DNA of 64,000 nt from Nannocystaceae bacterium (GTDB lineage: Bacteria > Myxococcota_A > Polyangia > Nannocystales > Nannocystaceae). Below the pieces are notes generated by a model, which made no database searches, was not told the DNA's origin, and saw only the letters and a list, made by a program, of their open reading frames with translations. Numbering within the stretch: position 1 is the first letter of the stretch; each line of letters starts with the position of its first letter. The position numbers and the translations under genes were made by a program. Positions 1 to 64,000 of this stretch are shown here, in pieces. The stretch covers positions 9,716 to 73,715 of the forward strand of contig JAWKQZ010000037.1 of assembly GCA_041389845.1 (NCBI GenBank). The letters run 5' to 3'.

Positions 1-334
1 GGACGATCCGATAGCGGGCGGCGCCGCTGCGGTTGGGTCCGTCGCCCATGGTGAAGCGGAACTTGGTGGCGAGGACGACCTGATCGCGGCGGCCGTGCTC
101 GTGGAACCACCTGCCGATCACCCGCTCCGAGAGGCCGTCCTGGCCGTAGACGTCGGCGGTGTCGAAGAAGTTGATCCCCTGGTCGAGGGCCCGGTCCATG
201 ATCTGAAACGAGGTCGCCTCGTCGCAGCCGACCTTGTGCATGAACGAGCGCTCGTCGGCCTCGCCGAAGGTCATGGTGCCGAGGCAGAGGGTCGAGACCT
301 TGAGGCCTGAGCGGCCGAGCTTGCGGTACTCCAT
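1..334 (-). CDS. aldo/keto reductase, N-terminal part (gene runs off the left window edge)
   Basis: Reverse translation from the ATG at 334 gives MEYRKLGRSGLKVSTLCLGTMTFGE...INFFDTADVYGQDGLSERVIG...VVLATKF. This is a classic AKR N-terminus with strong GC3 bias. The + strand ORF 95..310 is its antisense shadow. Confidence 0.85.
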   Translation of the reverse strand, partial: MEYRKLGRSGLKVSTLCLGTMTFGEADERSFMHKVGCDEATSFQIMDRALDQGINFFDTADVYGQDGLSERVIGRWFHEHGRRDQVVLATKFRFTMGDGPNRSGAARYRIV

Positions 335-468
335 CGCGCGTCTCCTTGGGTGGGGCGGCCACCCTACTCGACCGTCGGCGCGACCTGACAGCGGCCGGCA
401 TCACCCGCCCCAGCGCACGCGGCGAGGCGACGCGGGCTCACGCGGTCTCACGCGGTCGAGGGACGGGC

Positions 469-1188
469 TCAGGGCTCGTGAAGATCCTCCGAGAGGATCA
501 CCTTGCCCTCGGCCGCCGGATCGCCGGCGAGGCGGACGAGCGCGCGGGCGAGGGTCGCCGCGTCGGTCGATCGGTAGCGCTGCTGGGTCTGCCGCCCGCC
601 GAGGGCGCCGACGAGGGAGAGGACGCGATCGCTGATCGCCGCGCCGACGCGCTCACCGATCCGATCCTCCTCGCGATCGGGCCCGGTGATGAAGGAGGGC
701 CGGACGACGGTGTAGGGGAGGCCGCTCTCGGCGAGCGCGGCCTCCACCTGGGCCCGCGCCTGCAAGTAGGCGCCGCGCGCCCCGGGCCCGGCGCCGAGGG
801 ACGAGAGGTAGACGAAGCGCGGGCGGATCCCGACGGCCTTGCAGGCGTCGACGAGGAGGAGCGCGAGGCCGACGTCGACGCTCGCGTAGTCGGCCGGGGC
901 CGCGCCGGCGCGGGCGGCCGCGCGCGCCCGGGCCTTGGTGGTGCCGATCAAATAGTAGAGCTGGGTCGGCCGGATCCGCGCCATCGCCTCGGTCATCGCC
1001 CCCAGGGTCCAGGGCAGGGGCTCGACCGTCGCGCCGAGGGCCGAGAGGCGGAGGCGCGTGGCCTCGAAGTTCGGCGAGTCCGGGCGGACGTGGGCGTGGG
1101 TGACGATGCCGCGGGCGCAGGCGGTGGCGACGACCTCGCGGCCGGTGTAACCGGTCGCGCCAGCGACGAAGGCGACGGGCGGGGACAT
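469..1188 (-). CDS. NAD(P)H-binding Rossmann protein (NmrA / atypical SDR-like)
   Basis: 239-aa ORF with the N-terminal glycine motif VAFVAGATGYTGREV and coding-like GC3. Confidence 0.8.
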   Translation of the reverse strand: MSPPVAFVAGATGYTGREVVATACARGIVTHAHVRPDSPNFEATRLRLSALGATVEPLPWTLGAMTEAMARIRPTQLYYLIGTTKARARAAARAGAAPADYASVDVGLALLLVDACKAVGIRPRFVYLSSLGAGPGARGAYLQARAQVEAALAESGLPYTVVRPSFITGPDREEDRIGERVGAAISDRVLSLVGALGGRQTQQRYRSTDAATLARALVRLAGDPAAEGKVILSEDLHEP

Positions 1189-1918
1189 GGCCGGGGAGGC
1201 TACACCGGGCGGGTCGCGCCGTCAGCCCATGCTCGCGGGGAGGCGGCGCCGCCTCCAGACCGATCGGATCGACCTCTACCAGATCCACGCCCAGGACCTC
1301 GACACCCCCGAGGACGAGCTCCTCCGGGCCCTCGACGACCTGATCCGCGCCGGCAAGGTCATCTACGTCGGCTGCTCCAACTACGCCGCCTACCGCCTGG
1401 TCGACAGCCTCTGGACCGCGAAGACCGAGCACCTCGCCCGCTTCGTCTCGCTCCAGGCCCAGTACAGCCTGGTGGTCCGCGACCTCGAGCGCGAGCACGT
1501 CCCGGTCTGCGAGCAGCACGGCCTCGGCATCCTCCCCTGGTCGCCCCTCGCCGGCGGCTTCCTCTCCGGCAAGTACCGCCGCGAGGCCGCGCCCCCGCCC
1601 GGCTCGCGCCTCGAGAAGTGGACCGAGCGCTTCCGCGCCTTCGACAACCCCCGCAACTGGCAGATCCTCGACGCGGTCGTCGCGGTCGCCGAGGAGCTCG
1701 GCGCCTCGCCCTCCCAGGTCGCCCTCGCCTGGCTCCTCACCCGGCCGGCGGTGACCTCGGTGATCTTCGGCGCCCGCTCGATCGACCAGCTCGACGACAA
1801 CCTCAAGGCGGCCGCGCTCACCCTGCCGACCTCGGCCCGCGAGCGCCTCGACGCCGCCTCGGCCTTCGATCCCGGGTACCCCTACGGGTTCCTGAAGCAG
1901 ATCGCCGGCCGCTGGTGA
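1187..1918 (+). pseudogene. 5'-truncated aldo/keto reductase fragment (C-terminal two thirds only)
   Basis: The ORF starts reading as AKR only at RLQTDRIDLYQIH, which normally sits about residue 110. It continues to the AKR C-terminus (ILPWSPLAGGFLSGKY...VIFGARSIDQLDDNL). The catalytic N-terminal third is missing, and the nominal ATG overlaps the divergent upstream gene. Confidence 0.6.
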
Positions 1919-2318
1919 GCGGGAGCTCGCGGTCGAGGTCGGCGTCCGTCCGCGACGCTGCGTCGGCCTTCGAGCTCGGGTGCTCCTCTCGGTTCTTGAC
2001 GCCGATCGTCGGCCGCGGGTGAGCGGTGGAACTCTCGACCGAGGTCGACGCGACGCCGCGTCGGCCTCCAGTCTCGGGTGCTCCCCCGACTTCGTGACAC
2101 CGAACGTCGGCCGCGGGTGAGCGGTGGAACTCTCGACCGCGGTCGGCGCGACGCCGCGTCGGCCTCCAGTCTCGGGTGCTCCCCCGACTTCGTGACGCCG
2201 AACGTCGGCCGCGGGTGAGCGGTGGAACTCTCGACCGCGGTCGGCGCGACGCCGCGGCGGTCTTCGATCTCGGGTGCTCCTACCGCCTCTTGATGCCGAT
2301 CGTCGGCCGCTGAGACGC
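1917..2318. repeat. ~98-bp tandem repeat, about 4 copies
   Basis: GAGCGGTGGAACTCTCGACC recurs at 2021, 2119 and 2217 (period 98). The first, diverged copy overlaps the stop of the AKR fragment. Confidence 0.9.
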
Positions 2319-2358
2319 GGCGAAGTTCTCGACCGCAGGCTTGGGCGCCTCGGGACCG

Positions 2359-3066
2359 TCACGGGGGCAGCGGCCGCCCATGCGCCGCGGCGATCCGATC
2401 GACGAGCCCCTCCGGCGCGCCGAGGCCCCGGAAGTTGGCGCGGAGCGCCTGCGCCTCCCACGCCTCGACCGTCGCCGTCGGATCGAGGGCGGCGACGTGG
2501 CGCTCGATCGCCTCGGCGATCGGGACCGTGTCGACGAGGACCAGGACCGCGAGGATCCCGACCGTGACCGCCTGACGATCGAGATCGAGGGAGGGCGGCC
2601 AGGCCCAGGTGACCGCGATGTCGACCAGCGCCGGCCCGCTCCAGCGCTCGCCGAGCTCGGCGAGGGCGGCCGCGAGGAGATCGGCCTCGTCGAAGTCGGG
2701 GTCACTCCCGAGGAAGCGGTCGATCGCCCCGAGCTGGAAGCGCTCCCGGCGGGCCGCCGGATCGAGGCGAGCGCCGCGGACCTGCCGCGAGCGAGGGACG
2801 TCGCCGCGGGCCGCCGCCTGATCGTGGAGGGCCTGGAGCGCCGCGTCGTCCGGCCGCGACGGCCAGCGCTCGGCCAGCGCCGCGGCCCACTCGCCGACCG
2901 CGTCGTCCTCCCAGGCCGACGCCCCCAGGGCCGCGACGACCGCGAAATTGAGGGCGGAGAGGAGGTACCCCGCCGACTTGATCGACCCGGTCCCGGCCTT
3001 GTAGAGCGCGCGCTGGAGGTGGACCGGATCGTCGCCGTGCTGGGGGACGATCGGTGGCAGGCGCAT
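2359..3066 (-). CDS. hypothetical protein
   Basis: 235-aa ORF with good GC3 bias. It lies 13 bp downstream of the H1-tail gene, so it is probably co-transcribed. No domain recognised. Confidence 0.6.
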   Translation of the reverse strand: MRLPPIVPQHGDDPVHLQRALYKAGTGSIKSAGYLLSALNFAVVAALGASAWEDDAVGEWAAALAERWPSRPDDAALQALHDQAAARGDVPRSRQVRGARLDPAARRERFQLGAIDRFLGSDPDFDEADLLAAALAELGERWSGPALVDIAVTWAWPPSLDLDRQAVTVGILAVLVLVDTVPIAEAIERHVAALDPTATVEAWEAQALRANFRGLGAPEGLVDRIAAAHGRPLPP

Positions 3067-3079
3067 CCGGGGCCTCTGG

Positions 3080-4054
3080 CTAGGCGCTCGTCGGCGGGGC
3101 GGACTTCTTGCTTGTCGGCTTCTTGGTCGATGACTTCGCCGGCTTCTTGCTCGCCGGCTTCTTGCTCGCCGACTTCGACGTCTTCTTGCTCGCAGACTTC
3201 GATGTCTTGCTGCTCGCAGACTTCGACGCCTTCTTGCTCGACGACTTCTTGCTCGCCGCCTTCGACGACTTCTTGCTCGACGCCTTCTTGCTCGCCGACT
3301 TCGATGCCTTCTTGCTCGCTGCCTTCTTGCTCGCCGACTTCGACGCCTTCTTGCTCGCCGCCTTCTTGCTCGCCGACTTCGACGCCTTCTTGCTCGACGC
3401 CTTCTTGCTCGCCGACTTCTTGCTCGCCGACTTCGACGCCTTCTTGCTCGCCGACTTCGACGCCTTCTTGCTCGCTGCCTTCTTGCTCGCCGACTTCGAC
3501 GCCTTCTTGCTCGATGCCTTCTTGCTCGACGCCTTCTTGCTCGCCGACTTCGACGCCTTCTTGCTCGACGACTTCGACGCCTTCTTGCTCGACGCCTCGC
3601 TCTTCACCCCCGCGGTCTTCGTCACCTTTTTCACCCCCGCGGGCCGCGTCGCCTTCTTCTCCGACTGCTTCGCCGCCCGGATCGCCGCGAGCGCCGCCTT
3701 GTAGGCGCTGGAGAGGGCGTCCGCGAGGTCGTCGTCGCAGTTATCGAAGTAGAATTGGATCATCTCGGAGGCGACCTCTAGGGTGCCGCTGCGGTAGACC
3801 GTGCCGCTGTCGACCATGTAGAGGAAGGCGTCGTAGACCTGGGCGCCGCCCTCGTCGAGCACGTCCCAGATCTCGAGGAAGCCGCGCTGGATCGTCTCAC
3901 CGCTGTCTTCGTCCTCGTCCTGGCCGAAGATCTCCTCGATGGTGGTCTCGTGGCCGCCGTAGAGCTTGTTGGCGTGGACGATCTGCTGGCGCTGGAGCGG
4001 CGTCAGCGAGTCGAGCGTGGGTCGCTCGCGCAGGTTGACGAACGTGAGGGACAT
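3080..4054 (-). CDS. protein with an acidic globular N-domain and a ~190-aa histone H1-like (S/A)KKAS repeat tail
   Basis: From the ATG at 4054: [17 protein letters not shown]...[13 protein letters not shown], followed by [17 protein letters not shown] repeated to the stop at 3080. The upstream part of the 631-aa track ORF is Arg/Gly junk. Confidence 0.75.
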
Positions 4055-4159
4055 CGCGGACCTCCTGGCCCGAGTGTAACAACCCTGCGCCCGCGGGGCG
4101 GGGCGGACTCCGCCGGCGGGCTCCCGCCGCGGCCCGTTTTGGGGTATATCCCCGCGGCG

Positions 4160-5275
4160 ATGACCGCCCGCACCCCGCTCCTGATCCTCTCCGCGCTCTG
4201 GATCTTCGCCGCGTGCACCGGCGAGCCCCCGCAGGTCGGCTACGGCCCGAGCAAGGAGGAGCTCGAGGCGAAGACGCGCGCGAAGCCGATCGAGATCGCC
4301 ATCCCGCCGAAGGGCCCGACCGACGCGCAGGCGAACCAGGCGACGAACCAGGCCCCGCCGACGCGCCCGCCCCCGCAGGCCCCGAAGGTGCTGCCGAAGG
4401 AGCCGAGCCCCGACATCGTCTACCCCGAGCCCTTCAACGGCGCGATCGCGGCCTCGCAGGCGCTCCCCAGCGGGATCAAGGTCGACGACTTCGTCGTCGG
4501 CAGCGGCGCGGAGGCGGTCAAGGGCGCCGAGGTCGAGGTCCACTACACCGGCTACCTCACCGACGGCTCGACCTTCGACTCGTCGATCCCGCGCGGCCGC
4601 CCCTTCCGCTTCGACCTCGGCGCCGGCCGGGTGATCAAGGGCTGGGACGAGGGGATCGCCGGGATGAAGGTCGGCGGCAAGCGACGCCTGATCATCCCCG
4701 CCGAGCTCGGCTACGGCCCCCGCGCGGCCGGCAAGATCCCGCCGAATTCGACGCTGATCTTCACCGTCGAGCTCCTCGGCGTCACCCCGCCCCCGCCGCC
4801 GCCGCAGCCGCTCACCGCCTTCGAGGGGACGCCCGTCAAGACCGCCAAGATCGAGGGGATCGAGCTCGTCGACTACAAGATCGGCACCGGCGCGGCCGCC
4901 AAGGCCGGCGACGAGGTCGAGGTCCACTACGCCGGCACCCTCACCGCCGACGGCACCGAGTTCGACTCCTCGCACCCGCGGATGCGGCCGATCAAGTTCG
5001 TGCTCGGTCGCGGCCAGGTGATCAAGGGCTGGGACCTCGGGATCGAGGGGATGAAGGTCGGCGGCCTCCGCAAGCTGGTGATCCCGGCGGCCCTGGCCTA
5101 CGGCGAGCGGGCGCGCGGGAAGATCCCCGCCAACGCCGACCTGACCTTCCGGGTCGAGCTGATGAGCGCCAAGCCCCTCCCGGCCCCGCCGGCGCCGCCC
5201 ACCCCGATCAAGGCGCCGCCGCCCCGACCAAGGCGCCGCCGCCCCGACCGGAAGGCGCCCGCCGAGGGCCAGTGA
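4160..5275 (+). CDS. lipoprotein with two FKBP-type peptidyl-prolyl cis-trans isomerase domains
   Basis: Lipobox in MTARTPLLILSALWIFAAC. Two copies of the FKBP_C signature (VHYTGYLTDGSTFDSS...VIKGWDEGIAGMKVGG; VHYAGTLTADGTEFDSS...VIKGWDLGIEGMKVGG). Confidence 0.9.
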   Translation: MTARTPLLILSALWIFAACTGEPPQVGYGPSKEELEAKTRAKPIEIAIPPKGPTDAQANQATNQAPPTRPPPQAPKVLPKEPSPDIVYPEPFNGAIAASQALPSGIKVDDFVVGSGAEAVKGAEVEVHYTGYLTDGSTFDSSIPRGRPFRFDLGAGRVIKGWDEGIAGMKVGGKRRLIIPAELGYGPRAAGKIPPNSTLIFTVELLGVTPPPPPPQPLTAFEGTPVKTAKIEGIELVDYKIGTGAAAKAGDEVEVHYAGTLTADGTEFDSSHPRMRPIKFVLGRGQVIKGWDLGIEGMKVGGLRKLVIPAALAYGERARGKIPANADLTFRVELMSAKPLPAPPAPPTPIKAPPPRPRRRRPDRKAPAEGQ

Positions 5276-5324
5276 GCGCCGGTCGCCAGCGGCCGAGCGC
5301 TGGTCCGCGCGCCGCCCTCTCGGA

Positions 5325-5590
5325 GCGCGCGGGCGCGGACGCGAGGTCGGCTCCCGCGAGCTGCGTCCTCGCGGCCCTTCCGTCTGCCGCTTCTTCGGCG
5401 CGCGCGGACGCGGCCGTGAGGTCGGCTCCCGCGACCTGCATCTTCGAGGCCCTTCCGTCTGCCGCTTCTTCGGCGCGCGCGGAGGTGGCCGCGAGGTCGG
5501 CTCCCGCGACCCGCATCTTCGCGGCCCTTCCGTCTGCCGCTTCGTCGGCGCACGGGGACGCGGCCGCGAGGTCTCCCTCGCAATCGCCCG
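5325..5590. repeat. 75-bp tandem repeat, about 3.5 copies
   Basis: GGTCGGCTCCCGCGA recurs at 5345, 5420 and 5495. It lies between the FKBP stop and the FGE-family start. Confidence 0.9.
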
Positions 5591-6732
5591 TGAACCGCGT
5601 CCTCGCGCCCGCTCCGCGCGTCGCTTCGTCGGACTCGGGCGTCGCCCGGCGCGTCGGCGCGCTCGCGGCCGCGCTCGCCCTCCTGAGCGCCTGTGACGGC
5701 GGCCGCAGCACCGACACGCCGAGCGCCTCGGCGCCCCCGCGGGCGGAGGTCGATCCGGCCGCGAGCTCCGGTCCCAAGGGACAGGTCCCTGAGGACAGGT
5801 CCCAAGAGCCAGCCTCCGAGGTCACCCCCGAGGTGGCCGAGGCCGCGACGCCGGACCCCGAGGCCCCGGAGGCGAAGGCCGAGGACGCCGCGCCCGCGCT
5901 CGCGGCCGCGCCCGACGGCACCCCGGCGATCCCTTGCGAGTCGCCGCCCGAGGACATGGCCTGCATCCCCGCCGGCCCCTTCCTCCGCGGCAGCGACGAC
6001 GGCCCCGAGAACGCCCGCCCGGCCGCGACGGTGTGGCTTCAGACCTACTACATGGATCGCAACGAGGTCACCTACGCCGAGTACAAGGCGTGCGTCCGCG
6101 CCCGCAAGTGCCCGATGTCGGGGCCGGCCTACAGCGACTTCGATCGCCCGCGGCAGCCGATCAACGGGATCTCGTGGCACGACGCGGTCGCCTACTGCCG
6201 CGCCCACGGCAAGCGCCTGCCGACCGAGGCCCAGTGGGAGAAGGCCGCCCGCGGCGACTCCGGCGAGCTCCACCCCTGGGGCGACGAGCCGGCGACCTGC
6301 GAGCGGGCGATCCTCCGCGACGCGAGCGGCCGCGGCTGCGGCGTGAAGAAGCAGGGGTCGAAGCCCGAGACCGGTCGACCCTGGGAGATCGGCTCGCGCC
6401 CCGCCTACCGCTACGGCCTCTACGACATGGCCGGCAACTCCTGGGAGTGGGTCGCCGACTGGTACACCCGCTCCTACGCCGAGTGCGGCGACGCCTGCCT
6501 CGGCGTCGATCCGAAGGGCCCCTGCGGCGGCGCCGACGAGTGCCCGGGGCAGAAGCGGAAGATCGTCCGCGGCGGCTCCTGGTACTGGCCGGCCGAGTAC
6601 GCGACGGCGATCTACCGCCGGCCCCACTTCCCCGAGAACCGGCCCTTCCATCACTTCGGCTTCCGCTGCGCGGCGACGGTCGACGACGCGGCGGCGCTCC
6701 GCGGCGCGGCCGGCTCGACGGCGACGCCCTGA
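5590..6732 (+). CDS. formylglycine-generating-enzyme (FGE/SUMF1) family lipoprotein
   Basis: C-terminal domain with CIPAGPFLRGS...NEVTYAEY...ISWHDAVAYC...LPTEAQWEKAARG...GNSWEWVADWY...VRGGSW...GFRCA. The putative lipobox ALALLSAC is preceded by a GTG at 5590 (start uncertain). The first 460 codons of the 839-aa track ORF are shadow frame. Confidence 0.8.
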   Translation: MNRVLAPAPRVASSDSGVARRVGALAAALALLSACDGGRSTDTPSASAPPRAEVDPAASSGPKGQVPEDRSQEPASEVTPEVAEAATPDPEAPEAKAEDAAPALAAAPDGTPAIPCESPPEDMACIPAGPFLRGSDDGPENARPAATVWLQTYYMDRNEVTYAEYKACVRARKCPMSGPAYSDFDRPRQPINGISWHDAVAYCRAHGKRLPTEAQWEKAARGDSGELHPWGDEPATCERAILRDASGRGCGVKKQGSKPETGRPWEIGSRPAYRYGLYDMAGNSWEWVADWYTRSYAECGDACLGVDPKGPCGGADECPGQKRKIVRGGSWYWPAEYATAIYRRPHFPENRPFHHFGFRCAATVDDAAALRGAAGSTATP

Positions 6733-6800
6733 GCCGCGGCGCGATCGGCTCGACGGCGACGCCCTGAGCCGCGGCGCGGCCGGCCTCGACGGCGCGGGCG
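6697..6800. repeat. 35-bp tandem duplication that includes the FGE-family stop codon
   Basis: GGCTCGACGGCGACGCCCTGA occurs at 6712-6732 and again at 6747-6767. A third, degenerate copy follows. Confidence 0.85.
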
Positions 6801-7061
6801 CGGTCACGTTCGCGGTCGGCGGAGGGCCTTCGCGCCGCCTGCCGCGGCGCTCCGGGTGTGTGATCGCTGCCCGGGAGAGGGACCCGCGCTCCGCCGTCAC
6901 TGCGGCCCGGCGGGCCCTCCCGCGGCGCGATCGCCCTCCGTCGAGGCGCCGCGAGCTCTACCTTGCGCGCCGCCGCAGGCCCGGCGCCGCTCGACCTCTG
7001 CGCCGGCGGGCGCCCGGACGATCCCCGAGGACCGCGCGGAGGGCGTGCTACGATCGCGGCG

Positions 7062-7559
7062 ATGTCGACGACTTCGCCGCGCGCGTGGGCCTCGATCACG
7101 ATCGTCCTCCTCCTCCTCGCCTGCGGCGGCGCGTCGTCGACGCCCGCGACCGCGCCGCGGGCCGAGGGCGACAAGGCAGCGCCCGACGCCGCGACGCCGT
7201 CCTCCGCGCCCGTCGTCGACGATCGCCAGGCGGTCGTCCAGCTCATCCTCGATCACCCGGGGCTCGACGGCTACTGGCACCAGGACACCCTCCCCGACCG
7301 GGCGCCGCTGGTGGTCCTCGCCAACCAACACACCCGCGGCCTCACCCTCACCAAGTTCGACGAGCCGGTGCAGATCCGCAGCGCCAAGGAGCTCGCCGGG
7401 CGGCCCTACTTCGTCGTCCACGCCCTCAAGCTCCGCGCCGACGGGGCCGAGGTCCGCTTCGAGTACGCGGTCGAGGGCGTCCGTGCCAGCGCGACCCTTG
7501 ATCGCGGCGGCGAAGGGGGCGGGTGGCAGGTGACGCAATTGGACCTCGGCGAGCGCTGA
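7062..7559 (+). CDS. small lipoprotein, unknown function
   Basis: MSTTSPRAWASITIVLLLLACGG lipobox at an internal ATG of the 198-aa ORF. Good GC3. Confidence 0.65.
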   Translation: MSTTSPRAWASITIVLLLLACGGASSTPATAPRAEGDKAAPDAATPSSAPVVDDRQAVVQLILDHPGLDGYWHQDTLPDRAPLVVLANQHTRGLTLTKFDEPVQIRSAKELAGRPYFVVHALKLRADGAEVRFEYAVEGVRASATLDRGGEGGGWQVTQLDLGER

Positions 7560-7690
7560 TCGCCGTCGCGCGGGCGCGTGGGACCGCGTCGTCGGGCCGT
7601 GCACGCCTTCAGGCCGCGCCTGCCAGACCTCGCCCGCCCTCAGGCCGCGCCCGTCGTCAAACCGCGCCCGCCCTCCGACCTCGCCCGCCC

Positions 7691-8707
7691 TCAGGCCGCG
7701 CCGCGGGCCCGGACGCGCCGCCCCCGGGCCGCGATCAGGAGCGGAACCAAGAGCGCCAGCGCGTCGCCGCCGCGGGGGCTGGTCCGGCACTTCGAACACC
7801 CGCCCTCGTAGTCGATGCACGTGCACTCGTCGCACCCGGGGGCGCGGACGTCGATGCCGCTGGCCTCGCTCGCCCAGCAGAGGGCGGCGGGCGCGTTGAA
7901 GTAGAAGCCGCCGTCGCCGCAGCCCTGGCCGCGCGAGACGACGCCGACGAGGACGCGCTCGCCGTCCCGACCCCGTGCGAACGCGGGGCCGCCGGAGTCG
8001 CCCTGGCAGGAGTCGTGGCCGTCGCCGCCGGCGAAGAACTCGGTGAAGCTCGGGCTGTACTCGCGGAGCTTCACCTCGACCTCGCGCTTGGGGCCGCCCA
8101 CCTTGTCCGCGTCCTCGCCGTAGCCGACCACGGTGAGCACGTCGCCGGGCCGCATCGCCGCGTCCCACTCGTCCTGATCGGCGAGGACCCGGACCGGCGC
8201 GATCGGGGGCGCCTCGCGGAGGACGATCACCGCGACGTCGTACCAGTCCCAGACCGTCCCGCAATCCGGGCAGTACTCGGGGTGGAGCGCGTACGACTCG
8301 GCGCTCGTCTGCCAGGTCAACTGGTGGAGGTCGTCGCCGATCCCGACGCGGATCTTCTCCGGGAGCGTGCCGCCGTCGAGGCAGTGGGCGGCGGTCAACA
8401 CCAGCGTCGGCGCGATCAAGGTGCCGGTGCAGTCCTCGAGCGGGGTCAAGATCGCCACGGTGTCCAGGTAGGCGCCGGGGGTCACGGCGGCGCCGCCGAG
8501 GATCGGCTGCGGCGGCGGGGACGAGGGGCCGGCGATCGGCGCGTCGATCGGCGCGCCGCCTCCGACGAGCCCCAGGATCGCGGCGAGCACCAGCACCCGG
8601 CGAGCGTAGCCCCGATCGAGGCGAACGACGAGGCGCGTGTCTGCGCCGGCGCCCGGGATCGCGGCGCTGGGTCGGACCGAAGGGTCATTCGCCGCTGAGC
8701 GGGCCAC
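7691..8707 (-). CDS. secreted trypsin-like (S1) serine protease with a MYXO-CTERM-like tail
   Basis: Catalytic triad contexts LTAAHC, DVAVIVL and CQGDSGGP. The signal-like segment is RRVLVLAAILGLVGG. The C-terminus is GGCSKCRTSPRGGDALALLVPLLIAARGRRVRARG. The start is uncertain: GTG at 8707 or GTG at 8596. Confidence 0.85.
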   Translation of the reverse strand: MARSAANDPSVRPSAAIPGAGADTRLVVRLDRGYARRVLVLAAILGLVGGGAPIDAPIAGPSSPPPQPILGGAAVTPGAYLDTVAILTPLEDCTGTLIAPTLVLTAAHCLDGGTLPEKIRVGIGDDLHQLTWQTSAESYALHPEYCPDCGTVWDWYDVAVIVLREAPPIAPVRVLADQDEWDAAMRPGDVLTVVGYGEDADKVGGPKREVEVKLREYSPSFTEFFAGGDGHDSCQGDSGGPAFARGRDGERVLVGVVSRGQGCGDGGFYFNAPAALCWASEASGIDVRAPGCDECTCIDYEGGCSKCRTSPRGGDALALLVPLLIAARGRRVRARGAA

Positions 8708-8750
8708 TTCTGGCGAGCGGCTCGCTCTCCTCCGCCCTGCGACCTCCTCC

Positions 8751-9140
8751 GCCGAGCGGCCATCCTCCGCCTGGCGGTTGTCCTCCACCTGGCGGTTGTC
8801 CTCCGCCTGGCGGTTGTCCTCCACCTGGCGGTTGTCCTCCGCCTGGCGGTTGTCCTCCACCCTGCGACGTCTTCCTCCCTGCGACGTCCTCCGCCCGGCC
8901 GCCCTCGTCCGCCGAGCGGCCATCCTCCGCCTGGCGGTTGTCCTCCGCCTGGCGGTTGTCCTCCACCTGGCGGTTGTCCTCCGCCTGGCGGTTGTCCTCC
9001 GCCTTGCGGTTGTCCTCCGCCTGGCGTTTGTCCTCCGCCTGGCGGTCGTCCTCCGCCTGCGATGTCCTCCGCTCTGCGACGTCCTCCGCTCTGCGACGTC
9101 CTCCGCTCTGCTGCCCTCCTCCGCCGCGCGACGTCCTCCG
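8751..9140. repeat. 18-bp minisatellite in two blocks, plus a related 18-bp unit
   Basis: CTGGCGGTTGTCCTCCRC occurs x5 (8771-8860) and x7 (8931-9056). Both blocks are introduced by GCCGAGCGGCCATCCTCCGC. CTGCGACGTCCTCCGCTC x3 follows. Confidence 0.9.
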
Positions 9141-9220
9141 GCCGCCCTCACGGCCGCCGTCGACCCGGAGGCTCGTCCGCCGCAGCACACCGCTCCGGCG
9201 GACGAGGCACTGGCCGACCC

Positions 9221-10285
9221 TCAGCCCCGACGCGGCCGGGGATCGATCCGCCCCCGGATCTCCCCGCGCACCAGGTCCTGCACCGGCGGCGAGCCGAGGA
9301 AGTCGTGGGGGAAGCCGAGGGAGACCTCGCTGACCTTGTCGAGGCGCTGCCGCTGGTCGGCGCTCAGCTCGACGGCGGCGCCGGCGAGGGCGTCGGCGAG
9401 CTGCTCGGGCTTGCGGGCGCCGACGATCGGCAGGTAGCGGTAGTCGCGGCCGCCGACCCAGGCGACCGCGACCTGGGCCGAGGTGACGCCGAGCTCGTCG
9501 GCGACCGCGTCGACCTCGCGGGCGATCGCCAGGTTGCGCTCGCTGGTCCGCCCGCGCATCGCGTTGCCCTGGCTCCGCAGCGAGTCCATCTCGCCGCCGC
9601 GGGTGTACTTGCCGGTGAGCACGCCGCCGCCGAGCGGGGCCCAGGCGAGGATCGAGAGGCCGAAGTGCTCGGCCATCGGCAGGAGGTCGCGCTCGGGCGT
9701 CCGCTGGAGGAGGCTGTACTCGATCTGGAGGCCGACGAATTGCGACCACCCCCGGAGCTCGGCCTGGACGTTGGCGGCCGAGACCACCCAGGCCGGCGCG
9801 TCGCTGATGCCGATATAGAGGACCTTGCCGGAGCGGACCAGATCGTCGAGGCCGCGGATCGTCTCCTCGTAGGGGGTGAGGTCGTCGAAGGCGTGGACCC
9901 AGAGGAGGTCGATGTAGTCGGTCTGGAGGCGGCGGAGGCTCCCCTCGACCGAGCGGGCGAGGTTCTTGCGGTGGTTGCCCGACGCGTTGGGATCGACGTG
10001 GTCCATCGAGAGCGTGTACTTGGTGGCGACGACGCTGCGATCGCGGCGCCCCTCGCCGCCGCGGAGCCAGGCGCCGAGGATCTCCTCGGTGTGCCCCTGG
10101 TGGTACTTGTTGGCGGTGTCGATGAAGTTGCCGCCCGCCTCGGAGAAGAGGTCGAGGACCTTGTGGCTGGTCGCCTCGTCGGCGCCGAAGCCCCAGCGCT
10201 CGCCGAAGCTCATGGTCCCGAGGCAGATCTGAGAGACGCGGAGGCCGGAGCGGCCGAGGAGTCGATAGCGGAGGGCGGTGGACAT
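9221..10285 (-). CDS. aldo/keto reductase
   Basis: Full-length 354-aa AKR: MSTALRYRLLGRSGLRVSQICLGTMSFG...NFIDTANKY...RLQTDYIDLLWVHAFD...ILAWAPLGGGVLTGKY. Confidence 0.92.
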   Translation of the reverse strand: MSTALRYRLLGRSGLRVSQICLGTMSFGERWGFGADEATSHKVLDLFSEAGGNFIDTANKYHQGHTEEILGAWLRGGEGRRDRSVVATKYTLSMDHVDPNASGNHRKNLARSVEGSLRRLQTDYIDLLWVHAFDDLTPYEETIRGLDDLVRSGKVLYIGISDAPAWVVSAANVQAELRGWSQFVGLQIEYSLLQRTPERDLLPMAEHFGLSILAWAPLGGGVLTGKYTRGGEMDSLRSQGNAMRGRTSERNLAIAREVDAVADELGVTSAQVAVAWVGGRDYRYLPIVGARKPEQLADALAGAAVELSADQRQRLDKVSEVSLGFPHDFLGSPPVQDLVRGEIRGRIDPRPRRG

Positions 10286-10535
10286 GGCGGGACGATACCG
10301 CGGCGATCGAGCCCTCTGACGGATCCGGGGGCGCGGACGCGCGACCGCCTCGGCGAGGCGCGTGAGCGCGTGCGTGGGCCGGGGCCCTCATCAGGCGATC
10401 CACTCACGGGCGCGGATGGTGATCCCTGAGGGTCGTTAGGGGCAGAGACGAGCCCCGCACGACGACCTCGAGGCCGCCGTGCGCATCGCGTGTCACATCA
10501 CCAGCGACGGTCCCCGCGTTGTGACCGGCCGCGAT

Positions 10536-10583
10536 GTGGCCCTCCGCGTGGCCCTCCGCGTGGCCCTCCGCGTGGCCCTTCGG
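10536..10583. repeat. 12-bp tandem repeat x4 (GTGGCCCTCCGC)
   Basis: Direct reading of 10536-10583. A looser CCTCCGC-rich tract continues to about 10700. Confidence 0.8.
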
Positions 10584-10708
10584 GGCTCTCCCCGCGTCCC
10601 TCCGCCGGGCCCTCCGCGCAGGACTCTCCTCGCGCCCCTCCGCCCGGCCCTCCGCGCGTCCGCTCCGCATGGCCCCTCCGCGCATCGCTCCGCGCGTCCC
10701 GCTGCGTA

Positions 10709-11716
10709 TCACTCCGCGCTGGGCCCGAGGATGATCGTCTTCACCTTGCCCTCTTCGAACATGAAGAAGAGCCCGCCGTAGATCGATCCCGCGACGAAGA
10801 CCTCGTCGGCGACCTCCTCGTCCGAGTCCGGCGACTTCACGTCGGCGTAGAGCTTGCGCACGCGATCGGCCGCCTCGCCGAGGCCGACGCCCCGGGCGGT
10901 CCGCAGCTCCGAGGGCGCCTCGATCATCACCGCGAGCGCGTGCTGGGCCCCGCGCTCGCCGTCCGAGGCCATCGTCACCGTGAGCCCGCGCCCCGCCCAC
11001 TCCCAGCGATCCTCGTAGCCGCCGGAGTACTCGACGAAGGCGCGGCCGCTCCTGCGGGTCGGCTTGCCGACCGCCTGGATCAGCGCCGCGTCCCTCATGC
11101 CGATCGCTAGGGCGCCGATCCGCTCGCCCTCGTAGAAGCGCTCGGCCGCCGCCTCGGCCGCGAGGGCGGCGGCCTCCTCCGCCTCCGGGCTCTCCGCCGC
11201 GATCTCGCCCGGGGTCCCGGGCGCGAGGAGGCACTCGCCGGTCGAGAGCCAGCCGCCGGCGACCTTCGTCGAGGCGCTCCAGCGATCGCGGGTCGCGAGG
11301 ACGTCGCCGGGGTGATCGGCGCGGACCTCCTGGCAGGCGCGCATCACCGATCGAGGGACGATCCCGTTGCCGCCGACGCGGGCGCGGGCCTGGAGCTTGG
11401 CGCACTGGTCCTGGGTCGCGCGACAGACCGTCACCGGCTCCTCGCCGGCGCCGCGGGTCCCGCGGTAACAGAGGCAGTAGTGGCGGGCCGAGGACTCGGG
11501 CTTCGCCGCGTCTCCGCCGGTCGCGGTCGCGGCCTCGACCTCCGTCGGCGCCTCCGCGGACGGCGTCTTCGCCGGCTCGATCGTCGCCGCAGACGACCCC
11601 GCGGCCACAGGCCTGGCCGCCGGATCCGCGGGCGCGGTCGACGAGGTGCAGGCGACCGAGGGGAGCGTCAGCGTGAGCGTCAGCGCGAGCGCGCGGGTCG
11701 GCGACATCGACCGCAT
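10709..11716 (-). CDS. lipoprotein, unknown function
   Basis: From the ATG at 11716: MRSMSPTRALALTLTLTLPSVAC lipobox, then a 310-aa domain with good GC3. The upstream part of the 540-aa track ORF crosses a repeat region and is not credible. Confidence 0.65.
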   Translation of the reverse strand: MRSMSPTRALALTLTLTLPSVACTSSTAPADPAARPVAAGSSAATIEPAKTPSAEAPTEVEAATATGGDAAKPESSARHYCLCYRGTRGAGEEPVTVCRATQDQCAKLQARARVGGNGIVPRSVMRACQEVRADHPGDVLATRDRWSASTKVAGGWLSTGECLLAPGTPGEIAAESPEAEEAAALAAEAAAERFYEGERIGALAIGMRDAALIQAVGKPTRRSGRAFVEYSGGYEDRWEWAGRGLTVTMASDGERGAQHALAVMIEAPSELRTARGVGLGEAADRVRKLYADVKSPDSDEEVADEVFVAGSIYGGLFFMFEEGKVKTIILGPSAE

Positions 11717-11899
11717 GCTCGCACAGCGCGAGCCCGGCGGCGACCGGGCGATCATGCGCGATTTCGACCCTTCGTGCATTCGCGCGATCCCTAACTGGAA
11801 TGCGCTGAGGTGACCCGCGAGACGCGCAATTGAAATGATGCATTCGGCGCGGTCGATGGGCCGAGGGAGCGGCACGAAGGGCGCGCGCGAGACGACGTA

Positions 11900-12045
11900 C
11901 CCGGTGACAGGACGTGCCAGGCGACATGAAGGCCCGGTGACAGGACGCTCGGTGACACGACGCTCGGTGACACGACGTTCCAGTCGACCCCCGTGTACTC
12001 GGTGACAGGACGTTCCAGTCGACACCACGTGCCAGGCGACAGGGC
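11900..12045. repeat. cluster of short direct repeats in a divergent intergenic region
   Basis: GGTGACA(G/C)GACG occurs at 11903, 11936, 11951, 11966 and 12001 (three at 15-bp spacing). GACGTTCCAGTCGAC and GTGCCAGGCGACA each occur twice. Confidence 0.8.
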
Positions 12046-12333
12046 GCGCATACGACACGGCGTACCGCGGATCCGTCGATTCCCATCGACCGCCGCCACG
12101 TCGACGACGCGCCCGTGCTCCTCGATCATCTCCGCGTCGACCGCCCCTCCCTGTCCGCCACCTCGTCGAGGATCTCGGCGTCGAGGACCCCTCGTGTTCC
12201 TTCGACCACCCTCCGTGCTCCACGACCCCAACCACACCCACGACCTCGGCGTCGACGGCGACCCGCGTCGACCGCCGGCCCGCGAGGGGCAGACGCGGAC
12301 CCGCGCATGAGGTAGGTTCCCGCGCGAGCACCC

Positions 12334-12741
12334 ATGAAAGAGCACATCGATCTCCTCACCAACCTCCTCCTCGGCGCCGCGTACTCCGACAAGCGCCTCG
12401 AGGGCCGCGAGGTCGAGTCCATCCGCGAGCTCCTCCTCCGCGTCCTCGAGGCCGACGCGCTGCCCGAGGCGCAGGAGCACCAGCTCCGCCACTTCAACCC
12501 CGCGGCCTTCCACGCCGAGGCCGCGGCCGCCGATCTCCGGGGGCTCTCGCTCGCCCAGCGCCGCCGGGTCCTCGAGCTCGTCGCCACCATCAACGACTCG
12601 GACGACGTCCTCGACCTCGACGAGGATCGCTACCTCCGCCGGGTCGCGCACGGCCTCGGCTTCAGCGACGCCGAGATCCGCGACCTGACGATCGAGATCC
12701 TCGACGACGAGGAGCTCCCGGGCGCGCTCCAGGCCCACTGA
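12334..12741 (+). CDS. TerB-like (tellurite-resistance TerB / DjlA N-domain fold) small protein
   Basis: 135-aa ORF. It has two helical repeats with the pattern LLLGAAYSDKRLEGREVESIRELL ... LVATINDSDDVLDLDEDRYLRRVAHGLG, typical of TerB-family proteins. Assignment from memory. Confidence 0.7.
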   Translation: MKEHIDLLTNLLLGAAYSDKRLEGREVESIRELLLRVLEADALPEAQEHQLRHFNPAAFHAEAAAADLRGLSLAQRRRVLELVATINDSDDVLDLDEDRYLRRVAHGLGFSDAEIRDLTIEILDDEELPGALQAH

Positions 12742-12893
12742 GGCGCGGCCGCTCCGATCGAGCCCGCCGCCGCGCCGCCTCCCACGCGCGACGGAGGGCC
12801 CCTCCGGACCCGCCGGGGCGCGTCGGCGCGGGAACGCGCGCCAGAACCTCGCTTCACCGCCCCTCGCCGCGGTGGCAGAGTCGAGCGGGGCGC

Positions 12894-15848
12894 ATGAAGG
12901 GCCGGGCGAGGAGAGAGGGCGAGGACGACGACCGCACCCGGGCGTACCAGAGCCTCGCGGCCCGGCCCCTCCGCACCCACGCCGACGGCGACGCCCGCAC
13001 CGTCGTCGGCGACGAGATCGAGATCGAGGTGACCGAGCCCGAGTCGCGGCCGTCGCGGCCGAGCGAGGCGCCCGCGCGGGTCCGACGCGGCGGCGAGACG
13101 ATCGGCCGCTACATCCTCCTCCACGAGCTCGGCCGCGGCGGGATGGGGGTGGTCTGGGCGGCCCACGACCCCGAGCTCGATCGCCAGGTCGCCCTCAAGC
13201 TCCTGAGCCGCGGCGGCAGCCCCGAGCGCCTCGTCCGCGAGGCCCAGGCGCTCGCGCGCCTCGCCCACCCCAACGTCGTCGCGGTCTTCGACGCCGGCGT
13301 CGCCGAGGGCGAGGTCTGGCTGGCGATGGAGCTCGTCGACGGGGTGACCTTCAAGACATGGCTCCAAGGACAGCCGCGGCCGATCCCCTGGCGACGGGTC
13401 CTGGACGCGCTCCTCCCCGCCGGCGACGGGATCGCGGCGGCCCACGCCGCCGGCCTGGTCCACCGCGATCTCAAGCCCGAGAACGTGATGATCGGCGCCG
13501 ACGGCCGCGCTCGAGTGATGGACTTCGGCCTCGCCCGGGCCGACGACGGCGCGCCGGAGCCCGACGCAGGGCGCTCCGCCGCCGACCTCCGGGCCTCGCG
13601 TTCGACCTCGAGCGCGGGCGCGCCGTCGACCACCCGGGCCTCGCTCCTCCGCTCCGACGTCACCCGGGCCGGCGTCCTCGTCGGCACCCCCGCCTATATG
13701 GCGCCCGAGCAATTCAGCGGCCGCGCCGACGCCCGCGCCGACGTCTTCGCCTTCTGCGTCGTCCTCTGGGAGGCGCTCTTCGGCGGGCGCCCCTTCGTCG
13801 GCGACACCCCGGCGGCGACGATCCTGGCGATCTCGATCGGCAAGATGGAGGCGCCGCCGCGGGGCCACGGGGTCCCCCGCTGGCTCCGACGGATCCTGGT
13901 CAAGGGGCTCGCCCTCCGGCCCGACGATCGCTGGCCGTCGATCGCCGCCGTGCTCTCCGCGCTCCGCCGCGGCCGCGCTCGGGCGCGCGCGGCCCGGATC
14001 GCCCTCGTCCTCGGCCTCGTCGCCGCGACGATCGCCGGGGCGTTGCTCGCCCGTCACCTCGATCGCGCGCGCTCGATCGCCGCCTGTGAGGCGACCGGCG
14101 CCGCGATCACCGAGCTCTGGCCCGCCCGCGCCGATCCGGTGCGAGAGGGCCTCGCCGGCGGCCTCGGCTCCGCGGACGAGAGCTTCGAACGCCTGAGCCC
14201 GGCCCTCGATCGCTGGGCCGAGTCATGGCGAGGCGCCCGGCGGGACGCCTGCGTCGCGGCCGAGGTCGAGGGATCGATGGACCTCGAGCTCGCCGCCGAC
14301 GCGATCGCCTGCCTCGAGGGGCAGCGACTCAGCGTCCTCACCTTCCTCGACGCGCTCGAGGCCGGCGATCGCTTCGCCAGCGGCATGGCCCCGGTCTTCG
14401 CCGCCGGCCTCGAGGAGGGCGCGCGCTGCCTCGATCGCCGGACCCTCGAGGAGAACGCCCAGCCGCCGCCGGAGCAGCGGGCGGCCGTCCGCGACCTCCG
14501 GGCCCGCCTCGACGTCGTCTACAGCCGGCGGGGCCTCGGCGACCTCGAGCGGGCGCTCGCCGACGCGGAGGCGATCGTCGGCGAGACCGAGGCCCTCGGC
14601 TGGCCCCCGCTGATCGCCGAGGCGAAGTTCATGGCCGGGTCGCTCCACGCCCGCAAGGCCTCCTACGACGCCGCTGAGCCCGCCCTCCGCGCGGCGTTCT
14701 TCACCGCCGGCCGCTGCGCCAACGATCGCGTCGCCGCCCTCGCGGCCGAGGAGCTCGTGCTCGTCGTCGGCCACGAGCTCGCCCGACCGAAGGAGGGCAA
14801 GGAGTGGGGCGAGCTCGCGGCGATGTTCCTCGATCGACAAGGCGAGTCGGAGGGGCCGCCCGGCGCCTCGCTCTGGAACGCCCTCGCCACGATCGAGCAG
14901 GACCTCGGCGCCCCCGATCGCGCGGTCGCGCTGAACGAGCGCGCCCTCGCCATCCAGACCCGGACCCTCGGCGAGGACCACGTCAACGTCGCCACCACCC
15001 TCACCAACCTCGCCAACCCGCTGAACGCGCTCGGCCGCCACGCCGAGGCCCGGACCCACCTCGAGCGCGCCCTCCAGATCCGCGAGCGCGCCTTCGGACC
15101 CAATCACCCGGCGATCGCCTCGACCCTCAACAACCTCGCCCTCACCCTCGACCGCCTCGGCGACCCGGCGGCCGCGCGCCCGCTCTACGAGCGCACCCTG
15201 GCGATCTACCGGGCCAACGGCGACGAGGAGAGCCCGCGGGTCGCCAACACCCTCAACAACCTGGTGACGATCCACCTGAAGGAGGATCAATTCGACCTCG
15301 CGGTCGCCACCGGCGAGCGGGCGCTCGAGCTCCGCGAGCGCGCCTTCGGCCCCGATCACCCGGCGGTCGCCTCGGCCCTCAACAACCTGGCGATCGCCCA
15401 CCAGGGCCGCGGCGACCTCGACGAGGCCGAGGCCCTCCACCGCCGCGCCCTCGGGATCCGCGAGCGCGCCCTCGGCCCCGAGAGCCCCGACGTCGCCCGC
15501 TCCCTCACCAACCTCGGCGAGATCGCGGAGAATCGCGGCGACCCGGCGGCCGCGCGCCCGCTCCTCGAGCGCGCCCTCCAGATCCGCAGCGCCGCCAAGG
15601 TCGCCCCCCAGGAGCTCGCCTACACCCAATTCGCCCTCGGCCGGGTCCTCTACGCCGACGGCGAGCGCGAGCGCGGCTGGGCCCTCGTCCAGGCCGCCGC
15701 CGACGCCTGGCGCGAGGCCGGGGACAAGCGCTTCGACGACGTCGATCAGTGGCAGGGCGAGACCGCCCGCGTCGCCCCCGCGGCGACCGGCAAGGGCAAG
15801 CGGTCGAAGAAGAAGAAGAGAAAGAAGAAGAAGCCGCGGGCGCGCTGA
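12894..15848 (+). CDS. Ser/Thr protein kinase with one TM segment and a C-terminal TPR (TPR_12-like) array
   Basis: Kinase motifs GRGGMGVVWAA, ALKLL, HRDLKPENVMI, DFGLAR and GTPAYMAPEQ. TM segment IALVLGLVAATIAGALL. Repeated LNNLA...ALxIRERAxGPxHPxVA TPR units. Polybasic tail KGKRSKKKKRKKKKPRAR. Confidence 0.92.
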   Translation: MKGRARREGEDDDRTRAYQSLAARPLRTHADGDARTVVGDEIEIEVTEPESRPSRPSEAPARVRRGGETIGRYILLHELGRGGMGVVWAAHDPELDRQVALKLLSRGGSPERLVREAQALARLAHPNVVAVFDAGVAEGEVWLAMELVDGVTFKTWLQGQPRPIPWRRVLDALLPAGDGIAAAHAAGLVHRDLKPENVMIGADGRARVMDFGLARADDGAPEPDAGRSAADLRASRSTSSAGAPSTTRASLLRSDVTRAGVLVGTPAYMAPEQFSGRADARADVFAFCVVLWEALFGGRPFVGDTPAATILAISIGKMEAPPRGHGVPRWLRRILVKGLALRPDDRWPSIAAVLSALRRGRARARAARIALVLGLVAATIAGALLARHLDRARSIAACEATGAAITELWPARADPVREGLAGGLGSADESFERLSPALDRWAESWRGARRDACVAAEVEGSMDLELAADAIACLEGQRLSVLTFLDALEAGDRFASGMAPVFAAGLEEGARCLDRRTLEENAQPPPEQRAAVRDLRARLDVVYSRRGLGDLERALADAEAIVGETEALGWPPLIAEAKFMAGSLHARKASYDAAEPALRAAFFTAGRCANDRVAALAAEELVLVVGHELARPKEGKEWGELAAMFLDRQGESEGPPGASLWNALATIEQDLGAPDRAVALNERALAIQTRTLGEDHVNVATTLTNLANPLNALGRHAEARTHLERALQIRERAFGPNHPAIASTLNNLALTLDRLGDPAAARPLYERTLAIYRANGDEESPRVANTLNNLVTIHLKEDQFDLAVATGERALELRERAFGPDHPAVASALNNLAIAHQGRGDLDEAEALHRRALGIRERALGPESPDVARSLTNLGEIAENRGDPAAARPLLERALQIRSAAKVAPQELAYTQFALGRVLYADGERERGWALVQAAADAWREAGDKRFDDVDQWQGETARVAPAATGKGKRSKKKKRKKKKPRAR

Positions 15849-16155
15849 CGGAGGCCGGGCGAGGCGATCAGCCAGCGGCGGCGGCTGGTGTCGGCCATCA
15901 CGACGATGCGTCGACGGTAAAGGGCCGCTCTGCAGCGACCCGCGAGCGGAGGCGATCGAAGAGGATCACGAGGTGGGCCTCGCCTCGAGCGCCTCGGGCG
16001 GAGGGCCCTGGTGAGGAGGTCGCCCGGGGCGAAGCCGCCGCGCGAGCGCCGAGGTCGACAATACCGGGCCGCCGCAGGACGGCCTCGAGACAACCTGTCC
16101 CTGAGGACATCTTCTCCGAAGACGACGGCGTCGCCCCCACGGCGCCGTCGACCGA

Positions 16156-17502
16156 TCAGAGCTGGCCCTGGCGGGCGTCGAGCCTTGCGAGGCGCCGCTG
16201 AAAGTCGGGATCCCCGAGGCGCGCCGGATCGGCGATCACCGCGTGGGCCGGGGTCGGCGCGCCGACGATCTGGGCCGCGACGATCTCCCCCGCCGCCTGC
16301 GAGCCCATCACCCCGTAGCCCGAGAGGGCCGCGCAGAGGTACGCGCCGGCGGGCCCGTAGGCGCCGACCAGCGGCCGGTTGTCGGGCGCCTTGCAGTAGT
16401 AGCCGCCGTCGACGACGCAGCGGGGGCCCTCGCCGAAGTAGGCCCGCATCCCCGGGATCATCGCCGCGAGGCCGCGGATCAGCACCTCACCGAGGTCGGG
16501 GTCGAAGCGCGGGGGGAACACCGGCGGGAGGAGCTCGGACTCGAAGGTCCAGATCATCACGATCGATCCGTCGCGCGGCCGGAAGTGGACCCCGGCCGGC
16601 AGCGGCTCGAGCCAGCGACGGCGCCGCGGGTCGTCGGCCAGCGCCCTCGCCTCGGCGGCGCTCCACTCGAGCGTCACCGGCTCGTCCCAGAGCATCAGCG
16701 GCGCGTCCCCCGGGATCACCCCGCGGACGTCGCGGAGGCTCGCCTTACCGTGGAGCTCGCAGACCACCGGCAGCGGCGCGCCGAGGAGCCGCGAGAACGC
16801 GGCGAGGCGCGGCCCCGGCGCGGCGACGACGATCCCGGCCGCGATCGCCTCGCCGCCCGCGAGGCGCACCCCGGTGACCCGACCGCCGGCGCTCTCGATC
16901 GCGACCACCTCGCCGCGGACCAGGCGCCCGCCGGCCGCGATCACCTGCTCCAAGAGCCATGTCCCGAGGTCCAGGCAGCGGACGAAGCCGCAGCGGCGGG
17001 CGTGGACCGCCTGGATCGCCTGGGGCCCGACGAAGGGGAAGCGCTCGCGGAGGAGCGCCGGATCTTCGACCACGTCGATCCCGGTTGGGGCGCCGTCGAT
17101 CCCGTCGGCGGGCCCGCGCACGTAGGGCTCGGGCCCCGGGTGACGCCGCAGCGGCCCGGCCCCGTAGCCGCTCGATCGGGCCGCCCGCGCCCGCAGGGCG
17201 GCCGCCCGGGTCGGATCGCCGGAGACGAAGACGTAGCCCCGGCGGCTGAGGCCGATGCGGCCGCCGCTCCGCGCGTGGCAGCGCTCGAGGAGATCGATGC
17301 TGCGATCGACCCACGCCGTCATCTCCGGGTCCGGCCACCAATTGCGGTAGGCCTCGGTGCCCATCCGCGAGGTCAGCCCGACCACCTCGCCGGCCTCGAC
17401 GACGACGACGCCGCGGCGCCGATGGACGACCGCGAGGTGGTAGGCGGCCGCGAGCCCGACCAGGCCGGCGCCGACGATCACGATCTCCGCGGGCTCACGC
17501 AT
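16156..17502 (-). CDS. FAD-dependent oxidoreductase (DAO family)
   Basis: 448-aa ORF with the N-terminal dinucleotide-binding motif IVIVGAGLVGLAAAYHL. Confidence 0.88.
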   Translation of the reverse strand: MREPAEIVIVGAGLVGLAAAYHLAVVHRRRGVVVVEAGEVVGLTSRMGTEAYRNWWPDPEMTAWVDRSIDLLERCHARSGGRIGLSRRGYVFVSGDPTRAAALRARAARSSGYGAGPLRRHPGPEPYVRGPADGIDGAPTGIDVVEDPALLRERFPFVGPQAIQAVHARRCGFVRCLDLGTWLLEQVIAAGGRLVRGEVVAIESAGGRVTGVRLAGGEAIAAGIVVAAPGPRLAAFSRLLGAPLPVVCELHGKASLRDVRGVIPGDAPLMLWDEPVTLEWSAAEARALADDPRRRRWLEPLPAGVHFRPRDGSIVMIWTFESELLPPVFPPRFDPDLGEVLIRGLAAMIPGMRAYFGEGPRCVVDGGYYCKAPDNRPLVGAYGPAGAYLCAALSGYGVMGSQAAGEIVAAQIVGAPTPAHAVIADPARLGDPDFQRRLARLDARQGQL

Positions 17503-17563
17503 GGCCGTGAGGAGAGCAGGTCGAGATCGGGGCTGTCAACGCGGCGTCCGGGCGCTCGACCCC

Positions 17564-18547
17564 TCACGCTTGCGCCGAAGCCGAAGCCGGAGCCGCCTCG
17601 CTCGCCTCGCTCGCCTCGCTCGCCTCGCTCGCCCCGGCTTGCGCCTCCCGACGCCCGCCACGCCGGGCCTCCCGCGCCAGCCACTCGTCCTTCAGCATCG
17701 CCGAGGTCCTCCGCGATCCGTCCGGGCTCCACCCGGGCGGCCCCCACGTGTACCCCCAGAGTTCCCGGAGCGAGCGCGAGCGCCAGACGTCGCGGAGGAT
17801 CGCCTCCCACTCGTGGAAGGCGACCCGGATCGGGTTGAAGGTGGCGATGTTCTTGACCAGGCCGTAGCGCGGCGGGTCGCTCGGGACCTCGGCGATGAAG
17901 GAGCCGAAGAGGCGATCCCAGACGATCAAGATCCCGCCGTAGTTGGCGTCGAGGTAGCGGGCGTTGAAGGCGTGGTGCACCCGGTGGTGGCTCGGCGTGT
18001 TCAACACCCACTCGAGGGGCCCCATCGTGCCGATGATCTCGGTGTGGATCCAGAACTGGTAGATCAGCGAGATCCCGGAGAAGAAGAAGATCATCGCCGG
18101 TTCGAAGCCCAGCCAGGCGAGGGGCAGGGTGAAGAGGAAGGAGAGCGCGATCGTGCTGGTCCACGTCTGCCGCAGCGCGGTCGAGAGGTTGTAGTGCTGC
18201 GAGGAGTGGTGGACGACGTGGCCGGCCCACATCCACCGGCGCTCGTGGGCGAGGCGGTGGAACCAGTAGTAGGCGAGGTCCTGGCCGAGGAAGCAGAGGA
18301 CGAAGACCCACCAAGTGGGCCCCAGGGTGAAGAGGCGGTGCTCGTAGCACCAGACGTGGGCGCCGGCGCCGAGGAAGCCGGTGAGGAGGGCGAGGCCCTG
18401 GTTGCCCATCCCCATCGCCAGGCTGGTCGCGGTGTCGCGGGTCTCGTAGCGGCCGCGCTTCAGCGCCCGCCAGAGGATGATCTCGAGGAGCATCATCGCC
18501 ACGAAGAGGGGGATCGCGTAGAGCACGATCGGCGGGTACTTCGTCAT
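17564..18547 (-). CDS. fatty-acid hydroxylase / sterol desaturase superfamily membrane enzyme (alkylglycerol-monooxygenase-like)
   Basis: Histidine boxes HRLAHERRWMWAGHVVHHSS and NTPSHHRVHH, plus NYGGILIVWDRLFG. Several TM segments. The C-terminus carries a 12-bp repeat encoding EASEASEASEA. Confidence 0.88.
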   Translation of the reverse strand: MTKYPPIVLYAIPLFVAMMLLEIILWRALKRGRYETRDTATSLAMGMGNQGLALLTGFLGAGAHVWCYEHRLFTLGPTWWVFVLCFLGQDLAYYWFHRLAHERRWMWAGHVVHHSSQHYNLSTALRQTWTSTIALSFLFTLPLAWLGFEPAMIFFFSGISLIYQFWIHTEIIGTMGPLEWVLNTPSHHRVHHAFNARYLDANYGGILIVWDRLFGSFIAEVPSDPPRYGLVKNIATFNPIRVAFHEWEAILRDVWRSRSLRELWGYTWGPPGWSPDGSRRTSAMLKDEWLAREARRGGRREAQAGASEASEASEASEAAPASASAQA

Positions 18548-18981
18548 CGCCCGGCGCCCTCCGGGGTGAGCTCGCGGAGGAGCGCGAGCCAGGCCGGGGC
18601 GGCGCCCTCCTCGAGGCGGAGCCGGAGCGTCCGCCGGGTGAGGTCATGGGTGTCGATCCGCAGGGCGCCGCCCTCGTCGAGCGACGCCGCGACCACGTCG
18701 CCGGACCCGAGCACCCGGCTGAAGAAGCGATCGCCGAGGGGCACCAGGAGGGCGACGCCGGGCTCGCGGCCGTCGATCTCGCCGGTGAAGATCGCCCCGC
18801 GCCCGTCGACCGCGAGGACCACGTCCTGGACCTCGAAGGCCGGATCGAGCTCACGGAGCCAGCGTCGAGCGGCGTCGGCAGCCTCGAGGCGGGCGTCCTT
18901 GAACCCGCCGACCAGCCAGGTGAGGCCGAGCGTCGCGGCGACGCCGAGCGGCGCGAAGACGAAGAGCATCCAGAAGAGCAT
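18544..18981 (-). CDS. membrane-anchored hypothetical protein
   Basis: From the ATG at 18981: MLFWMLFVFAPLGVAATLGLTWLVGG. Its stop overlaps the desaturase start by 4 bp (ATGA), which suggests translational coupling. Confidence 0.6.
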   Translation of the reverse strand: MLFWMLFVFAPLGVAATLGLTWLVGGFKDARLEAADAARRWLRELDPAFEVQDVVLAVDGRGAIFTGEIDGREPGVALLVPLGDRFFSRVLGSGDVVAASLDEGGALRIDTHDLTRRTLRLRLEEGAAPAWLALLRELTPEGAGR

Positions 18982-19170
18982 CCGCCGCCCCTCAGTGTAC
19001 ACGAGCGAGCCGGCGCGGGCAGGCTCGCGTGCGATCGCGTCGCGGCGGCGCTGACCCGCCGGGCGGACGCCCGCGCTCCCGCGTCGCGGCTCGATCGCCG
19101 ACGGTCCGCGCGCCGACCCTCCCGGCTCGGCGGACGAGCGCTGGCCCGCCGCCGTCGATCGCACGCGCCC

Positions 19171-19260
19171 ACGCGCCGCGGCCCGGAGGCCCGCGCCGCG
19201 GCCCGCAGGCCCGCGCCGCGACCCGCAGGCCCGCGGCGCGGCCCGCAGGCCCGCGCCGCG
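19171..19260. repeat. 20-bp tandem repeat x4 (GCCCGSAGGCCCGCGCCGCG)
   Basis: Direct reading of 19181-19260, with a partial unit before it. Confidence 0.85.
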
Positions 19261-19356
19261 CTCCCGGTCACGCCGGCGGGATCTGCAGGAAGTCCGCGAC
19301 CTTGCCCACCGGCTGGTCCATGAAGGGCCACGGATCCCACGCGCGCAGGTCCACCG

Positions 19357-20163
19357 TTAACGCCCGGCCGCGGCGATAGGCGGCGGCGAAGCGATCGACG
19401 TCGAAGGCGCCGCGGGTCGGGCTCGCGCCCGGGAGATGTCGGCGCCGAGGTGGAAGAGGAGGAGCACCAGCAGGGTCACCGAGAAGCCGTCCTCGCCCAT
19501 GTAGCCGGCCTCGAAGCCGCCCATCTCGACCTCGCCCTCGGGCTCGGTGGTGTAGCCGGTGAGGACGTGGCCGAGGTCGTGGAAGACCAGCATCTCCGGC
19601 GGCGCCCCCTTCTCGCCCGGGAGCTTGAAGCCGTTGCGGGTGCAGTGCTCGTGGAAGGCGCGGCCGAGGCTCTCGCGCGGGTAGCCGGCGAGGGCGGCGT
19701 AGCGATCGGCGAGGGTCCGATCACCGACGCCGAGCACCGACTTGGCGATCTTCCACATGCCGACGAAGCCCTCGTCGCTCCACACCGCCTTGATCCGGGT
19801 GGCGAGGAAGGAGCGGCGGCCGAGGTCGATGGCGAGGAGGCGGATGCGGCCGCTGGCGTAGCGCTGCATCGCGTCGATCGCCGGCTCCTCGACCTCGAAG
19901 GCGGCGGCGTAGCGGCGGAGCATCGCCAGCTCGCCGGGGTGGATCGCCTCGTCGAGGGCGCTCATCACCACCAGCCGCTTCATCAGGTCGCGGCGGAGCG
20001 CCGGGTCGACGATCGCGGCCGCGACCTCCTCGGGGCCGGCGGCGGCGATCGAGCCGAGGTCGTCCTCGATCCCGAAGAGCTGGCGGTTGACCTCGAGGAA
20101 GCGGCGCTCGCGGGGATCGAAGTCGCCGTCGGCGAGGGCGAGGGACTTGAGCGCCCGTAACAT
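19357..20163 (-). CDS. TerB-like N-domain fused to a Coq4-like (HDxxH...E) domain; the 3' end is probably frameshifted
   Basis: From the ATG at 20163: MLRALKSLALADGDFDPRERRFLEV... then ...MLVFHDLGHVLTGYTTEPEGEVEM. The last ~25 codons before the stop at 19357 lose GC3 bias, while another frame stays coding-like down to 19268 (see findings). Confidence 0.7.
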   Translation of the reverse strand: MLRALKSLALADGDFDPRERRFLEVNRQLFGIEDDLGSIAAAGPEEVAAAIVDPALRRDLMKRLVVMSALDEAIHPGELAMLRRYAAAFEVEEPAIDAMQRYASGRIRLLAIDLGRRSFLATRIKAVWSDEGFVGMWKIAKSVLGVGDRTLADRYAALAGYPRESLGRAFHEHCTRNGFKLPGEKGAPPEMLVFHDLGHVLTGYTTEPEGEVEMGGFEAGYMGEDGFSVTLLVLLLFHLGADISRARARPAAPSTSIASPPPIAAAGR

Positions 20164-20309
20164 CCACGGGGCGGCGTCGGCGGGGGGGACCAGATCGAAC
20201 AAGGGTGGGGCCCTCGATCCCTTGATACCGCAACTACGACCGCGACGCCCGCCCCGGATTCCCCCCAAAAAGTTGCCGGCCGGCGCCCCCACGTGCCAGC
20301 GTCAGCCCG

Positions 20310-20984
20310 ATGAAGCCGCTGACGCCGCTCCGGAGCCGGCTCCTGACCGCGCTCCGCGGCCTGCCCCGCGACGCGGGCTCGCTCCGCTCGTTCCTCGCCC
20401 GGCACGCCTACCTCGGGCTCGCCGCGGCCGCGCTCCTCGTGGTCACCCGGACGGTCGACTTCGCGCCGCCGGCCCAGGTCCGGACCGTCGAGCTCCCGCC
20501 CGCGGCTCCAGCGGCGCCCCCTGCGGCCCCCGGCGCCGAGCTCCAGGAGCGGATGAGCGCCGCCGAGGCGGTCCAGCTCCGGGCGCGCCTCCGGCTCCTG
20601 GAGGGCCCCCCGGAGGTCCTCCGCAGCGCCCAGGACGATCCGAGCGCCGGTCGAACCCTCTCCGAGCCGATCGTCGCCACCGTCCTCGGGGTGCCCGCGG
20701 CGATCGATCACAGCGTGCGCCTCGACGGCGGCGCGCTCGAGGTCCGGATCGCGATCGAGGCGACGCCGCGCGCCGAGGAGCGGCGGCCGATCGTCGTCGA
20801 CCACACCCTCGAGATCTCGAGCCGCCGCGGCGACCGCTGGGGCGAGCGAGGCCCGCGGCGGATCCACCTCCGGACCCAGGCGGCGCTCGCCGAGCTCGAC
20901 GCGCGGCCGGAGCGGCTCTTCTTCACCGTCGACGAGCACCTCTTCGCCCTCGACCTCGAGCTCCATCGGCCCGCCGGCGGCTGA
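20310..20984 (+). CDS. hypothetical protein with an N-terminal TM anchor
   Basis: 224-aa ORF with good GC3 and the hydrophobic segment YLGLAAAALLVV. No domain recognised. Confidence 0.6.
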   Translation: MKPLTPLRSRLLTALRGLPRDAGSLRSFLARHAYLGLAAAALLVVTRTVDFAPPAQVRTVELPPAAPAAPPAAPGAELQERMSAAEAVQLRARLRLLEGPPEVLRSAQDDPSAGRTLSEPIVATVLGVPAAIDHSVRLDGGALEVRIAIEATPRAEERRPIVVDHTLEISSRRGDRWGERGPRRIHLRTQAALAELDARPERLFFTVDEHLFALDLELHRPAGG

Positions 20985-21145
20985 GCCCGGCGCGCTCGAG
21001 CGCCGGTGATTGTGCCAGCGATCGCCGGCCGCCCTCGCGCTCCCTCGGCCGACACGGCGGCGCCGATGATTGTTGCGGATCTGCAATAATCCTGGACGCC
21101 GCCCCCGCTTGCGCCTGAACGCGGCCGCGCGCACCCTCGATCGCC

Positions 21146-22105
21146 ATGGACGAGCCCTCCCGCGCCCCCTCGCTCGGCCGGCGTGAATTCGCCGGGCCCC
21201 TCGCCGCCGCGGCCCTCGCCGCCGCCCTCCCCGAGCTCGGCTGCGGCGAGCGGGCCGACGCCGCCGCGCCCCGCGACGCCGCCGATCCCGACGATCGGGC
21301 GATCGATCGCGCCGGCCCGCGCACGCCGGCGATCTTCGCCCCCCACGGCGGCGGCCCCTGGCCCTTCGTCGACCTCCCCTTCGGCGATCGTCGGGAGCAG
21401 GACGCCCTCGCCGGGTACCTGCGATCGATCGCCGCGCTCGCGCGGCCGCGGGCGATCGTCGTGATCTCGGCCCACTGGGAGGCGCCGGTGCCGACGGTCC
21501 TCGGCGCCGCGCGGCCGCCGATGCTCTACGACTACTACGGCTTCCCGCCCGCCGCCTACGCGGTGCAGTGGCCGGCGCCCGGCGATCCAGCGCTCGCCTC
21601 CCGGGTCCGCGGGCTCCTCGAGGCCGCCGGCTTCGCCACCGCGACCGACGACGAACGCGGCTACGATCACGGGACCTTCGTCCCCCTCGCCCTCGCCTAC
21701 CCCGCCGCCGAGGTGCCGACGATCCAGCTCTCGCTGATCCGCGGCCTCGATCCGGCGCAGCACCTGGCGATGGGTCGGGCCCTCGCGCCGCTCCGCGACG
21801 AGGGCGTGCTCCTCGTCGGCAGCGGCATGAGCTACCACAACCTCCGGGCCTTCGGCGCCGGCGGGATCCCGGCGTCCGAGGCCTTCGACGCCTGGCTCCG
21901 ACGGACCGTCGCGCTCCCGCCCGCCGAGCGCGATCGCGGGCTCACCCGCTGGTTCGAGGCCCCCTCCGCTCGGGCCGCGCACCCCCGCGAGGAGCACCTG
22001 ATGCCGCTGATGGTGATCGCCGGCGCCGCCGCCGACGACCCGGCGTCGATCCCCTATCACGACACCCTCGTCGGCCTCCGCCTGAGCGCCGTCCACTTCG
22101 GCTGA
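21146..22105 (+). CDS. class III extradiol ring-cleavage dioxygenase (LigB / YgiD 4,5-DOPA-dioxygenase-like), Tat-type signal
   Basis: SLGRREFAGPLAAAALAAAL twin-arginine-like leader. PAIFAPHGGGPW, VVISAHWE and DHGTFVPL are motifs typical of the family. Confidence 0.88.
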   Translation: MDEPSRAPSLGRREFAGPLAAAALAAALPELGCGERADAAAPRDAADPDDRAIDRAGPRTPAIFAPHGGGPWPFVDLPFGDRREQDALAGYLRSIAALARPRAIVVISAHWEAPVPTVLGAARPPMLYDYYGFPPAAYAVQWPAPGDPALASRVRGLLEAAGFATATDDERGYDHGTFVPLALAYPAAEVPTIQLSLIRGLDPAQHLAMGRALAPLRDEGVLLVGSGMSYHNLRAFGAGGIPASEAFDAWLRRTVALPPAERDRGLTRWFEAPSARAAHPREEHLMPLMVIAGAAADDPASIPYHDTLVGLRLSAVHFG

Positions 22106-22129
22106 GGCGCGCGCGTCGACCTCAGGTGC

Positions 22130-22145
22130 CTGTCCTTTGGGACAG
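22130..22145. repeat. perfect 16-nt palindrome CTGTCCTTTGGGACAG
   Basis: Lies 25 nt after the dioxygenase stop. An identical copy is at 44278-44293, with relatives elsewhere (see findings). Confidence 0.9.
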
Positions 22146-22290
22146 AGAGTGGATTCCCGGGTGCACCCGCGGAGATCCTCGGAGGACGCGCACCTGCGCT
22201 CCAAGCCGGGCGGCCGAATGTCAGTTGTCTCCGCCGCCCGCTCCGGATCGACGGTCGACAGGGTGAGGTCATCCTCTCTAAGGTGAGCGG

Positions 22291-24435
22291 ATGACGACGA
22301 CGATGACGATGACGCGGGGCGCGATCGCCCTCTTCGCGGCCACCTGCCTCGGCTTCGCCGGGTGCGGCGACGACACCGGAGACGACGACGGGAGCGCGAC
22401 GGTCACCGCCAGCGTCACCGCCACCGCCGGGACCACCAGCCCCGCCACCGCCGGGACCACCGACAACTCGACGACCGACAACTCGACGGCCGCGACCGAG
22501 ACCGGGAGCTCGACCGCCGGCACCGCGACGACCACCGCGTCGACCACCGACGCGTCGGCGACCGACACCGACGGCACCACCGCGGCGACGACCGTCGACA
22601 CCTCGACGACCCAGGCCTCGTCGGGCACCGACACCGGCGCCGGCGTCCTCGACATCGAGCCCAAGGACGCGATCCTCGAGGTCATCGACGGCAACATCGT
22701 CCCCCAGCCCTACACGGCGACCTACGACGGCGTCGACGTCACCGCCCAGACCACCTTCCAGTTCGACAAGCCGGCGATCGGCCAGATCATGCTCGAGGCC
22801 CTGGTGCCGACCGGCGAGGTCGCCGGCGTCGGCACGATCTCGGGGACCTACAACGGCGCGAAGGCGTCGACCTCGGCGACGGTGATCATCAAGAAGACCC
22901 TCGACCCCGACGGGATCGCCGGCGAGTTCATGGACCCGCCGGGCGGCCCCGACTCGATGACGATCGTCTACCCCTACGACCTCACGGTCTTCCCGCTCAA
23001 CGTCGCCGCCCCCGAGGTCCAGTGGAATAACGTCCAGAGCGGCGACAAGTACAAGATGCACATCCAGGAGATGTACGTCGAGTACACCGCCTACTTCTCG
23101 ACCAACGTCCCCGCCCGCCACCTGATCGACGAGGCCGACTGGAAGATGATCGCCGAGTCGGGCCAGGGGGCGAAGGGCGACCCGGTCTCCTTCTCGCTCC
23201 AGCGCAAGAGCGGCGGCCAGCTCTTCCAGGAGATCAACCAGACCTGGCGGATCGCCCAGGCCCGCCTCCCCGGCCGGGTCTACTACTGGGAGCTCCCCGA
23301 TCAGTGCGGCAACGGCAACGGCCGGGTCCTCACGATCAAGCCGAGCGAGGCGAAGTCGGAGCAGTTCTTCAACCAAGGCAACTGCTGGGGCTGCCACTCG
23401 GTCTCCCGCGACGGCCGCACGGTCTCGGTGGTCTTCGACAGCGGCTCGCCCTTCCCGCTGGCGACCATCGACGTCTCGGTCGACCCCGCGACCTACGGGG
23501 CGATCCAGCCCCAGGGCGGCCGCGGCGGCACCTTCTCCGCCTTCAACCAGGACGGCACCAAGCTGGTGATCTCCAACAACGGCGGGCCCAAGGGCGCGAA
23601 CACCTCGAACCTGACGATCTACGACACCTCGAACGGCCAGGTCCTGAACCCGGACGTGATGGGGCCGGGCTGCGGCGAGCCGGCGTGGTCGCCCGACGGC
23701 AAGCTGATGGCCGCGACCTGCGGCTACACCCAGGCCGGCTGGACCTTCGACGCGCCGCAGGCCGACCTGATGATCGCCGACGTCAACCCCGACGGGATCT
23801 CGGTCTCGAACAAGAAGGTGCTGGTGCCCCAGGCCGGCGAGGTCGGTCGCCCGGCCTACCCCAACTTCTCGCCCGGCACCGAGTGGGTGGTCTTCGGCCG
23901 GCCGACCCAGGGCTCGCGCTCGATCGGCAACGGCCAGCTCTGGCTGGTCGGCGTCGACGGGCAGAACGCGAAGAAGCTCCAGATCGCCAGCGCCGACAAC
24001 AAGTCGTTCAACCCGACCTTCGCGCCGCTGCGGGCCGGCGGCTACTTCTGGGTCGTCTTCATGAGCCGCCGCGACTACGGCAACACCCTGGTCGGCACCA
24101 ACCGCCAGCAGCTCTGGATCACCGCGATCTCCGACCCGCCGACGGACGAGCCCGATCCGTCGAACCCGCCCTTCTACATCCGCGGCCAGGAGGGCTGCGC
24201 GAAGTCGGAGAACGCCTACTTCGCCCCCGACCCGTGCATCGAGGAGCTGAACAAGCCCTGCGAGTCGGGGATCGACTGCTGCTCCGGCCACTGCGTGCAG
24301 ATGGGCGAGCTCAAGGTCTGCGGCGAGAAGGGCTCGTGCTCGGAGGACGGCAACGCCTGCGAGAGCGACGCCGACTGCTGCAACGTCGACAGCCCCTGCG
24401 TCGACGGCTACTGCCAGCAGGTCTTCCCCGGGTGA
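22291..24435 (+). CDS. lipoprotein: Thr-rich linker, CxxCH-containing beta-propeller-like body, C-terminal Cys-rich module
   Basis: Lipobox LFAATCLGFAGC. Linker rich in T/S/D. CWGCH at 23384-23398. WSPDG / FSPG propeller-like strands. The tail CESGIDCCSGHCV...CESDADCCNVDSPCVDGYC. Paralogue of 28947..30854. Confidence 0.85.
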   Translation: MTTTMTMTRGAIALFAATCLGFAGCGDDTGDDDGSATVTASVTATAGTTSPATAGTTDNSTTDNSTAATETGSSTAGTATTTASTTDASATDTDGTTAATTVDTSTTQASSGTDTGAGVLDIEPKDAILEVIDGNIVPQPYTATYDGVDVTAQTTFQFDKPAIGQIMLEALVPTGEVAGVGTISGTYNGAKASTSATVIIKKTLDPDGIAGEFMDPPGGPDSMTIVYPYDLTVFPLNVAAPEVQWNNVQSGDKYKMHIQEMYVEYTAYFSTNVPARHLIDEADWKMIAESGQGAKGDPVSFSLQRKSGGQLFQEINQTWRIAQARLPGRVYYWELPDQCGNGNGRVLTIKPSEAKSEQFFNQGNCWGCHSVSRDGRTVSVVFDSGSPFPLATIDVSVDPATYGAIQPQGGRGGTFSAFNQDGTKLVISNNGGPKGANTSNLTIYDTSNGQVLNPDVMGPGCGEPAWSPDGKLMAATCGYTQAGWTFDAPQADLMIADVNPDGISVSNKKVLVPQAGEVGRPAYPNFSPGTEWVVFGRPTQGSRSIGNGQLWLVGVDGQNAKKLQIASADNKSFNPTFAPLRAGGYFWVVFMSRRDYGNTLVGTNRQQLWITAISDPPTDEPDPSNPPFYIRGQEGCAKSENAYFAPDPCIEELNKPCESGIDCCSGHCVQMGELKVCGEKGSCSEDGNACESDADCCNVDSPCVDGYCQQVFPG

Positions 24436-24475
24436 TCGGGTGAGCGTCGGCGCGGCCGCGGCGGACCCCGCCGCG

Positions 24476-24586
24476 GCCGCGCTTCGTTTTGAGGGACGCC
24501 CGCGAGGTCGTGCGCGTCGCCGGGATCGCGCCGCGCTTCGTCTTGAGGATCTACCCGCGGGGTCGCGCGCGTCGCCGGGACCGCGG
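24476..24586. repeat. ~55-bp direct repeat x2
   Basis: CCGCGCTTCGT(T/C)TTGAGG...GCGCGTCGCCGGGA(T/C)CGCG occurs twice, upstream of selO. Confidence 0.75.
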
Positions 24587-24710
24587 GCCACACCGACTTC
24601 GCCGACTTCGCCGCGGCGATCCCCCGATCGGCGCCCGGGGGGTCCCGGCGAGGGCGCGGCGCCGCCGATCTTCCCGCGGCGATCCGGCTGTGGCAGGGTG
24701 CGCGACGACG

Positions 24711-26138
24711 ATGCACGCCTCGCCCCGCTACCGCCCCAGCGCCGCGATCCTCGAGCTCGGCGAGGGCTCCTACGATCCGGTCGCGCCGGCCCGCTTCCCG
24801 GCGGCGATCCTCCGCTTCCGCAACGACCTCGCGGCCGCGCGGATCGGCCTCGACGACCTCGACGACGCGGCGTGGATCGATCACTTCGCCCGCTTCGCCC
24901 CGCTCCCCGGCGGGCTCGCGCGGCCGCTGGCGCTCCGCTACCACGGCCATCAATTCGGGACCTACAACCCGGCCCTCGGCGACGGCCGCGGCTTCCTCTT
25001 CGGACAGGTGATCGATCCCGACGACGGCCGCCTCCTCGACCTCGGGACCAAGGGGAGCGGGACCACGCCCTACTCGCGCGGCGGCGACGGGCGGCTCACC
25101 CTCAAGGGCGGCGTCCGGGAGCTCCTCGCCAGCGAGATGCTGGCGGCCCAGGGGGTGCCGACCTGCGCGACCTTCAGCCTCGTCGAGACCGGCGAGCGCC
25201 TCCACCGCGGCGACGAGCCCTCGCCGACCCGATCGTCGGTGCTGGTCCGGCTCTCGCACTCGCACGTCCGCTTCGGCACCTTCCAGCGGCTCGCGTATCA
25301 CCGCGATCGCGAGGGGCTCGCCCGCCTCGTCGACTACTGCGCGCGGCACCTCCTACCGGAGTGCGCGCGGCCGGAGATCGGCGCGAGCGCGGCGGCCCTC
25401 GTCGAGGCGGCGACCGCCCGGACCGCGGCGCTCTGCGGGCGCTGGATGGTCGCCGGCTTCGTCCACGGGGTGCTCAACAGCGACAACCTGAGCGTCACCG
25501 GCGAGAGCTTCGACTACGGGCCCTACCGCTGGACCCCGCGCCACGACCTCGGCTTCGTCGCCGCCTACTTCGATCACACCGGCCTCTACGCCTACGGCCG
25601 CCAGCCCCAGGCGTGCCTCCAGAACCTGGTCCGCCTGGCCACCGCGCTCGCGGGCCTGGCCGCGCCCGCGGAGCTCGAGCGGGCGCTCTCCGGCTTCGCC
25701 GCGGCCCACGACGAGGCGATCCGCCGCGCCTTCTGCCGCCGCCTCGGCGTCGCCTCCCGCGGGGCCGCGGCCGACGACGGCCTCGTCGACGCCGCCTACG
25801 CGTTCCTCGGCCAGCAGCGGGTCGGCCTCGATCGCTTCTTCTTCGACTGGTACGGCGGGGCGACCCGCCGGATGCAGGCGCTCGCCGGGCCGGCGGCCGC
25901 GGCCTACGACGGCGCGCTCTTCGACGAATTCGCCGACGCGCTCGCCGACGCGGCGCCGATCGACGGGGCCCGCCTCGATCACGCTTACTTCCAGGGCGAG
26001 GGGCCCTGCTCGCTCCTCATCGACGAGATCGAGGCGATCTGGGCCGCGATCGACGAGCGCGACGAGTGGTCGCCGGTGCAGGCCAAGGTCGCGGCGATCC
26101 GGGCGGCGGGCGAGGCCTGGCGGACCGACGGGGCCTAG
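24711..26138 (+). CDS. selO: protein adenylyltransferase SelO (YdiU)
   Basis: LRYHGHQFGTYNPALGDGRGFLFGQV, GTKGSGTTPYSRGGDGR, VLVRLSHSHVRFGTFQ and GFVHGVLNSDNLSVTGESFDYGPYRW. The ATG at 24711 gives a typical ~475-aa length. Confidence 0.9.
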   Translation: MHASPRYRPSAAILELGEGSYDPVAPARFPAAILRFRNDLAAARIGLDDLDDAAWIDHFARFAPLPGGLARPLALRYHGHQFGTYNPALGDGRGFLFGQVIDPDDGRLLDLGTKGSGTTPYSRGGDGRLTLKGGVRELLASEMLAAQGVPTCATFSLVETGERLHRGDEPSPTRSSVLVRLSHSHVRFGTFQRLAYHRDREGLARLVDYCARHLLPECARPEIGASAAALVEAATARTAALCGRWMVAGFVHGVLNSDNLSVTGESFDYGPYRWTPRHDLGFVAAYFDHTGLYAYGRQPQACLQNLVRLATALAGLAAPAELERALSGFAAAHDEAIRRAFCRRLGVASRGAAADDGLVDAAYAFLGQQRVGLDRFFFDWYGGATRRMQALAGPAAAAYDGALFDEFADALADAAPIDGARLDHAYFQGEGPCSLLIDEIEAIWAAIDERDEWSPVQAKVAAIRAAGEAWRTDGA

Positions 26139-26290
26139 CGCGGCGCGGCGCTCCCGGCGGACGAGCGTGGGGTCGCCGGATCCTGCGAGGCGACGGGGTC
26201 GACGTCCTCCCACGACGCGGGCGCGGGGCCTCGAGCGCCCGAGCCGGAGCGAGTCAGCAGGGCGCGCCGCGGCGCTGCTACACTCCGACG

Positions 26291-27397
26291 GTGCGCCCCC
26301 GGGACCTCCGCGCGGCCGGGGCCGCGGCCGCCCTCGCCCTCGCCCTCGTCGGCTCGGGCTCGGCGTCACCGGCCTCGCGGCGCGGGTCCGCGGCCGCCCC
26401 TGGCGTGACCGCCGACCTGTCCGAAGGGACCTCTTCGGAGGACGCGGCCTATACGCGGATCCCATCGGTGGTCCTCTCGATCGCCGAGGCCGACGCCGCG
26501 CCGACACGACCTGTCCTCAAGGACATCCGCAGAGGAGTCCCCTCGGAAGAGGTTTATCCTGTCCCCGAGGCCGACGCCGCGCCGACACAACCTGTCCTCA
26601 AGGACACCCACACAGAAGTCCCCACGGAGGAGGTTCATCCTGTCCCCGAGGACAGGGTCACTCCCGCCGCGATCGAGGCCGACGCCGCCCCCGCGTATCA
26701 CTGCCCGGCCGCGCGCTCGCGGGCCCCTGACGGCGATCCTCGCCTCGCCTTCGCCGCCCGACTCGGCGCCTCGGCGGCGGCGATCCAGGGCTTCACCATG
26801 ATCGAGACCCCGGCGATCCCGGGCCTCGTCGGCCTCGCCTTCGGCGTGCTCCCGGGACGCCCCGACGCCGACGAAGGCGACCGGGCGCGCGCGGCGATCG
26901 CCCCGATCCTCCGCTGCGGCGATCGCCTCTGCGCCGGCGAGCCGCGGATCCACGTCGGCGCCGACCGCATCGAGGTCGCGGCGATCGTCGACCTCGTCGG
27001 TCGCGGCGAGACGCTCGATCCGCGGCTCGGCGGGCGGACGCAGCGAGCCGCGGCCGCGGGGCCCTGCCCGCGCTGGCCGGCGGCCCTCGTCACCGTCCGC
27101 CAGCCGGTCGCGGGCGGCGAGGAGGCGGTCCACGAGCTCCTCGCCCTCCGCCCGCCGCTCCTCGCCCCCCTCGCCGGCGCGTACTCCCGCGTCGGCCCCG
27201 AGGGCGGCGTCGTCCTCGAGTCGCTGCGGATCGACGCGACCGCGGGCGGCGGACCGGGGGACCTCCTCCTCGTCCGCCGACGGATCCTCGCGCCGGGGAG
27301 CGGGTGTCCCTCGCCGATCGCCGACGTGAGCCTCCACGTCTTCGTCGACGACCACTACACCCACGCGCCGGAGGGCCGGCCGGGGCGCTGCCACTAG
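26291..27397 (+). CDS. hypothetical (secreted?) protein; 5' extent uncertain
   Basis: The GTG at 26291 gives the signal-like segment AAGAAAALALALVGSGSA. However, 26416-26656 is a lower-GC repeat zone carrying the CTGTCC..GGACA palindromes. The alternative ATG at 26798 (MIETPAIPGLVGLAF) starts the clearly coding part. Confidence 0.55.
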   Translation: MRPRDLRAAGAAAALALALVGSGSASPASRRGSAAAPGVTADLSEGTSSEDAAYTRIPSVVLSIAEADAAPTRPVLKDIRRGVPSEEVYPVPEADAAPTQPVLKDTHTEVPTEEVHPVPEDRVTPAAIEADAAPAYHCPAARSRAPDGDPRLAFAARLGASAAAIQGFTMIETPAIPGLVGLAFGVLPGRPDADEGDRARAAIAPILRCGDRLCAGEPRIHVGADRIEVAAIVDLVGRGETLDPRLGGRTQRAAAAGPCPRWPAALVTVRQPVAGGEEAVHELLALRPPLLAPLAGAYSRVGPEGGVVLESLRIDATAGGGPGDLLLVRRRILAPGSGCPSPIADVSLHVFVDDHYTHAPEGRPGRCH

Positions 27398-27588
27398 GCG
27401 CTCCATCGCCGCCGCGCGGCCGCAGAGCGGGCCTGCGACGATCGCTACGACCACCCGCGAGCCCCCGCGATCGGGCGCCACGTCGCGCGTCAGTACCGAC
27501 GTGACGACCCTCGAACCATCGCCGACCCGTCGCCGACCCGTCGCCCACGCTTGGGTCGACGGCAGGCTCACGGATACACTCGAGGGAC

Positions 27589-28644
27589 ATGCTCCGACGC
27601 GCGCTCGCTGGCACCGCGATCCTCCCCCTCCTGCTGGCCGCCTGCGCCGGCGGCAGCAGCGACTCGACCGCCGCGACCGACACGGGCTCCGAGAGCGCGA
27701 GCTCCGGCGCGAGCGCCAGCGGGACCCACACGACCGACACCGGTGAGTCGACCACCGACGCGTCGACCACGAGCGCGTCGACCACGTCGTCGTCGTCTTC
27801 ATCGTCGTCTTCGTCGACCTCGACCACCGGCCTCCTCGACCACTGCCCCTCGGTCGCGTCGCCGGTGGTCCAGGCGACGATCGCCGACCCCGAGATCAGC
27901 GAGGCCTCGGGCCTGGCGCAGTCGCGGAGCCAACCCGGCGTCTTCTGGGTCCACAACGACTCCGGCGACAGCGCCCGCTTCTTCGCCTTCGACGGCGCCG
28001 GCGCGACCCTCGGGATCTTCGCGCTCACCGACGTCGACGCCGAGGACTGGGAGGACCTCGCGCTCGGACCCGGCCCGACCCCGGGCGCCTGGATCTACCT
28101 CGCGGACATCGGCGACAACCTCGCGGCGCGGCCGCGGGTCACCGTCTACCGGGTCCCCGAGCCCGACGCCGCGGCGGCCCGCGGCGGCCTGATGAAGATC
28201 ACCGGCGCCGAGGCGATCGTCCTCGCCTACCCCGACAAGCCCCACGACGCCGAGACGCTCCTCGTCGATCCGGCGACCGGCGACCTCTTCATTGCGATCA
28301 AGAGCGACCCGACCCGGATCTTCCGCCACCCCGGTCCGGTCACCGCGGGCGGCCCCTACGTGCTCGAGGAGGTGACGCCGATCGTCGCCCCCGGCACCTA
28401 CGCCACCGGCGGCGACGTCTCTCCCGCCGGCGACTTCGTCGCGATCCGCACGTACACCCAGGCCCACCTGTGGCTGCGGCCGAAGGGCGGCGACCTCCGC
28501 GACGCCTTCGCCACGGCGCCCTGCGTCCTCCCCCTCGCCGCCGAGGTCCAGGGCGAGACGCTGGCGATCGCCGGCGACGCCAGCGGCTACTACACCCTGA
28601 GCGAGATGGCCTCGCAGCCGCTCTGGTGGTACGCGTTTCAATAG
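27589..28644 (+). CDS. lipoprotein with a Ser/Thr-rich linker, unknown function
   Basis: Lipobox AILPLLLAAC. Poly-S/T linker ([16 protein letters not shown]). A 260-aa C-domain with good GC3. Confidence 0.75.
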   Translation: MLRRALAGTAILPLLLAACAGGSSDSTAATDTGSESASSGASASGTHTTDTGESTTDASTTSASTTSSSSSSSSSSTSTTGLLDHCPSVASPVVQATIADPEISEASGLAQSRSQPGVFWVHNDSGDSARFFAFDGAGATLGIFALTDVDAEDWEDLALGPGPTPGAWIYLADIGDNLAARPRVTVYRVPEPDAAAARGGLMKITGAEAIVLAYPDKPHDAETLLVDPATGDLFIAIKSDPTRIFRHPGPVTAGGPYVLEEVTPIVAPGTYATGGDVSPAGDFVAIRTYTQAHLWLRPKGGDLRDAFATAPCVLPLAAEVQGETLAIAGDASGYYTLSEMASQPLWWYAFQ

Positions 28645-28946
28645 AGCGGACCGATCCCGTCCGGCCACGCGCGCCGAGATCGCGCCGCTCCGCTGCCGCG
28701 GTCGTCTGCGATCGCGCGTCACGAGGGTGACAGAACAGCGTCTTCATCGCGTCGTTCGGCGTTCGACCGCGCGTCCTCGGGGTCTCGAGCACTCGGCAAA
28801 TTCATTCACACCCGGGGGTCCGATGGGAGGACCGCTGGATCCCCCTGCGGACACAGGGGGCCTCCGCCCCTTCCCATCCGTCGATCCTCCGACGATCCTG
28901 GCAATGGCGACGATGCGCCGCCCCTACGATCGATCACGAGGTCCCC

Positions 28947-30854
28947 ATGGCACGACTTGACCACCCCCTGCGCCCCCTCGCAGCCCTCACCCTCCTCGCG
29001 CTCGCCTGCAACGGCGACGACTCGGGGCGCGAGACCGGCGACTCCGCCTCGGCGAGCGCGACCGCGGTCACCATCACCGCGAGCGCGAGCACGACCGAGA
29101 GCGCGAGCGATACGGACACCGAGACCGATGGGACGTCCTCCTCGAGCGGCAGCGCGTCGACCTCGTCGTCGTCGTCGTCGTCGGGGAGCGAGTCCGACAC
29201 CGACGCGACCACCACCGACGAGCCGCCGCCGCCCCTCGAGGTCACCCCGCCCGAGGCGACGGTGATCGTCGCCAACGGCGTCTCCGAGGTCGTCGACTAC
29301 GACGCGCTCTACGGCGGTGAGACCGTCCAGGCCAACTGGATGCTCGGCTCGCTCTCGCTGGCGACGATCGACCCCAACGGCATCGCCGGCGGCACCGGCA
29401 CCAAGGGCGGCCAGACCGACGTCCACGCGATCTACATGGGTCAGAACGCGATGGGCGTCCTCAAGGTCGTCCTCAAGGAGGAGGTCGAGCCGGTCGGCCC
29501 CCTCGACCCGACCGACAAGCAGTCGCTCCTCGACGCCGTCGATCCCGACCTCGAGATCGCCTGGCTCTACCCCTACGATCGGATGGTCTACCCCCTCGAG
29601 CTCCGGGCCCCGGAGATGATGTGGGACGGCGGCGGCGCCGGGGACAAGTACCTGATCCGCCTGACCAGCGAATTCCTCGACATCCAGATCTTCCTGACCG
29701 CCGATCCGCCGTCGCGCTTCCTCATCGACCAGGCGCTCTGGTCGAAGATCACCGCGACCGTCGCCGGCGGCGACGTCCAGCTCCACGTCTCCCGCCTCAA
29801 GGTCGGCGAGCAGGTCGCCAAGGTCGTCATCGACCACGCGTGGACGATCGCCGACGGCTCCCTCGACGGCAGCGTCTACTACTGGGCGAACAGCCTCGGC
29901 CGGGTCCTCCGGATCAACCCCGGCGCCGACGCGCCCGAGGACTTCCTGGCGATGGGCGGCCAGGACGGGTGCTCCACCTGCCACGCGGTCTCGGCCGATG
30001 GCAACACCCTGGTGCTGGGCGGCGACATCGCGGTCTCCAGCTGGGACCTCTCCAACAACAAGATCATCCTCGACATCCAGAGCGTCGGGAAGCCGATCCG
30101 CAACTGGGCGATGCCGGCGATCTCGCCCGACGGCAAGGTGCTGATCGAGAACGCGGCGCCGCTCCCGGGCCCCCCCGGCGGCAGCGACGGGATGTGGGAC
30201 GCGATCACCGGGGCGAAGCGGGCGAACACCGGCCTCGAGGGGATCGTCCTCAACATGCCGGCCTTCGCCCCGAACGGCTCGATCATCGCCGCCGTCGATC
30301 ACAACACCCTCGGCCTCGTGATCTACGACTACGACGACGTCAACATCGTCGCCAGCGGGCCGACGCCGCTGGTCGAGGCCGGCGCCGATCCGGCGCTCAA
30401 CGGCATCACCTTCCCGAGCGTCACCCCCGACGGCAAGTGGATCGTCTACCACCGCGCCGACTACCCCAACTCGCTCGACACCCGCTACTGCCGCGGCGAC
30501 CTCTACCTCGCCAGCGTCGATCAGCCGGGCCTCGAGTACCGCCTCACCAACGTCAACGGCGACAACTACCCGTTCCCGGCCGGCGATCGCGACCACTCGT
30601 ACAACTACGAGCCGACCTTCGCGCCGCTCCCCTCGGGCGGCTACCACTGGGCGGTCTACACCTCGCGGCGGACCTACGGGAACCGCCTCACCGCCGGCAA
30701 GGACTCGGTCAAGCAGCTCTGGGTCTTCGCCATCGATCAGGACCCGCAGCCGGGCCAGGAGCCGAGCCACGCCGGCTTCTGGCTCCCCGGTCAGGACCTC
30801 GGGACCCTCAACATGCGCGGGTACTGGGCCCTCAAGGCCGACATCCCCGGCTGA
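28947..30854 (+). CDS. lipoprotein paralogue of 22291..24435 (CxxCH + beta-propeller-like body)
   Basis: Lipobox LTLLALAC. S/T/D linker. CSTCH at 29970-29984. Shared blocks with the paralogue (YPYD..VYPL, YYW..., FAPLPSGGYHWAVYTSRRTYGN...QLWVFAI). Confidence 0.85.
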   Translation: MARLDHPLRPLAALTLLALACNGDDSGRETGDSASASATAVTITASASTTESASDTDTETDGTSSSSGSASTSSSSSSSGSESDTDATTTDEPPPPLEVTPPEATVIVANGVSEVVDYDALYGGETVQANWMLGSLSLATIDPNGIAGGTGTKGGQTDVHAIYMGQNAMGVLKVVLKEEVEPVGPLDPTDKQSLLDAVDPDLEIAWLYPYDRMVYPLELRAPEMMWDGGGAGDKYLIRLTSEFLDIQIFLTADPPSRFLIDQALWSKITATVAGGDVQLHVSRLKVGEQVAKVVIDHAWTIADGSLDGSVYYWANSLGRVLRINPGADAPEDFLAMGGQDGCSTCHAVSADGNTLVLGGDIAVSSWDLSNNKIILDIQSVGKPIRNWAMPAISPDGKVLIENAAPLPGPPGGSDGMWDAITGAKRANTGLEGIVLNMPAFAPNGSIIAAVDHNTLGLVIYDYDDVNIVASGPTPLVEAGADPALNGITFPSVTPDGKWIVYHRADYPNSLDTRYCRGDLYLASVDQPGLEYRLTNVNGDNYPFPAGDRDHSYNYEPTFAPLPSGGYHWAVYTSRRTYGNRLTAGKDSVKQLWVFAIDQDPQPGQEPSHAGFWLPGQDLGTLNMRGYWALKADIPG

Positions 30855-30928
30855 GCGGTCACGCCTCGGGCGCGGCCGAACGAGGGGGGCTCTCCTGGAG
30901 GAGAGCCCCCTTCGGCGCCTCTGGGCCC

Positions 30929-31333
30929 TCAACCCCTGCGCGCAGGGTCGGCCCCGTCGACGACCGACGCCCCCGGCGGGGTGTAGGTGATTTCGAAGCG
31001 GATCCCGTCGGGGTCGCCCATGAAGAGCGCGAGCGCCCCGTCGAGCTCCTGGGGCGCCGGCGCGACGAAGCCCGCGTCGATCATCGCCGCTCGGATCGCG
31101 CGGACCTCCGCCGGCGAGCCCGCGGCGAAGCCGAGGTGGTTCATGCCCGCGCCGTAGCGGGCGTAGGGGGCCGTCCCCGGCCGCGCCTCGAGGATCTGGA
31201 GCGAGAAGCCCTCGCCGTCGCTCCACACCCCCTCGCCGCGGCGCTCGAAGCCGAGGAGCGCGAGGAGGCGGGCGTAGTAAGGGAGGCTCTTCTCGAGCGA
31301 GGAGACGAGGAGGGTGAGGTGATCGATCTTCAT
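30929..31333 (-). CDS. VOC family (glyoxalase/bleomycin-resistance fold) protein
   Basis: From the ATG at 31333: MKIDHLTLLVSSLEKSLPYYARLLALLGF...GMNHLGFAA...DPDGIRFEI. Confidence 0.85.
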   Translation of the reverse strand: MKIDHLTLLVSSLEKSLPYYARLLALLGFERRGEGVWSDGEGFSLQILEARPGTAPYARYGAGMNHLGFAAGSPAEVRAIRAAMIDAGFVAPAPQELDGALALFMGDPDGIRFEITYTPPGASVVDGADPARRG

Positions 31334-31453
31334 GGCGCGGCGCGATCGAGGGTAGTTCGCGCGGCCGCCGAGCTGACCGCTCGCTCCCCCGATCGGGGAG
31401 GTCCCGGTCGCCGAGGCCCGTGATAGGCTGACCCCTCGTCGACGCGCTCGGCG

Positions 31454-32749
31454 GTGGAGGGGACGATGGTGCGGGGGATGGTGCGAGGGATGGTGCGGGG
31501 ATTGTCGGGTCATTCGTGGACGCGCGCGCGGGCGCGCGCCCTGGCGATTCCGGGGCTCCTGGCCGCGCTCGGCCTCGCCTGCGCCGGCGACGATCAGGGC
31601 GACTCGGGCGCGACCACCGGGGGCGCGACCTCGACGAGCGGCGATCCCAGCGGCGATCCCAGCGAGGGCACCACCACCGAGGGCACCGCCGGCACCACCA
31701 GCGACGGCGGCACCGCCAGCGGCTCGGCGACCCAGGGCACCACCGCGGCGACCACCGACGCGGGCACCACTACCGACGGGACGACCACCACCAGCACCAC
31801 CACCAGCGGCGAGAGCACGACCGACGACTCGACCACCGGCGTGAACCCGCCGGACCCGCGTCAGGTGCTCCTCGAGACCTACGCGCCGCGGGTGTGGTTC
31901 CCCGCCGACGAGGAGTACTTCCCGTCGACGGTCGAGCACTCCTTCGCCCACACCACCCGCTTCGCCGACGGCGAGGGCAAGCACTGGATCCGGACGATCG
32001 AGCCCCTGGAGAGCCCCTCCGACACCCTCCCCTTCTTCGCCGGCGACCTCGAGGGCGCGCCGGTGTATGCCTATTACGCCGACAAGGACGCCGCCGGCGT
32101 CGCCCCCGGCTTCGTCGACCTCGTCTATTTCTTCTACTACCCCTATAACCGGGGCAAGGAGGTCGTCGACACCATTTGGGGCAACCATGTCGGCGATTGG
32201 GAGCACATCACCGTCCGCCTCAAGGTCGAGGTCGACCTCACCCTCACCCCGGTCCAGGTCTACCTCTCGGCCCACTCCTTCGGCGGGGTCTACGAGTGGG
32301 CCGACGTCGAGCGCTTCGGCGACACCCACCCGGTGGTCTACTCCGCCTGGGGCTCCCACGGGGTCTGGAGCGGCCCCGGCGACCACGTCTATCAGACGAT
32401 CGGCGAGGAGGTCTGGGGCGTCTGCGTGACCCTCGTATGCACCGACCTCACCGACAACACCTCCGCCGGGATCCCCTGGGACACCTGGGAGGACGTCGCG
32501 GGGATGGACTACTTCGCCCAGGAGGGGATCGCTGGAACCCCCTGGCCGGCGTGGATGAGCGATCAATACACCGACCCGGGGCCGATGCCCGCCGACGTCC
32601 CTGGCAAGGGCCCGATCTACCGCTGGGGGAACGAGGAGGACTGCTCGACCCTCGGCGTCGATATCAGCGATCTGATCGGCGTATGCAGGCTCGAGGACGG
32701 GCCGACCGGGCCGGTGTCGAAGGACGTGTGGGGGGCGGAGCTGCTCTGA
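31454..32749 (+). CDS. lipoprotein with a Vps62/DUF946-like domain
   Basis: Lipobox LAALGLAC. Thr-rich linker. YAPRVWFPADEEYFPSTVE ... FYYPYNRGK ... GNHVGDWEHITVR resembles the Vps62 family signature. Assignment from memory. Confidence 0.8.
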   Translation: MEGTMVRGMVRGMVRGLSGHSWTRARARALAIPGLLAALGLACAGDDQGDSGATTGGATSTSGDPSGDPSEGTTTEGTAGTTSDGGTASGSATQGTTAATTDAGTTTDGTTTTSTTTSGESTTDDSTTGVNPPDPRQVLLETYAPRVWFPADEEYFPSTVEHSFAHTTRFADGEGKHWIRTIEPLESPSDTLPFFAGDLEGAPVYAYYADKDAAGVAPGFVDLVYFFYYPYNRGKEVVDTIWGNHVGDWEHITVRLKVEVDLTLTPVQVYLSAHSFGGVYEWADVERFGDTHPVVYSAWGSHGVWSGPGDHVYQTIGEEVWGVCVTLVCTDLTDNTSAGIPWDTWEDVAGMDYFAQEGIAGTPWPAWMSDQYTDPGPMPADVPGKGPIYRWGNEEDCSTLGVDISDLIGVCRLEDGPTGPVSKDVWGAELL

Positions 32750-32779
32750 TTCGGCGCCGCCGCGCGGCGGGCGGGTCGC

Positions 32780-33598
32780 TCACCAGGACCCGAGCCCGAG
32801 CCCGATCGCCGCGCCGACCAGGGTCGCGAGCACGTTGACGACGTCGTTCGTGCACCAGCGGAGCCCCTTCACGTGGCGCGCCCGTCGGCCGCAGTGGTGG
32901 CGCGGCGCCTCGCAGGCGCGATCACAGGCGAGGCAGCGGTAGCCGGCCTGGACGGTCGCGCCGAGGACCGAGTCCGCGAGGGCGCCGAGGCACCCGCTGA
33001 CCCCGCCGACGACCAGCCAGGCGCCGAGGTCTCGCCAGCCCGCGAGGCCGATCACCGCGCCGATCACCGCGCCGCCGAGGATCGTCGCGGTGACGCCGAA
33101 CCCGGAGATGGCGCCCGAGGTGCCCGCGGGGACCCGCCGCAGCGTGGTCACCAGGAGCGGCGGTCGGTTGCCGAGGACGCCGAGCTCGGTCGCCCAGGTG
33201 TCGCCGTTGGCGGTCGCCAGGGCGCCGACGAACGCGGCGGTGAGGTCGACCTCGGGGAGGAGGCGCTGGGCGAGGGCGCACGCCGCCGCGATCCCGCCGT
33301 TGGCGAGGACCTGCCAGCCGTCGCGGGTCTCGCCCTTCTCGTAGTGCCGTCGCACCCGCTCCTTGTGGGCGGCGCCGAGGCGGCCGAGGAGCGTCGACGT
33401 GACGAAGAAGGCCATCAGCGCCGCGTACCAGGCGAGGCCGCCGCCGAGGTAGATCGCGGCGCCGACGAAGAGCGCCGCGGTGACGCCGGTCGACGAGAGC
33501 GAGCCCCGGCGCCAGGCCGCGAGGGCGATCCCGCCGCTGAGGGCGGCGCCGATCAGGAGATCGCAGAAGAACGCCACGTCGCGGCGAGTGTAGTCCAA
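32780..33598 (-). CDS. DUF92 / TMEM19-family integral membrane protein
   Basis: 272-aa polytopic ORF. ANGDTWATELG and VPAGTSGAISGFG are motifs characteristic of the family. Confidence 0.85.
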   Translation of the reverse strand: MDYTRRDVAFFCDLLIGAALSGGIALAAWRRGSLSSTGVTAALFVGAAIYLGGGLAWYAALMAFFVTSTLLGRLGAAHKERVRRHYEKGETRDGWQVLANGGIAAACALAQRLLPEVDLTAAFVGALATANGDTWATELGVLGNRPPLLVTTLRRVPAGTSGAISGFGVTATILGGAVIGAVIGLAGWRDLGAWLVVGGVSGCLGALADSVLGATVQAGYRCLACDRACEAPRHHCGRRARHVKGLRWCTNDVVNVLATLVGAAIGLGLGSW

Positions 33599-33691
33599 TC
33601 GCCGCGGCGCCTCGATCGATCGTGAGGGGGCCCGCGAGTGCCGAGGTCGTCGACGCCGCCCGCCGCGAGCGCTCCGCCGCGGCCGCTCGGG

Positions 33692-34012
33692 TCACGCGTC
33701 GGCGGCCATCACCTCGCGGACCCGCGCGATCAGGTCGCGCTCGGCCGGCGAGACGTCGTGGTCGAGGCCGGCCGCGCCCGCGAGCTCGCGGGTCAGCTCG
33801 TCGCGGATCGCCGGCGAGAGGCGCCGCACCTTGTCCTCGACCTTGTCGTCGACGTTGACGTGGTGGACGACGTCGCGGCGATCCTGGGCGGTGAGGCCGA
33901 GGCGATCGAAGACCGCGTCGAGGAACGCGCGCTCTTCGTCGGTGACCGCTCCGTCGATGATCAGGAGCTGGGCGATGACCTCGCAGTAGAGCTTCTTGTC
34001 GCTGAGTTCCAT
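33692..34012 (-). CDS. small TerB-like protein
   Basis: From the ATG at 34012: MELSDKKLYCEVIAQLLIIDGAVTDEERAFLDAVFDRLGL... The rest of the 222-aa track ORF is Arg-rich junk. Confidence 0.7.
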   Translation of the reverse strand: MELSDKKLYCEVIAQLLIIDGAVTDEERAFLDAVFDRLGLTAQDRRDVVHHVNVDDKVEDKVRRLSPAIRDELTRELAGAAGLDHDVSPAERDLIARVREVMAADA

Positions 34013-35054
34013 GGCCGGTGACCTCGGGCCGAGGATAAACCACCGCGCGCGCCCGCGCGCGCCTGCGCGAGATCGGGCGTCGGGGACCTCACGCCGGCTC
34101 GCGGCGCCCGAGCGAGGCCGCCGGGCCCGAGGTCGGTGCGGCGATCGCACGCCGCGACCGCGGCTCCAGGAGGCCCCGGGGAGGCGCGATCGGGCCCGGC
34201 GGCGCCCGGGTCCCCGCGGAGCGCCGCGCGGCGGAGGCGTGACGAGGACGCGTCCTGGTCCGCGGCTCGACGCGCGACGGGGTGAGGCCCGGCGAGGCCG
34301 AGCGACGCGCCGGAGCGGAGACCGGGCGCGCGTCCCGGGTGGTCGAGGGCGTGCGCCCACTCGGGCGAGGCGAGCGAGCGACGACCGTTCGCGGCGAGGG
34401 AGGCGGTCGTCGTGGGCGATCGGCGACGCGGCGGACGAGCGCGTCCTCCACCGCCGTGGCGTCGATCTGCCAGCGAGTGATGCCTCGGGTCCTTCACGGC
34501 GAAGCTCGTCGATCCCACGAGAGTGATCCCAAGTCGCACTCGCGATCGACGCGGCGAGTGAGGATCGACATCACCGACGTCGCCGCGACGCGGGCCTCGT
34601 CCGCTCGTCGTCGACGAGGCGCCGAGGGCATCGAGCACGCGAGCGCCACGCCTGCGCAGAGCGGCGTGGATCGCCTTGTGTGAATCGCCGTGATCGTCGC
34701 GACGCGTCGACGGTGCGCGCCCGACCTCGCCCCGAGGATACGCGCCTCGCTCTTCTCATGGAAGCCGCAGCCGCCCTCGTCGTCGACGTCGCCTGCGGCC
34801 AACACCGCGAGAACGACGCTCTTGCGGCGATCCGCGGCGATCCGCGGCGATCGTCGACGACCCGCGGAGGCCGCGGCGATCACCGCGACGCACCGCCGCC
34901 GCCTCGTCGTGGGTCTCCGGAACCATCGGCGGCGCCTGGACCACGCTCCTCCGAGTGCGAGGCCGCGATCGCGGGGCCTCTCGACCACGGCGCGCGCGCA
35001 CGCCCCCGGAGGCCGGCTTTACAGCGCGCCCCCTGCGATCGCACCATCGCGTCG

Positions 35055-37145
35055 ATGCGAAGCGCCTGGTCCGACGCCGACGCCGACGCGGCGGTCGAGG
35101 AGTTCACCGCCCGGTTCCCCCGGCACTGCAACCGCGACGTCGCCCTGCGGGTGTACACGTCCCGCCTCATCGGCCGCGATCCGGCGCTCGTCCTCCACGG
35201 CGGCGGCAACACCTCGGTCAAGACCACGCTCCCCGACGAGCTCGGCGAGCCCTGCTCGGTGCTCTGCGTCAAGGGGAGCGGCTGGGACCTGGCGGCGATC
35301 GAGCCCCCGGGGCTGCCCGCGGTCCGCCTCCGGCCCCTGCAGGCGCTCCGCCGCCTCGAGTCCCTCGACGACGAGGCGATGGTCAACGCGGCCCGCTCTC
35401 GCCTCCTCGATCCGAGCGCGCCCAACCCCTCGGTCGAGGTCCTCCTCCACGCCTTCCTCCCCCACGCGTTCATCGATCACTCGCACGCCGACGCGATCCT
35501 CGCCCTCGTCGATCAGCCGAACGCGGCCGAGATCGCGGCCGAGATCTACGGCGACACCCTCGCGGTCGTCCCCTACGTGATGCCGGGCTTCGCCCTCGCC
35601 CGCCTCGCCGCCGAGATCTACGAGGCCCACCCCGAGTGCGAGGGGCTCCTCCTCCTCCAGCACGGCCTCTTCACCTTCGGCGAGACCGCGCGCGACGCCT
35701 ACGAGCGCCACATCGCCGCCGTCGATCGGGCCGAGATCCACATCGGCCGCTGCCGCACCCTCCGCTCGCGGGCGGCGAAGGAGGCCGCCGCCGCCGCGCC
35801 GCCGCCCCCTCCGCCGACGCCCCCGGTCGACCTCGAGGACCGCTGGCCGACGATCGCGTCGACCCTCCGCGGTCGCCTCGAGATCGCCGGCGGCCGGCCG
35901 ATCCTCCACCTCCGCAAGGGCCTGGCGATCCGCACCTTCGTCGACGATCCGGCGCTCGACACCCTCGCCCTCCGCGGGCCCGCCACCCCCGATCACGTGA
36001 TCCGCACCAAGCAGGCGCCGCTGATCCTCGACGTCGACGAGCGCGCTCGCGCCGACGAGCCCGCGCTCGCCACCGCCGTCGACCTCGCGCTCTCGGCCTA
36101 TCGCCGGCGCTACCGCGACTACTTCGAGGGGCAGACCCAGGGGCGCGGGCTCACCCGCGTCGCCCTCGACCCCGACCCGCGGGTGATCCTGATCCCCGGC
36201 CTCGGCCTCTGTGGGGTCGGCGCCAGCGAGAAGGCGGCGAAGATCGCCGCCGACCTCTACGTGCACACCATCGCGATCATCTCCGACGCCGAGGCGGTCG
36301 GCCGCTACCAGGCGCTCGACGACGACGACCTCTTCGACATGGAGTACTGGCCCCTCGAGCAGGCGAAGCTCGGCAAGAAGGCGCCGCTCCCCCTCGCCGG
36401 TCGGGTCGTCGTGATCACCGGGGCCGCCAGCGGCATCGGCCGCGCGACCGCCCGCGCCTTCGCGGCCCAGGGCGCCCACCTCTTCCTCCTCGACCGCGAG
36501 GGCGAGGCGCTCGGCGCCCTCGCCAAGGGCCTCGACGCCGGCGCGGCGATCGTCGACGTCTGCGAGCGCGCGGCCGTCGAGGCGGCGATCGACGCCTGCG
36601 TCCGCCGCTTCGGCGGGGTCGACGGCCTGATCTCCAACGCCGGTCAGGCCACCCAGGCGCCGATCGCAACCTGTCCTCCGGGACACCTCGAGGCGAGCCT
36701 CCAGGTCAACCTCCTCGCCCACCAGTGGTCGGCGGCGGCGGTGACCCGGGTGCTCCGTCGGCAGGGGCGCGGCGGCTTCCTCCTCTTCAACGCCTCCAAG
36801 GCCGCCTTCAACCCCGGCGAGGGCTTCGGGCCCTACGCGGTCGCCAAGGCCGGCCTCATCGCCCTGATGAAGCAGTACGCCCTCGAGCACGGCCGCGACG
36901 GGATCCGGGCCTCGGCGATCAACGCCGATCGGGTGCGCACCGGCCTCTTCCCGCCCGAGGTCGTCGAGCAGCGCGCCCAGGCCCGCGGGCTCGAGCCCGG
37001 CGCCTACTTCCAGGCCAACCTCCTCCACCGCGAGGTCACCGTCGACGACGTCGCCCAGGCCTTCCTCCACCTCGCCCTCGCCGAGTCGACCACCGGCGCG
37101 GTGCTGACCGTGGACGGGGGCAACATCGCCGCGTCCCCGCGCTGA
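35055..37145 (+). CDS. bifunctional class II aldolase / short-chain dehydrogenase (rhamnulose-1-phosphate aldolase/ADH-like)
   Basis: From the ATG at 35055: N-terminal aldolase part with LVLHGGGNTSVK and FIDHSHAD. C-terminal SDR part with VITGAASGIGRA, NAGQ and YAVAKAG. The ~696-aa length fits the family. Confidence 0.9.
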   Translation: MRSAWSDADADAAVEEFTARFPRHCNRDVALRVYTSRLIGRDPALVLHGGGNTSVKTTLPDELGEPCSVLCVKGSGWDLAAIEPPGLPAVRLRPLQALRRLESLDDEAMVNAARSRLLDPSAPNPSVEVLLHAFLPHAFIDHSHADAILALVDQPNAAEIAAEIYGDTLAVVPYVMPGFALARLAAEIYEAHPECEGLLLLQHGLFTFGETARDAYERHIAAVDRAEIHIGRCRTLRSRAAKEAAAAAPPPPPPTPPVDLEDRWPTIASTLRGRLEIAGGRPILHLRKGLAIRTFVDDPALDTLALRGPATPDHVIRTKQAPLILDVDERARADEPALATAVDLALSAYRRRYRDYFEGQTQGRGLTRVALDPDPRVILIPGLGLCGVGASEKAAKIAADLYVHTIAIISDAEAVGRYQALDDDDLFDMEYWPLEQAKLGKKAPLPLAGRVVVITGAASGIGRATARAFAAQGAHLFLLDREGEALGALAKGLDAGAAIVDVCERAAVEAAIDACVRRFGGVDGLISNAGQATQAPIATCPPGHLEASLQVNLLAHQWSAAAVTRVLRRQGRGGFLLFNASKAAFNPGEGFGPYAVAKAGLIALMKQYALEHGRDGIRASAINADRVRTGLFPPEVVEQRAQARGLEPGAYFQANLLHREVTVDDVAQAFLHLALAESTTGAVLTVDGGNIAASPR

Positions 37146-37351
37146 GCGCGAGGTCCCCGCGGCGCCGGCGTGATCCGTGGACGCCCGCGGCCGCCGAGGA
37201 TGTGCGATCGACCGAGGCGCGGAGGCCCCATCGCCGCGCCCGCCCGCGCGGCCGTCGAGGTCGATCCGCGACGCTCGGCCCGGCCGTCGAGGAGGACGCG
37301 GCCGGAGCGCGAGGCCCCCCGATCGATCCGTCGACGTACACTCGCGCCGCC

Positions 37352-38005
37352 ATGCAGACCACACCGAAGCTCTACGCCTTCCCCGGCTCCCCGAACTCGC
37401 GCCGCGTCCTCGCGGTGGTCGCCCACCTCGGCGTCGACGTCGACCTCCAGATCATCGACCTCTCGAAGGGCCAGTCGCGGACCCCCGAGTACCTCGAGAT
37501 CAACCCGATGGGCCGGACGCCGACCCTGGTCGACGGCGACTTCGTCCTCTGGGAGTCGAACGCGATCATCCAGTACCTCACCGATCGCGCCCGCGAGGCC
37601 GGCCACGCCGAGGCCGCGACCCTCCTGCCGACCGACGCCCGCGGCCGCGCCGACGTCACCCGGTGGCAGGCCTGGCAGATGAGCCACCTCGGCGCCGCGG
37701 TCCAGACCATCGTCTACGAGAACCTGGTCAAGCGGATGTTCATGGGCCAGGAGCCCGACGCGGTCGAGGTCGAGCGCGGCCTCCGGAACTACCACCCGAA
37801 CGCCAAGTTCCTCGACGCCCACCTGAACGGGCGGAGCTGGATCACCGGCGAGCACCTGACCCTCGCCGACTTCGCGATCGCGGCGGTCCTGATGTACGCG
37901 CCGATGGCCGGCGTCCCCCTCGAGGAGTACCCGAACATCCGCGCGTGGATGGGCCGGATGAACGAGCTCCCGGCGTGGAAGAAGTCGGAGCCGCGGATGC
38001 GCTGA
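37352..38005 (+). CDS. glutathione S-transferase
   Basis: MQTTPKLYAFPGSPNSRRV...INPMGRTPTLVDGDFVLWESNAIIQYL, plus a helical C-domain. Confidence 0.9.
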   Translation: MQTTPKLYAFPGSPNSRRVLAVVAHLGVDVDLQIIDLSKGQSRTPEYLEINPMGRTPTLVDGDFVLWESNAIIQYLTDRAREAGHAEAATLLPTDARGRADVTRWQAWQMSHLGAAVQTIVYENLVKRMFMGQEPDAVEVERGLRNYHPNAKFLDAHLNGRSWITGEHLTLADFAIAAVLMYAPMAGVPLEEYPNIRAWMGRMNELPAWKKSEPRMR

Positions 38006-38204
38006 TCCGACGGGCGCCCGGGGGGTCGGCGCGGACGCGTCGGCCGACCCCTCGAGCGGCGAGGCGGGCCCGCGCCCGCTCGGTGCCCTCCTGGCGAGGA
38101 CCGCGATCGCCTCCTCGCCTCGTCACCCTCGCCCCTTCGCCTCGTCACCCTCGCCCCGAACCGACGCTCTGCTCCTTCTCGGCGCGCCCGGACCCAGCGC
38201 GCGA

Positions 38205-38390
38205 GCGACTCTGCCACTCCCCTGAATGGGGGTGCCTCGCCTGCCCCCGATCGACTCTGCCACTCCCCCGAATTGGGGAGACTCGCCTGGCCCCATCCGA
38301 AACGCACACTCCCCCGAATCGGGGAGGCTCGCGAGGCCCCATTCGAAGCGCTCGCTCCCCCGAATCGGGGAGGACCGAGATCACGAGCCT
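38205..38390 (+). repeat. 46-bp tandem repeat x4, each unit carrying a perfect 18-nt hairpin CTCCCC-CGAAT(C/T)-GGGGAG
   Basis: Hairpins at 38217, 38263, 38309 and 38355 (exact 46-bp phasing). Degenerate copies lie near 38421 and 38548. The spacers between hairpins are homologous to each other. Confidence 0.9.
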
Positions 38391-38590
38391 CCCACGCCGC
38401 TCCGGGGCGCGGCGGGCGATTGCCCTCATTCGGGGCAGAGCGCCGCGAATGGCCGCATCGTCGGGATCCCGGGCGCCCTCGGATCCTCAATCGACGTCTC
38501 GCGGAAATAGCCGTCGACACCTCCGCGATCGCGGTGTACACGTACTCCCGGTTTGGGGACCCGCGTAGTCGGGTCGGGAGGGCGTAGGCG

Positions 38591-40213
38591 ATGAGCACTA
38601 TTGCGATCTCGATCGCAGGATTTGCGATCAATGTCACGATCGAGAGCGAGGGTCCGAATGGGATCACCGGCGTCCTCGACCTGACCCGATTCGAGATCGG
38701 CGGCGTCGAGCTCCTCCGGATCTCCTCGGCCACCGATCCGACCCAGGGCGCCCAAATCTCGATGTCGGCCGGATCCAATTGGGGCGCGACGATCACCGGC
38801 GAGATCGCGCTCCTCAACGGCGCGTGGTCGCAGTCCAAGACCTTCGCGGTCGCCCACGACAGCTTCTACGTCGAGCTGCCCTCGCTCGACCTCGGCAGCA
38901 ACGTCGGCCTCGGCGGCTCCTTCGCCTTCGCCGACGGGCAATTCACCGTCGATCTCACCGGCTCGGCCGAGGTCGGCTTCTCCTTCTTCGGCGTCACGGT
39001 CTCGCCGACCTTCGAGCTCACGCTCGGCACCACCATCGTCCCCGGCGCGCCGCCCTCGGTGGTCTACGCGCTCTCCGGGGGCGCCGGCGTCCTCGGGGTC
39101 TCGGTCCCGCTGCCGCCGCCGCCGCTCGCCTCGCCGATCACCTTCGAATCGCCGATCACCTCGGCGGCGGCGATCGGCGCCAAGATCTACGCGATCGCGA
39201 AGGACTTCATCGAGGACGTGATCTGGGACTACCTCCAGCGCTGGGCCCAGGAGCTCGAGAGGGCCGTGATCGCCGGCGCCGAGTTCGTCGCCAACTACGG
39301 CGCGCAGATCGTCGACGCGGTCGGCGACGGGCTGAGCGACCTCTTCGGCTCGTCCGACGACGGTCCGCCGCCGCCGATCCTCCCCAACGCCTTCGCCGAC
39401 GGGACCACGCCGCTCGGCGACGTCGCCCTCCAGTGGGGCCAGGCGTCGATCGCCGTCGACGAGGCCAAGGACTTCGACTTCGTCCGCCCCTTCGGGGGCG
39501 CCGCCGTCGCCGTCGCCCTCTGCGCCGCCCGCTCCGGCGTCCGCTCCGGCCTCTCGGTCAAGTCCCGCGCGAGCACCAAGTTCGTCCTCGACCGCGACAA
39601 CGCGATCGACGGGCTCATCCCCTTCCACTGGCTGGCGCTCGGCGCCGCCCCGGGGCGGACCCTCCCGACCAAGGGCTCGCGGACGATCGGCGACGTCCTG
39701 ATCCAGTGGGGCCGCGAGACCAGCGAGAGCGACGGCGTCCAGGTCTTCTCCCTCTCCTCCGCCTTCAACACCGCGAGCAGGGCCGGCCCGATCGTGATGA
39801 TCACCAACGCCGACACCGGCGGGGTCAAGGGCGCCTTCAACGTCACGACGATCGACGGCGCCGGCAAGACCTTCGCGATCAACCGCGACAACGCGATCGA
39901 CGGCGCGTTCCCGATCACCTACCTGGCGATCGGACCGGCGCCGGGGAAGAAGGTCCCCCAGGGGGTCCTCGCCGTCGACGACTTCCTCCTCCAGTGGGGG
40001 ATCGCCACCACCGACGCCGACGGCGAGCAGCGCTTCCTCTTCCCCCGCGCCTTCAAGACCATGAACTTCGCGGTGGTCACGACGTTCCACGCGGCCAACG
40101 CCCTCTCGGCGCTCTCCCAGTCCCGGCCGATCGATCCGGCGGGGTTCATCCTCGACCGCGACAACGCGATCGACGGCGCCTACTCCTTCTTCTGGGTCGC
40201 CGCCGGTCGGTGA
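38591..40213 (+). CDS. protein with a ~270-aa unknown N-domain plus three tail-fibre-tip-like (gp53-C / H-lectin-like) modules
   Basis: 540-aa ORF with no signal peptide. Three repeats of xxQWG...F..F...(V/I)V...DRDNAIDG..(F/Y)xW(L/V)AxG occupy 39420-40213. Confidence 0.8.
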   Translation: MSTIAISIAGFAINVTIESEGPNGITGVLDLTRFEIGGVELLRISSATDPTQGAQISMSAGSNWGATITGEIALLNGAWSQSKTFAVAHDSFYVELPSLDLGSNVGLGGSFAFADGQFTVDLTGSAEVGFSFFGVTVSPTFELTLGTTIVPGAPPSVVYALSGGAGVLGVSVPLPPPPLASPITFESPITSAAAIGAKIYAIAKDFIEDVIWDYLQRWAQELERAVIAGAEFVANYGAQIVDAVGDGLSDLFGSSDDGPPPPILPNAFADGTTPLGDVALQWGQASIAVDEAKDFDFVRPFGGAAVAVALCAARSGVRSGLSVKSRASTKFVLDRDNAIDGLIPFHWLALGAAPGRTLPTKGSRTIGDVLIQWGRETSESDGVQVFSLSSAFNTASRAGPIVMITNADTGGVKGAFNVTTIDGAGKTFAINRDNAIDGAFPITYLAIGPAPGKKVPQGVLAVDDFLLQWGIATTDADGEQRFLFPRAFKTMNFAVVTTFHAANALSALSQSRPIDPAGFILDRDNAIDGAYSFFWVAAGR

Positions 40214-40255
40214 GCCGGAGCCCCCCATTCAACGATCGATCGCCGAGGTGAGCTC

Positions 40256-41149
40256 ATGGCTGCGACCACCTTCCTGATTCAGATGACCAACGCCTCGAAG
40301 TCGTACCGCAACGGCTTCAAGGACAGCGCCACCGTCGGCGCCCTCAAGATCCAGTGGGGCCAGGACGTCTGCACCTCCGACGGCCTCCAGACCTTCAACT
40401 TCCCCAGCTCGTTCCACTCCGCCTGCTACGCGGTGGTGATCACCTCGTCGCTGCCGAACGCCCGCTCGGGCCTGCCGGTGGTCCTGCGCGAGAAGGGGCG
40501 CTTCGGCGTCGATCGCGACGGCGGCATCGACGGCCCCTACCCCTTCTACTGGATCGCGATCGGCGACGCGAGCGCGACCCCCGAGAGCGGCTCCTTCCTG
40601 CTCCCGGCGGACGAGGACGTCGCCCCCTGGCTCCTCTGGGGCGACCTGGTCAGCAACCTCGACGGCGACCAGAGCTTCACCACCTCGCGGGCGCTCCCCG
40701 CCGGCGCGTCGGCGATCGTGCTCAACACGACCCTCGCCAACCTCCGCAGCGCCCTCCCGGCGACCTCGTTCGACGGGGCGGGCCGGTCGCTGAGGGTCAA
40801 CCGCAACAACGACATCAACGGCTCGGTCGGCTTCTCCTACCTCGCCCTCGGCGGCGCCGCGACCGGGGCGCCCAACAGCGCGAGCGCGGCGGTCGCCCAC
40901 TTCGCCCAGGCGGGGTTCAAGATCCAGTGGGGCCGCTCGCGCAGCACCTCGGACTACGAGGAGCTCTTCATGCTCCCCGAGGCCTTCGCCGACATGAACT
41001 TCGCGGTGGTGACCGCCCTCAACACCTCGGGTCACCGCGCCGGGCTCGCGCTGAGCCGGCCGGTGAACCCCCGCTCCTTCATCGTCGATCGCGCGGGCGG
41101 CGACATCGACGGGCAGCGCGACTTCTACTGGATCGCCGTCGGCCGCTGA
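40256..41149 (+). CDS. protein made of three tail-fibre-tip-like modules (paralogue of the C-half of 38591..40213)
   Basis: 297-aa ORF starting 42 bp after the previous stop. KIQWG...FNFPSSFHSACYAVVIT...VDRDGGIDGPYPFYWIAIG, with two more copies ending FSYLALG and FYWIAVGR. Confidence 0.8.
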   Translation: MAATTFLIQMTNASKSYRNGFKDSATVGALKIQWGQDVCTSDGLQTFNFPSSFHSACYAVVITSSLPNARSGLPVVLREKGRFGVDRDGGIDGPYPFYWIAIGDASATPESGSFLLPADEDVAPWLLWGDLVSNLDGDQSFTTSRALPAGASAIVLNTTLANLRSALPATSFDGAGRSLRVNRNNDINGSVGFSYLALGGAATGAPNSASAAVAHFAQAGFKIQWGRSRSTSDYEELFMLPEAFADMNFAVVTALNTSGHRAGLALSRPVNPRSFIVDRAGGDIDGQRDFYWIAVGR

Positions 41150-41270
41150 GCCCTCGCGGCTTCTTCGGCGATCGCGCGGGCGACGGGCGTTTCCGCGCGC
41201 TCCGTGCGATCGCCGACCGCCCCCGCTGGACACCGTTCCGCGGGCCAGGGAACATCTCCCTCGTCCCCGC

Positions 41271-44267
41271 GTGTTCAGCTTCGTCCGCCGGGGGAGCGAG
41301 CCGATGGCATCTCAGGGATCGTCGTCCAAATTCGTCGTCGTCGCCGCCCTCGCGATCGGCGGCGGCCTCCTCTGGTGGCTCCTCGGCCGCGCCGATCCGG
41401 AGGCGACGACCGAGCCGATCGCCGACGGGGCCGGGGCCCGCCCGGACGACGCCCGCCGCCGCGGCCTCGAGCTCGCGCTGCGGCCGGGCGCCGCCGCCGA
41501 GCTCCGCCTCGCTCGGCGGGCGTCGATCACCGGGACGATCCGCGACGACGGGGGCGAGCCGATCGCCGGCGCCCGGGTCTGCGCGCTCGTCCGCTCGTGG
41601 GTCCTGCCGAGCGTCGACACCCAAAACGCCCGCTGCAGCGAGAGCGAGGCCGACGGCCACTACCGGATCGACGACCTCTTCCCGGTCCGCCACGAGGTCG
41701 TCGCCAGCGCGCCCACCTTCATCGCCGGCGCGTACAAGCAGGACGAGGGCGGACGCCGCAGCGGCACCGTCAGCCTCCAGCCGGGGATGGAGGCCCGCGA
41801 CATCGACATCACCCTCCGCGGCGGCGGCGTCGAGCTCCGCGGCGTCGTCAAGGATCTCAGCGGCGGCGCGGTCGAGGGCGCCCAGGTCTCGACCGAGCAC
41901 GCCGTCGGCTTCAGCGGGGCGGAGGGCGTCTTCTCGCTCTGGGTGGCGCCGGGGGAGCGCTGGGTCAACGCCCACGCCGAGGGCTACGCCGGCGCCAACG
42001 ACGGCGGCGTCGTCCCGGGCCACGAGTACCAGCTCTACCTCACCCCGGAGGCCGCGCTCGTCGGCAAGGTCGTGCGGGCCGAGGACGGCGCGCCGGTGGA
42101 GGGCGTCACCGTGACCTCGAGGTCGGGGATGGGCTGGAGCTGGAACAGCCAGAGCGCGATCACCGACGCCGCCGGCCGCTTCCGCCTCGGCGGCCTCGAG
42201 CCGGGGGCCTACAAGGCCGAGGCGACCGGCGACGAGGTCTACGGCCTCGCCGACGAGCAGGTGATCCTCGGCCTCGGCGAGACCTCGGATCCGCTCACGG
42301 TCCGCGTCCACCCGGCGTTCTCGGTCCGCGGGTCGGTGCTGACGAAGAGCGGCGAGTCCTGCGAGGACGGGTGGCTCGAGCTCGACGATCACGCCGACGC
42401 CCGGAGCAACAACGGCGCGATCGAGCCGGACGGCGCGGTCCAGGTCCGCGGCCTCCTCCCCGGCGAATATCAGGTGAGCGTCCGCTGCCCCGGCAAGGTC
42501 CCCGCCGAGCGCTACGATCGGGTGACGGTCGTCGATCGCAGCCTCGAGGGCCTCCGCTGGGAGGTCGGGGACGGCCACGCGCTCCGCGGCCGCGTCGTCG
42601 ACAGCCGCGGCGAGCCGGTGCCCGCGATCAACGTCCGCGCCGAGGCCAAGCTCGCGGCCGGCCAGGGCCGCGCCCAGGCGACCAGCGCCTGGTCGGGGCG
42701 CACCGACGCCGACGGCCGCTTCGAGCTCCGGGGCCTCCTCGCCGGCAACTACGACGTCCGGGCGTCGTCGTGGAGCCCGGGGCGGGCGGTCCCGCTCGAG
42801 CCCCTCAAGGTCACCTTGCCCGAGGGGAGGGACCTCGACGGCCTGAAGATCGAGCTGCCGGCGACCGGCGAGCTCCGCGGGCGCCTCGTCGACACCGAGG
42901 GGCGCCCGATCCCCCGGGCGTCGGTCTCGCTGCGGAACGGCCTCGACTGGCGGGGCTGCAGCGTCACCGACGACGGCGCCTTCTCGGCCCAGGATCTCCG
43001 CCCCGGCACCTACCGGGCGGTCGCCACCGTCGACGGCAACAGCCTCCGGAGCCCCGGGACCAGCGACGACGACGTCCAGGGCGAGCGGATCGAGATCGTC
43101 GAGGGCGAGGTCGCGAACCTCGAGCTGGTGGTCGAGAACGCGACCGGGGTGATCCGCGGGGTCGTCCGCGACGAGGACGGGGGCCCGGTCGCCGACGCCT
43201 TCGTCGAGTCCAGCCGCGAGCCCGAGCGCGCCGGGGCGGCGAGCGGCGCGGCGGCCCGCTCGAACCGCTGGGGCTCCTTCAGCGGCGACCCGATCCTCAC
43301 CGACGCCGACGGCCGCTTCACGATCCCGCGGATCGCCGGCAAGCACACCCTCCTCGCCCACCGCAAGGGCGGCGGCGAGGCGATCCTCGAGCACGTCGCC
43401 GCCGGCGACGACGTGGTCCTGACGATCGCCGCGACCGGGCGGCTGAGCGGCACCGTCACCCTCGCCGGCGGCGGCGCGCCGGAGGAGTTCTCCCTTGCCG
43501 CCGTCGACGAGGCGACCGGCCTCAGCCGCCGCGACTCGTTCTTCCGCAGCGGCGGCGCCTGGAGCCTCGCCGAGATCCCGGCGGGGACCTACAAGATCCA
43601 GGTCAACAGCGGCCCGGGCTCGGCCGAGACCGAGGCGACGATGGTCGCCGGCCGCGACACCGAGGGGATCACGATCGAGCTCGCGCCCAAGGTCACCGTC
43701 CGCGGCCTGATCGTCGACGCCGAGGGGGCGCCCCTCGAGGGGATGTACGTCGCCATCAGCGGCATGGGCCGGGGCTACGCGGGCGACGACGACGACAAGC
43801 AGAACGTCACCGACTCGAGCGGCCGCTTCGAGGTCAAGAAGGCGTCGACCGGCAGCGTCTTCATCTCGGTCTCGTCGCGGGTGAGCGACGACTACGAGTG
43901 GACCCGGGTGCCGGTGATGATCGCCGCCGACGCGCCGGTCGCCGAGCTCGCGCCGATCCAGGTCCTCCGCAGGCGGGTCGAGCGCGGCAAGGTCGCCGGT
44001 GACCTCGGCTACACCCTGAAGGACCCGGACCCCGGCGCCGATCCGATGGAGCGCACCTTCGTCGTCGCCTTCATCCGCCCCGGCGGCCCCGCGGCCAAGG
44101 CCGGCCTCCAGGTCGGCGACGAGATCGTCACCGTCGACGGCGTCGACGTCCGCGGCGGCCGGAACTACCTCTACTCGGGGCTGACCCGGGTGAAGGTCGA
44201 CACCACGATCGCCCTCGGCCTCGCCCGCGGGGCGATCGTCCAGGTGACCGCGGAAGAGCGACCCTGA
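41271..44267 (+). CDS. membrane-anchored giant protein: ~9-10 carboxypeptidase-regulatory-like domains plus a C-terminal PDZ
   Basis: N-terminal TM segment FVVVAALAIGGGLLWWLL. Recurrent (L/I)RG.V.D..G.P(V/I)..A.V ... TD..GRF.L.GL.PG.Y units. PDZ-like tail FIRPGGPAAKAGLQVGDEIVTVDG. Confidence 0.85.
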   Translation: MFSFVRRGSEPMASQGSSSKFVVVAALAIGGGLLWWLLGRADPEATTEPIADGAGARPDDARRRGLELALRPGAAAELRLARRASITGTIRDDGGEPIAGARVCALVRSWVLPSVDTQNARCSESEADGHYRIDDLFPVRHEVVASAPTFIAGAYKQDEGGRRSGTVSLQPGMEARDIDITLRGGGVELRGVVKDLSGGAVEGAQVSTEHAVGFSGAEGVFSLWVAPGERWVNAHAEGYAGANDGGVVPGHEYQLYLTPEAALVGKVVRAEDGAPVEGVTVTSRSGMGWSWNSQSAITDAAGRFRLGGLEPGAYKAEATGDEVYGLADEQVILGLGETSDPLTVRVHPAFSVRGSVLTKSGESCEDGWLELDDHADARSNNGAIEPDGAVQVRGLLPGEYQVSVRCPGKVPAERYDRVTVVDRSLEGLRWEVGDGHALRGRVVDSRGEPVPAINVRAEAKLAAGQGRAQATSAWSGRTDADGRFELRGLLAGNYDVRASSWSPGRAVPLEPLKVTLPEGRDLDGLKIELPATGELRGRLVDTEGRPIPRASVSLRNGLDWRGCSVTDDGAFSAQDLRPGTYRAVATVDGNSLRSPGTSDDDVQGERIEIVEGEVANLELVVENATGVIRGVVRDEDGGPVADAFVESSREPERAGAASGAAARSNRWGSFSGDPILTDADGRFTIPRIAGKHTLLAHRKGGGEAILEHVAAGDDVVLTIAATGRLSGTVTLAGGGAPEEFSLAAVDEATGLSRRDSFFRSGGAWSLAEIPAGTYKIQVNSGPGSAETEATMVAGRDTEGITIELAPKVTVRGLIVDAEGAPLEGMYVAISGMGRGYAGDDDDKQNVTDSSGRFEVKKASTGSVFISVSSRVSDDYEWTRVPVMIAADAPVAELAPIQVLRRRVERGKVAGDLGYTLKDPDPGADPMERTFVVAFIRPGGPAAKAGLQVGDEIVTVDGVDVRGGRNYLYSGLTRVKVDTTIALGLARGAIVQVTAEERP

Positions 44268-44277
44268 CGGGGCAGGG

Positions 44278-44329
44278 CTGTCCTTTGGGACAGGTCCTTG
44301 GGCGGGCTCGGGGCTGTCTCTTGGGACAG
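44278..44329. repeat. two copies of the CTGTC(C/T)-N4-GGACAG palindrome
   Basis: CTGTCCTTTGGGACAG at 44278-44293 and CTGTCTCTTGGGACAG at 44314-44329, in the convergent gap between the giant gene and araC. Confidence 0.9.
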
Positions 44330-44393
44330 TTCTGAGCGACGCGCGAAGTCGCGCGTCGTGCCTCCCTGGAGCTCCTGCCCTCCGGGCGCCCGC

Positions 44394-45260
44394 TCAGGCC
44401 CCCCGTCCGAGCCGCCGGAGCTCGCCGCGACGGGCCATCGCCCGGTACCTCCCGGGGGTCGCGCCGATCGCCCGCGCGAAGGTCCGGGTGAAGTGAGAGA
44501 GATCGCCGAAGCCGACCTCGAGCGCGACCTCGGTGACCGGCGCGTCGTCGTCGAGGAGGCGGGCCGCGGCCGCGCGGACGCGGGCCTGGATCACGTACTC
44601 GTTGGGGGGGACGCCGACGACGGCGCGGAAGATCCGGAGGAAGTGGTAGGGGCTGAGGTCGACGTGGGCGGCGAGGTCGGCGAGGGTCAGGCGCTCGCCC
44701 GGGTGGGCGTCGACGTGGAGGGCGGCCGCGGCCGCGCGGGCCCGATCGCGGGGCTGCGGCGGCCGCTCGTCCGCGGCGCCAGGGCCCCGTCCGGCGAGCT
44801 CGCCGAGGACCGCCGCGGCGAGCTCGAGGGCGAGCTCGTCGAGCACCTGTCCTTCGGAGCAGGTCCGCGCGACCGCCCGGAGGAGCGCGGCGATCCGCGG
44901 CCGCGGCGGCAAGGCGGACGCCGCCCAGATCGCGCCGGGGGCGGCCTGGTCGGCGAGGATCGGCGCGAGGAGCTCGGGGGCGAAGGCGAGGCTCAGGCAC
45001 TCGTCGCCGCGGCTGTGCTCGTGGGAGCAGCAGAAGACCTCGCCGGGGGCGCCGAGGAGGACCGATCCCGGGACCATGGTGTGGGCGCGATCGCGGCAGC
45101 GGTAGGTGAACGTGCCCGCCTGAAACAGGGCGAGGGTGATCGCCCCGTGCACCTCGTCGAAGGGGCGATCGCGGGGGCCGGCGGTGCAGACGTAGCGACG
45201 GACCCCGAGCCCCGGCAGCGACGCCAGCGGGTCGACGGCGGGGCGGCGAGGGGCGTCCAC
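44394..45260 (-). CDS. AraC family transcriptional regulator
   Basis: C-terminal HTH_18 region: LTLADLAAHVDLSPYHFLRIFRAVVGVPPNEYVIQARV...EVALEVGFGDLSHFTRTFARAIGATPGRY. The GTG at 45260 was chosen because GC3 bias decays upstream of it; the start is uncertain. Confidence 0.85.
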   Translation of the reverse strand: MDAPRRPAVDPLASLPGLGVRRYVCTAGPRDRPFDEVHGAITLALFQAGTFTYRCRDRAHTMVPGSVLLGAPGEVFCCSHEHSRGDECLSLAFAPELLAPILADQAAPGAIWAASALPPRPRIAALLRAVARTCSEGQVLDELALELAAAVLGELAGRGPGAADERPPQPRDRARAAAAALHVDAHPGERLTLADLAAHVDLSPYHFLRIFRAVVGVPPNEYVIQARVRAAAARLLDDDAPVTEVALEVGFGDLSHFTRTFARAIGATPGRYRAMARRGELRRLGRGA

Positions 45261-45489
45261 GCGGCGAGCCTGCCCCGACGATCGAGCCCCGGCAAGCCGC
45301 GCGTTCGTCGCGGCGCCGCGCGGCGCGTCCGGTGTTCCACCTGACCTTTGAGACAGCCGTCGCGGGCGCCGGCTCGACCCTCGTGATCGCCGCGCCTGGG
45401 TCGTTCGGTCGAGTCGATCGCAGCAAGATCCCCCAAGTCGCCCGGGCGCCGCCGCGGCTATCCAGGGCTCGACAGGAGTCACCCCCATC

Positions 45490-45852
45490 ATGATCGATCA
45501 CCTGAACCTCCCCGTCCGCGACCTCGCCCGCAGCGCCCGCTTCTACGCCGCCGCCCTCGCCCCCCTCGGCGCCGGCGTGGTCGCCGAGTCCCCCGAGTCG
45601 GTCGGCCTCGGTCGCCCGGACGCCCCCCAGATCTGGCTCGCTCCGGCGGCCGAGGTCCCGGCGCTCCACCTCGCCTTCGTCGCCGCCGATCGGGCCGCGG
45701 TCCGCCGCTTCCACGCGGCCGCCCTCGCCGCGGGCGCGACCGACCACGGCGCCCCGGGCCTCCGCGCCGACTACTCGCCGACCTACTACGCGGCGTTCGT
45801 CCGCGATCCGGACGGTCACAACATCGAGGCGGTCTGCCACCGGGCCGAATAG
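45490..45852 (+). CDS. VOC family (glyoxalase-fold) protein
   Basis: MIDHLNLPVRDLARSARFY...LHLAFVA...YYAAFVRDPDGHNIEAVCH. Divergent from araC. Confidence 0.85.
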   Translation: MIDHLNLPVRDLARSARFYAAALAPLGAGVVAESPESVGLGRPDAPQIWLAPAAEVPALHLAFVAADRAAVRRFHAAALAAGATDHGAPGLRADYSPTYYAAFVRDPDGHNIEAVCHRAE

Positions 45853-45898
45853 GCGATCACCGCGGGCCCCTCGCCAGGGGCCCCCTCGTACCGACGAC

Positions 45899-46083
45899 GC
45901 GGCGTTCGTCCGCGCTCCGGACGGCCGCCCCCTCGACGCGGCGTTCGTCCGCGCTCCGGACGGCCGCACCCTCGACGCGGCGTTCATCCGCGCTCCGGAC
46001 GGCCGCACCCTCGACGCGGTCTGCCACCGGGCCGAATCGACGATCGCCGCGGGGCGCCTCGCCGGGCCCCCTCGTACGCGAGC
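45899..46083. repeat. degenerate duplicate of the VOC gene 3' end, with its first 39 bp amplified x3
   Basis: GCGGCGTTCGTCCGCGCTCCGGACGGCCGC(C/A)CCCTCGAC occurs x3 (45899-46015). Then GCGGTCTGCCACCGGGCCGAATCG... follows, mirroring 45790-45898. Confidence 0.9.
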
Positions 46084-46098
46084 GCCCGCGCCTCGTTC

Positions 46099-46260
46099 GC
46101 GCGGGCGCGAGGTCGAGGGGTCGCGCGGGCGCGAGGGCGAGGGGTCGCGCGGTCGAGGGGTCGCGCGGACGCGAGGTCGAGGGGTCGCGCGGGCGCGAGG
46201 TCGAGGGGTCGCGCGGGCGCGAGGGCGAGGGGTCGCGCGGGCGCGAGGTCGAGGGGTCGC
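46099..46260. repeat. 24-bp tandem repeat, about 7 copies (GCGCGGGCGCGAGGTCGAGGGGTC)
   Basis: Direct reading; one unit is truncated to 16 bp. It is followed at 46282-46297 by the palindrome CTGTCCCTTTAGACAG. Confidence 0.9.
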
Positions 46261-46491
46261 TGCCGCGCCGAAACAATGAACCTGTCCCTTTAGACAGGAA
46301 TCTCTCTCGGGCGATGTAGGCGACCGAACAACGGAGGAGGGCGCGGTGGTCCTCGTTCTCGGACCGGATCCGGCGCTCCGGCGCCCGCCTCCGCCGACGT
46401 CCACGGGGTGCGTCGCTCGATCGACGGGGCTCCTCGCCGATCTTGTCGCCGCGTCGCCGCGTCGATACGCTCGACGGTCGGAGGTTGGAGG

Positions 46492-47934
46492 ATGGGTATG
46501 AGGCACAATGGAACTCTCTTGGTGTTCGCGCTGCTGACGGCGGCTTGCGGCGACGACTCGGCGGTCGACACCGACACGAGCCCGACCACGAGCACGACGA
46601 CGACGACGACGACGACGACGTCCACGACCGGCGACACGACCACCGGCGAGGCGACGACCGCCAGCGACACGACGACCACCAGCGACACGACGACCACCAG
46701 CACGTCGACCACCAGCAGCGAGTCGACGACGACCTCGGCGGTGAGCGACACGCTCCCGTCCACCACCGAGGAGCCGCCGATCCCCTTCTGCGGCGACGGG
46801 ATGATCGATCCGGGGGAGGAGTGCGACGACGGCCCCGACAACGATGACACCAAGGCGTGCACCGCCGCGTGCACCACCGCGGCCTGCGGCGACGGCCTGG
46901 TCCAGGAGGGCGTCGAGGCCTGCGACGACGGCAACGACGACGACACCGACGCCTGCACCAGCGCCTGCGTCCCGGCGGCCTGCGGCGACGGACTGGTCCA
47001 GGAGGGCGTCGAGGCCTGCGACGACGGCAACGACGTCGACACCGACGCCTGCCTCTCCAGCTGCGTCGAGGCGAGCTGCGGCGACGGCATCGTCCAGGAG
47101 GGGGTCGAGGCCTGCGACGACGGCAACGACGAAGACCTCGACGCGTGCTCGAACGCCTGCGGGCTGCCCTCGTGCGGCGACGGGGTCAAGCAGCAGGACG
47201 AGGAGTGCGACGACGGCAACATGGTCGAGACCGACGCGTGCACCAACGCCTGCCTGAGCGCCAAGTGCGGCGACGGCGTGGTCCAGATGGGCGTCGAGCA
47301 GTGCGACGACGGCAACATGGTCAACACCGACGCGTGCCTCAACACCTGCGTCAACGCCAAGTGCGGCGACGGCGTGGTCCAGGCCGGCGTCGACGAGTGC
47401 GACGACGGCAACATGGTCAACACCGACGCGTGCCTCAACACCTGCGTCAACGCCAAGTGCGGCGACGGCGTGGTCCAGACCGGCGTCGAGCAGTGCGACG
47501 ACGGCAACATGGTCAACAACGACGGCTGCACCAACATGTGCACCACCGGCCCCACCTGCGGCAACCTCCTCACCAACTGGAACGGCTGGAGCTACTACAA
47601 GGTGACGGTCAACGGGACGATGAACGACAACAACGTCCGCGCGGCCTGCGAGGCCTGCGGGCTCACGGTCCCCTGTCAGGCGCTGCAGGGGTGCACCTAC
47701 AACGACAACATCTGCCTCCAGACCTCCAACGAGACCTCCTGCGGCAACCCGATGCTGAACATGGCCCAGTTCCTCTGCAACGGGAGCTCGCCGCCGAGCT
47801 GCCCGCAGGTCTACAACACCTATCAGTACATGGGAAACAACTGGCTCGGCGCGTGCGGGGCCAAGGCCAACCAGTGGTGCGTGATCGGCCAGAATGAGGC
47901 CAACCAGGACGCGCTCTGCGTCCTCCCGAAGTGA
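46492..47934 (+). CDS. lipoprotein with a Thr-rich linker, ~8 Myxococcus-type cysteine-rich repeats and a Cys-rich C-domain
   Basis: MGMRHNGTLLVFALLTAAC lipobox after a GGAGG-like RBS. Repeats CGDG.VQ.GVE.CDDGN...TDAC...C. A unique 130-aa C-terminal domain. Confidence 0.85.
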   Translation: MGMRHNGTLLVFALLTAACGDDSAVDTDTSPTTSTTTTTTTTTSTTGDTTTGEATTASDTTTTSDTTTTSTSTTSSESTTTSAVSDTLPSTTEEPPIPFCGDGMIDPGEECDDGPDNDDTKACTAACTTAACGDGLVQEGVEACDDGNDDDTDACTSACVPAACGDGLVQEGVEACDDGNDVDTDACLSSCVEASCGDGIVQEGVEACDDGNDEDLDACSNACGLPSCGDGVKQQDEECDDGNMVETDACTNACLSAKCGDGVVQMGVEQCDDGNMVNTDACLNTCVNAKCGDGVVQAGVDECDDGNMVNTDACLNTCVNAKCGDGVVQTGVEQCDDGNMVNNDGCTNMCTTGPTCGNLLTNWNGWSYYKVTVNGTMNDNNVRAACEACGLTVPCQALQGCTYNDNICLQTSNETSCGNPMLNMAQFLCNGSSPPSCPQVYNTYQYMGNNWLGACGAKANQWCVIGQNEANQDALCVLPK

Positions 47935-48207
47935 GCCCGACGCCCGCGGGGCCTTCCGCGTCGGTGCTCTCGGTCCGTCGGCGCCCCCGTCGGCGGGCCG
48001 GGCCGTCGAGGGCTGCGTCCTGCGTCGGCGGGGCGCGGCGACGGCCGTCGAGGGCCACGGATGGCCGCGTCGGTGCTCCGCGCCGGCGACACCGCCCGCG
48101 GCCGCGTCCGCGACCCGCGTCGGCGACCCGCGTCGGCGACCGCTTCGACGGCCGCGTCCGCGACCTCTTCGACGACCGCGTCGACGGCCCGCGTCCGCGT
48201 CCGCGGC

Positions 48208-49461
48208 TCAGCGGCGGCCGTGGAGGAAGTAGGTCTCCATCGGCCCGAGCCCCTTGACGTCGATCACCCCGCGCTTGGTGAAGTCGAAGCGGCCCTCGAG
48301 GCGCTCGTAGGTCGACGCCTCGACCTGGATGTGGCCGGGGAGGCCGTGGGACTCCATCCGGCTCGCGGTGTTGACGGTGTCGCCCCAGAGGTCGTAGGCG
48401 AACTTGCGGGTGCCGATGATCCCGGCGACCACCGGGCCGCTGTGGAGGCCGATCCGCACCGCGAGCGAGAGGTCGTGATCGACGCTGAGCTGGTCGACGG
48501 CGCCGAGCATCGCCATCGCCATCTCGGCCATCACCTCGGCGTGATCGCGGCGGGGCGTCGGCACCCCGGCGACGACCATGTAGGCGTCGCCGATCGTCTT
48601 GATCTTCTCGAGGCCGTAGGCGTCGCTGAGCGCGTCGAAGGCGGTGAAGACCACCCGCAGGACCTCGACGACCGCCTCCGGCTCGGTGACCGCGGCCCGC
48701 TCGGAGAAGCCGACGATGTCGGCGAAGAGGACGGTGACGTCGTCGAAGTGCTCGGCGATCCGGGCCTCGCCGGCCTGGAGGCGGCGGGCGATCGGCGCCG
48801 GGAGGATGTTGAGGAGGAGCGCCTCGGCCCGCTCCATCGCCGCCGAGAGGTCGGCGGTGCGCTCGGCGATCTTGATCTCGAGCTCGGCGTTGGCCCGCCG
48901 GAGGTCCTCCTCGAGGAGCGCGCGGCCGACCCGCGACGCGGTCATCGACGCGATCGTCGTCAGGATCTCGCGGTGGGTCTGGCTGAAGAAGTCGACCTCG
49001 GAGTGCTCGGAGTCGAGGACGCCGATCACCCGGTCGTTGTAGAAGATCGGGATCGCCACCTCGGAGAGGCGCACCTTGTCGTCGGCGATGTAGCGGGGGT
49101 CCGCCCGGGTGTCGGCGATGTAGATGGCCTCGCCGGTGGCCGCGACCGCGCCGACGATCCCGCGGCCGACCGGGATCTCGATCGGCGCCAGGATCTCGCG
49201 GCCCTCCGGGTTCTTGGGGCCGTAGGCGGCGCGCTGGACCAGCACCTCGCGGCGATCGTCGACGAGGTAGATGACGCAGTCCTCGAGGCCGAGGCGGGCG
49301 ACCGCGCTGTTGGCGACGTCCCAGAGGATGTCGTCGACGTCGGTCTGGGTGTGAAGGAGCGACGACGAGAAGAAGTTGACGACGTCGAGGTAGCGGGCCT
49401 TGGCCTCGAGCTCGGCGCAGCGCGCCCGGAGGGCGGCGATCTCGTCAGGCGAGTCGGCCAT
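48208..49461 (-). CDS. GAF-domain class III adenylate/guanylate cyclase
   Basis: GAF part (VGRGIVGAVAATGEAIYIADTRADPRY...). Cyclase part (VTVLFADIVGFSE...KTIGDAYMVVAG...RIGLHSGPVVAGIIG...YDLWGDTVNTASRMES). Confidence 0.92.
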   Translation of the reverse strand: MADSPDEIAALRARCAELEAKARYLDVVNFFSSSLLHTQTDVDDILWDVANSAVARLGLEDCVIYLVDDRREVLVQRAAYGPKNPEGREILAPIEIPVGRGIVGAVAATGEAIYIADTRADPRYIADDKVRLSEVAIPIFYNDRVIGVLDSEHSEVDFFSQTHREILTTIASMTASRVGRALLEEDLRRANAELEIKIAERTADLSAAMERAEALLLNILPAPIARRLQAGEARIAEHFDDVTVLFADIVGFSERAAVTEPEAVVEVLRVVFTAFDALSDAYGLEKIKTIGDAYMVVAGVPTPRRDHAEVMAEMAMAMLGAVDQLSVDHDLSLAVRIGLHSGPVVAGIIGTRKFAYDLWGDTVNTASRMESHGLPGHIQVEASTYERLEGRFDFTKRGVIDVKGLGPMETYFLHGRR

Positions 49462-49849
49462 CGCGCGAGCAGACTAGCCGATCGCGGCGCCCCTCGGCGT
49501 CACGCGCGGCGACGCGCGGTCATGCGCCGCCGCCGCCCCGCGCGACGAGCTCGACGATCACACCGACCCGCGATCGCCGGAGGCGCGACGCGGATCCGTC
49601 TGCGGAGGCCGGCGGAGCGGGCCCCGTCGAGGTCGTCGTCGCCCGCGGAGGGCCCGCGGGTGAGGCCGTCGTCGACCTCGCCCGGATCGCAGGCGCTGGA
49701 GCGGCCGCGGCACCCGTAGCGGGTCGCAGCACGAGAGGTCGGTCGGACTGGAGCAGGGCGGCGGCGGCGGCGGGCGGCCGCGCGCTCAAGGGCGCCGCGC
49801 GACCCGCCAACCTCCGCTCCGGGCCCCGCGCGACCCGCCGACGCCGCGC

Positions 49850-50866
49850 TCAGTCCTCGCCCCAGGCGACGCCCGCGAGCCAGGAGAGGAGGTCCTTGCC
49901 GACCACCCGCCGATCGCCGTCGTCGTGCCAGAACGAGAGCACCTGGCCGACGACGCCGCGCTTCGCCGGCGCGAGATCGAGGACGTGGTGGTTGCCGGCG
50001 CCGTCGTAGGTGAGCGGGATCCACTCGCGGATCCACCACCTCGGCTGGACGCCGCGGCCGACCTCGTGGCTCTCGTTGGCCCCGAAGACGCCGTCGTCCA
50101 GGAGCTCCTTCCAGACCCGCCACTCGCTGATGATCCGCGCGAGCGAGAGGAGCTCGCGGCCCTCGACCGGGTACTCGCGCGCGGGGCCGCCGTCGTGGGC
50201 GAGGAACCACGCCCGCACCGGCGCGGGGAAGGCGACCCCGAGGATCCGCTCGGCCCTGGCGACCGCGGCCGCGCTGGCGCCCCGGGGGAGCTTCACGCCG
50301 GCGGCGCTCGAGCGGGCCTCGATCCGGGCGATCAGGCCGGCGGTCGAGGCGGGCTTCTTCGTCGACTTCTTCGCTGTCTTTTTCGCCGCGCTCGACTTCT
50401 TTGCGCTCGTCTTCTTCGCGCTTGTCTTCTTCGCGCTCGACTTCTTCGCGCTCGCCTTCTTCGCCGACTTCTTCGCGGCCGGTTTCTTCGCGCTCGACTT
50501 CTTCGCGCTCGACTTCTTCGCGCTCGCCTTCTTCGCGCTCGCCTTCTTCGCGCTCGCCTTCTTCGCGCTCGCCTTCTTCGCGCTCGCCTTCTTCGCGCTC
50601 GCCTTCTTCGTCGCCTTCTTGGTCGCCGGTTTCTTCGTCGACTTCTTCGCGCTCGCCTTCTTCGTCGCCTTCTTGGCCGCCGGTTTCTTCGCGCTCGACT
50701 TCTTCGCGCTCGACTTCTTCGCGCTCGTCTTCTTTGCGCTCGCCTTCTTCGCGCTCGTCTTCTTCGTCGTCTTCTTCGCGCTCGACTTCTTCGCGCTCGC
50801 CTTCTTCGTCGCCTTCTTCGCGCCCGACTTCTTCACGCCCGTCTTCTTCACGCCGTCCATGGTCAC
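49850..50866 (-). CDS. histone H1-like (A/S)KK(A/T) repeat N-tail fused to an SMI1/KNR4 (SUKH-1) domain
   Basis: [27 protein letters not shown]... runs for about 185 aa. Then [35 protein letters not shown]...[17 protein letters not shown]...VLSFWHDDG, typical of SUKH-1. Assignment from memory. Confidence 0.85.
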
Positions 50867-50912
50867 GCCTCCGCCCGCGAGTATCCCCCGCGCGCGGCCG
50901 GGCTTGAAGCGA

Positions 50913-52586
50913 TCAGAGCCCGAGGCCGAGCTCGGCGAGGAGCGGCTTCAGGACCCCGCCGAGGCCCTCGGCGACGATCGACGCGACCGCGACGGTCGTC
51001 AGGGTCACGCTCGACCACTTGAGCCAGCGGCCGAGGACGATCCACATCAGGAAGCCGCCGAGGAAGAACGAGATCCCGAGCGCCGGCGAGAGGACGAGGC
51101 CGAGGCCGACGCCGATCGAGTCGGGGACCCAGGGGTGGATCTTCTTGATCCGCTCGATCAGGGTGTAGACCACGCCGATCGCCCCGCCGAGGAGGAGCGC
51201 GTCCCAGGCCCCCGGCGGCAGCGGGGTGGTGCCGTCGAAGATCTTGGCGCTCGCGGCCCACATCTTGGCGACCGGCGCCGGGTGCCCCTCGCCCTCGAGG
51301 ACCAGCGGCCTAGCGAGGTTGATCTGCTCGAAGACCAGGGCCGCGACCAGCGAGCAGGGGATCACGGTCAGGAGCTGGGCCCAGAACTGGTAGCGCGAGG
51401 GGACCTTGAACCAGCGGCCGTAGGCCATGTCGCCGGTGAGGAGGCCGGCCTGCGCCCCGGAGCCGGCGACGAAGCCGGCCCCGGTGAGGTTGACGGCGAC
51501 CGTGCGGCCGCCGAAGGCCGTGGTCACGCCCTGGAGGAGGATCCCCATCACCCGCGCCGGGTTGAAGGCGGTCTGGGCCGCCGCCCGGGTGGCGATGATG
51601 TTCTGGAGGAGCCCGCCGATGGCGATGAGGACGATCACCAGGAGGAGCGAGAGGCCGAAGAGGGTGGTCAGGACCGCGGACGCGACCACGAAGGCGATCG
51701 TCGCCAGGATCGCCAGGCCCCGCCCGGAGAGGACCGGGTCGTCGTCGTCGGTCTTCTCGCCGATCGCGAGGATGCTGGCGAAGGCGCCGACGAAGGTGCG
51801 CCAGTTGATCACGATCGTCACCACCCCGGAGGCGACCAGGAAGCCGAGGCCGGGCCAGAAGTAGCGGTGCGGCGCCGCGGGCTCGGGGAGCATCGGCGCC
51901 ATCACCATCAGCGCGGCGGCGCCGGCCAGGAAGCCGACGCAGGTCCGCATGCCCATCAGGTAGGAGCCGCCGAGGGCGAAGGGCGACCAGGCGATCGCGC
52001 CGCCGAAGGCCGCGAGGGGGCCGAGGGCGGTCTCGCTGGGGAAGAGCCCGTAGCCGCCGTCGTCGTTGCCGACCACCCAGACGATCAGCGCGAGCGCGGC
52101 TCCGAGGAGGATCTTCGGCTGCCGCGGATCGCCCTCTTCCACCAAGGCGCGGATCACCCCGGCGACCGCCTTGGAGCCCGGCCACGGCAGGTCCTCGCGG
52201 AGGATCAGGAGCTGGCGGAGCGGGATCACCATCACCAGGCCGACCAGGCTCGAGACGATCGAGAACGCGGCCATCTCGAAGACGGTGTAGGCCGGCCCGG
52301 TCATCGCCTTGGCGGCGAAGAAGTTGGCGATGAAGCCGAGGCTGCCGCCGGCCGAGCCCATCGTCGACACGATCACCATCTCGGTGACGGTGATCGGCAG
52401 CTTCGACACGAAGAAGAAGGCGAAGAAGAAGAGCGCCGCGATCGTCGGCCCCTCCTCGATGACCCCGAAGGAGAGGGTCAGGTACGAATCCATGCCGCAG
52501 AGCAGGAGGGCCAGGAGGAAGCCGGAGATCACCGCCCGGGGGTGACGCCGCTCTGCGGGGGAGGAGGCGCGAGAGCACGAGCGCAC
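50913..52586 (-). CDS. OPT-family oligopeptide transporter
   Basis: 557-aa polytopic ORF. The N-terminus [26 protein letters not shown] and overall topology resemble bacterial OPT proteins. Confidence 0.85.
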
Positions 52587-52896
52587 GCTACCAGGGCCCG
52601 CGTCGCGCGCCCACCCCCGGCGCAGCGACGCGCAGGGCCCCCTGGCGGCCTCGCTCCGGGCCGCGCCGCCGCGCCGCCGCGCCGGGGCTCACGGCGTACG
52701 GACGGCGTACGGGCGCCGTGGGCCCGGTGAGCGGCCGCGAGGCGAGCGCAGCCCGGAGCGCGGGCCCGCCTCCGCCCGCCTCGCCGTGATCGACGCGCTC
52801 GCTCCAGGGCGGGGCGAGAAGGCCCCTCGCTACGGCGCCAGGACGTCGGGCGTCGCCTTGACGACGTCGACGCGGCCCCGGCACTCTTGGAGGGCG

Positions 52897-53538
52897 ATGA
52901 GCGAGCGACGGAGCGGCCGGCGGAGCCTGGTGGACCGCGCGTCGACCCGGATCCTCGAGGCCCTCGGGACCCGCCTCTGGGGCTTCGCGCCGCGGCTGAT
53001 GGCGGTGATCGTCGACGAGCTCGGCGGCGCGGCGGCGCTCTCGTGGTTCGCCCGCAACATGCCCCGCTACGAGCGGACCTTCAAGGTCTTCGGGCCGGCG
53101 AGGACCCACCTCCTGGCGTCGACGATCTCGATGCTCTCGGGCTGTAAGTACTGCACCTTCGGCCACGCCTACGCCTTCCAGCTGGTGGTCCTCCGCGAGC
53201 GCAACCTCCTCTTCCCGATCGACGAGGGCGGCTTCCTCGAGCTCGCGAACGCCGACGCGGTGACGGTCCGGGCCCGCCTCACCGAGGCCCTCCGCGCGGT
53301 CCGCATGGACGCCGAGGTGAAGGCGCTCGATCGCCTCTACGAGCTCCTCGACGGCGCCCCGCCGGGCGACCTCGAGGACCAGCGGATCGCCCACCTGATC
53401 GAGATGTTCGCGACCCTGAACCGCTGCGGCATCGCCGGCGACGTCCTCCCCGACGCCGCCCACGACCCGGTCAACAAGGACGAGGCGCTCAAGCTCCGCT
53501 ACGGCGAGCTCCGGCGGGCCCAGTACGGCGCCGAGTGA
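52897..53538 (+). CDS. AhpD/carboxymuconolactone-decarboxylase-like protein
   Basis: From the ATG at 52897. It contains the CxxCxxxH signature SGCKYCTFGH in a helical protein. Confidence 0.65.
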   Translation: MSERRSGRRSLVDRASTRILEALGTRLWGFAPRLMAVIVDELGGAAALSWFARNMPRYERTFKVFGPARTHLLASTISMLSGCKYCTFGHAYAFQLVVLRERNLLFPIDEGGFLELANADAVTVRARLTEALRAVRMDAEVKALDRLYELLDGAPPGDLEDQRIAHLIEMFATLNRCGIAGDVLPDAAHDPVNKDEALKLRYGELRRAQYGAE

Positions 53539-53547
53539 GCGCGGCGC

Positions 53548-54957
53548 TCACGGGCTGACCCCGGGGTCGGCGCAGGTGAGGGTGAACGCGGTGACCCCGG
53601 GCCCGAGGTCGACGCGGTAGCGGATCGGGATGGTCCCGGGGTAGGCGAGGCAGTCGATCTTCGGCAGGTTCATCCCCTTGGGCATGCCGATCGGCGGGAG
53701 CATCACCGGCCCCTGGGTCACCACCTGGTAGACCCCGTCGACCGGCTTGAGGAGGACCTCGGCGCACTGGAGGCCGACCTCGGTGACGCCGTTGCCGGTG
53801 GCCCAGCCGCCGAAGGACACCAGGAGGGTGGTCGGGTCGTCACAGGAGGCGCCGTAGTTGATGTAGTTGACGGGCGAGTAGCCGTTGGGCGGGCCGGGGT
53901 AGTTGGCGCCGGCCTGGCGGAGGCGGAAGATCCCGCCGCCGGTCGGCTCGATCATGAGATCGGCGCAGCGGGCGACGACGTTGGCGTAGACGTCGTTGTC
54001 GGTGTCGTAGAGGACGTCGAAGCCGACCGGCGCGCCGTCGCACTGGCTGTAGCCCTGGATGCCGCCGCCGCCGGGGCCGAAGGCCGCGGAGTCGCCGGCC
54101 TCGATCGGCTCGCCGAGGCTCGGCGGCAGGACGCAGAGGGTGGTGCACTCGTCGTCGTCGACGTCGTTGCCGTCGTCGCAGAACTCGTTGGGATCGACGA
54201 CCCCGTCGCCGCACTTCTCGGACTTGCAGTCCTTGTTGCAGCCGTCGCCCTCGATCAGGTTGCCGTCGTCGCACTCCTCGAGGAGCCCGAGCACGCCGTC
54301 GCCGCAGACGTTGATCTTGCACACCCCGGTGCAGGTGCCGCCGACGCCGTTCTGGGCCCCGTCGTCGCACTCCTCGCTGTCCTGGAGGATCCCGTCGCCG
54401 CAGGCGGGGAGCGTGCAGGCGTCGGTGCAGAGGTCGTCGTCGACGTCGTTGCCGTCGTCGCACTCCTCGCCGACGTCGACCGCCCCGTCGCCGCAGTAGG
54501 GCGCGTCGTCGGTGTCGACGCCGGTGCTCTCGGTCGTCGTCGTGGTGGAGGTCGTCGACGTGCTCGTCGGCTCCGCGGTCGTGATCGTGGTCGCGTCGGT
54601 CGTCGTCGCGTCGGTCGTCGTCGCGTCGGTCGTCGTCGCGTCGGTCGTCGTCGTGGTCGCGGCGGTCGTCGGCGCCTCGGTGGTCGCGTCGCTGGTCGGG
54701 TCGATGTAGTCGGGGTTGCCGACCAGGCACGCGCACGCGAGCGCGCCGACGCCGGCGAGGAGCGAGACGGGGAGCGCGCTGCGGAGCGCCCTGGGGTGCG
54801 AGCTGCCGAGCGAGCTGCCGAGCGAGCTGCCGAGCGCCCTGCCGAGCGAGCGGCCGAGCGCCCTGGGGTGCGAGCTGCCGAGCGCCCTGGGGTGCGCGCT
54901 GCCGAGCGCCCGGCCGAGCGAGCGCGAAGCCGTGTACGGAGCCTTCCGCGAAGCCAT
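53548..54957 (-). CDS. lipoprotein with a Thr-rich linker, Myxococcus-type cysteine-rich repeats and a distinct C-domain
   Basis: The only in-frame start is the ATG at 54957. A long repeat-containing n-region (LGSS/HPRALG) precedes LLAGVGALACAC. Repeats YCGDGAVDVGEECDDGNDVDDDLC... Confidence 0.8.
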   Translation of the reverse strand: MASRKAPYTASRSLGRALGSAHPRALGSSHPRALGRSLGRALGSSLGSSLGSSHPRALRSALPVSLLAGVGALACACLVGNPDYIDPTSDATTEAPTTAATTTTTDATTTDATTTDATTTDATTITTAEPTSTSTTSTTTTTESTGVDTDDAPYCGDGAVDVGEECDDGNDVDDDLCTDACTLPACGDGILQDSEECDDGAQNGVGGTCTGVCKINVCGDGVLGLLEECDDGNLIEGDGCNKDCKSEKCGDGVVDPNEFCDDGNDVDDDECTTLCVLPPSLGEPIEAGDSAAFGPGGGGIQGYSQCDGAPVGFDVLYDTDNDVYANVVARCADLMIEPTGGGIFRLRQAGANYPGPPNGYSPVNYINYGASCDDPTTLLVSFGGWATGNGVTEVGLQCAEVLLKPVDGVYQVVTQGPVMLPPIGMPKGMNLPKIDCLAYPGTIPIRYRVDLGPGVTAFTLTCADPGVSP

Positions 54958-55113
54958 GGGCCCCAGGGTAGCAAGCGTCGTTCCACCCGGCCTTCCTCGG
55001 TCCGCCCGCGCGGGCGGCTGCGGGAGACGCAGGGCCCGTGCCGCTCTCGCACCCGCCCCGGGCGGCCCACGCGCCTCGACGGAACGCCCCCGACCGGCCA
55101 GGGGGCCGCCGAT

Positions 55114-56466
55114 CTAGCGTCGCCCGCGGACCTCGACCGCAAGGCGCCCGCGGTGGAGCCGGAGCTCGAGGCGATCGCCGAGGGCGACCTGATCGGCGGC
55201 GGTGACGACGGCCCCGCCCGCGTCGGTGGCGACGGCGTAGCCGCGCTCCAGCACCCGCAGCGGCGAGAGGGCGTCGAGGGCCCCGGCGGCCCGGGCGAGG
55301 CGGACCCGGGCGTCCTGGGTGAGGCCCTCGCCGAGGCGCCCGAGCTCGCCGCGGAGGTGCTCCAGGCGGCGGCGGAGCGCGACCACCCGGTGGCGGGGGT
55401 GACGGGCCTGGAGGCGCTCCTCGAGGGCGGCGAGGCGGCGGCGATCGGCGCTCGCGCGGGCCCGCGGGTGCTGGGCGGAGAGGCGGCGGAGGAGGGCGTC
55501 GAGGCGCCGCCGCGGGGCGACGACGAGGCGGCGGCCGACCGCGCCGAGGCGGCTCTCGGCGACGCCCTGGCGGCTGCGATGATCGAGGACGCGGCGGCCG
55601 ATCGCCTGGGCGAGGCGGCGCTCGCTCTCGCGGACCTGGGCGACGAAGACCTGGGCGTCGGGGACCGCGAGCTCGGCCGCGTGCGAGGGGGTGGCCGCCC
55701 GGACGTCGGCCGCGAAGTCGCAGAGGGTGGTGTCGACCTCGTGGCCGATCGCGGCGATCACCGGCACCGGGCAGGCGGCGACCGCCCGGACCAGCGCCTC
55801 GTCGTTGAAGGCCCAGAGGTCCTCGCTGGCCCCGCCGCCGCGGCCGAGGAGGATGACGTCGACGCCCTCGCGCTGCTGGAGGCGAGCGAGGGCGCGGCGG
55901 AGGCTCGCCGGCGCCTCGTCGCCCTGGACCACCGCCGGCGAGAGGAGGACGTGGGAGGGGCAGCGGCGGCGGAGCACCTTGAGGATGTCGTGGATCGCCG
56001 CGCCGGTCGGCGAGGTGACGACGCCGACGATCCGCGGCCAGCGGGGGAGCGGCCGCTTGCGCTCGCGGGCGAAGAGCCCCTCGGCGGCGAGCTTCTGCCG
56101 GAGCTGCTCGAGCTGGAGCATCATCGCCCCGAGGCCGGCGGGCTCGGCCCGCTCGGCGTAGAGCTGGAACTTCCCCTGCTGGGGGTAGATGCCGAGGCGA
56201 CCGCTCACCCGGAGGTGCTGGCCGTCGGCGAGGCGGAAGCGGAGGCGGGCGAGCGACGAGCGCCACATCGCCGCCGGCAGCAGCGCGCCGGCGTCCTTGA
56301 GGGTGAAGTAGGCGTGGCCGCTGCTGACGATCCGCAGGTTCGAGACCTCGCCCTCGACCCAGACGACGCCGTAGCTGGTCTCGAGGAGGCGGTTCGCGCC
56401 GCCGACGAGCTCGGAGACGGTGAAGATCCGCGGCGGTCCGGCGGGCGAGCGCGTCGTGTAGGCCAC
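55114..56466 (-). CDS. xseA: exodeoxyribonuclease VII large subunit
   Basis: FTVSELVGGANRLLE...VWVEGEVSN...SGHAYFTLKD (OB fold). IVGVVTSPTGAAIHDIL, GRGGGASEDLWAFNDE and AIGHEVD. Confidence 0.93.
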   Translation of the reverse strand: MAYTTRSPAGPPRIFTVSELVGGANRLLETSYGVVWVEGEVSNLRIVSSGHAYFTLKDAGALLPAAMWRSSLARLRFRLADGQHLRVSGRLGIYPQQGKFQLYAERAEPAGLGAMMLQLEQLRQKLAAEGLFARERKRPLPRWPRIVGVVTSPTGAAIHDILKVLRRRCPSHVLLSPAVVQGDEAPASLRRALARLQQREGVDVILLGRGGGASEDLWAFNDEALVRAVAACPVPVIAAIGHEVDTTLCDFAADVRAATPSHAAELAVPDAQVFVAQVRESERRLAQAIGRRVLDHRSRQGVAESRLGAVGRRLVVAPRRRLDALLRRLSAQHPRARASADRRRLAALEERLQARHPRHRVVALRRRLEHLRGELGRLGEGLTQDARVRLARAAGALDALSPLRVLERGYAVATDAGGAVVTAADQVALGDRLELRLHRGRLAVEVRGRR

Positions 56467-56612
56467 GGGGACTTGTAGCAGGGGATCGCGCGCCGGTCAG
56501 CCGCGAGTCGGGGCCGACGGCGCCGCAAGACGCCCGCCTCGTCGCCGGGGATCGAGGGAGTCGTGGACGACGCCGGGGAGGAGCTGGGGCCTCGCGCTCG
56601 GCGAGCGCGGGA

Positions 56613-57364
56613 TCACTCGAAGACGAGGAGCGCCTCGACCTCGACCGGGTAGTCGACCGAGGCGAGGGCCTCGACGGTCTCACCGGCGACCGCGTCGGCC
56701 GCGACCTCGCACCAGCCCTCGGCGTTCGGCGTGCAGGTGCAGGCGTTCGGATCGACGCAGCCGGCGACCTCGGCGCCGGCGACGGCCTCGATCCGGTAGC
56801 GTCCGTCGCCGGCGGCGGACTGCTGGGCGCAGGGGCCGGCGCACGCGGGATCGTCGACGCACTCGCGGGCGCCCAGGTCGAGTCGAACACGAAGCCAGCC
56901 CAGGCGATCGGGTAGGCCCCGCCCGGCGCGATCACGACGACGCGATCCTCGGGGCAGGCCTCGGCGCAGCCGCAGGCGCCGACCTGCGCCGCGCCGCAGG
57001 AGACCTCGCAGACGTCGAGGCGCCAGCGGTTGGGGAGGACCGAGTCCGGGCCGCGGATCACCACCGGCTGGAGGGGGTGACACCCGGCGGCGATCGCCAC
57101 GGCCACCGGCGCCGCGCGATCGTTGCGGAGGGTGATCGTCACCGGCGTGGTGAGGAGGGCGTCACCGTGGAGGCCGATGCACTCGAGGCCGTTCGTCGTC
57201 GTCCCCGTCTGGACCGGGCCGGAGCTCCCGGTCGTGTCGGTCGTCGTGTCGGTCGTCGTGTCGGTCGTCGTGTCGGTCGCGCCCGCGTCGTCGCCCGGGC
57301 CGGAGCCGGCGCAGGCGCAGGCGCAGGTGAGGAGCAGGCCGAGGAGCACGCGTCCCGATCGCAT
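56613..57364 (-). pseudogene. Cys-rich lipoprotein interrupted by an apparent single-base frameshift near 56865-56885
   Basis: The N-part runs from the ATG at 57364: MRSGRVLLGLLLTCACAC...AWAGFVFDSTW. The C-part lies in another frame: ARECVDDPACAGPC...VEVEALLVFE, with its stop at 56613. Both parts have good GC3 only in their own frame. Confidence 0.65.
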
Positions 57365-57500
57365 CCCTCGACGATAGTCGACCCGCCGCCCTCCGCGGTC
57401 GACTCCACGCGCCGTCCCCTCGCCGGCCGAATGAACATCGTTCAAAGGCGAATGATCCCCCGCTCCCTCGCCGGCGCCGGCGCGGGCACGGGCCGCGAGG

Positions 57501-60500
57501 TCAGGGCAGCTCGGCGGCGAAGCGGGCGAGCGCCGGCCGGGCGAGGACGACGTCGCGGATCAGGAGCGGGCTCTCGCAGCGGGCGTGGGCGGCGAGGACG
57601 TGGGCCCGGGCGTCGTCGAGGTCCCCGCGCTCGGCGGCGAGGACCGCGAGGTCGAGGCGGAGGAGCCAGGGGTCCTCGCCCTCGCTCCCGAGGGCGTCGG
57701 TGAGGGCGAGGGCGCGCTCGAGATCGGCGCGGGCGAGGTCGGGCTCGCCGGCGCGAGCGAGGGCGCGGCCCCGCCACACCAGGAGCTCCCGGGCCCGCGC
57801 CCGGATCCGCGGGCTCTCGGCGTCGACCCCGAGGGTGGCGGCGTCGAGGCCCCGGAGGAGCACGAGGAGGGCGGCGCGCGCCGCCGGATCGTCGAGGTGG
57901 TTGATCGCCGTGTTACGCCAGCTGGCGACCAAGAGCTCGAGGGCCCGGTCCGGATCGAGCTCGCGGATCAGCGGCCAGTGGAGGGTCGGGTGGCCGCGGA
58001 GGAGGGTGGCGACCGGCGCCATCGCCAGCGTGGGATCGGCGAGGAGCTCCGCCCAGGCGTCCCGGGCGTCGGCGAGGCGGCCGACCAGGACGAGGGCGTG
58101 GACCCGCCAGAGGCGCTCCTCCGGCGTCCGCGCCGGGAGCTCGCCCTCGGCCGCGAGGAACGCGACCGGATCGCCGTCGACGAGGGCGCGGCGGAGGGCG
58201 ACCCGCGGATCGGCGGCCGGCGGCGCGCCGATCCGGAAGCCCCGCAGGCGGAGCCGCTGGAGGGAGAGGGCGAGCCAGGCCGGGGTTTCGACGGGGGCGT
58301 CGACCCACGCCGACGCGTCGCCGAGGGCGCGGAGGGAGAGGCGGTAGCGCCCGGCGGGCGGGGCGGCGGCGTGCCGGAGGTGGGCCCGCCGCGGCTCCTG
58401 GCCGTCCTCGGCGAGGTCGCACCCCGACTCGCCCAGGGTCGGCAGCCCGTCGAGGCGGAGGGTGAGCCGGCGAGCGGCGAGGTCGGCGGTGTTGTCGACG
58501 ATCGCCCGCTCCCCGGGGACGTGGCAGGTGATCACCCGGCGGACGCTGACGCCGCCGCGGCTGGTGCCGTGGGTGGTCACGTCGAGCGCCAGGATCGGCC
58601 GCTCCGGGTCGTCCTCGGGGGCGAGGAGGAGCTCGAAGCGGCTCCGCCACTCGGTCTGGTCGAGGGTGAGCTCGACCTCGAGCTCGAGCACCTCCCCCGC
58701 GCTCTCGAGCGGCAGGGTCGCCAGGAGCCCCGAGGACGCGGTGGCGATCGAGAGGCCGTCGCCGCCCGGCGCGTGGGCGAGGGCGAGGGGGTCGTGGAGG
58801 GTCCAGGCGGGGCCGAGGGGGCGGCGGAGGTCGATCTCGATCGCCTCGTCGCCGCCGACGGCGAGCGGCGCGTAGCGACGGGCGAGCGCGCGGGCCTCGG
58901 GGTCGACCTCGGCGAAGTCGGCGAGGGCGGCGAGGGCCTCGCGGGCCTGGTCGTAGTCGCCGAGGCGGAGCTCGGCCCGGGCGATCCGGAGGCGGGCGGA
59001 CGACGCCAGCTCCGGCGCCCGCGCGGCGGCCTGGAAGAGGGGGATGGCCCGGCGCTCGTCGCCCGCGCGCTCGAAGAGGTCGCCGGCGACGAGCGACGCC
59101 TCGGCCCGGGCGGCGGCCGACGGGGCCCGACGCGCGAGGTCGACGAAGGCGTCGCCGGCGGCGCGATGGAGGCCGAGGTCGGCGAGGGCGCGGGCGCGGT
59201 CGCGGGCCGGCGCCCAGGTGGGGTCGTCGAGGTCCGCGGGCGACCCGTCCCCGGCGCCGCCCGACGCGGAGACCTCGGCCACCCCGCCGCCGACCCCGAC
59301 CGGCTCCAGCGGGCGCTCTCCGGCGCCGAGGACGACGACGCGGGGACCGACCGCCCCCTCGCCCGGGAGCTCGGCGATCACCTCGGCCATCGGGTCGTCG
59401 TCGACGTCGGCGAGCCCGAGGAAGCAGAGGTCGCCGAGGACCACGGGCGTCCACCCGCCGTCCGCCCCCTGGACGTAGACGAGGGTGTGCACGCGGTCGC
59501 CGACCCGGAGCGCGACCGCGATCTCGCCGAGGCCGTCGCCGTCGAGGTCGGCGGCCTGCGGCGACTCGAGGACGCCCGCGAGCGCGGCGCCCGCGGGCAG
59601 CGGCAGCGGCGGCCGACGCTGGCCCCGGAGCCCGCGCTCGAGGTCGTAGACGTAGATCCCGGGCGGCTCGCCGGAGCGCCGATCCGGGGGGAAGACCAGC
59701 GGGCTCTCCTCGACGGCGAGGTTCTTGACCGCGAGGAGCTGGGCGCCGCCGGGGCCGCGGACGAGGGCGGGGCTGAGGACGACGCCGAGCTTGTCGCGAT
59801 CGACCAGCTCCAGGGCCCCTCCGCGGCCGAGGCGGAGGATCCGGAGGTCGTAGGCCCGCCAGCCGGTGAAGGTGGCGATGAGCTCGTCCTGGCCGTCGCC
59901 GTCGACGTCGACGGGGAGGAGGCCGTGGGCCGCCGACTCGAGGGTCTGATGGGCGTCGTGGACCACCCGCGAGGTCCAGACGCCGTCGGCCCCGGGGGTG
60001 AGGGCGAGGATCTCGAGGTCGACGGTGCCGACGTAGACCTCGACGACGCCGTCCCGATCGAGATCCGCGGCCGCGCCGCTGACCGCGACGTCGCCGTCCC
60101 AGCGGAAGATCGGCGTCGGCCCCTCGTCGCCCATCCGCACCAGGGCGTGGGTCGTCGTCGCCTCGCGGTCGAAGAAGATCGCCAGCGGCGCCCCCCCGAC
60201 CACCACCACGTGGTCGGTCCCCTCCGGCACGGGCGACCGCCACCGCGTCGGCAGCCCGGGCGCCCGGTCGGCGAGGGTGATCGCCGCGGGCTTCGCCCCC
60301 GCCCACTCGACCAGGGCGACCCGGTCGCCGGCGACGTGGACCGAGCGGACGCCGCCGTGGGGCGTGGGGGTGGCCCCCTGGAGGGCGCCGACCAGGGCCC
60401 GGACCGGGGCCGGGGCGCCGCGCCCCCGGCGCGCCGGGGGGCCGCCGAGGTCGCGGCGGCCGAGGGCGGCGGCGATCCGGAGCGCCGCGAGGTCACGGGC

Positions 60501-60605
60501 CGCCCCCCGGAGGTCGCGGTCGCGGTCGACGAGGTCGAGGACCGCGGCCAGCGCCGCCCAGTCGAGCTGCTCCCGGAAGATCGCCGCCAGCCCCGAGAGC
60601 GCCTC
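57501..60605 (-). CDS. FG-GAP/VCBS-like repeat plus TPR-like module (probably the C-terminal 1000 aa of the upstream kinase gene)
   Basis: Real part of the 2128-aa track ORF. DLDRDGVVEVYVG, VDVDGDGQDELIA, ADLDGDGLGEIAV and ADVDDDPMAEVIA are Ca-binding-like loops, followed by helical TPR-like repeats. No plausible start codon lies at its 5' end. Confidence 0.8.
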   Translation of the reverse strand, partial: EALSGLAAIFREQLDWAALAAVLDLVDRDRDLRGAARDLAALRIAAALGRRDLGGPPARRGRGAPAPVRALVGALQGATPTPHGGVRSVHVAGDRVALVEWAGAKPAAITLADRAPGLPTRWRSPVPEGTDHVVVVGGAPLAIFFDREATTTHALVRMGDEGPTPIFRWDGDVAVSGAAADLDRDGVVEVYVGTVDLEILALTPGADGVWTSRVVHDAHQTLESAAHGLLPVDVDGDGQDELIATFTGWRAYDLRILRLGRGGALELVDRDKLGVVLSPALVRGPGGAQLLAVKNLAVEESPLVFPPDRRSGEPPGIYVYDLERGLRGQRRPPLPLPAGAALAGVLESPQAADLDGDGLGEIAVALRVGDRVHTLVYVQGADGGWTPVVLGDLCFLGLADVDDDPMAEVIAELPGEGAVGPRVVVLGAGERPLEPVGVGGGVAEVSASGGAGDGSPADLDDPTWAPARDRARALADLGLHRAAGDAFVDLARRAPSAAARAEASLVAGDLFERAGDERRAIPLFQAAARAPELASSARLRIARAELRLGDYDQAREALAALADFAEVDPEARALARRYAPLAVGGDEAIEIDLRRPLGPAWTLHDPLALAHAPGGDGLSIATASSGLLATLPLESAGEVLELEVELTLDQTEWRSRFELLLAPEDDPERPILALDVTTHGTSRGGVSVRRVITCHVPGERAIVDNTADLAARRLTLRLDGLPTLGESGCDLAEDGQEPRRAHLRHAAAPPAGRYRLSLRALGDASAWVDAPVETPAWLALSLQRLRLRGFRIGAPPAADPRVALRRALVDGDPVAFLAAEGELPARTPEERLWRVHALVLVGRLADARDAWAELLADPTLAMAPVATLLRGHPTLHWPLIRELDPDRALELLVASWRNTAINHLDDPAARAALLVLLRGLDAATLGVDAESPRIRARARELLVWRGRALARAGEPDLARADLERALALTDALGSEGEDPWLLRLDLAVLAAERGDLDDARAHVLAAHARCESPLLIRDVVLARPALARFAAELP

Positions 60606-60825
60606 GCCCGCTGCTCGGCCCGCTGGGCCCGGAAGTAGCCGGCGGCGAGGGCCGCGAGGGCGCCCTCCCGATCGTCCGCCCCCGCCGCCGCCCCGCCTCC
60701 GCCAGCCAGGCGCTCGCCAGGGCCGCGGTGCCCTCCTGGAGCGGGTCGTCGACGAAGGCCTGGAAGATCCGGTCGGCCGCGGCCGCGTCGCCCTCGGCCC
60801 GGGCCTCGGCGATCCGGGCCTCCCG

Positions 60826-62290
<1,465 letters not shown>

Positions 62291-62332
62291 CCTCCGACGC
62301 GTCCGTCAAGCGCCCATAGCGCCCTACACCCC

Positions 62333-63772
62333 TCAGCCGATCTCGAACTTCTTGAGGAGGCGCTTGAGCTGGTGCCGGCTCTGGAGCCGGAGGACCCGCC
62401 AGGCCCGCTCCCGGACCCCGTCGCAGGCGTCGAGGGCGGCGACGATCTCCTCCCGGGTCAGCGACTCCGGCTGGGTGTGGGGCGCGAGGGCCCGGGGCGC
62501 CGGTCGGGGCTCGGCGATCGACGGGCCGATCGTCGGCCCCTCCCCCTGGGTCAGCGCGTCCCAGAGCGCCGCCCGGAGCTCGCGGAGGTGGCCTCCGTAG
62601 TCGCGGTAGAGGAGCGAGGCCATCCACCCGGCGGCGATCCGGGGCTCGCCGCCGGCGGTGAAGAAGCGGGCCCGGAGCTCGGGGTGCTCGTCGCCGATCC
62701 GGCGGAGGAGGTGGCGGGCGAGGAGGGGCACGTCGCCGCGGCGCTCCTCGAGGCCGGGGACCGCGATCCGGTGGATGAAGCGGGTGAGGAGGTCGTGCTT
62801 GAGCGCCTCCGGCGGCCGGTTGGTCGCGCCGTAGAGCCGCAGGTCCGAGGCCCGCCGCCGATCCTCGCCGAGGCGCTGGTACTCGCCGTGGTCCATCACC
62901 CGCATCAGCCGGGCCTGGAGGGGGTGGGCGAGCTCGCCGAGCTCGTCGAGGTAGAGCGCGCCGCCGTCGGCCTCGCCGCAGAGGCCGACCCGCTCGGGCG
63001 CGCCCGGGGTCGGGTAGTCGTGGACGTTGCCGAAGAGCTCGGCGTCGATCCAGGCGTCGGGGATGGTCGCGGCGCTGCGGCTGATCAGCGGCTGCTTCGC
63101 CCGCGCCGACGCGGCGTGGAGCGCCCGCACCACCAGCTCCTTGCCGACGCCGGTGGGGCCGTGGACGAGGACGTGCTCGCGGCGGGGGCCGATCGCGGCG
63201 ATCTGGCGGCGGAGCGCCCAGGCGGCCGGCGACTCGCCGACGATCCCGTCGGGGTCGGCCTCGCCGAAGGCGAAGGCGCCGCGGAGCGCCGCCCCCCAGG
63301 CGCCGCCGTTCGGCCAGGCGGCGGGGCGGGTCGCCACCCGGAGGGCGAAGCGACCGACCGCCTCGAGGATCGCCCCCGGGTCGGCGATCGCCCGGTCGAT
63401 CGGGTGGCCGTCGATCCGCAGCTCGCCGGAGCCGAGGCGCTCGACCGAGAGCCCGCCGTCGAGGAGCGAGACCCGGAGGTGCCGCCGCGAGACCCGGGCG
63501 TCGCGGAGCGGCCCGGTGTCGACCCGCTCGAAGGGGCGGAGCTGGCAGAGCACCAGCGGCAGGTCGCCCTCGTCGCCGGCCTCGACCGCGCGACCGATCG
63601 TGAAGGGGACGTGGAGGGCCCCGCGCGGGAGGCAGTAGACCTCGCCGACCCGCGACGGCTCCTCGCTCGACCACACCAGCTCGAGCACCGGGGCGCGGGC
63701 CGCCGCCGCGCCCCCCTCGTCGCGGGTCGGGGCGCCGCCGAGGGTCGACTCGTCCGGGTCGCGCAGGGGCAC
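62333..63772 (-). CDS. FHA-domain AAA+ enhancer-binding-protein-like regulator with a C-terminal HTH (GAFTGA motif absent)
   Basis: FHA-like TIGR...VSRRHLRV...LGSGELRIDG. Walker A HGPTGVGKE. Walker B GALYLDELGEL. Arginine-finger region YGATNRP...LLTRF. Fis-like tail RAWRVLRLQSRHQLKRLLKKFEI. Confidence 0.88.
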   Translation of the reverse strand: MPLRDPDESTLGGAPTRDEGGAAAARAPVLELVWSSEEPSRVGEVYCLPRGALHVPFTIGRAVEAGDEGDLPLVLCQLRPFERVDTGPLRDARVSRRHLRVSLLDGGLSVERLGSGELRIDGHPIDRAIADPGAILEAVGRFALRVATRPAAWPNGGAWGAALRGAFAFGEADPDGIVGESPAAWALRRQIAAIGPRREHVLVHGPTGVGKELVVRALHAASARAKQPLISRSAATIPDAWIDAELFGNVHDYPTPGAPERVGLCGEADGGALYLDELGELAHPLQARLMRVMDHGEYQRLGEDRRRASDLRLYGATNRPPEALKHDLLTRFIHRIAVPGLEERRGDVPLLARHLLRRIGDEHPELRARFFTAGGEPRIAAGWMASLLYRDYGGHLRELRAALWDALTQGEGPTIGPSIAEPRPAPRALAPHTQPESLTREEIVAALDACDGVRERAWRVLRLQSRHQLKRLLKKFEIG

Positions 63773-64000
63773 GGGCGAGGACTCTACCGCAACCGCGCTC
63801 GGCTGCCTCGGGGCGCCGGCCCCCTCCCCTCGCGGGATCCCGAGGGCGCGCCCGTGATCCCCCGCGGGTGGCCGCGGCCCGCCTCACGCGCGCGTCGACG
63901 CGAGCGGCCCGCGGCCGCGATCACGCGCGCGTCGACGCGATCACCCGCGGCCCGACGCGCGCTCGCGGGCGATCGCAAGGAGCCGGCGCCCGGTCGGGCG

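What the first reader, a model, noticed from the sequence alone, without database searches (positions are those of the whole stretch)
38205..38440. Phased array of four perfect 18-nt hairpins upstream of the tail-fibre-like cluster, with a near-identical copy upstream of another gene
Seen in the sequence:
- CTCCCCTGAATGGGGG begins at 38217. CTCCCCCGAATTGGGGAG begins at 38263. CTCCCCCGAATCGGGGAG begins at 38309 and again at 38355.
- The spacing is exactly 46 bp. Each is a 6-bp G/C stem with a ~6-nt loop.
- Weaker copies lie near 38421 (TGCCCTCATTCGGGGCA) and 38548.
- The 28-nt segments between hairpins are related to each other, so this is a tandem repeat and not spacer-like.
- The array sits in the 585-bp gap between the GST stop and the 38591 start.
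- A strikingly similar element, CGCTCGCTCCCCCGATCGGGGAGGTCCCG, is at 31376-31405. It lies about 55 nt upstream of the Vps62-like lipoprotein gene. Compare GCGCTCGCTCCCCCGAATCGGGGAGGACCG at 38348-38377.

Inference: this is a dispersed palindromic operator or leader-RNA element. The palindrome CCCCGA(A)TCGGGG would suit a dimeric DNA-binding protein. As RNA, the array would form four tandem stem-loops followed by GGAGG-like tracts.
Basis: seen in the sequence. Interest (0 to 1): 0.62.

Follow-up and report, generated by a model that had tools for sequence, protein, structure and literature searches.

The report
Tandem hairpin repeat between two genes
A 46-base DNA unit carrying a small GC-rich hairpin is repeated four to five times head to tail in front of a lectin-like gene pair of an uncultured myxobacterium, with a decayed copy 7 kb away. 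It looks like an ordinary lineage-specific hairpin repeat rather than a dedicated gene switch.

Summary
A 46-bp tandem array lies at 38205-38388, with a decayed fifth unit running to about 38445. It carries the hairpin CTCCCC-N6-GGGGAG at exactly 46-bp spacing. A second locus (31345-31420) is homologous over about 1.3 units, not only over the hairpin.

The host is a 74% GC Nannocystaceae-like MAG from wastewater. I found no trace of this element in any of these searches:
- about 0.7 Mb of related myxobacterial DNA;
- upstream of three homologous lectin cassettes;
- downstream of the GST gene in relatives (about 76-91% identical);
- plasmid or viral collections, or Rfam.

No metatranscriptome assembly holds the array, although the neighbouring GST gene is well expressed in those runs. 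The window holds at least eight other clearly intergenic tandem arrays and another REP-like palindrome family. Paired or tandem CTCCCC/GGGGAG hairpins are widespread in other phyla as TMECO/BoxC-type elements.

Best reading (0.45): a lineage-specific REP/TM-like hairpin repeat, amplified by this genome's habitual intergenic tandem duplication. An operator array (0.2) or a leader RNA (0.1) is not excluded. I class it as a new member of a known kind, of low to moderate interest.

The parts
38205..38250 (+). Unit 1 of the 46-bp array. Its hairpin at 38217-38234 is imperfect (CTCCCCTGAATGGGGGTG).
   Evidence: (nhmmer E=1.3e-9)
38251..38296 (+). Unit 2. Hairpin CTCCCCCGAATTGGGGAG at 38263-38280.
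   Evidence: E=3e-11; -10.9 kcal/mol
38297..38342 (+). Unit 3. Hairpin CTCCCCCGAATCGGGGAG at 38309-38326. It is preceded by a C-tract block, GGCCCCATCC.
   Evidence: (-11.7 kcal/mol)
38343..38388 (+). Unit 4, the last full unit. Hairpin at 38355-38372. Its right-hand part is the edge of the array.
38389..38445 (.). Decayed fifth unit with a hairpin TGCCCTCATTCGGGGCA (38421-38437). It resembles the family hairpin only on the opposite strand.
   Evidence: E=1.6, minus strand; -13.1 kcal/mol
31345..31420 (+). Second locus, about 1.3 units (a decayed unit plus an intact hairpin CTCCCCCGATCGGGGAG at 31384-31400). It lies in the 132-bp divergent gap between the VOC gene and the Vps62-like gene.
   Evidence: score 46 vs 19.7+-2.5; E=0.047; 22.9 bits, E=0.003
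37352..38005 (+). Glutathione S-transferase gene upstream of the array. A strong hairpin lies at about 38022-38051, just after the stop codon.
   Evidence: Pfam GST_N/GST_C; RNA contigs end at 38088 and 38159
38591..41149 (+). Pair of genes with Gp53-like_C (phage tail-fibre tip) modules, downstream of the array.
38504..38542 (+). Candidate promoter region of the lectin pair, downstream of the array. It holds GAAATAGCC (shared with other cassettes), then TCGACA-17 nt-TACACG, with the palindrome CCGCGATCGCGG in the spacer.
   Evidence: sequence. Compared with L124 and L126. Inference only; the consensus scan found no promoter.
30929..31333 (-). VOC/glyoxalase gene, divergent from the Vps62-like gene. 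The solo repeat begins 12 nt from its start codon.
31466..32749 (+). Vps62-like lipoprotein gene. The ATG at 31466 follows GGAGGGG. The solo hairpin ends 66 nt upstream of it.

Best explanation
**What it is.** The array is a lineage-specific, short, hairpin-bearing intergenic repeat. It is of the same general kind as REP/REPIN, BoxC/TMECO and pneumococcal boxB elements. The unit is 46 bp: a C-tract block, a 9-10 nt linker, and the hairpin CTCCCC(C)-loop-GGGGAG(G). It is present at two or more intergenic sites.

**How the array probably arose (inferred).** At 38.2 kb the unit has been amplified head to tail. The palindrome extrudes as a hairpin in single-stranded DNA during replication. This favours slippage or template switching between neighbouring copies. 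The same process has filled many other intergenic gaps of this genome with tandem arrays. A piece spanning a unit junction was copied to, or from, the second locus by ectopic recombination or by an unidentified element-specific enzyme.

**Effect on genes.** Any effect on the neighbouring genes is incidental, not the reason the array exists.

**Shown:** the anatomy, the homology between the two loci, the lack of conservation, the lack of RNA coverage, and the repeat-rich genomic background.

**Inferred:** the duplication mechanism and the lack of a dedicated function.
For: 1. The whole unit, not only the hairpin, is shared by the two loci across a unit junction.
2. All substitutions among units 2-4 and the solo copy fall in the loop, including a 1-nt deletion. 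This is what a hairpin tolerates.
3. The window holds at least eight other clearly intergenic tandem arrays, up to about 14 non-coding arrays in all. It also holds other CTNNCC-N4-GGNNAG palindromes, at 22130, 26640, 30890 and 44278.
4. No copy was found in 0.73 Mb of Myxococcota relatives with a covariance model or with regular expressions.
5. None lies upstream of homologous lectin cassettes.
6. None lies within the 100-260 nt downstream of GST that the contigs of relatives with 76-80% identical protein cover.
7. In a relative about 91% identical in GST DNA, the sequence diverges right at the stop codon.
8. Only DNA runs hold 38160-38590. RNA contigs cover GST at depth 13-52 but not the array.
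9. Paired or tandem CTCCCC-N6-GGGGAG hairpins occur in at least 120 loci of many phyla, against well under one expected (rough estimate from pattern size and database size, not a shuffle test). They include direct tandem arrays of 29-62-nt units in Chloroflexi, Competibacter and a cyanobacterium.
10. The literature describes tandem REPIN arrays (PMC3337134) and ties TMECO triplex repeats to slippage and instability (PMC4666352).
Against: - Only two loci are known, 7 kb apart.
- No other contig of DNA run X1 shares about 20 nt or more with the array, so high-identity copies elsewhere are few or absent.
- Both loci lie upstream of genes. One sits in a divergent promoter gap, where REP-type elements are usually under-represented.
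- The hairpins are in direct orientation, not the inverted orientation of REPINs.
- No transposase or RAYT gene is in the window.
- Hairpins that vary less than the linkers would fit binding sites under selection equally well.
Confidence: 0.45

Rival explanations
1. Operator or upstream-site array. The 18-bp near-palindromes are binding sites for a sequence-specific protein. That protein would co-regulate or insulate the lectin-like operon and the Vps62-like lipoprotein gene. The four to five sites are spaced 46 bp apart.
For: - The hairpin or palindrome varies less than the linkers: 1/18 against 10/28 variable columns for units 2-4, p=0.03; 3/18 against 13/28 for all units, p=0.06.
- Both loci have the same orientation and lie upstream of genes for exported proteins.
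- The array lies about 130-300 bp upstream of the candidate promoter, a position typical of activator sites.
- An AraC-type regulator and a sigma-54 activator are encoded in the window.
Against: - Half-site spacing differs, 0 against 1 nt, between the solo copy and the array.
- 46 bp is 4.4 helical turns, so the sites are not on one face of the helix.
- The element is not conserved upstream of homologous cassettes.
- No sigma-54 promoter is recognisable by eye.
- No regulator gene lies next to either locus.
- Tandem arrays are commonplace in this genome.
Confidence: 0.2
2. Purely local neutral minisatellite. A stretch that happened to contain a palindrome was duplicated in tandem, and one ectopic copy was made 7 kb away. 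On this reading there is no family, no recognition by any protein, and no function.
For: - There are only two loci in 64 kb.
- No other near-identical copy is present in DNA run X1.
- The genome duplicates intergenic DNA everywhere.
- The excess conservation of the hairpin is only marginal once the array edge is removed.
- Unit 1 differs from unit 2 as much in the hairpin (3/18) as in the linkers (5/28).
Against: - Units 2-4 and the solo copy keep the 12 stem bases intact, while linkers differ by 30-50%.
- The same hairpin type recurs as repeat families in many phyla, which suggests the structure itself matters.
Confidence: 0.2
3. RNA element. The hairpins would act in a transcript, as 5' leader stem-loops, stabilisers, or a small RNA.
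For: - The solo hairpin is inside an RNA contig of run X3 (31202-31898, depth 11). That contig joins the 5' ends of the VOC and Vps62-like genes.
- Each hairpin contains GGAG(G) in its 3' arm, so it could sequester a Shine-Dalgarno-like tract.
Against: - No RNA run holds the array. The lectin genes are covered only patchily at depth 3-8, so a weak leader cannot be excluded.
- There is no Rfam match even at E<=1.
- There is no covariation, because the stems are identical.
- The minimum-energy fold of the whole region does not keep hairpins 3 and 4, and both strands fold equally well (z=-2.4 and -2.7).
- No start codon follows the GGAGG tracts.
- The candidate promoter lies downstream of the array.
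Confidence: 0.1

Closest known systems
REP / REPIN elements with RAYT transposases (Enterobacteria, Pseudomonas; PMC3116915, PMC3337134)
   Same: - A short GC-rich imperfect palindrome of about 18-20 nt in extragenic DNA.
- G/C-run cores, as in P. fluorescens GGGGGCTTGCCCCC.
- It occurs singly and in ordered tandem arrays of up to five.
- The stem is more conserved than the loop.
   Different: - The hairpins here are in direct orientation, not inverted doublets.
- Only two loci are known.
- Both are upstream of genes rather than at 3' ends.
- No RAYT gene has been seen.
- There is no conserved GTAG-type 5' tetranucleotide.
TMECO / BoxC / PIT intrastrand-triplex repeats (PMC4666352)
   Same: - A C-block/G-block hairpin of CTCCCC/GGGGAG type.
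- Strictly intergenic.
- A third G/C tract lies at a fixed distance: GGCCCCATCC, 9-10 nt before the hairpin, in the orientation a pyrimidine third strand would need.
- TMECO is linked to slippage and local instability.
- The many hits are mostly of this family.
   Different: - The blocks are 6-7 nt, not 9.
- The third block is only C4 and is interrupted by an extra A.
- The second loop is 9-10 nt, not 3.
- The arrangement is direct tandem, not inverted pairs.
- The chance of such a third block upstream is about 0.2, so membership is not shown.
Pneumococcal BOX elements, boxB modules (PMC3049150)
   Same: A hairpin-forming module of about 45 nt, present in variable tandem number in intergenic DNA. 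It is often upstream of genes and can alter their expression.
   Different: - No distinct terminal boxA or boxC modules.
- No sequence similarity.
- A different phylum.
- Copy-number variation between strains has not been shown here.
sopC-type plasmid centromere (F plasmid: 12 tandem 43-bp units, each with a 7-bp inverted repeat; own knowledge)
   Same: The architecture: tandem units of about 45 bp, each carrying one short inverted repeat.
   Different: - Chromosomal context.
- No parA/parB-type genes in the window.
- No similarity to any plasmid.

Membership tests
REP/REPIN-RAYT | Short imperfect palindrome (about 20 nt) located in extragenic DNA | tested here: met
   An 18-nt hairpin lies in two intergenic gaps.
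REP/REPIN-RAYT | Tens to hundreds of copies per genome | tested here: inconclusive
There are 2 loci in 64 kb. No other near-identical copy is present in the contigs of DNA run X1.
REP/REPIN-RAYT | REP doublets in inverted orientation that form a long hairpin (REPIN) | tested here: not met
   All five strong copies are on the + strand, in direct orientation, at 46-bp spacing. There is only one weak inverted hairpin, at 38421 (E=1.6).
REP/REPIN-RAYT | A cognate single-copy Y1 (RAYT) transposase gene flanked by REPs | not testable with these tools
   None is present among the Pfam-annotated genes of the window.
TMECO/BoxC/PIT triplex motif | Three consecutive 9-nt blocks, CCCTCNCCC-N3-6-GGGNGAGGG-N3-GGGNGAGGG (PMC4666352) | tested here: not met
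   The unit has CTCCCC(C)-N5-6-GGGGAG(G). Its only third block is CCCC[A]TCC, 9-10 nt upstream. The consensus was read.
TMECO/BoxC/PIT triplex motif | Intergenic, multi-copy, often as inverted pairs | tested here: inconclusive
   Intergenic: yes. Copies: two loci. Arrangement: direct tandem, not inverted.
Pneumococcal BOX | Modular boxA-(boxB)n-boxC, with terminal inverted repeats | tested here: not met
   No distinct conserved terminal modules flank the array or the solo copy. Outside the unit the flanks are unrelated.
Operator for a dimeric transcription factor | Fixed half-site spacing, and conservation in front of orthologous genes | tested here: not met
   The spacing is 1 nt in the array and 0 nt in the solo copy. 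The element is absent upstream of the cassettes L124, L125 and L126.
Known structured RNA (Rfam 15) | Match to a covariance model | tested here: not met
   No match at the gathering threshold over the window, or at E<=1 over 37950-38650.
CRISPR array | Identical repeats separated by unrelated spacers | tested here: not met
   The 28-nt intervals are related to each other: 5/28 differences between units 1 and 2, and 9/28 between units 2 and 3.
sopC-like centromere | Adjacent partition genes, or a plasmid context | tested here: not met
   No ParA/ParB genes in the window. No plasmid similarity.

The most novel reading that the evidence does not exclude
The evenly spaced hairpins could be a binding array for a dedicated protein that recognises the CTCCCC-loop-GGGGAG palindrome, as duplex or as extruded hairpin. 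That protein would couple the expression or insulation of two exported-protein loci: the tail-fibre-tip lectin operon and the Vps62-like lipoprotein. The number of units would set the strength. A variant of this reading: the unit is a myxobacterial, direct-tandem branch of the pan-bacterial CTCCCC/GGGGAG triplex-type repeats, whose fold drives its own amplification.
Probability: 0.15. Interest if true: 0.55.

Novelty: new member of a known kind. Interest (0 to 1): 0.25.

Why it matters
If the best reading holds, this is one more example of bacterial intergenic DNA being shaped by small hairpin repeats and rampant tandem duplication, here in a poorly sampled Nannocystaceae lineage. It also cautions against reading regular spacing as regulatory design.

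It would matter more in two cases:
- The complete genome shows a promoter-biased regulon.
- The element proves to be a direct-tandem relative of the TMECO/BoxC class, whose spreading mechanism is still unknown.

Tried and rejected
- **Exact 18-mer in 185,579 reference genomes.** 34 single hits with unrelated flanks, at chance level. The window's genome is not in that collection.
- **Relaxed 17-19-mer.** In viral contigs there were 4 single hits.
- **Synteny route.**
  - The lectin protein found no relatives in genome contigs.
  - GST relatives there are 40% identical or less.
  - The aldolase/SDR protein gave 80 loci, 62-66% identical at best. None carries the window's neighbouring genes and none carries the motif.
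- **Counting copies with Logan contigs.** The approach picks up pieces of about 19 nt or more. It found only the array's own contig.
- **Copy-number polymorphism.** Only one DNA contig spans the array, and it is identical to the window.
- **Transcript 3' end of GST at 38088.** A DNA contig ends at the same place, so this may be an assembly effect and was not used as evidence.
- **Other rejected readings.**
  - Terminator: no T-run, and the solo copy lies between divergent starts.
  - Coding repeat: a period of 46 is not a multiple of 3, and there is no GC3 signal.
  - CRISPR, riboswitch, and plasmid centromere or iteron.
  - Sigma-54 promoter, by eye only.
- **Alignment of the unit to Chloroflexi and Caulobacterales elements.** It recovers only the hairpin that the search pattern selected for, so it is no evidence of homology.

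Full report
**Observation**

Tandem Repeats Finder gives one array at 38215-38373 with period 46, 3.5 copies and 83% matches.

- Hairpins: CTCCCCCGAATTGGGGAG starts at 38263, and CTCCCCCGAATCGGGGAG starts at 38309 and 38355. A variant, CTCCCCTGAATGGGGGTG, starts at 38217.
- The pattern CTCCCC-N4-7-GGGGAG has four matches in the window, against 0.2 expected. The fourth is CTCCCCCGATCGGGGAG at 31384.
- Each hairpin folds at about -11 to -12 kcal/mol as RNA and -5 to -6 kcal/mol as DNA. That is moderately better than shuffles.
- The first hairpin is imperfect. The '38548 copy' is not distinguishable from background. The 38421 hairpin belongs to a decayed fifth unit and resembles the family only on the opposite strand.

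**Anatomy**

In register the units are 38205-38250, 38251-38296, 38297-38342 and 38343-38388.

- Across the four units, 1 of 12 stem columns varies, 2 of 6 loop columns, and 20 of 28 linker columns.
- Much of that contrast comes from the right half of unit 4, which is simply the edge of the array. Without it the figures are 3/18 against 13/28 (p=0.06) for all units, and 1/18 against 10/28 (p=0.03) for units 2-4.
- The hairpin is therefore probably, but not certainly, under more constraint than the linkers.
- All differences among units 2-4 and the solo copy lie in the loop. They include a 1-nt deletion that changes the spacing of the half-sites CCCCGA/TCGGGG from 1 to 0.

**The second locus**

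The second locus is more than a hairpin. 31345-31405 aligns with 38318-38377 across a unit junction, with score 46 against 19.7+-2.5 for shuffles. It is therefore a decayed array of about two units.

It fills the divergent gap between a VOC/glyoxalase gene (start codon at 31333, minus strand) and the Vps62-like lipoprotein gene (ATG at 31466).

A unit HMM and a covariance model find nothing else in the window.

**Context**

The window is 74% GC chromosomal DNA. The organism is Nannocystaceae-like: its best protein relatives are Paraliomyxa, Enhygromyxa and Plesiocystis, at 57-66% identity. It is found in wastewater metagenomes.

- The window contains no transposase, RAYT or partition genes.
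- Its regulators are an AraC-type protein, a sigma-54 activator and Ser/Thr kinases. None lies next to the repeat.
- Tandem arrays are a habit of this genome. TRF lists about 14 other non-coding arrays with units of 12-98 bp, at least eight of them clearly intergenic.
- Other CTNNCC-N4-GGNNAG palindromes occur at 22130, 26640, 30890 and 44278.

**Conservation**

- The exact 18-mer, and a relaxed version of it, give only single hits with unrelated flanks in reference genomes, metagenomes and viral contigs.
- About 0.73 Mb of Myxococcota loci contain no copy.
- Three homologous lectin-pair cassettes (37-42% identical protein) have no such hairpins upstream. One has an unrelated heptamer array instead.
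- GST relatives with 76-80% identical protein carry other palindromes downstream.
- In sludge metagenomes a relative about 91% identical in GST DNA diverges completely from the window at the stop codon.
- The element is therefore young or fast-evolving, and specific to this lineage.

**Transcription**

- In three metatranscriptome assemblies GST is covered at depth 13-52 and the lectin genes patchily at 3-8. The array has no coverage.
- A word search with the intergenic stretch alone finds DNA runs only.
- This excludes the array from the abundant GST transcript. It cannot exclude a weakly expressed lectin leader.
- The contig end at 38088 also occurs in a DNA run, so I do not use it as a 3' end.
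- The solo hairpin does lie inside one RNA contig (X3, 31202-31898). In another run the Vps62-like contig starts at 31443, downstream of the hairpin.
- Rfam has no match.
- Both strands of the region fold equally well.
- A sigma-70-like candidate promoter (TCGACA-17-TACACG, 38514-38542) lies downstream of the array. So does GAAATAGCC at -87, which recurs at -88 in Enhygromyxa salina. Both are inference from sequence.

**The wider class**

- Most hits are inverted pairs of the three-block TMECO/BoxC/PIT type, for example CCCTCTCCCCGCATGCGGGGAGAGGGCTAGGGTG in Rhizobiaceae.
- Some are direct tandem arrays of 29-62-nt units, in Chloroflexi MAGs L252 and L350, Competibacter L300 and a cyanobacterium L319.
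- The published consensus is CCCTCNCCC-N3-6-GGGNGAGGG-N3-GGGNGAGGG. It is intergenic, has no promoter or terminator activity, and is linked to local instability (PMC4666352).
- The present unit has a C-tract (GGCCCCATCC) 9-10 nt before the hairpin, in the orientation a third strand would need. It is short and interrupted, and would arise by chance about one time in five. Alignments recover only the hairpin that the search selected for.
- Membership is therefore not shown, but the kind is clearly not new.
- REPIN arrays of up to five tandem units, and boxB arrays of 45-nt modules, are further precedents.

**Verdict**

The best-supported reading (0.45) is a lineage-specific hairpin repeat of the REP/TM kind, amplified in tandem by replication slippage at an extruding palindrome.

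| Reading | Odds |
|---|---|
| Lineage-specific hairpin repeat, tandemly amplified | 0.45 |
| Purely local minisatellite | 0.2 |
| Operator array | 0.2 |
| RNA element | 0.1 |

One whole-genome scan would largely decide between these. I class the finding as a new member of a known kind, with interest 0.25.

Noticed in passing
window 30884-30913: A long perfect palindrome, GGGGGGCTCTCC-TGGA-GGAGAGCCCCC, lies between the convergent stops of the PD40 lipoprotein gene (30854) and the VOC gene (30929). It looks like a bidirectional terminator and has the same CTNNCC/GGNNAG stem type as the other hairpin families.
   Followed up: no
window 38504-38512; L124 5862-5870; L126 500-508: The motif GAARTAGC(C/G) lies at -87 and -88 from the start codon of the lectin-pair cassette in the window and in Enhygromyxa salina, and at -56 in a third cassette. 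The true start of the E. salina gene appears to be the ATG at 5950, not the called 6001. This may be a conserved promoter or regulator site of the cassette.
   Followed up: partly
window, e.g. 1951-2310, 5320-5573, 7595-7702, 10536-10700, 19172-19289, 45895-46260, 48065-48205, 63872-63954: Intergenic gaps of this genome are unusually rich in tandem arrays with units of 12-98 bp. At least eight are clearly intergenic within 64 kb. This points to a genome-wide duplication process.
   Followed up: partly
L367 1150-1185; L368 1075-1120: Downstream of the GST gene in two relatives (76-80% identical protein), the palindrome GGACATGTCC occurs two to three times a few bases apart. It is a different repeat at the same position.
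   Followed up: no
L350 3755-3905 (Chloroflexi MAG VBHJ01000125.1); L252 4620-4760: Direct tandem arrays of a three-block element: CCCCTCC, then a connector hairpin with a GNA-type loop, then CCACCTCCCC-ATGAAT-GGGGAGG. In L350 the array lies just upstream of a gene that looks, from the sequence by eye, like a cysteine synthase (not checked against Pfam). The same element occurs in Brevundimonas and Caulobacter (L320, L282).
   Followed up: partly
window 38020-38052 and 38107-38157: A strong hairpin, GGGGTCGGC...GCCGACCCC, starts 17 nt after the GST stop and is probably its terminator, without a T-run. It is followed by a separate 22-nt repeat of 2.3 copies (TCGCCCCCTCGCCTCGTCACCC).
   Followed up: no
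L126 1-125: Upstream of a homologous lectin cassette there is an unrelated array of heptamers, (GAGAACC)n/(GAGAGTC)n, at the contig end.
   Followed up: no
window 38309-38326, 38355-38372, 31384-31400: The hairpin loops carry short restriction- or methylation-type palindromes: GAATC (a GANTC site) in units 3 and 4, and CGATCG/GATC in the solo copy. TTCGAA lies in the linker between units 3 and 4. This is probably coincidence.
   Followed up: no

Follow-up and report, generated by a model that had tools for sequence, protein, structure and literature searches.

A two-gene cassette of marine myxobacteria encoding leaderless proteins with three tail-fibre-tip modules each, most likely single-chain lectin-like heads

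Introduction

The Gp53-like_C domain family is already known. Its founding member in Pfam (PF21882) is the C-terminal head of AP22 gp53 (PDB 4MTM), carried on the virion, with one module per chain set on a coiled-coil handle. The foot of the R-type pyocin fibre (PA0620; PDB 6CL6, 6CT8 and 6CXB), at the tip of a long fibre, has a trimeric discoidin-like fold and is a proposed binder of the LPS core. According to their structure papers, the gp53 head as well as the pyocin foot is a homotrimer, and both share the fold class of H-type lectins such as Helix pomatia agglutinin and discoidin I/II, whose ligand pockets are located at trimer interfaces (PMC6048534; bioRxiv 10.64898/2026.06.18.733164). 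H-type lectin trimers can also be repurposed for peptide binding, as in CofB-CofJ (PMC6048534).

Threefold heads made of one chain have been described as well: the PCSK9 V-domain and apicomplexan APCβ are the two members of a three-repeat prism subgroup with internal pseudo-threefold symmetry (PMC6294395). Precedents for leaderless lectins are LlpA (PMC6240691) and the discoidins (bioRxiv 10.64898/2026.06.18.733164). Myxobacterial hemagglutinin (MBHA, OAA lectin family) is a myxobacterial lectin made of tandem internal repeats of ~66 aa (PMC8166773).

What appears to be new in the locus described here is a single-chain, three-module form of the Gp53-like_C domain, encoded in a rare cassette of two genes, L and S.

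Results

Genes L and S

The window, i.e. the whole 64 kb stretch of DNA that was analysed, originates from a Nannocystaceae MAG. A sequence-only reading of this DNA had pointed to two adjacent genes; both ORFs are present at the coordinates that it gave, and the two repeat strings that it quoted as examples were found verbatim in the proteins.

38591..40213, + strand: gene L, 540 aa (NCBI tag R3B09_17905), with an orphan N-terminal region, a PPPP hinge and three Gp53-like_C modules
40256..41149, + strand: gene S, 297 aa (R3B09_17910), a head-only paralogue, homologous to L from residue ~256 onward

Gene L was identified as an ORF with identity to the NCBI record, with a Pfam PF21882 match of 59.7 bits and a GC3 of 0.96, comparable to that of neighbouring genes; GC3 of the pair is host-like. 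Gene S is located directly 3′ of L after a gap of 42 bp, and the two are always co-inherited. The dN/dS values, taken from pairs with unsaturated synonymous sites (distant pairs, saturated under extreme GC3 bias, were left out), are 0.23–0.33, around 0.25 for both genes; the ORFs are intact and under purifying selection.

A stop codon immediately precedes the start of L (the stop-to-stop ORF opens at 38588), and the 14 in-frame codons upstream of the S start contain no start codon. Therefore, no upstream extension of either ORF could hold a signal peptide; L and S are leaderless, in agreement with the earlier statement that neither protein has a signal peptide. Both starts have a Shine-Dalgarno-like GGAGG/GAGG 7–8 nt upstream of the ATG, and the homologues begin at the same point with an MxxxxIG N-terminus. 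No export route for the two proteins is evident.

The six modules

Module boundaries were set from motif and alignment; the assignment of each module rests on motif positions and on class analysis.

39416..39646, + strand: module L1, residues 276–352 of L
39686..39934, + strand: module L2, residues 366–448 of L
39974..40210, + strand: module L3, residues 462–540 of L, best Pfam stretch 465–539
40337..40567, + strand: module S1, residues 28–104 of S, best Pfam stretch 32–103
40619..40855, + strand: module S2, residues 122–200 of S
40910..41146, + strand: module S3, residues 219–297 of S

Pfam PF21882 (Gp53-like_C, cut-off 24.9) matched L with 59.7 bits in three stretches and S with 63.7 bits in two stretches, and it matched homologues as well. 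With scores this far over the cut-off in both proteins, the repeats are not a chance likeness; the modules of L and S are gp53-like C-terminal tail-fibre-tip domains. The count of six repeats over two genes given by the sequence-only reading was confirmed by motif and alignment, and the gp53-like identity that it had proposed stood up to the HMM search. PHROG tail-fibre families match the modules too, and single C-terminal modules match in Fels-2 gpH-like, Serratia, Yersinia and Vibrio phage tail proteins. The only PDB sequence matches of the module profile were to the R2 pyocin fibre, at chain residues 298–325 in the foot domain, and these were weak (E-values 0.12 and 0.56).

Other lectin families were not detected. 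In the Pfam scan, neither L nor S matched B_lectin (PF01453), nor H_lectin at E ≤ 1; the likeness to H-type lectins that had been noted earlier is one of fold class, by way of the gp53 head and the pyocin foot, and does not extend to the Pfam H_lectin model. The NCBIfam WIAG-tail domain NF012201 scored 17.9 bits, under its cut-off of 33, and a PDB search with S as a single sequence gave a chance match only. A profile from the 24-module alignment returned nothing from a 5.8-billion-protein index, family members included, so that this search carries no weight.

The best conserved parts of the modules are the putative distal loops S-T-S-D-G-D-Q and D-R-D-x-x-I-D-G. A conserved Cys occurs at most once per module and in class 1 only. 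The head evolves more slowly than the N-domain of L. Conserved loops on a slowly evolving head are the opposite of what is seen in phage receptor-binding tips; the conserved loop residues could be structural, or the ligand could be something other than a variable glycan.

Three modules per chain

We observed exactly three modules in every homologue. Identity between modules in the same position of L and S is 0.41, 0.39 and 0.45 (positions 1, 2 and 3), with off-position values of 0.30–0.37, and modules in the same position have class-specific signatures in common. Since module i of L is nearest to module i of S, the three-module array is the ancestral unit of both proteins. The L head and S are colinear with 36–42% identity. 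Concerted evolution of the two heads was considered and rejected: the L head has 36% identity to its own S and 39–42% to the S of other genomes.

The AlphaFold model of S, built from only eight sequences, is compact (pLDDT 79.7, pTM 0.84). In Foldseek searches single modules matched the R2/R1 pyocin fibre with probability 0.98–1.00 (20–26% identity over 90–96 columns), which is what the proposed structural check of the repeats yields at the level of predicted structure, and gp53-like C-terminal viral proteins with probability 0.99–1.00. AP22 gp53 (4MTM) was missing from the top 50 matches, and the match to discoidin I was weak (probability 0.14).

Whole-chain searches gave as the first match by E-value the oligosaccharyltransferase subunit 6c26 (probability 0.57), which is not a pseudo-threefold prism. 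Among the top-ranked whole-chain matches of the S and L models were the PCSK9 V-domain (probability 0.92 for S, TM 0.40/0.49) and APCβ (probability 0.90 and 0.80), with TM values of 0.29–0.49, all below 0.5. We interpret this predicted likeness as one of architecture only. The triple architecture of L and S is fixed; according to the models the three modules of a chain most likely form a position-differentiated unit that folds as a single-chain copy of a trimeric fibre tip. Such a fixed triple unit per chain, together with the portable two-gene cassette described below, had been missed in the sequence-only reading.

The N-terminal region of L

The part of L that S lacks was divided as follows.

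38591..39160, + strand: residues 1–190 of L, beta-rich orphan domain, a meander of ~16 strands in the AlphaFold model (pLDDT 52–79)
39164..39343, + strand: residues 192–251 of L, predicted helical segment with conserved DYLLxWA and GxQIVDA motifs, from model and alignments (pLDDT <50 from residue 218 on)
39365..39376, + strand: PPPP hinge, residues 259–262 of L, after a Gly/Ser-rich stretch, invariant in 9/9 aligned homologues

The 260-aa N-terminal region has just six representatives among 1.84 billion proteins. It matched nothing in Pfam, PHROG, NCBIfam or the PDB (a PDB-profile search included), which bears out the earlier remark that this beta-rich domain could not be placed. The idea that it is a degenerate array of modules was discarded (hhalign probability 0.2% against the module profile). 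Porin and TonB-receptor Foldseek matches of the L model were dismissed as well, with rmsd >20 Å and low probability.

The cassette in other genomes

The order L-then-S recurs at eight independent loci, one in this Nannocystaceae MAG, one each in three Enhygromyxa genomes and four on metagenome contigs. GC is 41.6% for one of these contigs and 67–73% for the remaining loci. The cassette is conserved, and the flanking genes are unrelated from locus to locus, with no conserved partner gene beside the pair. The comparison of loci indicates that L+S is a portable, autonomous two-gene cassette, not tied to its neighbours. In one of the eight loci, in Enhygromyxa SWB007, the pair adjoins SIR2/CHAT/nSTAND genes typical of defence islands. 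With PADLOC, neither L nor S nor the gene that follows them had a match at E ≤ 0.1.

Upstream of L we observed a candidate conserved cis element.

38534..38541, no strand: palindrome GTGTACAC, ~56 nt upstream of the L start

TGTACA occurs just three times in the 64 kb window. The palindrome or a close variant was found 48–68 nt upstream of L in 5/7 other loci examined (exact in loci L009 and L010, as a variant in L011, L004 and L015). No sigma-54 promoter was detected upstream of L in the eight loci, a sigma-70 scan found no promoter, and an Rfam scan of the window returned nothing. Terminator-like sites were unconvincing, with none between S and the next gene.

Discussion

Our best reading is that L and S are leaderless, domesticated lectin-like proteins, whose biological role we infer. 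More specifically, we favour with moderate confidence the model of an autonomous cassette of domesticated tail-fibre-tip modules that form single-chain, pseudo-trimeric, lectin-like heads for binding of surface glycans. The three tandem modules of each protein would pack together as a single globular head of pseudo-threefold symmetry, and one chain of L or S would recreate the head that phage and pyocin fibres assemble from three chains. By analogy with H-type lectin-like heads, ligand pockets may be located at the interfaces of neighbouring modules; the full set of three would therefore be needed, and the fixed count could be understood from the binding of H-type lectins at trimer interfaces. 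Fusion of the three modules in one chain would let the three pockets diverge.

The heads are most likely to bind a cell-surface polysaccharide or glycolipid, either of the producer's own matrix or of other bacteria. The orphan N-terminal region of L, on its flexible PPPP hinge, may supply a second activity (anchoring, oligomerisation or an effector function), and S may act alongside L or modulate it. Both proteins would act inside the cell or, like discoidins, LlpA bacteriocins and myxobacterial lectins, exit by a non-classical route.

A different role has to be considered for the same heads. L could be a leaderless bacteriocin-like or predation toxin, the head of which docks on a target-cell glycan while the beta-rich N-domain damages the envelope; S would then take up the same ligand or cap L, as a decoy or as an immunity factor. 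The always co-inherited S sits 42 bp downstream of L, in the place where immunity genes are found; among solved structures, the modules have their nearest relative in the foot with which a killing particle is proposed to bind LPS; lectin-like bacteriocins, too, are leaderless tandem-lectin proteins in variable loci; and the producers are predatory myxobacteria. In addition, the whole-chain structural matches include APCβ, which serves a pore-former as its membrane-targeting domain, and the strands of the L N-domain are long, amphipathic and Gly/Ser/Thr-rich. Still, the N-domain resembles no toxin or pore-forming family, its porin-like Foldseek matches being those of very large rmsd and low probability, and neither PADLOC matches nor toxin-type Pfam families are present. 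Conservation is stronger in the head than in the N-domain, and none of the head loops is hypervariable, which is unlike arms-race receptor binders; also, LlpA genes have lower G+C than their hosts, whereas GC3 of L+S is host-like. We thus regard a toxin pair as unlikely. The same low credence goes to a larger claim, by which L and S represent a new class of antagonism system in marine myxobacteria, leaderless and guided by lectins, with S as a built-in decoy or antidote; if it were true, tailocin targeting would have been miniaturised to one polypeptide, in which a single-chain copy of a tail-fibre or pyocin tip aims a novel beta-rich domain, either killing or membrane-active, at other cells.

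It is rather improbable that the heads have been repurposed to bind protein inside the cell, with the pseudo-trimer interfaces holding a peptide or protein instead of a sugar and with L and S as cytosolic adaptors or sensors, e.g. of phage or foreign proteins. The impossibility of a signal peptide speaks for such a role, as do the loops, conserved and not hypervariable. In CofB a peptide occupies what was the sugar pocket of the H-type lectin trimer, and discoidins are cytosolic lectins that sense invaders. The SIR2/CHAT/nSTAND neighbours in Enhygromyxa SWB007 would fit as well; however, defence-like neighbours were seen in that one locus of the eight, PADLOC has no match, and a partner gene is conserved nowhere.

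We give little credit to the idea that L and S are phage-related parts, whether as what is left of a decayed prophage or tailocin, or as fibres of a tailocin or contractile injection system with its genes at another place in the genome. It is true that, apart from these proteins, members of the module family form the C-terminal end of phage and pyocin tail fibres and that some viral protein may carry a similar multi-module region, given a BFVD match (UPI001E6AE1CA_1) over 296 columns with rmsd 4.0. Nevertheless, the scan of window ORFs turned up no family of phage, tailocin, integrase or lysis genes (around 56.5–62.3 kb it covered just one probable wrong-strand ORF), the 64 kb contain no tRNA gene, and no phage family was detected in the seven other L+S loci. 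A search of 2.9 million viral contigs in IMG/VR gave no relative. Phage and tailocin tail fibres carry one module on a trimeric shaft and are encoded among tail, baseplate, chaperone or lysis genes; L and S have three modules per chain and no such neighbours, either in the scanned ORFs of the window or at the seven other loci. Shaft, collar and fibre N-domain families are absent from both proteins, there is neither a baseplate-attachment region nor a chaperone gene, and a single-chain head would be ill-suited to a threefold fibre. Nor are intact ORFs under purifying selection with host-like GC3 what a remnant would leave. As far as the window ORFs were scanned, and in the seven other loci, L+S is free of phage context. 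The sequence-only reading had reported no phage genes nearby, which holds among the window ORFs scanned; it had named flanking prophage or tailocin genes in related genomes as the observation that would overturn it, and none were detected in the seven other loci. Its suggestion of domesticated or independent binding proteins thus pointed in the right direction.

The same reading had suggested that L and S do the sensing or targeting in a system together with the downstream 998-aa membrane-anchored CarboxypepD_reg x9/PDZ protein, which we consider very improbable and largely refuted by synteny: the gene (41271..44267) follows S at a distance of 121 bp in the same orientation, and protein P0015 fuses a CarboxypepD_reg domain to an S3-type module, but no other locus has a counterpart of the gene next to the pair, the flanks being unrelated each time, and P0015, on an 808-bp metagenome contig, joins a SusC-like leader to a myxobacterial-type module and may be an assembly chimera.

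If the model of single-chain glycan-binding heads holds, a homotrimeric phage receptor-binding tip has been naturally converted to a single-chain pseudo-trimer, freed from fibre shaft and chaperones, with three interface pockets free to diverge. This would be one way in which bacteria domesticate parts of phage adhesins, and would offer a compact monomeric scaffold for engineering of glycan binders. That the N-domain of L is an orphan and that L is strictly paired with S hints at an undescribed activity in understudied predatory marine bacteria. We see the importance of the finding as moderate rather than fundamental: PF21882 is an annotated family already, and what L and S do is only inferred.

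Comparison with known systems

MBHA is a developmental cell-surface lectin; it differs from L and S in having an unrelated fold and sequence family, four repeats and a single gene. In CofB, a type IVb minor pilin, the head formed by the H-type lectin trimer has been repurposed to hold the N-terminal peptide of a partner protein at its interfaces. CofB is a pilus-tip homotrimer in a Sec-dependent pilin context, whereas L+S has no accompanying pilus genes.

LlpA and pyocin L resemble L and S in their tandem lectin modules, with a length of ~280 aa, in the lack of a Sec signal in most of them and in being stand-alone genes in varied loci (PMC6240691). They bind LPS sugars. The resemblance is functional only: their domains are B-lectins (PF01453), two per LlpA, their G+C is below that of the host, they are often cargo in tailocin clusters and they have no paired paralogue.

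In the PCSK9 V-domain and APCβ three direct repeats of one chain form one globular beta-prism. These have no sequence relationship to L and S and are double-layer prisms stapled by disulfides, whereas the modules of L and S have one conserved Cys at most. H-type lectins, which bind GalNAc/Gal, are homotrimers of single-module chains. Discoidins, like L and S, are leaderless; they are cytosolic, unconventionally secreted and found in a social bacterial predator.

The closest relationships are those to the tips of phage and pyocin fibres. AP22 gp53 shares its Pfam family with L and S, and its eight-stranded lectin-type beta module with the IQWG...F.WIAxG signature is probably that of the L and S modules too; in contrast to gp53, L and S have three modules in one chain, no handle and no phage. 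Among solved structures, the one nearest to a single module of L or S is the foot of the R-type pyocin. The distal loops of this foot are hypervariable between subtypes, whereas the corresponding loops of L and S are their best conserved parts.

Two adjacent genes with three modules each

NCBI records R3B09_17905 and R3B09_17910, from a Nannocystaceae bacterium MAG, have exactly the sequences of the proteins encoded by the long gene L and the short gene S; Nannocystaceae are a marine myxobacterial family, and the G+C content of the window is ~73%. The two genes are on the same strand, separated by 42 bp.

Genes and modules (modules placed by motif search and alignment)
38591..40213, + strand: L, ORF of 540 aa with a Shine-Dalgarno-like sequence
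L residues 276-352, 366-448 and 462-540: modules 1-3 of L
40256..41149, + strand: S, ORF of 297 aa with a Shine-Dalgarno-like sequence
S residues 28-104, 122-200 and 219-297: modules 1-3 of S

The sequence-only reading had assigned six phage tail-fibre-tip-like modules to these genes. The ORF calls, the motif search with alignment, and the matches of both proteins to PF21882 (Gp53-like_C; 59.7 bits for L and 63.7 bits for S, with a cut-off of 24.9) confirm this assignment; PHROG tail-fibre families matched more weakly. It had also reported no signal peptide in either protein, and indeed none is possible, because a stop codon is situated immediately 5′ of the L start and the short open stretch 5′ of S has no start codon. 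The MxxxxIG N-terminus is the common start of all homologues.

We observed exactly three modules in every L and every S. Mean identity between L and S modules at the same position was 0.41, 0.39 and 0.45, versus 0.30-0.37 for other combinations, and position-specific signatures were common to both genes: a Cys in class 1 modules (first position); GP, a small insertion and Tyr replacing the Trp of WIAxG in class 2; MNF and SR[PA]I in class 3. Thus, the three modules were duplicated together, and the positions in the array are non-equivalent. The head (the three-module part) of an L resembles the S of other genomes at least as much as its own S; the L/S duplication is therefore old and without gene conversion. 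The dN/dS values of 0.23-0.33 for both genes, determined in pairs with unsaturated synonymous sites, indicate that L and S are functional rather than decaying remnants. The N-terminal half of L has accumulated about twice the amino-acid changes of the head.

Distribution of the L+S cassette

The family is very small: five other L clusters and eight other S clusters were found in a 5.8-billion-protein index. It is carried by 3 of 185,579 species-representative genomes, all labelled Enhygromyxa salina, and by one contig in JGI metagenomes; no relative was found in 2.9 million viral contigs. Wherever the contig was long enough (the window and loci L001/L011, L009, L010, L002, L004, L014 and L015), L was followed by S 18-40 bp downstream (42 bp in the window); the short-contig lineage L005-L008 has a lone S-type gene. 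Ten other window genes, from flanks of ~7 kb each, had no counterpart in any other locus; the Pfam content of the flanks was different in every other locus and included no phage genes. The downstream 998-aa protein (41271..44267) is likewise not conserved with the pair, and the partnership suggested earlier is not borne out. The G+C content is 41.6% in the L014 contig versus 67-73% in the other loci; therefore, whether by persistence or by movement, the cassette has stayed together in genomes of very different kinds.

Several individual loci deserve mention. L014 has a complete L+S pair at 2629-5126; the genes around it are unrelated and include one for a GNAT acetyltransferase, the others being unknowns. 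In Enhygromyxa SWB007 a gene for a T2SS-C/PDZ protein is located upstream of the pair; the PDZ domain also present in the 998-aa protein is probably a coincidence. An 808-bp contig (L013, GCA_009612955.1) encodes at 24-575 a 183-aa protein, P0015, in which a signal peptide and one CarboxypepD_reg domain are combined with a single module of S3 type (64% identity to S residues 223-297). Either P0015 is a true secreted fusion or the assembly is chimeric there. In L005 (1-396), the gene preceding the lone S-type gene ends with a MYXO-CTERM-like sorting tail (GGCACDTGAGAGAGGLLALGLLGLRRRRR), which confirms the myxobacterial origin of that contig.

Phage relatives are distant and have a single module each. 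A Vibrio phage 270-aa protein has 36.5% identity over one C-terminal module; a Fels-2 gpH-like protein and Serratia and Yersinia tail proteins were below significance. One BFVD entry aligned over 296 columns (rmsd 4.0), so some viral protein may hold several modules per chain.

Genomic neighbourhood and upstream elements

Genes were called by third-position G+C; about 30 were scanned against Pfam, and unannotated ones also against PHROGs. Around the pair are ordinary cellular genes: SelO, an aldolase-dehydrogenase fusion, glutathione S-transferase (GST), an AraC regulator, glyoxalase, DUF4215 proteins, a GAF-cyclase, an OPT transporter and exonuclease VII. Capsid, tail, baseplate, integrase and lysis families were absent from the scanned genes, whose calls cover the window up to about 56.5 kb and from about 62.3 kb on; together with the other loci, this upholds the absence of phage context noted earlier. 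The window has no tRNA genes or Rfam matches, and PADLOC gave no match for L, S or the downstream gene. The GC3 of L and S (0.96-0.98) is that of their neighbours.

Long + strand ORFs at 57585-60638 and 60728-64000 (first-position G+C 0.95-0.97, no Pfam/PHROG match) are probably shadows of − strand genes, e.g. a sigma-54 activator at 62333-63883. Two DUF4215 cysteine-rich-repeat proteins, at 46408-47934 (+) and 53548-54957 (−), are <8 kb apart. The 998-aa protein (+ strand) is membrane-anchored at its N-terminus and has nine CarboxypepD_reg domains and, at the C-terminus, a PDZ domain.

In the intergenic stretch that separates the GST gene from L, at 38215-38373 (+), a 46-nt unit is repeated 3.5 times in tandem (TRF score 174; RNA fold z-score −3.4). 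Each unit contains the palindrome CTCCCCCGAATCGGGGAG, four copies of which are spaced exactly 46 nt apart (by chance, 0.01 would be expected). A related inverted half-copy is located at 38423-38443, and a 22-nt repeat (2.3 copies) at 38107-38157. The 46-nt element was absent from all 15 fetched loci. Closer to L, a TGTACA-type palindrome (GTGTACAC in the window, 38534-38541) occurs 48-68 nt 5′ of the L start in six of eight loci (L009 −68, L010 −50, L011 −49, L004 −48, L015 −67), being exact in the window, L009 and L010 and variant in L011, L004 and L015. The hexamer TGTACA occurs only three times in the 64 kb window; the palindrome is a candidate for a conserved operator or promoter.

N-terminal region of L

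Residues 1-190 of L were modelled as a meander of ~16 strands and residues 192-251 as helical, with pLDDT <50 from residue 218 on; the helical segment is followed by a PPPP hinge, which is invariant. The region has six representatives in 1.84 billion proteins, all from this family, and no match to Pfam, PHROG or PDB by profile. Kinship with the modules was rejected on comparison. The alignment of S to L begins at about L residue 256, so S is essentially L minus this region. Three L orthologues (L009 8329-9981, L010 8305-9981, L004 556-2202) carry Gly/Asp/Glu/Ser low-complexity inserts of 25-35 residues, all in one N-domain loop and absent in the window's L; this loop tolerates long Gly/Asp/Glu inserts in some Enhygromyxa orthologues.

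Predicted structure of the head

The AlphaFold model of S (alignment of 8 sequences) had pLDDT 79.7 and pTM 0.84, a pTM that would be expected only with fixed packing of the three modules. Single modules matched the R2/R1 pyocin fibre in PDB with probability 0.98-1.00 at 20-26% identity. By profile, the only PDB match was again the R2 pyocin fibre, weakly (E 0.12, 0.56), at chain residues 298-325, which map to the foot domain (IRQWGQVTCPADADASITFPIPF). Top-ranked whole-chain matches of S include the PCSK9 V-domain (probability 0.92, TM 0.40/0.49) and the APCβ domain of apicomplexan perforin-like proteins (0.80-0.90); the best single E-value was that of an oligosaccharyltransferase subunit, which superposed poorly (probability 0.57, rmsd about 22 Å). 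The head in the L model (pLDDT 67) gave the same matches.

PCSK9 and APCβ are described as making up a two-member subgroup whose single prism, internally pseudo-threefold symmetric, is built from three direct repeats (PMC6294395). Together with the pTM, the single-module matches and the homotrimeric gp53 head and pyocin foot, these matches (TM-scores <0.5) support a model in which L and S are each a single-chain copy of a trimeric fibre tip. Ligand pockets of H-type lectins are situated at interfaces between neighbouring trimer protomers (PMC6048534; bioRxiv 10.64898/2026.06.18.733164), and such a single-chain copy, with pockets at interfaces, would account for the module number being fixed at three.

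Possible role of L and S

The domain identity, the fixed differentiated triple, the portable two-gene cassette, the lack of phage context and purifying selection are established for the pair; the pseudo-trimeric head is predicted from models. We are inclined, with slightly better than even confidence, to see L and S as a cassette of leaderless, surface-sugar-binding pseudo-trimeric heads. The heads would bind a surface polysaccharide or glycolipid, L could couple this binding to a second activity via its flexible hinge, S may be a head-only partner or modulator, and export, if any, would be non-classical.

Foremost among the alternatives is that L is a lectin-guided toxin and the head-only S its decoy; we consider it unlikely, the N-terminal region of L having no similarity to any toxin or pore-forming family. 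Next in order, and also unlikely, is that these leaderless heads, lectin-like in predicted fold, were repurposed to bind peptides within the cell, in the manner of CofB-CofJ (PMC6048534). That L and S are phage or tailocin parts is improbable, no phage family having been found among the scanned window genes or in the other loci. A system formed with the adjacent 998-aa protein is very improbable, since its gene does not accompany the pair elsewhere.

The domain itself is already known, and NCBI labels the Enhygromyxa proteins 'gp53-like domain-containing'; a full-text literature search for 'gp53-like' or PF21882 returned no paper on such bacterial proteins. New features are the architecture with three modules fixed in one chain, the strict pairing of a long with a short gene, and the orphan N-domain.

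For the preferred reading of sugar-binding heads, comparison with known systems is instructive. Myxobacterial hemagglutinin is a lectin of tandem repeats. Both the gp53 head and the foot of the pyocin fibre are homotrimers with discoidin/H-type-lectin-like folds, whereas L and S are predicted to hold three such modules in one chain. Phage receptor-binding proteins vary most at the tip; in L the pattern is reversed, with the head changing less than the N-terminal half. Known leaderless lectins of similar logic are the discoidins, cytosolic and unconventionally secreted (bioRxiv 10.64898/2026.06.18.733164), and the LlpA bacteriocins, which have no Sec signal and whose release route is unknown (PMC6240691).

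Follow-up and report, generated by a model that had tools for sequence, protein, structure and literature searches.

A Knr4-type SUKH protein with a polycationic N-terminal tail from a Nannocystaceae bacterium, a candidate nucleic-acid-tethered adaptor

The window, a stretch of 64,000 nucleotides from a Nannocystaceae bacterium, contains an open reading frame (49850..50866, minus strand) that spans 338 codons when counted from its first GTG. The frame encodes a Lys-rich N-terminal tail followed by a globular domain and is flanked by genes for an OPT transporter and a GAF-cyclase (Table 1). A preliminary description of this DNA, made without database searches, had named both neighbours and had seen no adjacent toxin gene, and our check of the domains encoded within ~5 kb agrees on each point.

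Table 1. Features of the tailed SUKH gene and its neighbours, in window coordinates.
Feature	Position	Strand	Basis
GAF-adenylate/guanylate cyclase, downstream gene	48208..49461	-	Pfam; Guanylate_cyc E=2.9e-63
Stop codon TGA	49850..49852	-	sequence
Knr4-type SUKH-1 (SMI1_KNR4) globular domain, residues 178-338	49853..50335	-	Pfam, PDB search, AF2, Foldseek
Polycationic tail, predicted disordered, 175 aa	50336..50860	-	composition, GC3, AF2 pLDDT, Pfam HC2
15-nt tandem repeat, 32.3 copies, 82% match	50387..50853	.	Tandem Repeats Finder, sequence
Alternative start GTG	50849-50851	-	used in public gene call P0002, 333 aa
Likeliest start codon ATG, residue 3 of listed ORF	50858..50860	-	GGAGG spacing
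Alternative start GTG	50864-50866	-	
Shine-Dalgarno-like GGAGG	50868..50872	-	7 nt 5' of ATG; read from sequence
OPT transporter, upstream gene	50913..52586	-	Pfam

The repeats of the tail sit downstream of all three candidate start codons. Scanning the frame, we found no in-frame ATG, GTG or TTG from residue 12 to residue 190. The first helix of the SUKH domain (residues 175-188 in the AlphaFold2 model) is conserved in the alignment of relatives, where E183 is nearly invariant, and lies 5' of every internal start codon. Additionally, GC3 of the tail in frame is 0.95, whereas the two remaining codon positions have 0.32 and 0.58. With no usable start before the conserved helix, a GGAGG/ATG pair in place and a GC3 of 0.95, the tail must be translated, and the Lys-rich tail is part of the coding sequence. 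The preliminary description had allowed that the Lys-rich region might be untranslated, in which case the real protein would start internally and consist of a bare SUKH domain. GTG codons do occur at residues 191 and 217, and bare relatives of ~190 aa exist; however, neither GTG is preceded by a Shine-Dalgarno-like sequence, and initiation at either one would remove the conserved and confidently predicted first helix. An open Lys-rich frame of 189-467 codons has also been kept in seven orthologs despite differing repeat units and indels, and the GGAGG and ATG stand together 5' of the tail. An internal start is, in our judgement, scarcely credible. Scans of 49400-51100 returned no sigma-70-like promoter, a result that is uninformative for a high-GC organism, and one terminator-like site, which is within chance expectation.

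The first ~177 residues are (A/S/T)KK(A/S/T)-type repeats. Measured to the conserved helix, the tail is ~175 aa long, and the repeat tail described earlier ahead of the globular domain is therefore present but shorter than the 185 residues first given. One 15-nt unit of the underlying tandem repeat encodes one A-S-A-K-K-type pentapeptide, and the array includes a run of identical units. The tail is composed of 40% Lys, 26% Ala, 19% Ser and 9% Thr with a single acidic residue, giving a net charge of +68 and a pI of 11.5. Selection acts on the Lys content and charge of the tail: Lys makes up only 2.0% of the genome's long ORFs, and Arg, at 8.8% in those ORFs, is absent from the tail. AlphaFold2 placed residues 1-165 at a pLDDT of 45-56 without secondary structure. 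Residues 31-183 matched the Pfam HC2 model (PF07382) with E=2.5e-17 and 64 bits against a cut-off of 40, and the NCBIfam H1-like equivalogs fell far below their cut-offs (NF038053, 39.1 vs 80 bits; NF038052, 30.4 vs 135 bits). Because these are low-complexity matches, they demonstrate composition and not homology; in that sense the tail is H1/Hc2-like, as had been proposed. Similar K-rich tracts occur on unrelated proteins in ~20 ORFs of the same genome, including its topoisomerase I. One K-rich tract of the genome sits in a LysM/M74 murein-endopeptidase-type protein that is presumably extracytoplasmic.

The globular domain of ~160 aa had been assigned to the SUKH-1 (SMI1/KNR4) superfamily by eye, and this assignment was confirmed by the HMM search then suggested, by a PDB search and by AlphaFold2 with Foldseek. 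Pfam SMI1_KNR4 (PF09346) matched residues 196-331 (49874..50281) with E=1.6e-15 and 58.3 bits vs a cut-off of 25.4, and the alignment covers profile positions 1-124 of 125. The best sequence match in the PDB was the Knr4 core 8AJ2 (E=2.9e-12). Residues 175-338 of the AlphaFold2 model have a pLDDT mostly between 93 and 98. Using this predicted structure, Foldseek returned the Knr4 core as its top 15 matches, with E-values down to 3e-13, a TM(target) of 0.64, an rmsd of ~2.3-3.4 A and 26-27% identity. FBXO3, BF1740, Syd and YobK were also matched, the last of these distantly (E=0.03, 14% identity). Judged from the predicted model, the fold appears to resemble the yeast Knr4 core far more than it does the immunity protein YobK. 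At only 26% identity, however, this top PDB match does not establish orthology to Knr4. Three proteins with split matches (P0126, P0130 and P0159) were considered as possible fungal Knr4 proteins and rejected, since they are tandem multi-SUKH proteins.

Bacterial SUKH domains are almost always interpreted as toxin antidotes. Read in this way, the window gene would encode an orphan or nucleoid-tethered immunity protein against a nuclease-type polymorphic toxin (for example SitA-like, or a T6SS effector from other myxobacteria), with the tail concentrating the antidote on DNA. Among immunity proteins against nuclease toxins, SUKH-1 is indeed one of the major classes (PMC3113570), and SitI1 of Myxococcus xanthus is a SUKH-family immunity protein (PMC5562445). 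The patchy distribution of the window gene also suits a conflict gene: it was present in 11 of the 301 genomes sampled from the class and in 4 of 132 genera, a sparseness more in keeping with an accessory or conflict-linked gene than with a general role in chromatin. However, while sitI1 lies directly 3' of sitA1 (PMC5562445), we detected no toxin-like domain in the ~5 kb flanking the window gene on each side, nor at the ortholog in genome G004, at four distant relatives or at six Nannocystis loci. Each of the 11 positive genomes has a single match and none has a paralog array; the window's own assembly holds two SUKH genes, which are of different types and lie on different contigs. In Nannocystis the gene is syntenic and near-universal (5/6), unlike polymorphic immunity genes, and its fold is far nearer to the Knr4 core than to YobK. 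Thus, protection of DNA from a nuclease toxin, suggested in the preliminary description, found no support in neighbours, copy number or fold, and we consider an immunity function unlikely. No gene neighbourhood is common to the window, G004 and the four distant relatives. Two linkages, a LigD Prim-Pol neighbour of P0017 and relA/spoT within Nannocystis, were dropped as functional clues since neither recurs outside its own lineage.

A part in anti-phage defence was also considered, in which the protein would act in a system akin to PDC-M40, a PADLOC candidate, and the cyclase next door might serve as its signalling component. The SUKH domain matches PDC-M40A with E=1.3e-35 over profile positions 21-162 of 169, and PycC, the Pycsar cyclase model, recognises the GAF-cyclase next to the gene with E=3.2e-20. 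The partner PDC-M40B, however, was not found in the assembly (67.7% complete, with the window fully searched) or in five ortholog genomes, using a model that matched no control genome either. The PycC match is what is expected from generic class-III cyclase homology (Guanylate_cyc, E=2.9e-63), no effector gene follows the cyclase, and the cyclase is not a neighbour of the gene in G004, Nannocystis or the other relatives examined. PDC-M40 is itself only a candidate system, and our literature search found no paper that names it. Both the PDC-M40 and the Pycsar readings were rejected because partner or effector genes are missing, and a defence role of this kind seems very unlikely.

Orthologs with Lys/Ala tails of 189-467 aa were found in one MAG of the same genus and in six Nannocystis species. 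Including the window gene, the tails range from 175 to 467 aa and all carry a charge of +60 to +94. The tail of the window protein is 53% identical to that of G004, compared with 44-50% for shuffled tails, whereas identity between the SUKH domains reaches 73%; the tails also have different repeat units, 15 nt in the window gene and 12, 42 or 57 nt in G004. Thus, orthologs have kept the charge and composition of the tail but not its sequence. Outside Nannocystis, no pure (A/S/T)KK repeat that we saw was longer than that of the window protein.

A survey of architectures combining SUKH with Lys-rich tails, which the preliminary description had called for, showed that the combination recurs within its own clade, alongside a second module, the WGR domain. 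A K-rich tail was present in 16 of the 39 closest relatives and a WGR domain in 18; 31 had at least one of these modules and 2 were bare. In more distant tiers a K-rich tail or WGR is present in only 4-12%. WGR calls were cross-checked with Pfam, and these counts come from a census that mixes two sampling schemes, may include truncated metagenomic proteins and uses tract thresholds set by us. The fusion had at first been called unusual, but inside its own clade a tail or WGR is the rule. On the SUKH tree a split with 98/91 support separates this decorated clade, whose members have so far come from Polyangia genomes, from a mostly bare sister clade that includes cyanobacterial members. On strongly supported branches the K-tail must have changed at least 6 times and WGR at least 8 times, and some sister proteins are of opposite type (for example P0020 and P0058, 100/82). 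The Lys tail and WGR modules swap repeatedly on the tree. Both modules also occur in one protein: P0009, P0011 and P0016 each combine a Lys/Ala tail of 116-128 aa with a C-terminal WGR.

We know of no demonstration that bacterial WGR domains bind DNA. In PARP2, WGR is the key DNA-break-binding module (PMC6294510), and the repeated exchange of the tail with such a domain points to nucleic acid as the common target. Since the same SUKH core is paired with either WGR or a Lys tail, nucleic-acid targeting appears to be a conserved theme of the clade, which strengthens the earlier idea of a SUKH protein tethered to the nucleoid or another polyanion. Our literature search found no paper that pairs SUKH with WGR, and WGR fusions are unmentioned in the founding SUKH paper (0 occurrences; PMC3113570).

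The tail itself could have a different target or a physical role. Such a protein would not be nucleoid-associated; its tail would serve RNA, ribosomes or polyphosphate, or would act in a condensate or as an entropic or solubilising spacer, with the SUKH domain still binding protein. Lys-rich disordered tails bind RNA, polyphosphate and acidic membranes too. The window tail has no sequence-specific features, being built from a simple 15-nt repeat that is not conserved in sequence between orthologs, and among the ~20 ORFs with similar tracts on unrelated proteins is one with LysM and M74 peptidase domains. Against this, the exchange with WGR points to nucleic acid, and the topoisomerase I of the same genome has the same kind of tract. 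Additionally, the charge of +60 to +94 has been kept over very different tail lengths, which favours electrostatic binding and disfavours a mere spacer. We regard another polyanion as the target, or a purely physical role, as rather doubtful.

Our best explanation, held with moderate confidence, is that the gene encodes a nucleic-acid-tethered adaptor made of a disordered polycationic tail and a Knr4-type SUKH core. The N-terminal H1/Hc2-like tail of ~175 residues, with its charge of about +68, would give the protein a non-specific anchor on nucleic acid, most probably the nucleoid. The C-terminal core of 160 residues would bind one or more protein partners, and the protein may thereby recruit, concentrate or sequester a partner on DNA. 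For the same core in related Polyangia, WGR would take over this targeting from the Lys tail or share it. Here we infer both that DNA, and not some other polyanion, is what the tail binds and that the core has a protein partner. Given that its relatives carry either an H1-like tail or a WGR of the DNA-break-binding kind, the protein is probably a DNA-tethered adaptor rather than a toxin antidote. For tails of this type there are precedents: lysine repeats make the complex of TopA with DNA more stable in Streptomyces (PMC5714199), and in myxobacterial CarD the DNA-binding domain can be replaced by basic disordered H1-type regions, as a review describes (PMC8156234). More tentatively, the clade may represent a so far undescribed Polyangia family of chromosome- or DNA-lesion-associated adaptors, in which a SUKH core is combined with interchangeable tail and WGR targeting modules.

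The decorated clade thus differs in design from the toxin antidotes: a Knr4-type core is recurrently fused to predicted nucleic-acid-targeting modules, and no toxin lies close by. Should the tail and WGR indeed act on DNA, these proteins would offer a concrete, testable function for the branch of bacterial SUKH proteins outside immunity, a ready-made set of domain swaps (tail, WGR or both) with which to probe bacterial WGR binding, and a further case of H1-like tails as portable DNA anchors in myxobacteria. An adaptor family of this kind, if real, would parallel in bacteria the chromatin-tethered hub proteins of eukaryotes and give a first hint at the role of the Knr4-like, non-immunity SUKH branch. 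For annotation, the automatic labels 'immunity protein' and 'cell wall assembly regulator' are unsafe for such genes. Cultured Nannocystis strains carry the gene, which makes experiments feasible.

Of the systems already known, Knr4/Smi1 of Saccharomyces cerevisiae (PDB 5J1B, 8AJ2), the founding member of SUKH-1/PF09346, is, among solved structures, the best match of the window protein in both sequence and fold. The two have motifs in common, including HDG and GNH..DL, and in each a long intrinsically disordered region is attached to a folded core; the yeast protein, with its core and disordered arms, is a protein-interaction hub (PMC8851865). The yeast arms, however, flank the core on both sides and are not polylysine, whereas the window protein has a single N-terminal arm of +68, and the partners Slt2 and calcineurin and the cell-wall signalling context of Knr4 have no counterpart at the window gene. 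The SUKH immunity proteins, such as YobK of B. subtilis and SitI1 of M. xanthus (PMC3113570), belong to the same superfamily and fold class and share the match to the SMI1_KNR4 model, but the window gene has no adjacent toxin, paralog array or conserved neighbours, and YobK is a distant fold match.

The tail resembles Chlamydia Hc2 (PF07382), the Burkholderia H1-like proteins (NF038053), the H1-type regions that can stand in for the CarD DNA-binding domain and the lysine repeats of actinobacterial TopA in its pentapeptide-like K/A/S/T/P repeats, disorder and high positive charge. There are precedents for such tails as generic DNA anchors on unrelated proteins (PMC8156234; PMC5714199). The likeness is compositional, with no demonstrable homology, and a Knr4-type SUKH domain is absent from the described partners. 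Also close are the WGR-SUKH and Lys-tail-SUKH-WGR proteins of Polyangia, which come from metagenomes and MAGs and carry the JGI label 'cell wall assembly regulator SMI1 / predicted DNA-binding WGR domain protein'. Although the window protein has neither the WGR nor the acidic linker that follows the SUKH domain in these proteins, it falls within the same SUKH subclade and is 53-64% identical to them.

The open reading frame named in the preliminary description is present in the sequence, and its proposed SUKH identity holds, with Pfam matches to SMI1_KNR4 in the C-terminal part and to HC2 in the Lys-rich tail. NCBIfam H1-like models scored 39.1 bits (cut-off 80) and 30.4 bits (cut-off 135) on this frame. 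Because these values fall far short, we read the H1/Hc2 likeness of the tail as one of composition, without implying homology. The tail is encoded by a 15-nt tandem repeat, some units of which are identical and lie in one run.

Features of the tail-SUKH gene, its surroundings and related loci (window positions unless marked)
Feature	Position	Strand	Details
Tail-SUKH ORF	49850..50866	-	
HC2, 'histone H1-like nucleoprotein' (PF07382)	residues 31-183		E=2.5e-17, 64 bits (cut-off 40)
SMI1_KNR4 (PF09346)	residues 196-331		E=1.6e-15, 58.3 bits (cut-off 25.4)
15-nt tandem repeat in tail	50387..50853		32.3 copies, 82% match
GGAGG box	50872..50868		7 nt 5' of ATG at 50860
OPT transporter gene		same as ORF	46 bp upstream of ORF
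GAF-class III cyclase gene	48208-49461	-	388 bp downstream of ORF
Two direct copies of GGCGGGTCGCGCGG	49800-49849		directly past stop codon, ~30 nt apart
9-nt repeat	49825-49849		TRF
913-aa open frame (L010)	3083-5821	-	G000:C37:12798-15536
Topoisomerase I with K-rich tract (L005)	C13:85228-88524		same assembly (G000)
P0017, WGR-bearing relative	L022 5979-6962	-	39 bp from LigD gene
LigD primase-polymerase (NHEJ) gene	L022 7001-8662	+	divergent to P0017

The preliminary description had allowed that the Lys-rich region might be untranslated. Four independent lines of sequence and model evidence agree in predicting a translated tail. First, a GGAGG box precedes an ATG. Second, third-position GC in the ORF frame is 0.957 over codons 1-186 and 0.95 over the 175-aa tail, where the two remaining codon positions have 0.32 and 0.58; the SUKH part has 0.98 and neighbouring genes 0.98-0.99. 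Third, in-frame ATG, GTG or TTG codons occur solely at residues 1, 3, 6, 11, 191, 217, 309 and 321, and the first SUKH helix is modelled by AlphaFold2 at residues 175-188, with E183 nearly invariant across homologs. Since no start codon lies between residues 11 and 191, any product with this helix has to start at residues 1-11 and carry the full tail. Fourth, the Lys-rich frame stays open over 189-467 codons in orthologs despite differing repeat units and many indels. Additionally, the tail is 40% lysine versus 2.0% in long ORFs of the genome and has 0 arginine versus 8.8% genome-wide, although arginine codons are the 'cheap' basic codons at a genomic GC of 72%; this bias appears to show selection on tail composition. 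Together with the four lines, it makes an untranslated tail scarcely credible.

We ran AlphaFold2 on the protein with a 53-sequence alignment. Residues 1-165 are without secondary structure (pLDDT 45-56), and residues 175-338 form an alpha/beta domain (pLDDT mostly 93-98). By sequence, the solved structures nearest to this domain are 8AJ2 (E=2.9e-12) and 5J1B, both showing the Knr4/Smi1 structured core from yeast. Knr4 core structures also fill Foldseek ranks 1-15 (E 3e-13 to 4e-11, 26-27% identity, rmsd 2.3-3.4 A), followed by FBXO3, BF1740 and Syd, while YobK, a known immunity protein, reaches E=0.03 and 14% identity. Because the Knr4 core is best by both sequence and fold, with YobK at E=0.03, the domain is predicted to belong to the Knr4-like part of SUKH-1, not the classical immunity-type part. 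Bacterial SUKH domains usually act in immunity (PMC3113570), with a myxobacterial precedent in SitI1, whose gene directly follows sitA1, which codes for a WHH nuclease (PMC5562445). However, that role seems improbable here: the fold is closer to Knr4 than to YobK, copy number is one, and no toxin domain was found within ~5 kb of the gene or adjoining any relative examined.

The genome collection yielded 30 confirmed loci. The nearest 22, which share 43-64% of residues with the query, carry without exception the label Myxococcota or 'Deltaproteobacteria' and come, among others, from Nannocystis exedens DSM 71, N. pusilla, N. punicea, N. radixulma, N. bainbridge, Nannocystis sp. RBIL2, Labilithrix luteola, and numerous MAGs of Polyangiaceae and Polyangia. 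Within the class, the gene is present in 11 of 301 sampled genomes and 4 of 132 genera, two of which supply most positives (5/6 and 4/9 genomes). It is single-copy, with one match in each of the 11, and the only other SUKH gene of the window assembly is tailless and of a different type.

The ortholog in G004, the same-genus MAG HK-STAS-MYXO-15, encodes 350 aa with a 189-aa tail and a SUKH domain 73-74% identical to the window's. Nannocystis orthologs have 562-627 aa, with K/A/G-rich tails of 402-467 aa starting MAKKTAGAKK. Because tail identity between window and G004 (53%) is near that of shuffled tails (44-50%), repeat periods are unlike (15 nt versus 12/42/57 nt) and net charge is preserved (+60 to +94 in 8/8 genes), the tails appear to have been remade by independent repeat expansions that kept charge and composition.

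No gene order is conserved among the window, G004 and four distant relatives. The G004 ortholog neighbours a lipoprotein and a PAS histidine kinase, and the distant relatives have no neighbour in common, whether among themselves or with the window. In each of the six cultured Nannocystis genomes (L026-L031, ~2300-2600 in each locus), the tail-SUKH gene lies directly downstream of a long RelA/SpoT (p)ppGpp synthetase/hydrolase gene on the same strand, a linkage absent from the window genome and G004. The LigD gene beside P0017 is a single case, seen in no other relative. A place in a defence system is suggested by matches of the SUKH domain to PADLOC PDC-M40A (E=1.3e-35) and of the adjoining cyclase to the Pycsar model PycC (E=3.2e-20). 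We nevertheless consider it very improbable. PDC-M40B was not found in the window assembly or in five ortholog-carrying genomes, a negative of moderate strength as the model also matched nothing in control genomes. Additionally, the cyclase is not kept as a neighbour, and because no effector gene follows it, the PycC match is probably generic class-III cyclase homology.

A search with the SUKH region retrieved 53 proteins, and the nearest relatives (53-64% identity) show four designs: an N-terminal Lys/Ala-rich tail (K-rich tracts of 27-128 aa); WGR (PF05406) at the N-terminus, C-terminus or both ends; a tail plus C-terminal WGR joined via an acidic linker; and a ~300-aa uncharacterised N-terminal domain plus C-terminal WGR. 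An exhaustive scan covered 1.84 billion cluster representatives and yielded 2379 hits at E<=1e-3.

Architectures by SUKH score, counted with author-set tract thresholds and a self-built WGR HMM cross-checked with Pfam; the proteins are mutually related and some metagenomic ones possibly truncated
Tier (bits)	n	K-rich tail >=25 aa	WGR	Either	Bare
>=140	39	16	18	31	2
120-140	33	1	4	4	23
100-120	47	1	2	3	27
85-100	72	2	3	5	39

In a maximum-likelihood tree built from 76 SUKH domains, a branch with 98/91 support separates two clades. One clade is mostly bare (26 of 35 rows), and its source-named members are cyanobacterial. The other, of 41 rows, is decorated: 14 with tail, 14 with WGR, four with both, eight with other extensions and one bare. 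Tail and WGR types are interleaved within it, including opposite-type sisters such as P0020 (WGR) and P0058 (tail) at 100/82, and strongly supported branches alone require at least six tail-state and at least eight WGR-state changes. As in the table, these rows are mutually related, their classes depend on the author-set thresholds, and some metagenomic proteins may be truncated. Such proteins are automatically labelled 'SMI1/KNR4 family protein' or 'cell wall assembly regulator SMI1 / predicted DNA-binding WGR domain protein' in public databases. Our literature search found no paper naming SUKH together with WGR, and WGR is absent from the text of the founding SUKH paper (PMC3113570). The proteins form what appears to be a Knr4-type SUKH subclade, known to date from Polyangia and defined by interchangeable, putatively nucleic-acid-targeting modules. 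The window gene is among its purest polylysine-tail members.

Most WGR-bearing relatives (P0006, P0008, P0009, P0011, P0013, P0016, P0020; L033, L036-L038, L044) have a run of 10-30 Asp/Glu directly after SUKH, where it either ends the protein or connects SUKH to a C-terminal WGR; no such run is present in the window protein. P0062 (also Labilithrix luteola L041) and P0063 have in common an uncharacterised ~260-aa domain (…PKPYVWIFRLGK…GFHAGASY…), N-terminal of SUKH in one and C-terminal in the other, and both have a short K-rich tract. In P0126, P0130 and P0159, Knr4-like SUKH domains are repeated in tandem, two or three per protein, with K/E-rich linkers between them.

K/A/S/T-rich H1-like tracts occur on ~20 ORFs of the window genome (for example L003, L004, L005, L008 and L012). 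Domain matches identify, among others, topoisomerase I (with the tract at its N-terminus), one DUF1801 protein, one TfoX_N protein and one LysM/M74 peptidase, and several ORFs lack any match in Pfam. Given this variety, the Lys-rich tail is a promiscuous module in this organism. Two paralogs with a '…TTAFD.W.DDPK…' motif have tails of 97 and 155 aa. The L010 frame has a ~195-aa Lys/Ser-rich C-terminal tail and no match at all in Pfam or NCBIfam.

The best-supported reading, which we hold with about even confidence, is that the window protein is an adaptor tethered to nucleic acid. Its disordered, polycationic tail would bind DNA electrostatically, the Knr4-type core would bind a putative protein partner, and in relatives WGR may replace or supplement the tail in targeting. 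It is unlikely, though less so than immunity, that the tail instead has a different polyanion as ligand or acts purely physically. The tail/WGR pattern behind the tethered adaptor is clear-cut and open to tests in Nannocystis cultures, and comes from comparative inference throughout. In PARP2, WGR is the key module for binding DNA breaks (PMC6294510). Yeast Knr4 is a hub protein whose disordered arms extend from a folded core (PMC8851865). Myxobacterial CarD, according to a review citing Garcia-Heras et al. 2009 (PMC8156234), is functional with its DNA-binding domain swapped for histone H1 or the disordered H1 C-terminal region. The tract on topoisomerase I, a genuine DNA enzyme, has a counterpart in the actinobacterial TopA lysine repeats, which stabilise the enzyme-DNA complex (PMC5714199).
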